Shown here piece by piece: positions 1-21,296 of a stretch of 21,296 bases of DNA. The notes below the pieces were generated by a model. The model did no database searches. It was given only the letters and a program-made list of their open reading frames with translations, and was not told the origin of the DNA. Each line of letters begins with the position of its first letter. The first letter of the stretch is position 1. Position numbers and translations under genes: made by a program. The stretch covers positions 1 through 21,296 of the forward strand of contig VHCO01000141.1 in assembly GCA_016871715.1 (NCBI GenBank), given 5' to 3'. The DNA comes from Verrucomicrobiota bacterium. Lineage in GTDB: Bacteria > Verrucomicrobiota > Verrucomicrobiia > Limisphaerales > J093.

Positions 1-1311
1 TCATCAGTAACCGGGCGGACCGCCGCCAAGGCAGAAAAGCTGGCGTTCGGTGCGGATGAAGAAGTGGCCCTGCGAGATAGCCGGTGAAGCCTGGCACTTT
101 TCGCCCAAGGGATTGCGGGCCAGGATCTGGAACTGCGGTCCGGCGGCGACCACGACGGTTTCACCGGCCTCGTTCAACAGGTACAGGCGACCCTCGGCAA
201 ACACGGGCGACGCCGAGTAGTTACCCCCCACGCGTTCTTGGTAGACCTCCGAACCGTCGTTCGCCGCGAAACAGGTCAGCACCCCGCCGTCCGTCACCGC
301 GTAAAGTCGGGACTGCACGAACAGGGGGGAAGCCTGCGTGGGCACACCGCGGCGCTGTTCCCAGGCGATGTGCGTGTCCGTCACCTCGCCTGCGCCGCCG
401 ATCCGGATACCGCGTAGCGTGGTCTTCTCGAAGCCGGACGCGGTGAACGCCAACCCCTCGCCGACCACCGGGGTCGGCACCAGGCCTTCGCCCTGGCAGT
501 AAACGGTCCAGAGCCGCTCGCCGCTGCGCAGGTCGAAGCATTGCACCGCATCTCCCGCGACACTCAAAAGCCGATCCACACCCTCCTCCCGGAAAACCAC
601 CGGCGTCGCATGGGCAATGCGCGAGCGGCCGCGGCGCCCGGTCCAAACCCGGCGCCCGGTTTCGCAGTCCAGGGCGACAATCTGCGCGCGGTCCCAAGGG
701 ATCTGCCAGCCGAGTCGTTCCTCATCCGAGTTGTTCGGCCACTGACCCGGCTCCTTGACTCGGTTGCTGCCGTCGAAGGGCATAATCACCAGGCCCTGGT
801 AGACGATGGGCGAAGCCCCCAACCCGTGCCGGCTGTAGTACTCCACCTCCCGATGGGTCCAAACCACGCGTCCGGCGAAATCCAATGCCGCCATCTTGCC
901 GTCGGCCGCGACCACATAGACACGGCGACCGTCGGTGACGGGAGTGGCCGTGGCGTGGGAGTTCTTGCGTTCCTTGCGTTGCGGTGTCGCCTCGAACACC
1001 GTCCGGTCCCAGAGCACCTGGCCCGTGCGCCGGTCCAGGTCCAACACCTGGAACCGGCCGCCGTCCTCGGTGGCGGTGGTGACAAACACGTGGTCGTCCC
1101 AGACAATAGGCGAGGACCAACCCTCGCCGGGAATGGCCGACTTCCACACGACGTTCGATGTCGGGCTCCAGGCCAGGGGCAGGTTCTCCTCGATCGAGAT
1201 GCCCTGGCCAGTGGGCCCGCGGAACTGCGGCCAGTTCTCGGCCTGCGTCAGGAGCATCGAACTTGCCGCCGCGCTCAGCGCGGCCGGGATCAAGCAGCAC
1301 TGCAGTCTCAT
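1..1311 (-). CDS. Secreted PQQ-like beta-propeller repeat protein (BamB-like family), 435 aa
   Basis: Minus-strand ORF 4..1311 with TGA stop at 1-3 and ATG at 1309-1311. The N-terminus MRLQCCLIPAALSAAASSMLLTQA looks like a signal peptide and is followed by ENWPQFRGPTGQG, typical of PQQ-propeller proteins from Planctomycetes and Verrucomicrobia. Repeated ...G-x-V/L-W... propeller blades appear throughout (VVWKS, QVLWDR, RVVWTH, RRVWTG, ERLWTV). GC3 is high and coding-like, whereas the opposite-strand ORF is low-complexity. Confidence 0.7.
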
Positions 1312-1412
1312 GGCCGCTCATGTAAACCACGGCGCCGGCCCAGCACAAGTCGGATCGCGTCGGATCGGTTTGTCGCCAGGCTAAGCAGTCAGGGCCCGCG
1401 CCGAAGCAAGCC

Positions 1413-4400
1413 TCACGGCGCGCCGGATGTCACCACTCGATAATAACGCGCGCGCGCAACGCCCGCGGTGGGATCGGTGACTCGGACCTCATCAGTGGCA
1501 GCCTGGATCGGTAGTTCCACCAGGTTCCGCCAAACCCCATCAGTCAAAGAGTCGCGGTACTGGATCAGGTACGATCGGCTGGGCGCGGTCCTGAAGAGCA
1601 GGCCGAAGCGGCCGCCGTCGAAACCGGCGCTGAGGATTCGCAACCCGCTGGCCCAGTCGAGCGGATGCGTGCCGGCCGCCTGCTCCTGGAGGTTGGTCAG
1701 GCCGTCCCGGTCCGGGTCGGCCGCGGGAGCGCCCTCGGGACGATCCAAGGAGCCGAAGTAAAGCAGCTCCCAATCGTCCCACAACCCGTCCGCATCACGG
1801 TCCTCCGACCCGGTGCTGCCGTCGTTGTCGCGCCCGGCCGTCGGGTCCGCCACGCGCCAGTTGGTCGGCTCGTTCCCGTAAGCGCTGCCCGCCCTGCGCT
1901 GGAGCGATCGGCCGGTGCCGCTGGCACCCGCGGGCCAGGGCGCGCGGTTGGTGTATCGGACCCGCTCGACCAAGAGATAGGGGACCTCGCCCGAGGCCGG
2001 GAGCGGCGGACCGGGCTGCAGAAGCTCGATGGTGTCGTCCGCGTCGCCCAGCTTGCCGGCATACGGGCCGAGGATCGTCACACCGTCAGGGACGGCGTAC
2101 CGGCTGCGGAAGTCGGTCAGTTGACCCGGGTTCGCCCCCGGGCTGAAGTTGACCAGCAGCAGGCAGCCCCCGCGAGCGAGGGTCAAGTTCCCGGGGAAAT
2201 CGAAGCTGAGCCCGCCGCGCAGACGCCATGTGTTCGTCGGCGACGTAGGATCGTACAGGAGCACCGCATCAGCCGTGACGTTGCGCAGTTCGAGGAACTC
2301 ATCCACGATGTTGTCGGCGCCGCCGCTGCCCGCGCCGCTGGGCGGGTGAAACATGAGCTCGTTGAGGACCACGGGGCCGAGGTGCGGACTCGCGTTGGGT
2401 GCGCCCCGGCCGGTGCGGAATTCTTCGACGGTGGCCGGCCAGTCCCGCCCGAACGTCTGGCGACTCAGCGCCACGAAGTCCGCCCCCGCGCTGGTGGGTA
2501 CACGCCCCATGGACGTACCGAGCGCGGCTGCATCGAAGGCGGCGTGAGCGCGCCGGCCGGTCAGTCGACCCGCCAGATCCGCGGCGGCGAGCCAAACCTC
2601 ACCGCTGCGATAGGGATCGAGGGCGAGGGGCGCCAGCGCGCCCGGCCCGGTTTCCCATTCCGATTCATACACGACGAGGAACCCGTGAGCGGGAACCGCC
2701 GCCTCCGCCGGCAGGCGATACTTCTGAAAGTTTGCCGGTGAATCGCTCAAGAACCAGCCACCCACCGGTTGGTCGTCGTTGGTCGGATTGTGCAGCTCGA
2801 TGGCACGTTCGAGGGGCGGCTGAGCATGCGTGAGCACCTCGTTGATCGCCACACCCTCGAGGGGCAAGTAATTGCTCGCCCCAGGAGTGGCGGTCACTGG
2901 GAACCGGACCACCGGACCGCTCCCGCCATCGGGCAAGCGCCCCTCGGACACGCCGGCTTGCTGCGCGCCGAACGTCACGCCGTCGATCCGGATGCCGTCA
3001 GCCGAGAAGAGCCCGATCGACTCCCCCGCAGCGGCCAGCTTGAAGCCCACGTGGTCCGCGCCGCTCTCCGGCGCACCGTCGGCCCAGAACCGGACCAAGC
3101 CACGAGGGCCGGTGGCCAGGAACGAAAGCGGGCGGATCTCGAACTGGTTGCGCCGGTTCAGATCGTCCGTCAGGAAGAGGCCGCCCAAGGCGACGGGCTG
3201 CGCGTTGGGATTGTACAGCTCGAACCAGTCCTCCCCGGTCGCAGGGCTGGCCATCCACTCGTTGACCCGCACCGCGGCAACGTCCCCCAGCGCCGCCTCG
3301 AGATTCGCCGCGCCCGGTGTGGGTAGCACCAGTCCCCACGACCCGAAGCCGTCCGGCGTCCGGCCGATCGCAAAATCGGAGGCTTGAAGTCCATAATTCA
3401 GGGAATCGAGTAAGCCGCCGCCCGCGGCCAGGCGATCGAACAGGTAGACCCCACCGCCCTGGGCGTTGAGCCCAAAGCCCGTGTTGGCGGCCGAGACCGG
3501 CTGGCGACGATCGCACTCGATCACAAGCCAACCTCCCGCCGGCAGGACGGTCCCGGCAGGAAACACCCAGCGGCGCGGGCTGGCGAGATCGTCGGTCAGA
3601 CTGCAGTCATCGAGATCCACCGGATCCGGACTGGGGTTGAATAGCTCGACCCAGTCGGGGGTGGCCCCGGCGCGATTGGTGAGCGTAGCGTTGCCGGCCA
3701 GCACTTCGTTGAGCAAGACCGGGATGGTCTCGAGGTTGAAATTGGTGCGGGTCAGACTGGCCTCGAGCGCCAGGCCGAACACGATGTCGCTGCTGCCCGA
3801 GCTGGTCTGGTGGACCTCGGCCGCCAAGAGGTTCTCGCCGCGGCGCAAGGCCTCCGTCGGCAAATCGACTGGACCTTCGTAGGTTGCATTCCCCACCGTC
3901 CGCGAGGCCCGCGTCGAATCCGTGATCTCCCCGCTAGGCAGCCCCAACCGCCAGACCTCGACCCCGTTGAGGTACAAGACCACCCCGTCATCCACCACCG
4001 CCCGCGCCGCCAGCTTGACGCCGGCGGTGTTGGTGGGGAAGTCGAACCGGGTCCGGAAATAGTACGTGATCTGGCCCAGATCGAGGGGGGTGTTCTTCGG
4101 GGCTGGCAAGGAACTGCTCTCGACGTACAGCAGCGCCGGCCCCGCGGGCCAGGCGCCATCGTCGAAGGCGGCGCTCGACCACCCCGCCCCCGGGTCGCCA
4201 GTCTGCCAGTAGTTCCAAGAATTGGTCATGCTCACCAGCTCGAAGGTCGACGTCGAAGTGCCGCCGCCGCCAATCGTCCCGGGGTTCACCCCACCGGGAG
4301 TGGGTTGGGAGAAAAGGGCAAACTGCAGGCCGCCGTTCGGCGTGCGTCCTTGCGAGACATCCGGCCGTTGCGGCCCGTAAACGACCCAGTCGATCGCCTC

Positions 4401-7400
4401 GAGCTCCGGCCCCAACAAGGCCAACAAGCCCTCCTCCGCCGCCAAAGAGAACCCCAGGTGGTCCGCCCCTCTGTCAGGCCGGCCGTCGGCCTGGAACAGG
4501 GCGAAGCCGCCAGGCGCAATGTAACTCAAGGGAGCGATGCGATGCTGCGCCGGATCGCCGATCGGGTTATCGGTCAGATAGAGCCCGCCCAGCGACACGG
4601 GCAAGGTGTCCGAGTTGTACAACTCGACGAAATCGTCCCGGAACACCGCGCGGGTACTCGCCAGCCATTCATTGAGCCGCAGCCGGCTCGCCTCACCCGT
4701 CGGCTGAGACACGTTGGCCGCGCCGAAGGTCGGGCGCGTCAAGGCCCATTGCCCCGCACGCCCCACGCGGCCGACCGAGAGGTCCGGCAGTTGCCGGCCG
4801 AACACGACCGCATCCAGCAACGCCCCGCCCCGGTCGGCGCGATCGAACAGGTAGAGCCCCTCGCCGCTCTGATTAAGCGCAAAACCCAAGTGCAGTCCCG
4901 GCGCGGCCAGGTCGGCGTCGGCGTACACCACCAGGTACCCTTCCGCCGCGAGGATGGTGCCCGGCGGAAACGTAAAGCGATGGGGCCGGTCGGGGGCGGT
5001 TGTCAGGCCCAAACCGCTCAGGTCGTGGGCGACCGGGCTGTCGTTGTACAACTCGACCAAGTCGGGGTAGTCCTCGCCGTGGAGCACGGCCTGATCGTTC
5101 TTGGCCAGCAGCTCGTTGAGCCGCAACGCGCGGTAACCCGTGTCCACCGTCCACACGGCCGAGAGCGTCGCCGGCACCGGCTGGGGTTGACCCACCGGAG
5201 CCTCCGCCTCGCCCGGCGGCGCCAGCGAGCTCACCTGCCACACTCCGGCGGAGTTCTTGCCGATGACCTCGACGCGATACACCCCGTTGGTCAGCCCCTC
5301 GATCGCCAACGGTACCGACACCGGCTGCTCCTCGCTCAGCGCCGTGCGCGCAAACTCGGTCACCGGCGCCCCTGGCGTGACGGGCGGCGCGGCGGTCCAG
5401 ACCGAGTAGCGATAGTGCGTCACGCCTGGGCCAGCGACCGTCAACAGCGCGTTGGTCCGCCAGGTGGTTGGCGGCGGTTCACCGGCGACCGATGCCCCCG
5501 CCGGCACCAAAGCGCCGCGATCGATCCCGTTGGGGCCCGTGCCCTGAGCCGGCGAGCCGGGACGCAACCGATAGGCTTCACGGATGTTCTGCCATGTAAC
5601 CTGGTTGGTGAGGACCAGCCGCGGATCGACCCGCCAATCGTTCGTGCTCCGCACGGCAGCGTCGGGTCCGCTGAGCACATTGCCTTCGCTGGTCAGGTCC
5701 AAGGTGCCCCACTCCGGATCGTTCACGTACGCCGCCAAGAAGTTGGTGGGCGTGTGCCAGAGAATGTTGCCGCGAAACACCCCCCCCTGCGCCGGAGTGA
5801 CCCCGTCCGAACGCCGTCCCGGTTCGTCCAAGAGAAACCCCGCCTTCGGCAACCCCACCGCCGTGTTGTTCTCGAGCAGGTAGAAGTTGCCTTCTTTGGC
5901 CATGGCCATGTGCTCGGAGTCGTAAAAGAGATTGCGCACGATCGTGATCCGCGACGTGCGCGAGCCGGACTTGCCACCCGAGATCGCGGCGGAGGTGTCC
6001 ACGGGCGACACGGTCTGAACCGTCTTCAGAAAGACGTTGCCCTCGACGTGAGCATCGGTGCCGTCCAAATCCAGGAAATCGTCGCCCGTCCGCGTGAAAA
6101 CGTTGTCGTGCACCTGCAAGATCGCTCCCGGCCGCTGGCCGCCCGTGAAATCGATCGTGTCGTTGTAGCCACTGGTCTCCCCAAACCAGCATCCTTCGAC
6201 AATCCCATACCCCGCCGCCGGCAAACCGCTGCCGTGGATGAGTTCTTCGTCGAGCAAAGTTGGAAACACGCAGTGGCGAATGTGGAAGCTGGCGGCGCGC
6301 AGATCCACGTACTGCGCCGTCGTGTCGGCAAAGGTACACTGCTCCAAAAGCAGCGTCCCATCGTCCACCCGCACGTTGTAGCCGCCCATGCCGGCGCCGG
6401 AGAAATCCACATTCCCAAACCAGCCCTGGGCCGTCGCGCCCGCCACCAACACACCACCCCAAGCGCCGCCCGACCCTGGGAGGGTGGCGAACCGGATCCG
6501 GCGCCCGTCGGTTCCCAGCGCGGCAAGCCGGCCGTTCACCGTGAGATTAGCTCCCGCCGCAAGAAACACCGTCACGCCCGGCTCGAGCGTGAGCGTGCGG
6601 CCTGCCGGCACGGTGAGCGGACTCGTTACATAGTACGGCCCCTGCGGGGCGGACCAAGTCGTGTCCTCCGCCAGCGGGCCAGACACCTCCGTGCTCGCGC
6701 CGGTGTCCCGCCACACATCGGCACTCGCCCGCTCGCGCTCGCGCCCAGCCACGTCGAACGACTGGACCAGCACCCGGTTGATGCCCGGCCACAACGCCAC
6801 GTCCGCCGCCGTCCACGTCCCCTCCCAAGCGCTCCAGGCGGCCGGTTGCCCGTTCACTCGCACGGCGCGCGTCTCGACCACGTCCGCCATACCGGTCAGG
6901 GTGACCTGCGCATTGGTCGTGTAGGGATAGCCGCTCACCAAGGTCAGCCCCGGCTGGATCGCCAACCCGCGCGGAATCTGGGAAGCCACCCAAGCACGGC
7001 GCAGCCCAGCGAAATCTTTGATGCTCTCGAGCACGGTCTCCGGCACCAACCCGCGCAGGGTCTGGTCGACCAGTGGCTCGAAGGTGTCCGGCGCGCCGAC
7101 CGTTTCGAGCAGGCGCACGAGCGTGGCATAGTAAACGGGCGCGAACTCAGGATGCTTGACCAACCGATCGAGCACCGGGTTGGCTGCCATCCGGAACAGG
7201 CTGTCCTCGACCCGACCGCGCGTGTCGCCCTGGTTGAAGATCGTGTCCAAATCGTACGGCAAGACCCGAAAGCGCGGGTCCAAGACGCCTCGATACAAGA
7301 AGAAGTCGTCCCCCTCGCCATCCCCGTTGTTCCCGTTGGCGAGGTTGGTTTCCTTGTTGTCGGCCAGCGTCTCGAGCGCGAAATACAACATCCACGCCTC

Positions 7401-9098
7401 GACGTCCACCACCCGCCGCACCGCTGCCGCATACTCGACCTCCGCAGCCTCATCCAACACGCGCGTCAACTCGATGAGATCGGACCAGTCGTCCTCGCTG
7501 GTATTGGTGCGCTTGAAGTAGTTCTCCCGGTAAGGAGCCGCATCCTCGCCCTCGTAGTGCAAATCGGCGCCCGGCGCGCGCAGCCGAATCCCGCGGTACA
7601 TGTTCCCCGAGCTGTCCCGGGGATAGGTGCGCGCCGCAAACTCGCTGTTGAGCACCTCCGCGCACACATACAACCCGTAAGAAGGCGAGCCGCTCGTGGC
7701 TAAATTGGCGTTGTTCACCCGCACCTGCACCGGGCGCGCCGAGCCGGCCGGCAGGCCCGCCCGCCGGTACCAGGCGCTGCCCAACAACTGGGCGTGCGTG
7801 TACTGCGTGTTTAAATTGATCGCCGACACCCGCTTCCAGAGCTGGTCGCTCCGGAAACTCACGCGGTAGCTCTGCGGCGACCGCGTCCGACTCCCATTGC
7901 CGCGGTTGCGCACGTCGGCCAGATAGCGCAATTCGCTCCCTTGCCCGTCAACGCTGATGAAGGTGGCGTTCATCTGGGCATGGCTGCGGCTCTGGTCGCT
8001 GGTCGCGTACGGCGCGGGTGGATTGCGCTCGTTGATCTGCCGGAGCTCCGCCAGGTCGGCCCCCTTCAGCACCAGCCGATGGATGGGCAGCGTTCCCGCG
8101 TAAAGAGCGTCATCCACCTGGTAGAGCAAATTCGCCGCCTGCGCCGGTTCGCCGTCCCGCCAGGCTGGCGCCGGGTAAGTCCGCCCCTGGCCCACCCCAT
8201 CCTCCGCCTCGAAGTAGAACTCGACGACCGTATCCTTGGGCGCCGGCGGCAGCCACGCCCCATAGACCCCGTCCGCAGCCGCGCCGTCGCCGTGCTCGCC
8301 ATCGTCCCACATCGGCGCGGTTTCATACTCGGGCGCCTCATCCACCCGGTAGTGCACCCGCACCGTCAGACCCGTACCCGCCTCGTCGAGGACTCGCGCC
8401 GTGACCGCTACCGGATCCGTTGCCTTTGGGACCAAGGGGAAATGTGCCGCCTCGAGAATGAACGGGGCCACGTTGGCGCGCGCGACCGAGTTGGGTTGGC
8501 CCGGCGTGCCGCCGCTCACTTCGCTGGCCGCCCAATTCTGGCCGTACACGTTGGGCAGCGCCGGTTGAATCAACTCGATCGACCGGCCACCGCCGTCGGC
8601 GGCGCTAGCCCAACCCCATCCGCGATGCCCGGCGTCGATCGGCCCCAACTCGCGCCGCGCCCAGTCGCCTTCGTCCGCATATCGAATGGCGTTCACGCGG
8701 TCGCCGCGCGCATCCACCAGCTCGAGCAATTGCCCGCTGTTGCTAAGGATGCCGTCCCAACCACCCACGAAATTCGTCACCGTGGGATGGTTGGTCCGGA
8801 AATTATCGAGATCGGCCGCCACGGCCAAATACTCGCCCGCTGGCAAACTCACGGCGGGGAAAGTGAACCGCACCCCCGTCGTGAACCGCCAACCCGTCAG
8901 ATCCACCGCAGTCGCGCCTGCATTGTAGAGCTCGATGTACTCCTCCCGCGTGTCCTCACTCGCCGGCCGATACATCAACTCGCTGATCAACACCTGCCCC
9001 AACCCAAAGGCCGCCCCCGGACCTAACGCAAACCACCCGAGCAAAACCCAGTACCAGCGCATCCCGCTCCAACCCGACCGCAGCCATTTCGTCCTCAT
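1413..9098 (-). CDS. Giant secreted multidomain protein (~2560 aa): signal peptide, ~7 lamin-tail domains, CotH kinase-like domain, right-handed beta-helix, C-terminal TSP3-like Ca-binding motifs plus beta-sandwich
   Basis: Single uninterrupted minus ORF 1413..9149. The tracked start is TTG at 9149. I prefer ATG at 9096-9098 (MRTKWLRSGWSGMRWYWVLLGWFALGPGAAFG, a signal-peptide-like N-terminus); ATG at 9107 is an alternative. LTD signatures recur about seven times: LISELMY..EYIELYN..DLTGW, LRLNELLA..DLVELYN, LRLNEWLA..DFVELYN, VLLNEVLA..DWVELFN, VRVNEWMA..DWFELYN, VAINEVLT..IELHN, VVLNELMF..FLELRN. The CotH family region is YRVSFRSDQLWKRVSAINLNTQY...GLYVCAEV...WMLYFALETLADN...PYDLDTIFNQGD. The beta-helix-like region is NDTIDFTGG...VHDNVFTRTGDDFLDLDG...VEGNVF...IVRNLFYDS. 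The C-terminal motifs are DRDADGLWDDWE and DPDRDGLTNLQE. The stop (TGA) is at 1413-1415. Confidence 0.8.
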   Translation of the reverse strand: MRTKWLRSGWSGMRWYWVLLGWFALGPGAAFGLGQVLISELMYRPASEDTREEYIELYNAGATAVDLTGWRFTTGVRFTFPAVSLPAGEYLAVAADLDNFRTNHPTVTNFVGGWDGILSNSGQLLELVDARGDRVNAIRYADEGDWARRELGPIDAGHRGWGWASAADGGGRSIELIQPALPNVYGQNWAASEVSGGTPGQPNSVARANVAPFILEAAHFPLVPKATDPVAVTARVLDEAGTGLTVRVHYRVDEAPEYETAPMWDDGEHGDGAAADGVYGAWLPPAPKDTVVEFYFEAEDGVGQGRTYPAPAWRDGEPAQAANLLYQVDDALYAGTLPIHRLVLKGADLAELRQINERNPPAPYATSDQSRSHAQMNATFISVDGQGSELRYLADVRNRGNGSRTRSPQSYRVSFRSDQLWKRVSAINLNTQYTHAQLLGSAWYRRAGLPAGSARPVQVRVNNANLATSGSPSYGLYVCAEVLNSEFAARTYPRDSSGNMYRGIRLRAPGADLHYEGEDAAPYRENYFKRTNTSEDDWSDLIELTRVLDEAAEVEYAAAVRRVVDVEAWMLYFALETLADNKETNLANGNNGDGEGDDFFLYRGVLDPRFRVLPYDLDTIFNQGDTRGRVEDSLFRMAANPVLDRLVKHPEFAPVYYATLVRLLETVGAPDTFEPLVDQTLRGLVPETVLESIKDFAGLRRAWVASQIPRGLAIQPGLTLVSGYPYTTNAQVTLTGMADVVETRAVRVNGQPAAWSAWEGTWTAADVALWPGINRVLVQSFDVAGRERERASADVWRDTGASTEVSGPLAEDTTWSAPQGPYYVTSPLTVPAGRTLTLEPGVTVFLAAGANLTVNGRLAALGTDGRRIRFATLPGSGGAWGGVLVAGATAQGWFGNVDFSGAGMGGYNVRVDDGTLLLEQCTFADTTAQYVDLRAASFHIRHCVFPTLLDEELIHGSGLPAAGYGIVEGCWFGETSGYNDTIDFTGGQRPGAILQVHDNVFTRTGDDFLDLDGTDAHVEGNVFLKTVQTVSPVDTSAAISGGKSGSRTSRITIVRNLFYDSEHMAMAKEGNFYLLENNTAVGLPKAGFLLDEPGRRSDGVTPAQGGVFRGNILWHTPTNFLAAYVNDPEWGTLDLTSEGNVLSGPDAAVRSTNDWRVDPRLVLTNQVTWQNIREAYRLRPGSPAQGTGPNGIDRGALVPAGASVAGEPPPTTWRTNALLTVAGPGVTHYRYSVWTAAPPVTPGAPVTEFARTALSEEQPVSVPLAIEGLTNGVYRVEVIGKNSAGVWQVSSLAPPGEAEAPVGQPQPVPATLSAVWTVDTGYRALRLNELLAKNDQAVLHGEDYPDLVELYNDSPVAHDLSGLGLTTAPDRPHRFTFPPGTILAAEGYLVVYADADLAAPGLHLGFALNQSGEGLYLFDRADRGGALLDAVVFGRQLPDLSVGRVGRAGQWALTRPTFGAANVSQPTGEASRLRLNEWLASTRAVFRDDFVELYNSDTLPVSLGGLYLTDNPIGDPAQHRIAPLSYIAPGGFALFQADGRPDRGADHLGFSLAAEEGLLALLGPELEAIDWVVYGPQRPDVSQGRTPNGGLQFALFSQPTPGGVNPGTIGGGGTSTSTFELVSMTNSWNYWQTGDPGAGWSSAAFDDGAWPAGPALLYVESSSLPAPKNTPLDLGQITYYFRTRFDFPTNTAGVKLAARAVVDDGVVLYLNGVEVWRLGLPSGEITDSTRASRTVGNATYEGPVDLPTEALRRGENLLAAEVHQTSSGSSDIVFGLALEASLTRTNFNLETIPVLLNEVLAGNATLTNRAGATPDWVELFNPSPDPVDLDDCSLTDDLASPRRWVFPAGTVLPAGGWLVIECDRRQPVSAANTGFGLNAQGGGVYLFDRLAAGGGLLDSLNYGLQASDFAIGRTPDGFGSWGLVLPTPGAANLEAALGDVAAVRVNEWMASPATGEDWFELYNPNAQPVALGGLFLTDDLNRRNQFEIRPLSFLATGPRGLVRFWADGAPESGADHVGFKLAAAGESIGLFSADGIRIDGVTFGAQQAGVSEGRLPDGGSGPVVRFPVTATPGASNYLPLEGVAINEVLTHAQPPLERAIELHNPTNDDQPVGGWFLSDSPANFQKYRLPAEAAVPAHGFLVVYESEWETGPGALAPLALDPYRSGEVWLAAADLAGRLTGRRAHAAFDAAALGTSMGRVPTSAGADFVALSRQTFGRDWPATVEEFRTGRGAPNASPHLGPVVLNELMFHPPSGAGSGGADNIVDEFLELRNVTADAVLLYDPTSPTNTWRLRGGLSFDFPGNLTLARGGCLLLVNFSPGANPGQLTDFRSRYAVPDGVTILGPYAGKLGDADDTIELLQPGPPLPASGEVPYLLVERVRYTNRAPWPAGASGTGRSLQRRAGSAYGNEPTNWRVADPTAGRDNDGSTGSEDRDADGLWDDWELLYFGSLDRPEGAPAADPDRDGLTNLQEQAAGTHPLDWASGLRILSAGFDGGRFGLLFRTAPSRSYLIQYRDSLTDGVWRNLVELPIQAATDEVRVTDPTAGVARARYYRVVTSGAP

Positions 9099-9174
9099 GT
9101 CTGTCATTTCCAAGCCGTCAAGTGTCTCGCAGGTTTCCTGCCAACACAACTAACCGTCTTCTAGCCGCCGCCCG

Positions 9175-9184
9175 CCCCCCCCCC
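9175..9184. repeat. Homopolymeric C10 (G10 on minus strand) tract in the upstream region of the giant surface-protein gene
   Basis: A run of 10 C at 9175-9184 read directly from the sequence (cccg + cccccccccc + ggccga). It lies 77-86 nt upstream of the preferred ATG (9098) of the minus-strand giant gene. Confidence 0.85.
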
Positions 9185-9425
9185 GGCCGAGCCACCTCAT
9201 CCGCCGCCCAGCCAGGGCGCTCATACTGCCACCGGCTCAGCAGCCCGGGCAGATCCGACAGCAACAGTCTCACATAGCGACATTATGTCTCTAATTGAAT
9301 GCGTTGGCATTTGATAAAAGAGTCATAAAGTCTCGGTTATTTCAGCGCTTATCTAGTGCTTGTTGTATTCGTAACTACTTTGGTATGAACCTATTAATCG
9401 CATAGTCAAAGCACGGCTAGACGAT

Positions 9426-9441
9426 TGGCATCCAGGTAGCT
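9426..9441 (+). promoter_or_regulatory. Candidate sigma-54 (-24/-12) promoter element TGGCAT-N5-TAGCT upstream of hsp20
   Basis: TGGCATCCAGGTAGCT matches the GG-N10-GC spacing of the RpoN consensus TGGCAC-N5-TTGC with 2 mismatches. It sits ~66 nt upstream of ATG 9507. This is motif-level evidence only. Confidence 0.2.
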
Positions 9442-9506
9442 CTGTTCCTTCGTGTATTTGAGTTAAACAACCAACAGAGAACAACCAAATCAACGAAAGG
9501 AACACC
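9440..9506 (+). promoter_or_regulatory. hsp20 leader with anti-SD (CUCUGUUCCUUCG) complementary to the SD region (CGAAAGGAACACC): candidate RNA thermometer
   Basis: 9443-9450 tgttcctt is the exact reverse complement of 9497-9504 aaggaaca, which is the Shine-Dalgarno 3 nt before the ATG. Extended pairing ctctgttccttcg/cgaa(a)ggaacacc gives ~11 bp with one bulge. The same upstream segment (ctctgtt) can alternatively pair with aacagag at 9473-9479. Confidence 0.3.
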
Positions 9507-9974
9507 ATGAAACTGATGCGATTCAATCAGCCGGACCTCTGGGCGGTGTCGCCCATCGAGCGTATGAGCAGTCTGCGCGACCAAATCAACCGCCTCTTCG
9601 AGGCGCCCTTCGGTGAACTGGCGCGCGCGGGTGAGTTCTTCAACGGTTGGGCGCCTGCCCTGGACCTACGCGAGGACAAAGAGAATCTCGTGGCCTCGAT
9701 CGAACTGCCAGGACTTAAGAAGGAGCAAATCGATGTGTCGGTGCACGACGGCGTCCTGAGCGTTGCCGGCGAGCGGGCCGACGAGAGCTCGAACCAAGAG
9801 GCGACCTGCTATCGAACCGAGCGTTTCTACGGCCGCTTCCATCGGACGCTGACGCTGCCCAAGCCGGTGAAGGTGGACGCCATCAAGGCAACTTACAAAG
9901 ACGGCATCCTGACCGTCACGTTGCCGAAGACCGAGGAAGCCAAACCGAAACAGATCACCGTCAACGTCGGCTAA
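9507..9974 (+). CDS. Small heat-shock protein, Hsp20/alpha-crystallin family (155 aa)
   Basis: The alpha-crystallin domain is present: WAPALDLREDKENLVASIELPGLKKEQIDVSVHDGVLSVAGER......GRFHRTLTLPKPVKVDAIKATYKDGILTVTLPK (the G-x-L-x-V/I-x-L-P-K C-terminal hallmark). There is a good RBS, aaaggaaca, before the ATG. Stop TAA is at 9972-9974. Confidence 0.9.
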   Translation: MKLMRFNQPDLWAVSPIERMSSLRDQINRLFEAPFGELARAGEFFNGWAPALDLREDKENLVASIELPGLKKEQIDVSVHDGVLSVAGERADESSNQEATCYRTERFYGRFHRTLTLPKPVKVDAIKATYKDGILTVTLPKTEEAKPKQITVNVG

Positions 9975-9983
9975 ACACGGACT

Positions 9984-10012
9984 GTTCCTGGCGGGGACAC
10001 CCCGCCAGGAAC
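9984..10012 (+). terminator. GC-rich hairpin (13-bp stem, 3-nt loop) between the two hsp20 genes; partial terminator or attenuator, with no U-tract
   Basis: gttcctggcgggg (9984-9996) / aca / ccccgccaggaac (10000-10012) form a perfect 13-bp inverted repeat beginning 10 nt after the TAA of hsp20-1. What follows is cgcaacccc, not a T-run. Confidence 0.4.
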
Positions 10013-10041
10013 CGCAACCCCATCGACCTGAGGAAACCCAA

Positions 10042-10419
10042 ATGAACTCATTGACCAAAACCGACCGCAGCCGCGAGGCGGCTGCGATGCCCGAAACCCC
10101 GTACGTCACGCCCGCAGTCGACATCGCCGAAACCAAGGAAGCTTACCTTCTGCGCGCGGACATGCCCGGCGTGACCAAGAACGGTCTCGAGATCCAACTC
10201 GAGGCCAACGAACTCACGATTGTGGGCCACCGCGCTGACGCCCGGGAAGGGAGCTACTTGCACCGCGAGTCCAGCACCCACGATTTCCGGCGGACCTTCG
10301 TCATCGACCCGACCATCGATGCGTCGCGCATCTCCGCCAAGATCGAGCAGGGCGTTCTGACGGTGCACCTGCCCAAGACCGATCAGGTTAAACCGCGTCG
10401 GATCAACGTGACCGAGTGA
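10042..10419 (+). CDS. Small heat-shock protein, Hsp20/alpha-crystallin family (125 aa), second tandem copy
   Basis: AVDIAETKEAYLLRADMPGVTKNGLEIQLEANELTIVGHRA......FRRTFVIDPTIDASRISAKIEQGVLTVHLPKT shows the same domain pattern. The RBS gaggaaa lies 6 nt before ATG 10042. Stop TGA is at 10417-10419. Confidence 0.85.
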   Translation: MNSLTKTDRSREAAAMPETPYVTPAVDIAETKEAYLLRADMPGVTKNGLEIQLEANELTIVGHRADAREGSYLHRESSTHDFRRTFVIDPTIDASRISAKIEQGVLTVHLPKTDQVKPRRINVTE

Positions 10420-10422
10420 CTT

Positions 10423-10505
10423 GCTGCTGGGCCCTCCTGGGCCGTCCCAGCAGCGTGCCGTTCCACGCCACCCCTCTCCTTCGCTCGTCGAGGGAGAGGG
10501 TTTTT
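10423..10505 (+). terminator. Two tandem hairpins ending in GC-stem + TTTTT: a Rho-independent terminator of the hsp20 operon, possibly bidirectional since it also serves convergent hypC
   Basis: Hairpin 1 is gctgctggg (10423-10431) / cccagcagc (10446-10454). Hairpin 2 is ccctctcc...ctcg t cgag ggagaggg (10472-10500), immediately followed by ttttt (10501-10505). It is located between the stop of hsp20-2 (10419) and the stop of minus-strand hypC (10517). Confidence 0.6.
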
Positions 10506-10516
10506 CCCGCCTCCTC

Positions 10517-10816
10517 TCACTCTGCCGCACCCAAGCTCGCCCGGTCCGCAGATCGGGGCGCAGGCTGGGAACCCTCCGCGAGTTCCGCTAAGCCCTCCAT
10601 CTCCCGCAGGTACTCGAAGACTTGGTTGGCTTCGGCTTCGTCCACCAGGCTCAAGGCACAGCCGACGTGAACCACGGCGTAGTCGCCCACCTTCGCCTCC
10701 GGCACATAGGCCATACTCACTTCCTTGACCACCCCGCCAAAGCTCACCCGGCCGGTGCGAGTCATCGGATCGTCACCGCTCAGGCTGAGAATCTTGCCGG
10801 GAATCGCCAAGCACAT
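10517..10816 (-). CDS. hypC: Hydrogenase maturation factor HypC/HupF family (99 aa)
   Basis: The minus ORF contains the defining N-terminus MCLAIPGKI (Met-Cys start; ATG at 10814-10816, and the tracked ORF start 10852 is upstream of it). The conserved core is GRVSFGGVVKEVSMAYVPEAKVGDYAVVHVGCALSLVDEAEANQVFEYL, comparable to E. coli HypC ...[28 protein letters not shown]. There is a C-terminal extension of ~20 aa beyond typical HypC. Confidence 0.8.
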   Translation of the reverse strand: MCLAIPGKILSLSGDDPMTRTGRVSFGGVVKEVSMAYVPEAKVGDYAVVHVGCALSLVDEAEANQVFEYLREMEGLAELAEGSQPAPRSADRASLGAAE

Positions 10817-11145
10817 AGGACGGCAGAATAAAGAACCCAGCGCGGTTGGCAAGCGGAGCGAACATGGAGGCAGCGATTTCGGAAGCTGGTCGGGATCTCT
10901 GGGCGAAACGGTTCACGAGGGCTGCAGCAAGCTGTGACGCCGGGCCTCCGAAGGCCGTGGCGCCCAGCTCGAGGAACAACGCCGCCACCGAACGCTGCGG
11001 GCAATTACGGTTCGATTTTGCGGGTGGACAACTTCGATTGCACGGCGGCGGTTGCGAGCCCGTTTACGAGGAAATGCTGGCGATCCCGATCCTCACGAAA
11101 GAGGTCCAGTGTGGCGGGACGCGGTCTTGCGCTCCGAACGTGTGG

Positions 11146-11370
11146 CTACGCGGGGACCGGGGCAGTCTTGCGGCGGGTGCCGGGGCGGATCGAAACCACA
11201 TGCATCGGGTCAATGATGTCCAGCAGTCCTTTTGCGTCCTCGATCACCACATTGTGCCGGCCTACCAGGACGAATTCCGGGTGCGGCACGCGGAACTCCT
11301 TGCCGTCGGAAGTGCGGATAATCATGGGGCGCTGCCCTATCAGTTGCTGCCGAATCAATTCCCGATTCAT
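11146..11370 (-). CDS. Hypothetical small protein (74 aa), no family recognised
   Basis: ATG at 11368-11370. GC3 is strongly biased like the genuine genes, and the amino-acid composition is balanced and non-low-complexity (MNRELIRQQLIGQRPMIIRTSDGKEFRVPHPEFVLVGRHNVVIEDAKGLLDIIDPMHVVSIRPG). The overlapping plus-strand ORFs are R/P/A-rich junk. Confidence 0.4.
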   Translation of the reverse strand: MNRELIRQQLIGQRPMIIRTSDGKEFRVPHPEFVLVGRHNVVIEDAKGLLDIIDPMHVVSIRPGTRRKTAPVPA

Positions 11371-11633
11371 GCCGCATGTATGGCCCGAAAGCGGGCTTGG
11401 GTCAAGCCCCGTGCCTGTCCAAACATCAGCGATTTGGGAAGGTCGAAAGGTCGCAACGCAAGGAGTATGAACTCGCCAGGATTTTGTAGCTGCACTTCCA
11501 CAGGCTGGCCTGTTAGCCTGCGCCGTGATGCCGCCTCCCGATACCAGGATCGACCCGCCCGAACCGACCCGGTGGCTGCGCCTGGGCCATCGCGGCGGGG
11601 CCGGCGGGCGGAAAGCCGTACCTTGCGCCGCCT

Positions 11634-12356
11634 ATGCCTGAGGCCATCTCGATCGTGCTCGCCGAGGCCGTGCGCCTAGTGAACTTGCCGCTGACGCTGC
11701 TGCTGATCCTTGTGGTCCTGTACTGGCTGCTGGTGATCTTGGGCGGAGTGGACGCGGCGGTGCATGGCGGGCACATCGAGCTGGACGCCGGCCATGTCGA
11801 GGGCGGCCACGGCGACCTGGGCCACGCGGAACCCGGCGCCGCCGGCCATGGTCATGGCGAAGGCCTCGAGGGGGCAGGCGCGCATGGGTGGGGGTGGGTC
11901 CTAAGTTTCCTGCACCTCGGCCAAGTGCCCGCGACCGCCGTGTTCAGTGTGCTCACGTTGTGCCTGTGGACGTTTTCGTTGCTCGGCAATTTCCACTTCA
12001 ACGCCGGCTACCACCTCGGGTTGGCGGCGGCGTTGCTCCTACCCAATCTCCTGGTGAGCGTCGTGCTCACCCACTTCCTGGTGTTGCCGCTCAAACCGCT
12101 GTTTCGCATGCTGAACAAAGACTACGACGCCGCCGCCCCCATCATCGGCCAGATCTGTGAGGTCGCCACGGGCCACGCCGATGCGCACTTCGGCCAGGCG
12201 AATATCTCGACCCGAGGCGCCCCGATCACGATCCAGGTGCGCGCCGCCCCGGGCGAAGTGCTGCGCCGGGGGCAAAAGGCTATGGTGGTTGGGCGCGACG
12301 AACAACACGGCTTTTACGAAATCCGCAAATACGACGAACCTCAACTGGAGCAATAG
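11634..12356 (+). CDS. yqiJ: YqiJ-like (DUF1449) membrane protein with C-terminal NfeD-type OB-fold, flotillin partner (240 aa), with an expanded His/Gly-rich loop
   Basis: The architecture matches E. coli YqiJ. TM1 is LPLTLLLILVVLYWLLVILGG, followed by a His-rich loop (E. coli ALDAHLDHYDSIATGHISH; here VDAAVHGGHIELDAGHVEGGHGDLGHAEPGAAGHGHGE). TM2 FLHLGQVPATAVFSVLTLCLW corresponds to E. coli YLNIGRLPALVVLCLLAGF. After TM3 comes a C-terminal beta-barrel, GQICEVATGHA...GEVLRRGQKAMVVGRDEQHGFYEIRKY. The gene ends 3 nt before the flotillin ATG. Confidence 0.8.
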   Translation: MPEAISIVLAEAVRLVNLPLTLLLILVVLYWLLVILGGVDAAVHGGHIELDAGHVEGGHGDLGHAEPGAAGHGHGEGLEGAGAHGWGWVLSFLHLGQVPATAVFSVLTLCLWTFSLLGNFHFNAGYHLGLAAALLLPNLLVSVVLTHFLVLPLKPLFRMLNKDYDAAAPIIGQICEVATGHADAHFGQANISTRGAPITIQVRAAPGEVLRRGQKAMVVGRDEQHGFYEIRKYDEPQLEQ

Positions 12357-12359
12357 CAT

Positions 12360-14393
12360 ATGGTGGAAGGCATCTTGACCATCGTCACCGTGATCGGGGT
12401 TATTATCCTGGTCGGGTTCCTGATCCTGCTGGTCCGCTGCTACCGCAAGGTCGAACAAGGCCAAGCCCTCGTCCGCAACGGCGTCGGCGGCACCAAGGTC
12501 TCCTTCTCCGGCATGATCGTGCTCCCCGTCCTCCACCGGGCCGAGTACATGAATATCTCGGTCCACCGCGTCGAGATCGACCGCCGCGGTGCGGTGGGAT
12601 TGATCTGCCGCGATAACCTGCGCGCGGACATCACCGTGGCGTTCTTCGTGCGGGTCAATAAGACCGTCGAGGACGTGCTCAAGGTGGCCCAGACCATCGG
12701 GTGCGCTCGCGCCTCGAGCCGCGAGGCCATTGTCGAGCTGTTCGACGCCAAGTTCTCCGAGGGCCTCAAGACCGTCGGGCGCCAGTTCGACTTCGTCGAG
12801 CTCTACAATTCCCGCGAGAAATTCCGCGATGAGATCATCAAGGTGATCGGGACCGACCTCAACGGGTATGTGCTCGAGGACGCGGCCATCGATTACCTCG
12901 AACAAACCAGCCTCGAACACCTCAACCCGGACAACATCCTCGACTCCGAGGGCATCAAGAAGATCACCGAACTGACCGCCACACAGGCCAAGCTCGCCAA
13001 CAACATTTCCCGCGACAAAGAGAAAGTCATCACCCGCCAAAATGTCGAGGCCCAAGAGACCATCCTCGAGCTCAACCGCCAGTTGGCTGAAGCCACCGAG
13101 AAGCAAAAGCGCGAGGTCGCGTCCGTCAAGGCCCGCGAAGAAGCCGAAGCCCGCAAGATCGAGCACGAACAACGGCTCCGCGCCGAGCAGGCACGCATCG
13201 CGACGGACGAGGAGATCGCCGTGGCGGACGAAAACAAGAATCGCCAGATTGTCGTCGCCCAAAAGAACCGCGAACGCACCGCCGCCGTCGAGACCGAGCG
13301 TGTCGAGAAAGACCGCTTGCTCGAAGTCACCGAGCGCGAACGCATCGTCGCCCTGGCCAACATCGAGAAGAACAAGGCCATCGAAATCGAACAGAAGAAG
13401 ATCCAAGACGTCATCCGTGAGCGCGTCATGGTCCAGAAGACCGTCGTGGCCGAGCAGGAACGCATCAAGGACACCGAAGCCTTCGCGACCGCTGACCGCC
13501 AAAAACGCGTGGTGGTCACCGCGGCGGAAATGAAAGCCGAAGAAGCCCTCGTCCAGGAAATCAAGGCGGCGGAGGCGGTCAAGAAATCCACCGAACTCCA
13601 GGCGGAGGCGGAGAAATACCGCGTCGAGCGCACGGCGGAGGCCGCGCGAAACGCGGCGCAGGTCCACGCGGAACAGGTTGTCCTCGAGGCCGACGCAGAG
13701 TTCAAGGCGGCCGAGCGCCAAGCCGCGGCCAAAAAGACCCTCGCCGAAGGCGTCACGGCCGAGACGGCGGCGCCGGGACTTGGCGAGGCGCAGGTGCTCG
13801 AGGCCCGGGCCGGCGCCCTGCAAGAGCAGGGCGAAGCCGAAGCCAACGTTATGCGCCTCAAGTTCCACAGTGAGGCCGAGGGGATCAAGGAGAAGGCCGA
13901 GGCGATGAAGATCTTCGACGGCGTCGGCCGCGACCACGAGGAGTTCAAGCTCCGCCTCAACAAGGAACGCGACGTGGACCTGGCCCTCATCCACATCCAG
14001 AAGGACATCGCCGAGCAACAAGCGCGGGTCCTGGGCGAAGCGCTCAAGAGCGCCAAAGTCGACATCGTGGGCGGCGACGCGGCGTTCTTCGACAAGATCG
14101 TGGGCGCCATTTCCGCCGGGAAATCCGTCGACCGCATGTTGGCGAACAGCCAGGCGCTCACCGACCTCAAGGCCGCCTTGTTCGACGGCGATCCCGAACA
14201 GTTTCGCAACCAAGTGCAACGCTGGGTCGGGCGGTTCGGCCTCTCGACCGAGGACGTCAAGAACCTGACGATCGCCGCGGCGCTGACGAAGATGATCGCC
14301 TTGAGCCAGGACGGGCGCGCCAAGCGCGCATTGCAGAGCTTGCTCGACCTGGGCAGCCAACTCGGCTTGAACCAGCAGCCGCTCCATGAGTGA
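12360..14393 (+). CDS. yqiK: Flotillin / SPFH (band-7) domain protein, YqiK-type (677 aa)
   Basis: There is an N-terminal TM (ILTIVTVIGVIILVGFLILLV) followed by an SPFH domain closely parallel to E. coli YqiK. The pairs are LVRNGVGGTKVSFSGMIVLPVLH vs FVRTGLGGQKVVMSGGAIVMPIFH, RADITVAFFVRVNKTVEDV vs RVDVVVAFFVRVKPSVEGI, and LEQTSLEHLNPDNILDSEGIKKIT vs FNQTSKEHFNPNNAFDAEGLTKLT. A long E/A/R/K-rich coiled-coil flotillin region follows. RBS ggag is 9 nt upstream. Confidence 0.9.
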   Translation: MVEGILTIVTVIGVIILVGFLILLVRCYRKVEQGQALVRNGVGGTKVSFSGMIVLPVLHRAEYMNISVHRVEIDRRGAVGLICRDNLRADITVAFFVRVNKTVEDVLKVAQTIGCARASSREAIVELFDAKFSEGLKTVGRQFDFVELYNSREKFRDEIIKVIGTDLNGYVLEDAAIDYLEQTSLEHLNPDNILDSEGIKKITELTATQAKLANNISRDKEKVITRQNVEAQETILELNRQLAEATEKQKREVASVKAREEAEARKIEHEQRLRAEQARIATDEEIAVADENKNRQIVVAQKNRERTAAVETERVEKDRLLEVTERERIVALANIEKNKAIEIEQKKIQDVIRERVMVQKTVVAEQERIKDTEAFATADRQKRVVVTAAEMKAEEALVQEIKAAEAVKKSTELQAEAEKYRVERTAEAARNAAQVHAEQVVLEADAEFKAAERQAAAKKTLAEGVTAETAAPGLGEAQVLEARAGALQEQGEAEANVMRLKFHSEAEGIKEKAEAMKIFDGVGRDHEEFKLRLNKERDVDLALIHIQKDIAEQQARVLGEALKSAKVDIVGGDAAFFDKIVGAISAGKSVDRMLANSQALTDLKAALFDGDPEQFRNQVQRWVGRFGLSTEDVKNLTIAAALTKMIALSQDGRAKRALQSLLDLGSQLGLNQQPLHE

Positions 14394-17300
14394 AGCACCC
14401 ACGGCCGCCCCGGCGCCGGCCGCCCCCGCCACCCTCGAGAGCGGCACCTACGAGATCCTCCGGGACCGCCTCCAGGCCCGCGCCCGGGAACTGCAGGAGC
14501 GCCTCGGCCAATTGGACACCGCCCGGCGCGCGGTGTTTGGCTCGCTCGGCTTCGCCCTGGTGGGCACGGAGTGGGTGGTCACCGCGCACAACTGCATGCC
14601 GAGCGACCTGGTGGCCATCGGAGGCAACCGGTTCCTCTTTGGCTACAACGTCTTCATCGGACTGAAGTCGCAAACCGACGTGGCCGACGTCTTCGCCGCT
14701 TACGAGAAACACGAGCACAGCTTCCGCCCCACCGCACTCACCTGGCTGGCCGACGAACGGTTCCAGGCCGATTTCCACAGCCTCTACCGCTACTACCGCC
14801 AAACTCAGTTCGCCAAGTTCTCGATCCTCGGCCCGCATCTGTTCATGGTCTTCCGCGTGGGCCCGCAGATCTCCGACATCAAGACCTTCAAGTGGCTGCT
14901 CACACCCGACGGACTCGCCTACCAAGGCAACCGCAGCGACCACGAATTCCGCTACCCTCCGCAACACGAGTTCGAGTGGACCCGCACCCACCGCGACCTC
15001 CATCGCCAGGGGCCCCATCCGCACATCTCGATCGCCGACCGGCTTTTCGTCGAGACCATCGGCGGCGACCTCACCATCAAGATCGAGGATAACACCGCCA
15101 CCGGCGCGGGCATCTACGCGGAGCCGGTCGCCCACCGCGATCAGACCTTGGACGACGCGGAGATCTTCTACGCCATCCTGGGCCATCTGATCCTGCTCAA
15201 GATCCGGCCCTACCAGGAAGATCACTACCGCTATTTCGTCTACAACGAAAAGCTCCGCCAGGTCCGCCGGATCGACACCCTCGCCGACGCCTGCGTCTTG
15301 CTGCCCAACCATCACGGGATCATCTTTTCGAACGGGTACTACCTGCAACTGGGCGAGTGCAAACAGTACCCGGGCACGCTCACCGACATGACGTTCGAGC
15401 GGCGCGTCGCCTCTCCCAACGGCGAAGATCACCTCTACGTGTTCTACAATCGCCAGGACGGCCTCTACGTCCTGATGTCCTACAACGTCATCGCCCAACA
15501 GGTCGAAGCCCCGGTCCTCTGCAACGGTTTCTCCCTCTTTGCCAACGGCGAACTCGCCCTCTTCAAAGCCCAGGCCGAACCCCAAAAACATCACGTCCTC
15601 CAAATCTGGCAAACGCCGTATCGCACCGGCGAATCGCCCCTCCCCGAACAGCAGGATTCCTACCTGTTCAAGATCGGCAACCCCGCCATCGTCCGGTGCA
15701 TGGCCGAGTGTCACGAACTGCTCAGCCTCCTGCGCAAGGACGATACTTACGCCGACCTCTACGTGGACCTGGTCAAGCGCGCCGACGACGTTCTGAACGC
15801 CTACTTCTGGCTCGACCACCCGGAGGCCTGCGGCCTCCGGGACGTGCTCCAGGCCATCCACACCGCCGCCGCCGGCGCCGTCGACGAATTCGATAAGGTC
15901 GCCCGCCTGCGCCACCACGCCCGCTCGGAACTCGCCCGCGTCAGTCAGAACGCCCGCGCCCTGATCGAGTCTGTCCAGGGGGCGCTCTACGAAGAGATCC
16001 TCGAGTACGTCGAGCACCTCGCCCGACTGCGCGCCCAGCGCGGCGAATTGATCGCCCTAAAGGAGGTCCGCTACGTCGACGCGGCACAGGTCGAATCCCT
16101 CGAGGCGGAGGTGGCGGATCAGGCCGAGGCGCTGGCGCACCGGTGCGTCGAGTTCCTCCTCCAGCCGGATGCCCTGGCACCCTACCACGCCCAGGCAGTC
16201 GCCCACCGCGCCGCCTGCGACGGCCTCGAGAAAGTCGCCGAGGTCAAGCAGGTCGAGGCCCAAGTCGCGCAATCCGCGACGAACCTCGAGCTGCTGATCG
16301 AAATCGTCAGCAACTTGAAGATCGAGGACGCCACCCAGACCACCCGTATCGTCGAGAACATCTCCGGCGTCTACGCCGAGCTGAACCAAGTCCAAGCCCG
16401 GCTGAAACGGCGTCGCCAAGAACTCCAGCAGGTGGAAGGCGCCGCCCAGTTTGCCGCCCAGATGCGGCTGCTCGACCAAAGCGCCGTCAACTACCTCGAG
16501 GTCTGCGCCGCCCCCGAGCGCTGCGACGAGTACCTCAACAAGCTCCTCGTCCACCTGACCGAACTCGAAGGACGCTTCGCCGATTTCGACGCGTTCCAGG
16601 CGCCCCTGGCCGAGAAACGCGAAGAGCTCTACGCCGCCTTCGAGGGCCGCAAAGTCGCCTTGGTCGCCGCCCGCAGCCAGCGCGCCCAGAACCTGATGAC
16701 CGCTGCCGAGCGCATCCTCAAAGGCATCGCCCAGCGCGCCCAGCAGTTCGATGCGCTCCAGGACATTCATGGCTTCTTTGCCGCCGACCTGATGGTCGAG
16801 CGCGTGCGCGAACTGGTGCGGCAACTCCTCGAACTGGACGACCCGGTCCGCGCCGGCAACCTGCAGACCCGCCTCAAGACCCTGCGCGAAGAGGCCGTGC
16901 GCCAGCTCAAAGACCGCCAAGACCTCTTCGTCGATGGGCGCAACCTCATCCAATTCGGCCGCCACAAGTTCACCGTTAACCATCAACCGATCGAGATCAC
17001 CTTGGTTCGGCGCGACGACGACCTGTTCTACCACCTCACCGGGACCCAGTTCTTCGAGCGCGTCGAAGATGCCGAACTGCTCGCCACCCGGTCGGTCTGG
17101 ACCCAGGAACTCGTCTCGGAGAACCCCGAGGTCTATCGCGCGGAGTACCTCGCCTATCAACTCCTCCGGACTCTCGATCGGCCCGGAGCCGATCCCAGTC
17201 TCGCCGCCCTGGCGGAGGGGAGCCTCGAAGCCTGCCAAGGACAGGTCCAGCACTTCATGGCCCCGCGCTACGCGGAAGGCTACGTCAAAGGCGTGCACGA

Positions 17301-19665
17301 CCTCGACGCGGCCCAGTTGCTGCAGGCCCTGGCGCGCCTGCACCGCTCGGTCGGCCTGCTGCGTTACTCCCCGCGCACCCGCGCTTGCGCGACCGTCTTT
17401 TGGCAAGTCCATCGCCAGCGGGATCCGCTCTTGGCGGCACGCCTCGAGGGCTTTCGCCTCCGCCACGAACTCTTCGCCCCGGGCCCGGCCCCGCCGGATA
17501 CGATGGGCGAGCTGCAGCAGCGGATCGAGGCCTTCTGCCAAGAAACCCGGCTCTTCCCGGCCTCCATCGCAGAAGCCGCCGCGGAGTACCTCTTTCAGGA
17601 ACTCACCTCTCGATCGCGCTCGGTCATCAGCCAACCCGCCGCCGACCTGGTCACCGCGCTCGAAAGTCACTTGCGCAACCGCCAAGCCCATGAAGCCTTT
17701 GCCGCGGCGCTCGCACGCGTCGCCCACGATCCAGCCAGCGCCTTCCCGGTGCTACGCGACTTGCTGGCCGGGTACCTGGCCACGCAAACCGTCAACGCGC
17801 CGCCGGATTACCTCGACGAATCCGCCTCGCTCCTGCTCCGCCGAGCCTACGATCCGCAAGCGGTCGTCGCCGCGGTGGTCGACACGCGGCTCGAGGGCCT
17901 GCTGGGCACACACCCCGTCATCCAAAATGGGGTCTACCACCTCAAGTTCCACCAGTTCATCGAGAAACTGCGGCGTTACGAGCAGGACGTCGTGCCCGCT
18001 TTCAACCGGTGCCACGCGCGCAAGACCGCCCTCCTGGAACAGAAGCGACGCGCTCTCCGCCTGGCCGAGTTCCAACCTCACGTCTTGACCGCGTTCGTGC
18101 GGAACCGGCTCATTGGCCAGGTCTACTTGCCGCTGATCGGCGACAACCTGGCGAAACAGATCGGTGTGGCGGGCGAACAGACGCGCACCGACCGCATGGG
18201 GTTGCTGCTCCTGATCTCCCCGCCGGGCTATGGCAAAACCACCCTCATGGAGTACCTCGCCCATCGCCTCGGCATCACCTTCATCAAAATCAACGGCCCG
18301 GCCCTGGGCGGCCGCGTGACCTCGCTCGATCCTGCCGAAGCCCCCAACGCCAGCGCGCGCGAAGAACTCGAGAAGGCCAACCTCGCCTTCGAGATGGGCG
18401 ACAACATCATGATTTACCTCGATGACATCCAGCATTGTCATCCCGAGCTCCTGCAAAAGTTCATCTCCCTCTGCGACGCGCAGCGCAAGATCGAAGGCGT
18501 CTACCGAGGCCAAGCCCGCACCTACGACCTGCGCGGCAAGAAAGTGGCCATGGTCATGGCCGGCAATCCCTACACCGAAAGCGGCTCGAAGTTCCAAATC
18601 CCCGATATGCTCGCCAACCGCGCCGACACGTACAACCTGGGCGACATCGTCGCCCACGCCGCCGACGCCTTCCGCGCGAGCTACCTCGAAAACGCCCTCA
18701 CCTCGAACCCCGTCCTCAGCCCACTGAGCAGCCGCCACACCGCCGACCTCTTCCCCCTCCTCGAACTCGCCGCCGGCGGCTCGCGCGAGAACGTCCAATT
18801 CGAGGGCAACTACTCCGTCGAGGAAATCAACGAGTTCGTGGCCGTCCTGCGCATCCTGCTCCGGCTGCGCGACGCCGTCCTGCGGGTCAACCAGGAGTAC
18901 ATCCGCTCCGCCGCTCAGGCCGATGCCTACCGCACCGAGCCGCCGTTTCGCCTCCAGGGGTCCTACCGCAACATGAATCGCCTCGCCGAACGGGTCGTGC
19001 CCATCATGAACGACGACGAGGTCACCGCCCTGCTCCATGACCACTACCAAAACGAGGCGCAAACCCTGGCCAGCGGCGCGGAGGCGAATCTCCTCAAGTT
19101 CTCCGAGCTCATGGGCACCCTGACCGCCGAGGCTGCCCAGCGCTGGCAGGACATCAAACGCACCTTCCAACGCAACCTGCTCCTGCAAACCACCGACGCC
19201 CAAGACCCCGTCGGTCGCATCGCCGGTCAGTTGGCCACCTTCGCCGAGGGCCTCGAGGCGATCCGCAAGGTGCTAGCGACCGGACTCTCCGAGCGCCGGC
19301 CGCCCCCCGACACAGCCGCCACGGAACTGGCCGCCCTCCCCCAAAGCCTCGAAGCCATCCGTGCCACCCTCGCTGAAGGACTGATCCGCGCCGCCGAACC
19401 GCCTCCGCCCCCAGCGCCTAGCCCGGATCCACTCCTCGATCTGGTCCAAAACCGGTTGGCTGACCTCAACCAGGCCCTCCGATCCATCCAAGCCGCGCTA
19501 GCGGCGAGCGCCAAGCCAACCGAGCCAAGCCCGGCCACCTTCCGCTTGATTAACCCCGCCAGCAAAGCCGATTTCGAGATCACCAACGTCAGCCAGGACA
19601 CCCTCAACAAGATCTGGTCCTTGGTTGACGAGGAACGCCAACGCCGACCGTCCCCCGACAAGTAG
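14386..19665 (+). CDS. Giant (1759 aa) multidomain protein with a single MoxR/AAA_5-class AAA+ ATPase module near the C-terminal third, a large aromatic-rich N-terminal domain and ~700 aa of predicted helix; coupled to flotillin
   Basis: The start ATG overlaps the flotillin TGA (ATGAGTGA at 14386-14393). Walker A is LLLISPPGYGKTTLMEYLAHRLGITFIKINGPAL (nt ~18210-18300). Walker-B-like is IMIYLDDIQHCHPELLQKFISL (18421-18438 = DDIQHC). A sensor-1-like motif VAMVMAGNP and IPDMLANRADTYNLGD together parallel the MoxR ...LADEINRAppktqsaLL...vlATQNP...LPEAQLDRF layout. The N-terminal ~370 aa is aromatic-rich, possibly beta-rich (WVVTAHNC...FGYNVFIGL...YRYFVYNEKL...LYVFYNRQDGLYVLMSYNV). The central region is long and helical/coiled-coil. 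Codon bias is consistent throughout and there are no internal stops. Confidence 0.8.
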   Translation: MSEAPTAAPAPAAPATLESGTYEILRDRLQARARELQERLGQLDTARRAVFGSLGFALVGTEWVVTAHNCMPSDLVAIGGNRFLFGYNVFIGLKSQTDVADVFAAYEKHEHSFRPTALTWLADERFQADFHSLYRYYRQTQFAKFSILGPHLFMVFRVGPQISDIKTFKWLLTPDGLAYQGNRSDHEFRYPPQHEFEWTRTHRDLHRQGPHPHISIADRLFVETIGGDLTIKIEDNTATGAGIYAEPVAHRDQTLDDAEIFYAILGHLILLKIRPYQEDHYRYFVYNEKLRQVRRIDTLADACVLLPNHHGIIFSNGYYLQLGECKQYPGTLTDMTFERRVASPNGEDHLYVFYNRQDGLYVLMSYNVIAQQVEAPVLCNGFSLFANGELALFKAQAEPQKHHVLQIWQTPYRTGESPLPEQQDSYLFKIGNPAIVRCMAECHELLSLLRKDDTYADLYVDLVKRADDVLNAYFWLDHPEACGLRDVLQAIHTAAAGAVDEFDKVARLRHHARSELARVSQNARALIESVQGALYEEILEYVEHLARLRAQRGELIALKEVRYVDAAQVESLEAEVADQAEALAHRCVEFLLQPDALAPYHAQAVAHRAACDGLEKVAEVKQVEAQVAQSATNLELLIEIVSNLKIEDATQTTRIVENISGVYAELNQVQARLKRRRQELQQVEGAAQFAAQMRLLDQSAVNYLEVCAAPERCDEYLNKLLVHLTELEGRFADFDAFQAPLAEKREELYAAFEGRKVALVAARSQRAQNLMTAAERILKGIAQRAQQFDALQDIHGFFAADLMVERVRELVRQLLELDDPVRAGNLQTRLKTLREEAVRQLKDRQDLFVDGRNLIQFGRHKFTVNHQPIEITLVRRDDDLFYHLTGTQFFERVEDAELLATRSVWTQELVSENPEVYRAEYLAYQLLRTLDRPGADPSLAALAEGSLEACQGQVQHFMAPRYAEGYVKGVHDLDAAQLLQALARLHRSVGLLRYSPRTRACATVFWQVHRQRDPLLAARLEGFRLRHELFAPGPAPPDTMGELQQRIEAFCQETRLFPASIAEAAAEYLFQELTSRSRSVISQPAADLVTALESHLRNRQAHEAFAAALARVAHDPASAFPVLRDLLAGYLATQTVNAPPDYLDESASLLLRRAYDPQAVVAAVVDTRLEGLLGTHPVIQNGVYHLKFHQFIEKLRRYEQDVVPAFNRCHARKTALLEQKRRALRLAEFQPHVLTAFVRNRLIGQVYLPLIGDNLAKQIGVAGEQTRTDRMGLLLLISPPGYGKTTLMEYLAHRLGITFIKINGPALGGRVTSLDPAEAPNASAREELEKANLAFEMGDNIMIYLDDIQHCHPELLQKFISLCDAQRKIEGVYRGQARTYDLRGKKVAMVMAGNPYTESGSKFQIPDMLANRADTYNLGDIVAHAADAFRASYLENALTSNPVLSPLSSRHTADLFPLLELAAGGSRENVQFEGNYSVEEINEFVAVLRILLRLRDAVLRVNQEYIRSAAQADAYRTEPPFRLQGSYRNMNRLAERVVPIMNDDEVTALLHDHYQNEAQTLASGAEANLLKFSELMGTLTAEAAQRWQDIKRTFQRNLLLQTTDAQDPVGRIAGQLATFAEGLEAIRKVLATGLSERRPPPDTAATELAALPQSLEAIRATLAEGLIRAAEPPPPPAPSPDPLLDLVQNRLADLNQALRSIQAALAASAKPTEPSPATFRLINPASKADFEITNVSQDTLNKIWSLVDEERQRRPSPDK

Positions 19666-19741
19666 CGCGCGGTTCACTGCGCGAGGCACCGGCGACGAGC
19701 GGTCCCGTATCGGCCAGGCCTGCCGCTGAGCGCTCGGGATA

Positions 19742-19851
19742 GACGACAAGTTGCCGGTAGGGCGCGCAGTCCTCTGCGCGCCGCGGCTCCCTGTGTCCAC
19801 GGTGGTTTACGGCGCGCAGAGGACTGCGCGCCCTACCGCGGACTTGTCGTC
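19742..19851. repeat. Nested palindromic element: 41-bp inverted-repeat arms (3 mismatches) around a 28-nt spacer, each arm containing its own 9-bp-stem hairpin; located between convergent gene ends
   Basis: Arm 1 is gacgacaagttgccggtagggcgcgcagtcctctgcgcgcc (19742-19782). Arm 2 is ggcgcgcagaggactgcgcgccctaccgcggacttgtcgtc (19811-19851), which is the reverse complement of arm 1 except for 3 nt. The internal palindromes are ggcgcgcag-tcct-ctgcgcgcc and ggcgcgcag-agga-ctgcgcgcc. A further 7-bp hairpin, gtgactc...gagtcac (19859-19882), overlaps the rlmD stop codon. Confidence 0.8.
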
Positions 19852-19878
19852 CACCTCAGTGACTCATGAGTAAGAGAG

Positions 19879-21102
19879 TCACCCGTTGGCTCCCCCGCAG
19901 GGAACTCCAGCGCGCAAGTCTGCCACACACTCGACATGCTGCGTCTGCGGAAACATATCCACCGGCGTCAACCGGTGTAGCCTATAAAGACCCTCCCCAC
20001 AGAGCGCACGCAAATCTCGCGCTTGCGTCGCCGGATGGCACGAGATGTACAGAATCTGCCGCGGCCGGACCGCGCGGAATTGATCGAGCGCGGACGCGGC
20101 GCAACCCACCCGCGGCGGGTCTAGAATCACCGCCATCCGGTCCGCTCGGAACTTGCCGAGGGCACCCGCAAGACACTCCTCGGCGGTGCCCGCCACAAAC
20201 TCGCCATTCGAGAGGCCTCGGGCGGCCGCGTTTTGGCGCGCGGCGGCCAGGGCCTGCCGATCGTATTCCAGGCCCACAAAGGACTCGACTTCCCTCGCCA
20301 ACTCGATCCCGAAATACCCGACGCCGCAATACACATCCACCAGGTGCCGCGCACCTCCATCCCGCAAGGCCGCCCGCACCACCTCGAGCAGGCTCGGCAG
20401 CGCAAAGAAGTTGTTCTGGAAAAACGAATCCGGCGGCACCGCCCAACCCTCCGGTTGAATGCGCAGAGCAACCTTGAGCCCGCCGCGGGGCGGCGGCTGA
20501 GCGCGGACCCGGGCCAGTTGTCGGTTGAGCAGCGGCTCGGCAATCGCGCACTCCTCGACATCGACCACGAGACGACTGTCGTGCCGCAGAAAACCGATTG
20601 CCAACCGTTGCTCCGGCTTGTGCCACTGGCTGCGCACCAGCAACCGGTTGCGGTACCCGTACTCGGCTGGGCTCGGCACCACCGGCTGCACCGCCGCCGC
20701 CGGGAACCCGCCCACCCGCTCCATGAGATCGCTCACTTGCCTGTGCTTGAGCCGGAGCTGCTCGCGATAAGCGACGTGCTGGTACTGGCACCCACCGCAG
20801 CCGCCAAAGTAAGGGCACCGCGGCGTCACCCGCTCCGCCGACCCCTCGAGCACCCGCACCAACCGGGCCCGGGCAAAGTGCCGTTTGACCTCCGTGACCT
20901 CGAGTTCCACCAACTCCCCCGGCAACACAAACGGAACGAAGACAACAAACTCGTTAACCCGCGCCACGCCTTCGCCCCCGAACGCAACGTCCGTAACCCG
21001 TGCGGCGAGTCGGTCCCCCCGCGCCAGCGGCGGCTCCGGCGCAAAGCCGCCGTCCTGCGCAGCCGGGTCCGACCCAGCCGTCCCGTGAACATCCTGACCC
21101 AT
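19879..21102 (-). CDS. rlmD: 23S rRNA (uracil-C5)-methyltransferase, RlmD/RumA family (TRAM domain + 4Fe-4S cluster + SAM-dependent MTase), 407 aa
   Basis: The TRAM-like N-terminus is VTDVAFGGEGVARVNEFVVFVPFVLPGELVELEVT. The Fe-S cysteine motif CPYFGGCGGCQYQH corresponds to E. coli RumA CRHYGKCGGCQQQH. MTase motifs present are FFQNN, VDVYCGVGYFG, ILDPPRVG, and ILYISCHPATQARD...PVDMFPQTQHVECVA. ATG is at 21100-21102 and TGA at 19879-19881. Confidence 0.85.
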   Translation of the reverse strand: MGQDVHGTAGSDPAAQDGGFAPEPPLARGDRLAARVTDVAFGGEGVARVNEFVVFVPFVLPGELVELEVTEVKRHFARARLVRVLEGSAERVTPRCPYFGGCGGCQYQHVAYREQLRLKHRQVSDLMERVGGFPAAAVQPVVPSPAEYGYRNRLLVRSQWHKPEQRLAIGFLRHDSRLVVDVEECAIAEPLLNRQLARVRAQPPPRGGLKVALRIQPEGWAVPPDSFFQNNFFALPSLLEVVRAALRDGGARHLVDVYCGVGYFGIELAREVESFVGLEYDRQALAAARQNAAARGLSNGEFVAGTAEECLAGALGKFRADRMAVILDPPRVGCAASALDQFRAVRPRQILYISCHPATQARDLRALCGEGLYRLHRLTPVDMFPQTQHVECVADLRAGVPCGGANG

Positions 21103-21296
21103 GCGCGGTCAGGCTAAGGACTCGCCCACCCCGCGCGCAAGCCCCTTACTGATGCGAGGTCGGGATAGACGTCGTCTGGCCAACCGGTTGGAAGGAGTCG
21201 AACTGTTGCCCATTGCCAGCCGCATCCGCTCGCGCCTGCGCGCCGAACCGATGGCGGCCCCGCAACTGCTCCAGTGCTTAAACCACCTCCTCAAGA

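Follow-up and report, generated by a model that had tools for sequence, protein, structure and literature searches.

The closest described system is the operon reported from comparative genomics by Ravi et al. (mSystems 2024, PMC11237479; bioRxiv 2020), which comprises CesT/Tir-PspA, YqiJ-YuaF, band-7-flotillin and an AAA+ protein with a beta-propeller and coiled coils. These authors include an abbreviated three-gene form, report that abbreviated operons without PspA are the more widely distributed, and propose the same association of proteins as we do, with a role in sub-membrane dynamics. The locus studied here, in a window of 21,296 nt (the whole stretch of DNA analysed), matches this form in its three proteins and in their order, so the earlier note was mistaken in presenting the cassette as undescribed; the window appears to hold a further instance, in abbreviated form, of a known kind of operon. 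The layout given by Ravi et al. is that of the Bacteroidota loci we surveyed, and their PspA-less form is that of the window: unlike the full operon, this Verrucomicrobiota-like contig carries no PspA, CesT or repressor gene. Because gene order and protein architecture are identical in related Flavobacteriaceae, we infer that the AAA+ protein of Ravi et al. is a member of the DUF3686 family.

E. coli YqiJ-YqiK and B. subtilis YuaF-FloT (NfeD2-SPFH2; PMC2636767) resemble the first two genes of the cassette in that an NfeD-like gene lies immediately 5' of the flotillin gene. ORF2 aligns with E. coli YqiK in the anchor, the SPFH domain and the coiled coil, and ORF1 aligns with YqiJ, but that pair lacks the third gene. 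In HflK/C-FtsH, too, an SPFH scaffold at the inner membrane is functionally paired with an AAA+ machine; however, FtsH is an AAA protease of the classical clade, anchored in the membrane, and the cage formed by HflK/C lies in the periplasm, whereas the cassette ATPase is predicted to be soluble, is AAA_5-like and has no protease domain. The HflK/C and FtsH genes are not adjacent. Vps4-ESCRT-III (CdvC-CdvB) may work alike, since there too the ATPase is encoded beside a membrane-remodelling polymer, and PspA, an ESCRT-III homologue, belongs to the cassette's operon in Bacteroidota; unlike Vps4, the cassette ATPase lacks an MIT domain and matches no classical-clade AAA protein over the full length, and its conserved partner is flotillin, not PspA. 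A 2025 review states that bacteria seem to lack a Vps4-like ATPase. MoxR-VWA chaperone pairs (e.g. RavA-ViaA) have an AAA_5-like core in common with ORF3, and JGI labels some ORF3 homologues "MoxR-like ATPase", but ORF3 shows no AAA_3 match, has no VWA partner gene, is about five times longer and possesses a propeller and coiled-coil N-terminal part. Of the "MoxR/AAA_5" module proposed in the earlier note, the AAA_5 part is thus retained and a strict MoxR assignment is not. In B. subtilis PspA-YdjGHI an SPFH protein of the pspA operon ties PspA to the membrane (PMC8581546); this system differs from the cassette in its accessory proteins and in having no ATPase.

The cassette and its immediate surroundings are laid out as follows:

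10472-10500, plus strand: hairpin resembling a strong intrinsic terminator (12-bp stem, T run)
10853-11633, plus strand: region upstream of ORF1, 780 nt, with no convincing plus-strand gene (GC3, Pfam)
11634-12356, plus strand: ORF1, 240 aa, YqiJ/YuaF-like (NfeD2-type) inner-membrane protein
12360-14393, plus strand: ORF2, 677 aa, flotillin-family (YqiK-type, SPFH2) membrane protein
14386-14393, plus strand: ORF2/ORF3 overlap ATGAGTGA, 8 nt, in which the giant start codon overlaps the ORF2 stop codon
14386-19665, plus strand: ORF3 (the giant gene), 1759 aa, soluble DUF3686/DUF7902/AAA+ protein

The three ORFs and their junctions are as the earlier note had described them: the TAG of ORF1 (12354-12356) is followed by CAT and then by the ORF2 ATG at 12360, leaving a 3 nt gap, and ORF2 ends in ...CAT GAG TGA (stop at 14391-14393), with the ORF3 ATG at 14386. 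GC3 is 0.83-0.86 in all three ORFs, as expected for real genes in a sequence of 65% GC, against 0.68 in a long antisense ORF opposite ORF2 and about 0.67 in spurious plus-strand ORFs upstream of ORF1. A terminator between yqiK and the giant ORF, which the earlier note had named as evidence against its view, did not emerge: our terminator scan (13 sites versus 10.1 +/- 3.4 expected from shuffles) revealed no convincing one within the cassette, where the two plus-strand sites, at 14617 and 17372, have stems of only 5-6 bp. The Hsp20 genes upstream are probably closed by the hairpin at 10472-10500, which forms the upstream boundary of the cassette transcription unit. The region 10853-11633 is presumably the promoter/regulatory region, and in it the promoter scan found no sigma-70-like plus-strand site, and the Pfam and Rfam searches no matches. 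The gene downstream of the cassette is convergent. Two Hsp20 genes adjoin the cassette in the window, a local stress context that we count for the explanation preferred below.

Within the two membrane proteins we delineated the following parts:

11643-12104, plus strand: ORF1 hydrophobic segments (residues 4-45, 98-120 and 126-157; Kyte-Doolittle)
12126-12338, plus strand: ORF1 C-terminal soluble domain (about residues 165-235), which aligns with the YqiJ C-terminal domain and weakly with YuaF
12360-12455, plus strand: ORF2 N-terminal hydrophobic membrane anchor (residues 1-32; AF2 helix 2-27)
12447-12878, plus strand: ORF2 SPFH/Band_7 domain (residues 30-173; Pfam PF01145)
12945-14054, plus strand: ORF2 Glu/Ala/Lys-rich helical (coiled-coil) region (residues ~196-565; low-confidence AF2 model)
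14055-14390, plus strand: ORF2 C-terminal domain, clade-specific and highly conserved (invariant columns in the alignment; no alignment with YqiK)

ORF1 has no match in the Pfam scan, but its family profile (33 members) identified it as a relative of E. coli YqiJ (hhalign probability 97.1%, E 7e-11, 184 columns), which agrees with the earlier assignment; the match to the soluble domain of B. subtilis YuaF (2k14) is marginal. A His/Gly/Asp-rich loop separates the hydrophobic segments. The C-terminal domain is probably an OB-fold, and a C-terminal beta-barrel of YuaF/YqiJ was described by Hinderhofer et al. 2009 (PMC2636767). ORF2, previously read as a YqiK-type SPFH protein, was confirmed as such by BLASTP (33% identity to E. 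coli YqiK over 434 aa, E 3e-52) and by hhalign (99.9%), and its homologues carry the NCBI/JGI names "flotillin family protein" or "YqiK". The full-length Pfam scan returned nothing, and the SPFH domain becomes visible only once the coiled coil is removed (residues 1-240 scanned alone: PF01145, E 5e-10, 40.1 bits, cut-off 23.6). The coiled coil aligns with that of YqiK up to residue 404, where the hhalign alignment stops. Unlike YqiK and FloT, ORF2 has no recognisable Flot C-terminal domain (weak Pfam match, E 0.21) and ends in the conserved clade-specific domain, a candidate docking site for the ATPase.

The features of the giant protein are:

14554-15612, plus strand: beta-rich domain (residues 57-409, ~28 strands), which lies within DUF3686 (Pfam span 35-474) and is a divergent beta-propeller
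15661-16545, plus strand: helical-bundle/coiled-coil region (residues 426-720), including DUF7902 (595-679)
18205-18582, plus strand: AAA+ ATPase core (residues 1274-1399), AAA_5 match
18217-18243, plus strand: Walker A SPPGYGKTT (residues 1278-1286), invariant in 12/12 homologues
18421-18426, plus strand: putative Walker B acidic pair D1346-D1347, invariant, hhhhDD instead of hhhhDE
18565-18621, plus strand: candidate sensor-1 Asn1394 (AGNP) to candidate arginine finger R1412 (MLANRAD), both invariant

The N-terminal DUF3686 propeller is followed by helical domains and then by the AAA_5-type ATPase (Pfam PF07728, matched over profile positions 2-127 of 139 with E 5.6e-8 and 33.3 bits, cut-off 22); PDB sequence matches of the core (p97, RuvB) cover the Walker A stretch only. 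Walker B was assigned by reading of the sequence, and Asn1394 and R1412 are residues that we take to be sensor-1 and arginine finger by analogy with MoxR/MCM/midasin motifs. The hydrophobicity scan of ORF3 found no hydrophobic segment. More than 4444 homologues with 50-60% identity are spread across phyla, the identity over ~1700 residues between phyla being 45-60%, and among full-length entries the N-terminal module always resides in proteins of 1590-2036 aa, i.e. the architecture is constant. Our literature search found no mention of DUF3686 or PF12458.

We surveyed 80 genomic loci with a giant-gene homologue. An ORF2 homologue lies upstream on the same strand in 68 of them, and in 58 of the 61 whose sequence extends 3.2 kb or more upstream; 50 of these 61 also have a detectable ORF1 homologue. 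The synteny extends over Verrucomicrobiota, Planctomycetota, Bacteroidota, Desulfobacterota, Clostridia, Kiritimatiellota and Omnitrophota, so the outcome that the earlier note had said would refute it, giant genes never adjacent to SPFH/NfeD genes, fails decisively. Only the ORF1, ORF2 and ORF3 families are conserved around the giant gene, and the neighbourhoods beyond the trio are unrelated housekeeping genes. The flotillin-to-giant spacer ranges from -47 to 2372 nt (median ~120 nt), often with inserted genes, and the start/stop overlap recurs in one other locus only (L080); the overlap is thus a feature of the window, and co-translation of the trio, as suggested earlier, is not supported as a property of the system. 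Since five loci have no flotillin gene within up to 8 kb upstream (in two of the five, L014 and L075, the contig has <2 kb upstream), flotillin adjacency is not obligatory. Pairwise divergence is correlated (Mantel, 40 loci, p 0.001; giant-flotillin r 0.75, giant-ORF1 0.71, flotillin-ORF1 0.68), although these values, computed without species-tree control, could arise from a common vertical or horizontal history alone. As judged from its genomic conservation, the trio appears to be a functional unit.

Directly upstream of the trio, 14-17 Bacteroidota loci encode PspA/IM30, a CesT/YbjN-like protein and a divergent HTH-S24 (LexA-like) repressor, and in four loci DUF4178, DUF350 and TM-spermine-synthase genes, a second PspA-linked module, lie downstream. 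We propose, with a probability of roughly 0.5, that the cassette encodes a machine which uses ATP to remodel scaffolds of flotillin (and of PspA) under envelope stress. ORF1, a multi-pass protein whose C-terminal domain is soluble, and ORF2, with its anchor, SPFH domain, long coiled coil and clade-specific C-terminus, would assemble into an oligomeric scaffold of flotillin type at the inner membrane, on its cytoplasmic side, and the N-terminal propeller/helical module would recruit the soluble giant protein into physical contact with it. Through its AAA+ domain the giant protein would oligomerise, and its predicted ATPase activity would assemble, disassemble or reset the scaffold, its presumed substrate; where PspA is present, its polymers could be remodelled too. 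The giant protein might also act on client proteins held in the scaffold, with membrane or envelope stress as the likely trigger. Reported precedents are the SPFH/PspA coupling through B. subtilis YdjI (PMC8581546), the HflK/C cage around FtsH (PMC13220708), dome-shaped flotillin oligomers (PMC13000311) and the holding of unfolded proteins by flotillin/NfeD (PMC11222466). The absence of PspA from the window and from most non-Bacteroidota loci counts against the proposal, as do the five loci without an upstream flotillin gene, the confinement of the PDB matches to Walker A and the DD pair in Walker B.

A quality-control unfoldase, analogous to HflK/C-FtsH without the protease, is a tentative and rather unlikely alternative: the scaffold would corral damaged or unfolded membrane proteins, and the giant AAA+ protein would extract or unfold these clients instead of acting on the scaffold. 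SPFH cages are reported to regulate the AAA+ protease FtsH (PMC13220708), and in S. aureus unfolded proteins are reported to be confined by FloA/NfeD microdomains (PMC11222466). The adjoining Hsp20 genes would also fit, and the beta-propeller could serve as a platform for clients or adaptors. Yet Pfam detects no protease domain in the cassette, no classical aromatic pore loop was recognised by sequence reading between Walker A and Walker B, and the conserved neighbours include no chaperone or protease gene. To our knowledge, AAA_5/MoxR-like modules are not typical threading unfoldases.

We regard as improbable a conflict or defence system, in which membrane scaffold and ATPase would sense phage or other invaders and set off a response that is protective or abortive. 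The spacer between the flotillin and giant genes is a hot spot for inserted genes (AbiEii toxin, DUF559/Vsr-like, DMP19, DUF3997), phage-type regulators adjoin the cassette (HTH-S24 in Bacteroidota, CII/CP76-like in four PVC loci), a STAND NTPase and a Uma2 endonuclease are neighbours in one locus each (L013 and L047), and PADLOC gave weak, sub-threshold matches to LmuB and IetA. However, none of the three proteins has a significant PADLOC family, the level of identity and constant architecture of the giant protein are unlike those of fast-evolving defence genes, a search of 2.9 million viral contigs found no homologue of it, the surroundings are housekeeping genes, and the recurrent partners belong to the PspA network.

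The database name would make the giant protein a DNA-repair ATPase, with the flotillin linkage reflecting membrane-anchored DNA processing or SOS-regulated expression, which we consider very doubtful. Pfam describes DUF3686 as "ATPase involved in DNA repair", NCBI names the homologues "DNA repair ATPase", the Bacteroidota repressor is LexA-like and there are weak RuvB_N matches; the RuvB matches are confined to the P-loop stretch, though, Pfam found no domain that would point to a nuclease, a helicase or DNA binding, the conserved partners are membrane proteins, and we found no literature support for the name. Fortuitous adjacency of a functionally independent giant gene, for which the five loci without upstream flotillin and the E. 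coli yqiJK pair without such a partner might speak, is ruled out by the linkage in 58/61 loci from at least seven phyla with order and strand conserved.

As to the possible roles named in the earlier note (membrane remodelling, cargo extraction, defence), the gene neighbourhoods speak more for envelope stress and membrane dynamics than for defence. On these comparative grounds, the cassette represents a widespread three-gene module in which an NfeD2 protein (YqiJ/YuaF) and a YqiK-type flotillin go together with a beta-propeller/coiled-coil/AAA+ protein; in Bacteroidota the module is part of a PspA envelope-stress operon.

The window carries three co-directional genes on the plus strand, which form a tightly packed cassette encoding a YqiJ/YuaF-like protein (ORF1), a flotillin (ORF2) and a giant AAA+ protein (ORF3). 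Their positions, and those of the features on their 5' side, are as follows.

Features of the window
1413-9149, minus strand: 2578-aa protein with six Lamin Tail Domains and a CotH kinase domain
9507-9974, plus strand: Hsp20/alpha-crystallin small heat-shock gene (Pfam)
10042-10419, plus strand: second Hsp20/alpha-crystallin gene of the tandem (Pfam), directly upstream of the cassette
10472-10500, plus strand: strong terminator, 3' of the two Hsp20 genes
10517-10852, minus strand: isolated HypC/HupF hydrogenase-maturation gene (Pfam)
10853-11633: 780-nt stretch with no convincing gene, 5' of ORF1
11146-11370, minus strand: small ORF (74 aa) within this stretch, no Pfam match
11634-12356, plus strand: ORF1, 240 aa (ORF scan)
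12360-14393, plus strand: ORF2, 677 aa (ORF scan)
14386-19665, plus strand: ORF3, the giant gene, 1759 aa (ORF scan)

ORF1 and ORF2 are separated by a spacer of 3 nt (TAG-CAT-ATG), and ORF2, which ends in CAT GAG TGA, overlaps the giant gene by 8 nt (ATGAGTGA), with the giant ATG at 14386. In this DNA of ~65% GC, ORF1, ORF2 and ORF3 have GC3 values of 0.83-0.86, in line with the window's other genuine genes. Values of only ~0.67-0.68 were obtained for the antisense ORF at 12039-14447 (minus strand, 802 aa; GC3 0.68) and for two plus-strand ORFs upstream of ORF1 (10846-11679 and 10934-11470), all three of which we rejected as compositional artefacts. Further ORFs are antisense to ORF2 and the giant gene (14257-16017, 16057-17727 and 17752-19203, all on the minus strand; the antisense set spans 483-802 aa); all the long antisense ORFs of the cassette look like artefacts of this kind, GC3 having been taken for 12039-14447 alone. 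A simple ORF caller picked such artefacts at some of the loci surveyed below (L033, L045 and L055). Terminator-like sites in the window are as frequent as expected from shuffled sequence, and the scan of the window revealed no convincing terminator inside the cassette. The gene on its 3' side encodes a TRAM/U5-methyltransferase in convergent orientation. From GC3, the terminator positions and this convergent neighbour we conclude that the cassette is a self-contained three-gene unit. The three coupled ORFs described in the earlier note are thus borne out by position, junctions and composition, and the cassette is confirmed as real, conserved and correctly identified.

The tandem Hsp20 genes possibly mark a stress-related neighbourhood; their adjacency to the cassette is not conserved at other loci. 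The HypC/HupF gene is accompanied by no other hyp gene within the window, and no Rfam family was found across its whole length. The 780-nt stretch at 10853-11633 could be the regulatory region of the cassette. The 2578-aa protein, giant and either secreted or surface-located, is unrelated to the cassette; such proteins with Lamin Tail and CotH domains are typical of PVC bacteria.

Full-length ORF1 has no match in Pfam (even at E 10) or NCBIfam, and a PDB sequence search with it found none. The hydrophobicity scan indicates three hydrophobic blocks followed by a soluble C-terminal part. Pairwise BLASTP against YqiJ gave a marginal match (E 0.035); a profile built from 33 syntenic genes aligned with YqiJ over almost its full length (184 columns, probability 97.1%, E 7.4e-11). 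The C-terminal domain, a candidate OB-fold, aligns with YqiJ and marginally with the structure of Bacillus subtilis YuaF (2k14, E 0.24). By sequence comparison, ORF1 is therefore assigned as a YqiJ/YuaF-type NfeD2 (DUF1449) protein, in agreement with the YqiJ-like identity proposed in the earlier note. It lies directly 5' of the SPFH2 gene here and elsewhere: the spacer is short in most loci, with a median of ~30 nt (n=51 loci).

ORF2, likewise, gave no match at full length in Pfam (even at E 10), NCBIfam or the PDB sequence search. When residues 1-240 were scanned alone, the Band_7 domain (PF01145) was detected at residues 30-173 (E 5.2e-10; 40.1 bits, gathering cut-off 23.6), and since the isolated segment scores above this cut-off, we regard the full-length miss as a filter artefact, probably caused by the HMMER composition filter acting on the Glu/Ala/Lys-rich coiled coil. 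Of eight giant-linked flotillins taken from other phyla, a single one matched Band_7 at full length, and none of the 120 listed ORF2 homologues (P0121-P0240) has a precomputed Pfam domain, because the full-length scan fails, even though NCBI and JGI label them "flotillin family protein" or "YqiK". This constitutes an annotation blind spot for the whole giant-associated flotillin clade. The identity of ORF2 as a YqiK-type SPFH/flotillin, which had been proposed at the outset, is settled by the Band_7 scan and by direct comparison with Escherichia coli YqiK: BLASTP aligned 434 aa with 33% identity (E 3e-52), and hhalign aligned residues 11-404 with residues 10-392 (probability 99.9%), the homology spanning the anchor, the SPFH domain and the coiled coil. 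The last ~270 residues do not align with YqiK, yet they are highly conserved within the giant-linked clade. In residues 481-677 the C-terminal Flot domain (PF15975) scored below its cut-off of 27 (12.1 bits, E 0.21); the E. coli YqiK control gave E 6e-41. An AF2 monomer model of full-length ORF2, built with 20 close homologues, was of low confidence (pLDDT 57.6, pTM 0.20). Among the listed matches, the nearest named homologue (P0122, 72% identity) is labelled "Candidatus Paceibacterota", probably owing to a binning error; the other named close ones are from Verrucomicrobiota or its subgroups, plus one Candidatus Binatia entry.

The giant protein comprises DUF3686 (PF12458; residues 35-474, E 1.2e-177, profile positions 1-448 of 448), DUF7902 (PF25472; residues 595-679, E 4e-27) and an AAA+ core at residues 1274-1399, for which both the AAA_5 and the AAA models score above cut-off. 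This architecture, with the AAA+ domain at the C-terminus, recurs in all 120 listed homologues of ORF3. Some giant homologues (P0027, P0056) show a variant architecture with additional ankyrin-repeat Pfam domains, and the EukProt collection of eukaryotic proteins contains one of 1711 aa (P0092, 54% identity), which may reflect contamination or horizontal transfer. The hydrophobicity scan detected no hydrophobic segments in ORF3. Residues 1-720 yielded a confident AF2 model (pLDDT 87.3, pTM 0.71; alignment of 60 sequences) in which a long N-terminal helix precedes a domain of ~28 strands (residues 57-409) and helical bundles (residues 426-720). Foldseek matched the modelled beta domain to the beta-propellers of the DCAF1 WDR domain, the clathrin heavy-chain terminal domain, Vps18 and Ski8 (E 2e-6 to 1e-4, probability ~1) with TM-scores of at most 0.40, and therefore this domain is predicted from the model to be a divergent beta-propeller. 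In its combination of propeller and helices, the N-terminal module calls to mind coat proteins of the clathrin or Vps18 type.

AAA_5 alone among the Pfam models extends over the entire ATPase core (profile positions 2-127 of 139; 33.3 bits, cut-off 22). Matches to classical AAA, RuvB and p97 are confined to the Walker A stretch, and the same holds for PDB profile searches, whether the query was the entire giant protein or its AAA region. Invariant among the ORF3 homologues are the Walker A motif GYGKTT (1281-1286), the Walker B pair D1346-D1347 (DD, not DE), N1394 and R1412, of which we take the last two to be the candidate sensor 1 and the candidate arginine finger. Judged by its sequence motifs, ORF3 thus has the predicted AAA+ set of Walker A, Walker B acidic pair, sensor-1 residue and arginine finger. 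In our reading, the sequence linking Walker B to sensor 1 and the pattern "AGNP...G..F.IPDMLANRAD" resemble MoxR, midasin and MCM-type modules, a clade to which ORF3 may tentatively belong. No AAA_3 match was found in ORF3 and no VWA gene in any surveyed neighbourhood, so strictly speaking ORF3 does not qualify as a MoxR system; of the "MoxR/AAA_5-type" module originally suggested, the broader AAA_5 model fits.

More than 4444 homologues of the giant protein were detected, with 50-60% identity across phyla; its N-terminal 720 residues as query returned 954 clusters at 50% identity, and the full-length members are all 1590-2036 aa long. When one genome per species was scanned, at least 587 giant-gene loci were confirmed; 80 of them were kept as 21-kb regions, in which linkage was counted by tblastn with ORF1 and ORF2 of the window. 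A flotillin gene lies upstream on the same strand in 68 of all 80 loci, and in 58 of the 61 that have at least 3.2 kb of upstream sequence; 50 of these 61 also contain a detectable ORF1 homologue. Clustering of all flanking ORFs identified ORF1, ORF2 and ORF3 as the only conserved families around the giant gene, and five loci (L013, L014, L020, L047 and L075) have unrelated upstream genes. In L013, which has no flotillin, genes for a STAND/NACHT NTPase and a TPR protein are found at 2336-4981, ~3-5.5 kb upstream of the giant gene, with several small unidentified ORFs in between. Across 40 loci, pairwise divergence in any one of the three proteins correlates with that in the others (Mantel r 0.68-0.75, p 0.001). 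This agrees with inheritance as a unit; the species tree being uncontrolled for, nothing beyond that is read from it. Between the flotillin and giant genes the spacer measures -47 to 2372 nt (median ~120 nt) and exceeds 300 nt, with inserted genes, in ~26 of 68 loci; the overlap in the window is not conserved, and the co-translation that had been read from it is not supported as a general property of the system. The longer spacers contain unrelated small genes (DMP19-like, DUF3997, a DUF559 Vsr-like endonuclease, AbiEii toxin), and the interval appears as an insertion hot spot, e.g. in L011 (6643-7941), L012 (6609-7695), L037 (7371-7928) and L073 (5874-7774), among others.

In 14-17 Bacteroidota loci the trio is directly preceded by genes for PspA/IM30, a CesT_Tir_1/YbjN-like protein and a divergent HTH-Peptidase_S24 (LexA-like) protein. 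On the 3' side of the giant gene, four Bacteroidota loci (L017, at 12992-17104, and also L034, L066 and L070) have genes for DUF4178, a 256-aa protein of no recognised family, DUF350 (YjfL-like) and a TM-spermine-synthase. Four loci from Verrucomicrobiota and Kiritimatiellota encode a phage CII (CP76)-like protein ~100-700 nt 5' of ORF1, possibly a lineage-specific regulator of the cassette.

CII/CP76-like regulator genes (coordinates within each locus)
L018, 4078-4551, minus strand
L021, 4179-4694, plus strand, with a 190-aa ORF between it and ORF1
L024, 4557-5024, minus strand
L030, 4297-4776, minus strand

An operon of the same order, YqiJ/YuaF followed by a band-7/flotillin and by a protein combining beta-propeller, coiled coil and AAA+, appears in Ravi et al. 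(mSystems 2024, PMC11237479), and therefore the label "undescribed" in the earlier note was wrong. The full form in that paper includes a CesT/Tir-PspA dyad, which is absent from the 21-kb window; the authors allow for abbreviated operons with flotillin, YqiJ/YuaF and "in some cases" an AAA+ ATPase, which are distributed more widely and might act with PspA encoded elsewhere. Ravi et al. also treat the DUF4178/DUF350/spermine-synthase genes as a second PspA-linked group, and their supplement lists the genes of Dokdonia donghaensis in the order seen at the other Flavobacteriaceae loci studied here. The cassette thus belongs to a kind already described in silico, in purely computational terms. 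Our literature searches found no experimental work on the trio operon, and the giant ATPase is not mentioned in a 2009 survey of SPFH operons (PMC2636767), a 2026 survey of SPFH proteins in Pseudomonas aeruginosa or a paper on ESCRT diversity. According to a 2025 review, a Vps4-like ATPase appears to be absent in bacteria.

As the most likely reading, with a probability of about one half, we propose that the giant protein is an ATP-driven remodelling factor recruited to a flotillin/NfeD scaffold. Its propeller/helical module would bring it to this scaffold, on the cytoplasmic side of the membrane, and it would act in envelope or membrane stress, jointly with PspA where PspA is present. The proposal builds on gene identities, conserved linkage, correlated divergence and the repeated PspA-network context, all directly observed; physical contact, ATPase activity, oligomeric state and substrate are what we infer from them. 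A bolder version, which taken whole we consider doubtful, would see in the giant DUF3686 protein the as yet missing motor that uses ATP to remodel bacterial sub-membrane scaffolds: the module of propeller and helices would dock on the conserved C-terminal apex of the flotillin dome, and its AAA+ ring would disassemble or reset flotillin polymers and, where present, the ESCRT-III-like polymers of PspA. The protein would then be analogous to Vps4 in function while descending from another AAA+ lineage.

A quality-control unfoldase that extracts clients is a further role the giant protein might have, and one we think unlikely. A defence system is distinctly improbable: PADLOC 2.0 returned no significant match, with nothing at all for ORF1 and ORF2 and best values of E 0.0014-0.008 for ORF3, over the coiled coil or the P-loop only, and the viral contigs searched contained no giant homologue. 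Proteins of the DUF3686 family bear the database name "DNA repair ATPase", but a genuine function in DNA repair is very improbable for the giant protein, as Pfam scans detected no DNA-related domain in ORF3, and literature searches for DUF3686, PF12458, or flotillin with "DNA repair ATPase" retrieved no paper that would support it; we found no support for the name, which matters for annotation. Chance adjacency of the giant gene and the yqiJK pair is refuted by the synteny survey.

Organising and repairing membranes is the role generally ascribed to bacterial flotillins and PspA/Vipp1 polymers, and we know of no dedicated energy-consuming regulator of either. The giant protein keeps 45-60% identity across distant phyla. 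Its gene stands beside that of a specific flotillin clade in ~95% of the genomes examined, and this linkage singles the protein out as the obvious candidate regulator. The question is open to direct test, since the gene has carriers in culture, among them Flavobacterium, Leeuwenhoekiella, Hymenobacter, Roseibacillus and Symmachiella.

Follow-up and report, generated by a model that had tools for sequence, protein, structure and literature searches.

A giant AAA+ ATPase with an invariant Asp-Asp Walker B motif, encoded behind a YqiK-type flotillin in a Verrucomicrobiota bacterium

SPFH membrane scaffolds are coupled to AAA+ machines in bacteria (HflK/C with FtsH) and in mitochondria (prohibitin with the m-AAA protease), and PspA and Vipp1 are bacterial members of the ESCRT-III superfamily. 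Among AAA+ proteins themselves, MoxR ATPases are typically stand-alone proteins of ~300–500 amino acids (aa) with a DE Walker B motif and a conserved VWA-domain partner gene, and the replication initiator DnaA is an ATP/ADP switch in which hydrolysis is slow and externally stimulated. An 'abbreviated operon' of flotillin, YqiJ/YuaF and AAA+ ATPase genes has been described by Ravi et al. (2024, mSystems 9:e00847-23, PMC11237479), who described the operon and the architecture of its ATPase and, by contextual inference, proposed an ATP-dependent or chaperone-like sub-membrane assembly for it.

Here, we analysed a window of 21,296 nucleotides (nt) from a Verrucomicrobiota bacterium (contig VHCO01000141.1 of assembly GCA_016871715.1) that contains a cassette of this kind. 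The window cassette is the abbreviated operon, with the same ATPase architecture and the same operon partners, and is thus a typical new member of a group for which the cassette and architecture (a 2020 preprint and the 2024 paper) and the Pfam domains were already known. Walker motifs, structure models and linkage counts are absent from the 2024 paper; beyond it, our analysis adds an invariant Asp-Asp (DD) Walker B in an otherwise intact nucleotide site, a MoxR/dynein-like placement of the ATPase, a confident model of its DUF3686 domain and a quantified, reciprocal linkage to flotillin. A literature search for DUF3686, PF12458, DUF7902 or 'DNA repair ATPase' together with flotillin found no paper, and neither Hinderhofer 2009 nor a 2026 Pseudomonas aeruginosa SPFH paper mentions such an ATPase.

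Operon structure and domain architecture

The ATPase is the third gene of a tight operon, preceded by a yqiJ-like gene and a yqiK-type flotillin gene (Table 1). The stop codon of the yqiJ-like gene lies 3 nt ahead of the flotillin ATG, and the flotillin and ATPase genes overlap by 8 nt. The first protein was identified by a profile of 37 orthologues, which aligned with Escherichia coli YqiJ over the full length (hhalign probability 96.6%, E = 5 × 10−10), and 26 of those 37 orthologues matched the Pfam model YqiJ_N. The second was 33% identical to E. coli YqiK over 434 aa (E = 3 × 10−52) and gave a Band_7 match (E = 3 × 10−10) when its N-terminal 210 aa were scanned separately. Cassette orthologues conserve its C-terminal region (approximately aa 500–650), most of which did not align with E. 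coli YqiK.

Table 1 Features of the cassette and of the ATPase that it encodes (nucleotide positions refer to the window; residues to the ATPase)
Feature	Residues (aa)	Position (nt)	Strand	Basis or remarks
YqiJ/YuaF-type (NfeD-like) membrane protein, cassette gene 1		11634..12356	+	240 aa
YqiK-type flotillin		12360..14393	+	677 aa; N-terminal transmembrane segment, SPFH/Band 7, coiled coil, C-terminal extension
Giant DUF3686/DUF7902/AAA+ ATPase		14386..19665	+	1759-aa ORF; start codon overlaps flotillin stop (ATGAGTGA)
DUF3686 domain: long N-terminal helix, beta-rich core, C-terminal helices	35–474	14488..15807	+	Pfam, AlphaFold
Predicted irregular beta-propeller-like core, ~27 strands	57–409	14554..15612	+	AlphaFold model
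DUF7902, inside central region aa 500–839	595–679	16168..16422	+	Pfam PF25472
Predicted small beta domain	854–892	16945..17061	+	AlphaFold strands 15–53 (model numbering), pLDDT 74–94
Predicted all-helical domain before ATPase module	918–1150	17137..17835	+	AlphaFold model
AAA+ alpha/beta core, with beta-hairpin aa 1368–1381 before sensor 1	1274–1417	18205..18636	+	AlphaFold model
Walker A SPPGYGKTT	1278–1286	18217–18243	+	Conserved in 119–120/120 homologues, 76/76 orthologues
Walker B IYLDDIQHC; D1346-D1347	1343–1351	18421..18426 (D1346-D1347)	+	Aligns with DE of Lon/RavA, DD of DnaA
Putative sensor-1 MAGNP, N1394	1391–1395	18556..18570	+	N in 120/120 homologues; aligns with Lon sensor-1 Asn
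PDMLANRAD, candidate arginine finger R1412		18601..18627	+	R in 119/120 homologues, 76/76 orthologues
Variable Ala/Pro-rich tail with a short conserved motif (DFEITNVSQDTLNKIW) at its end	1641–1759	19306..19662	+	

To quantify this association, gene order was compared across genome and metagenome loci. A flotillin gene lay directly upstream of the ATPase gene, on the same strand, in 65 of the 67 genome loci, which spanned many phyla, and a YqiJ-like gene preceded the flotillin in 56 of 64. In the reciprocal test, the ATPase gene was directly downstream in ~30 of the 34 metagenome loci anchored on flotillin. The partner gene was missing next door at two genome loci (L028 and L031) and ~4 metagenome loci; the ATPase was next to a distant SPFH match at none of six loci. 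The operon linkage between flotillin and ATPase is near-obligate and reciprocal across many phyla. Members of the ATPase family were also found on some megaplasmids (including pQBR103 of Pseudomonas fluorescens, and Deinococcus and Streptomyces plasmids), with the complete triad on pQBR103 and a Deinococcus plasmid at ~37–38% identity. In addition, PspA/IM30 genes adjoined the ATPase cassette in 15 loci; for example, the gene order in Marinoscillum, whose ATPase orthologue is 47% identical, was CesT_Tir, PspA, YqiJ, flotillin, ATPase. The CesT/Tir–PspA dyad was present at orthologous loci (such as L066), and no PspA or CesT gene was found within the window.

By sequence, the 1759-aa protein encoded directly behind the flotillin gene is typical of its family, a group of giant ATPases widespread in bacteria. 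Its relatives numbered at least 4,444 proteins, and a search of 1.84 billion representatives placed DUF3686 in 718 clusters at 50% identity, where the domain began no more than ~40 residues from the N-terminus in the listed full-length matches (1,550–2,036 aa). The 120 best-scoring homologues, which were 51–61% identical to the window protein and were used for the motif counts below, ranged from 1,667 to 1,895 aa; all 120 contained DUF3686 and DUF7902, and all except one or two had a called AAA domain. Across phyla, identity was 45–60% over ~1,700 aa, and the reading frame was uninterrupted at almost all of 80 genome loci. In the window protein, the Pfam DUF3686 match (PF12458; E = 1.2 × 10−177) covered the whole profile (1–448 of 448) with a score of 591 bits (cut-off 25), and the DUF7902 match had an E value of 4 × 10−27, this region being conserved across 80 orthologues. 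The scan with NCBIfam returned no model at its cut-off. When the PDB was searched with the entire protein and with profiles of the family and of the AAA module, no solved relative was found, and matches were limited to ~40 residues around the P-loop (p97 D1, Rix7 and RuvB).

Structure was predicted with AlphaFold for aa 1–500 (pLDDT 88.3, pTM 0.86) and aa 840–1640 (pLDDT 85), in both cases from 44-row alignments. The resulting models, with the central region (aa 500–839) presumed to be helical, suggest that a helical bundle and an irregular beta-propeller-like domain stand at the N-terminus, followed by an extended helical stretch and the small beta domain. Next come the all-helical domain, which is less conserved than the domains on either side, the AAA+ module and, at the C-terminus, a disordered tail. 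This tail is 17% Ala and 14% Pro, with column identities of 0.08–0.26 and gaps of up to 69%, and its terminal motif is common to the closest homologues.

These results bear on a first-pass annotation made from the letters of the window. The reading frame that it described is real, and the motifs that it quoted were all located in the translation (FGYNVFIGL at aa 85–93, YRYFVYNEK at aa 281–289, LYVFYNRQDGLYVLMSYNV at aa 350–368 and PPPPAPSPDP at aa 1673–1682). Its description of an aromatic-rich N-terminal region agrees with an aromatic content of 13.5% in aa 52–422, relative to 6.7% elsewhere, and the Pro/Ala-rich C-terminus with the composition of the tail. The claim of ~700 aa of helix or coiled coil held for helices at aa 426–499 and within the modelled helical domain, but not for the small beta domain that AlphaFold places in the same stretch. 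By contrast, the N-terminal region that it could not assign to any family is DUF3686, with a predicted propeller-like fold, and the architecture that it considered to fit no standard annotated family is the standard combination of DUF3686, DUF7902 and AAA domains, already in print together with the operon (Ravi et al. 2024, PMC11237479).

A conserved nucleotide site with a DD Walker B

The C-terminal module showed the hallmarks of the AAA+ superfamily (an alpha/beta P-loop core and a helical lid) and a Pfam AAA_5/AAA match at aa 1274–1399. Its P-loop is the only one in the protein, as no second [AGS]x4GK[ST] occurred anywhere. The AAA_5 match and the closest fold are shared with the MoxR (CbbQ, NorQ and RavA) and dynein/midasin AAA modules, at sequence identities of only 12–14%; relative to those modules, the ATPase has DD in place of DE, no VWA partner and unique N-terminal domains, and its model appears to contain no clear helix-2 beta-hairpin insert.

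The canonical hhhhDE Walker B of the superfamily was absent, with hhhhDD in every orthologue. Profile alignments with E. coli Lon and RavA paired the second Asp with the Walker B Glu of these proteins. The Asp-Asp pair was invariant (119/120 and 120/120 homologues), including in all 76 species-level orthologues, a set taken from the loci at one genome per species, which makes it a fixed family trait rather than the product of chance or sequencing error. The family-specific site motifs SPPGYGKTT, hhhhDDIQH, MAGNPYTESG and PDMLANRAD were all present and at least 99% conserved, and many residues near the nucleotide site, besides N1394 and R1412, were invariant in the 76 orthologues. Against Lon, R1412 is aligned to the IPAPLLDRM motif, and it is a candidate arginine finger. 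On these points the first-pass annotation was borne out: there is one AAA+ module, it retains Walker A and the putative sensor-1 Asn, and Asp has replaced the catalytic Glu, in the family at large and not as a strain variant.

The DD pair has a precedent in the initiator clade, where DnaA shares the hhhhDDIQ pattern (ALLIDDIQFF in E. coli DnaA; IYLDDIQHC in the ATPase family). The Asp-for-Glu change could bring very low turnover. The invariance of N1394, R1412 and their neighbours, together with the LLIDDIQF of E. coli DnaA, favours slow or regulated hydrolysis over a dead site, as far as motifs can indicate. The beta2–alpha2 loop (NGPAxGHxVTSLDP), as read from the sequence, lacks an aromatic pore-loop motif, which makes a classical threading unfoldase unlikely.

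The first-pass annotation suggested an ATP-binding but slow or non-hydrolysing ATPase of a switch type. In the stricter form of this view, the module would bind ATP essentially without hydrolysing it and would work as a nucleotide-gated scaffold or switch, not as a motor. Such a module would be consistent with the loss of the catalytic Glu in every orthologue, with the missing aromatic pore loop and with DnaA as the one aligned precedent for hhhhDDIQ. Non-catalytic, degenerate AAA+ modules, however, usually lose residues of the kind retained here across phyla (N1394 of sensor 1, R1412 and many others in the site), and Asp is able to act as a catalytic carboxylate. We consider essentially complete loss of hydrolysis rather unlikely.

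Possible functions in flotillin-associated membrane systems

As a whole, the evidence is best explained, in our view, by a giant cytoplasmic AAA+ protein, coupled to flotillin, that hydrolyses ATP slowly and under regulation and acts as a remodeller or a switch (probability approximately 0.55). Such a protein would form a ring or another oligomer by means of its AAA+ module, on the cytoplasmic side of the membrane, and would dock on the flotillin/YqiJ scaffold, or on its clients, with an arm made up of the propeller and coiled-coil regions. ATP would be turned over slowly and under regulation, Asp providing the catalytic carboxylate in the manner of DnaA, and this turnover might be coupled to the assembly, disassembly or remodelling of flotillin- or PspA-associated membrane complexes, by analogy with FtsH and HflK/C or with Vps4 and ESCRT-III. 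Because the biochemical role of bacterial flotillin is unsettled, the remodelling of flotillin complexes is put forward by analogy and not by deduction.

Both comparisons hold in part. As in the SPFH/AAA+ pairs, the genes of an SPFH scaffold and an AAA+ protein are linked; unlike FtsH and the m-AAA protease, the giant ATPase has neither a protease domain nor a transmembrane segment and comes from another AAA+ clade, and its putative SPFH partner is a YqiK-type flotillin where that of FtsH is HflK/C. The likeness to Vps4 and ESCRT-III lies in the 15 loci at which the AAA+ gene stands beside a gene for the ESCRT-III-like PspA, which suggests an ATP-driven remodeller of a membrane polymer. In contrast to Vps4, the ATPase has no MIT domain and is not a classical-clade AAA protein, and its linkage to PspA is facultative, whereas that to flotillin is near-obligate.

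A more specific version, which we offer tentatively, is that a giant DD-type AAA+ ring is the missing ATP-driven part of the flotillin (YqiJ/YqiK) system, docking through its propeller/coiled-coil arm and using slow hydrolysis to assemble, disassemble or client-load flotillin/PspA membrane-repair structures. Its high conservation, its lock to one flotillin clade and its recurrent adjacency to PspA make the ATPase an obvious candidate for the energy source. If this were true, it would be a bacterial counterpart of FtsH–HflK/C or Vps4–ESCRT-III derived from a MoxR/dynein-like module, with bearing on what bacterial flotillins do and on how PspA/ESCRT-III-like polymers are remodelled without Vps4. 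Given the features described here and tractable carriers, P. fluorescens pQBR103 among them, the hypothesis can be tested directly.

Other functions fit the locus less well. An anti-phage or conflict cassette, with the ATPase as sensor or effector, might be suggested by a large NTPase with repeat domains, by its presence on some megaplasmids and by a STAND NTPase near the ATPase gene at L031. We judge it improbable, as the cassette proteins gave only noise-level matches to PADLOC-DB v2 (E ≥ 0.0014) and none in 50,697 phage records, sequence conservation across phyla was very high, and the three-gene core was fixed, with housekeeping or stress genes as neighbours and without a variable effector. 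An ordinary MoxR-type chaperone, acting with a VWA-domain partner in cofactor insertion or in the maturation of a specific enzyme, is still less probable: the MoxR proteins CbbQ and NorQ were the top structural matches, and the AAA_5 match and the name 'MoxR-like ATPase', given to some relatives in databases, point the same way, but a VWA gene was absent from the conserved neighbours, the Walker B is DD and not DE, the protein is approximately six times the size of a MoxR ATPase and has family-specific domains, and E. coli RavA matched poorly in the profile comparison (probability 16%).

Several relatives are named 'DNA repair ATPase' in databases, including NCBI, and Pfam labels PF12458 'ATPase involved in DNA repair'. 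Rad50/SMC proteins have an N-terminal Walker A and a C-terminal Walker B and signature, separated by a long coiled coil, and work with a nuclease partner. That the window protein is a repair ATPase of this SbcC/Rad50/SMC type is the least credible of the readings, since, beside the labels and a very weak PADLOC match to the SMC-like LmuB (helical region, aa 502–874, E = 0.0014) in its favour, several findings speak against it: an AAA+ fold with Walker A and B 60 residues apart (aa 1278–1347) in one C-terminal domain, NCBIfam cut-offs that were not reached, no nuclease or DNA-binding domain in the Pfam scan of the protein, conserved neighbours that are membrane proteins and not repair genes (an SbcD-like neighbour being absent), and no paper in the literature search to back the name, which is thus unsupported by context, fold or literature.

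Other genes and signals in the window

Additional genes in the window were considered as partners of the ATPase (tandem HSP20 genes, the ORFs at 10846–11679 and 19866–20477, and a TRAM-methyltransferase), and none was conserved beside the family across 80 loci; the first of these ORFs (277 aa) looks spurious as a gene. Matches in a scan for sigma-54 promoters were not in excess, and an Rfam scan gave no matches. A terminator-like hairpin sets the HSP20 pair apart.

Architecture, predicted fold and ATPase site

The first-pass annotation had described the N-terminal domain of the giant ATPase (the product of the open reading frame (ORF) at 14386..19665) as unrecognised and its architecture as non-standard, and both descriptions proved wrong: the domain is catalogued as Pfam PF12458 (DUF3686, 'ATPase involved in DNA repair'), the entire profile of which covers aa 35-474 (E = 1.2e-177), and it is followed by a match to PF25472 (DUF7902; aa 595-679, E = 4e-27). 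DUF3686 plus DUF7902 plus a C-terminal AAA domain is standard among the best 120 homologues, all of which carry the first two domains and all but one or two a called AAA domain; several have 'DNA repair ATPase', 'AAA family ATPase' or 'MoxR-like ATPase' as their source name. At a threshold of E <= 1e-10, the family numbers at least 4,444 proteins. A search with aa 1-500 against 1.84 billion cluster representatives returned 718 clusters at E <= 1e-3 (249 at E <= 1e-30), with full-length cluster matches of 1,550-2,036 aa and, among the matches listed, a domain start no more than ~40 residues from the N-terminus. The family is compact, with one architecture. Some homologues also carry ankyrin-repeat Pfam domains (P0027, P0056), and a 1711-aa homologue with 54% identity occurs in a eukaryotic protein set (P0092, eukprot g33011.t1), which may reflect contamination or horizontal transfer. 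Two loci from metagenome-assembled genomes (L064 and L075; Saprospiraceae and Bacteroidia) each have one in-frame stop codon in the part of the gene encoding aa 840-1640, which could be pseudogenization or assembly error.

Table. Coordinates of the cassette genes and of features within the giant ATPase
Feature	Position	Strand	Remarks
YqiJ-like gene	11634-12356	+	first in operon; multi-transmembrane, C-terminal OB-like region
YqiK-type flotillin gene	12360-14393	+	second in operon
Giant ATPase ORF	14386..19665	+	uninterrupted; 1759 aa
Strand-like aromatic strings	within aa 85-368		
Small beta domain	aa 854-892		aa 840-1640 model
Helical domain	aa 918-1150		aa 840-1640 model
Single AAA+ core	aa 1274-1417		aa 840-1640 model; beta-hairpin ahead of sensor 1, aa 1368-1381
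Walker A SPPGYGKTT	aa 1278-1286		sole P-loop in whole protein
Walker B IYLDDIQHC	aa 1343-1351		D1346 and D1347, nt 18421-18426
MAGNP	aa 1391-1395		
Lid and long C-terminal helices	within aa 840-1640		aa 840-1640 model
PPPPAPSPDP	aa 1673-1682		

In PDB sequence and profile searches, relatedness to solved structures was limited to ~40 residues around the P-loop, with none beyond. AlphaFold models covered aa 1-500 (from a 44-row alignment; pLDDT 88.3, pTM 0.86) and aa 840-1640 (pLDDT 85.1, pTM 0.70). The former has a long helix (aa 19-51), ~27 strands (aa 57-409) and further helices (aa 426-499), and its top Foldseek matches were all beta-propellers (Elp1/2, DCAF1, WDR5, CyRPA, Vps11/18 and Ycf48; E 1e-7 to 1e-4), yet with TM-scores <= 0.41. 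From this model, we read DUF3686 as a putative helical bundle joined to a beta domain that resembles an irregular propeller and has no near relative among solved structures. Aromatic residues (F/W/Y) make up 13.5% of aa 52-422, versus 6.7% of the remainder. The tail (aa 1641-1759) is Ala/Pro-rich, gappy and little conserved, but after this variable linker the closest homologues share a short terminal motif, F/LR.ID...DY.IT.VS..TL.KIW (aa ~1725-1750, window ~19560-19640); other family members have a different terminal motif, itself conserved.

All quoted strings (P-loop, Walker B, MAGNP, aromatic strings and PPPPAPSPDP) were found where the annotation had placed them, and its central observation, an Asp at the usual position of the catalytic Glu of Walker B, is real and reflects a conserved trait. 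The two Walker B positions were Asp in 119 of 120 and 120 of 120 of the best database homologues (51-61% identity), with the adjacent IQH just as fixed; in an independent set (one genome per species, many phyla), both were invariant in 76 of 76 orthologues, as were N1394, R1412 and the residues of Walker A. A canonical DE in orthologues, which the annotation had named as grounds for refutation, is thus absent from both sets, and the DD is not a strain variant. In profile alignments, its second Asp aligned with the Walker B Glu of Escherichia coli Lon and RavA, and the pair aligned with two Asp residues of DnaA from the same species (ALLIDDIQFF).

A flotillin-linked cassette across phyla

The giant ATPase gene is the third in a closely packed operon, with +3 nt between the YqiJ-like and flotillin genes and -8 nt between the flotillin and ATPase genes (ATGAGTGA). 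An orthologue profile of the first product matched YqiJ of E. coli with a probability of 96.6%; Pfam YqiJ_N was matched by 26 of 37 orthologues. The flotillin shares 33% identity with E. coli YqiK across 434 aa (E = 3e-52), its Band_7 domain being found only if the N-terminus was scanned by itself. Its C-terminal extension (aa ~500-650, window 13860-14300) has 60-70% column identity among cassette orthologues and is mostly unaligned or missing in the E. coli protein; it may be where the giant ATPase docks.

Searching with the giant ATPase as query yielded 80 genome loci, spanning Planctomycetota, Verrucomicrobiota, Bacteroidota, Myxococcota, Desulfobacterota, Acidobacteriota, Sumerlaeota, Omnitrophota, Lentisphaerota, Kiritimatiellota and Cloacimonadota. 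Of the 67 loci with enough flank, 65 had the flotillin gene as immediate upstream neighbour of the ATPase gene, on its strand. The YqiJ-like gene was likewise upstream in 56 of 64. Reciprocally, among metagenome loci found with the flotillin (>=44% identity, >=500 nt of downstream DNA), the ATPase followed immediately in ~30 of 34; for distant SPFH matches, it followed in 0 of 6. Only two genome loci lacked upstream flotillin and YqiJ genes; there, the ATPase neighboured CHASE2-adenylate cyclase and ATP synthase genes (L028) or STAND NTPase and TPR genes (L031).

Beyond the cassette, the only conserved neighbours found in the genome loci were PspA/IM30 genes, which adjoin it in 15 loci, directly upstream and at times downstream (the Marinoscillum cluster runs CesT_Tir, PspA, YqiJ, flotillin, ATPase). 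At 36-44% identity, the family includes more remote members from the Pseudomonas fluorescens SBW25 plasmid pQBR103 and from Deinococcus, Streptomyces, Proteus, Vibrio and Halomonas; in the two examined, pQBR103 and a Deinococcus plasmid, the gene order is kept, with a small protein gene and then an SPFH-annotated or similar-sized gene ahead of the ATPase. In the pQBR103 locus (L154, 85452-100927), ~4 kb separate the triad from a PspA gene upstream of it in the same orientation. Ahead of the triad, also on that strand, are genes for PspA/IM30, a rhomboid protease, DUF2491, DUF350, DUF1190 and a glutathionylspermidine-synthase-family protein, a run that resembles the E. coli yjf cluster; the plasmid's host is genetically tractable.

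The literature searched contained no mention of DUF3686, PF12458 or DUF7902. The cassette and architecture are nonetheless already known from comparative genomics, since Ravi et al. (2024, mSystems 9:e00847-23, PMC11237479; preprint 2020) described operons joining CesT/Tir-PspA with three components, one a YqiJ/YuaF-type transmembrane protein, noted that shortened operons without PspA are more widespread, and listed exactly such a gene order for Dokdonia (Table S3); Walker motifs are not discussed there.

A possible flotillin-coupled role

The architecture, an AAA+ site complete and invariant save for Asp at the Glu position, near-obligate reciprocal flotillin linkage and recurrent PspA adjacency lead us to infer that the giant ATPase may form a cytoplasmic AAA+ oligomer, which would dock on a flotillin/YqiJ scaffold via its propeller and coiled-coil arm, with slow, regulated ATP turnover coupled to building or reshaping the membrane complexes in which flotillin and PspA take part. 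HflK/C-FtsH and Vps4-ESCRT-III are established systems that serve as models by analogy, and we put the probability of such a flotillin-coupled role at about 0.55. DnaA offers a precedent for the hhhhDDIQ motif, consistent with switch-like, partner-stimulated hydrolysis. In the homologue alignment, the beta2-alpha2 segment is without an aromatic pore loop, which argues against a threading unfoldase.

A defence system is unlikely: the cassette had no PADLOC match and the giant ATPase no match in phage records, and its cross-phylum conservation is very high, with a fixed three-gene core. The database name, DNA repair ATPase, is unsupported, as Walker A and B share one AAA+ domain, where 60 residues separate them, whereas those of Rad50/SMC are split, and we found no DNA-related domain or neighbour and no supporting paper. 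An ordinary MoxR chaperone fails on size, on Walker B and on the absence of a VWA partner among conserved neighbours. The giant ATPase is a typical addition to a family that is catalogued and noted in the literature but known from genomics only; what it offers is a testable hypothesis on flotillin and PspA function rather than novelty of the protein itself.

Other genes in the window

Downstream of tandem HSP20/alpha-crystallin genes (9507-9974 and 10042-10419, +; E = 1e-23 and 2e-20) there is a terminator-like hairpin (10472-10500; 12-bp stem, T run), and the pair is a transcription unit apart from the flotillin cassette; HSP20 genes beside the cassette are not conserved in the 80 loci. The ORF at 10517-10852 (-), containing MCLAIPGKILSL...VHVGCALSLVDEAEA, seems to encode a hydrogenase maturation chaperone of the HypC/HybG type with its true start at an internal Met, and the Arg/Cys-rich 277-aa ORF overlapping it (10846-11679, +) looks spurious. 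The 1.1-kb gap ahead of the cassette contains a small ORF of 74 aa (11146-11370, -; MNRELIRQQLIGQRPMIIRTSDGKEFRVPHPEF...). A TRAM plus tRNA(U5)-methyltransferase-family gene (19879-21102, -) is on one flank and a PQQ/BamB-like beta-propeller gene (4-1311, -) on the other. Six Lamin Tail Domains (E = 1e-69) and one CotH kinase domain (E = 3e-24) were identified in a second giant ORF (1413-9149, -; 2578 aa), which probably encodes a large secreted or surface protein.
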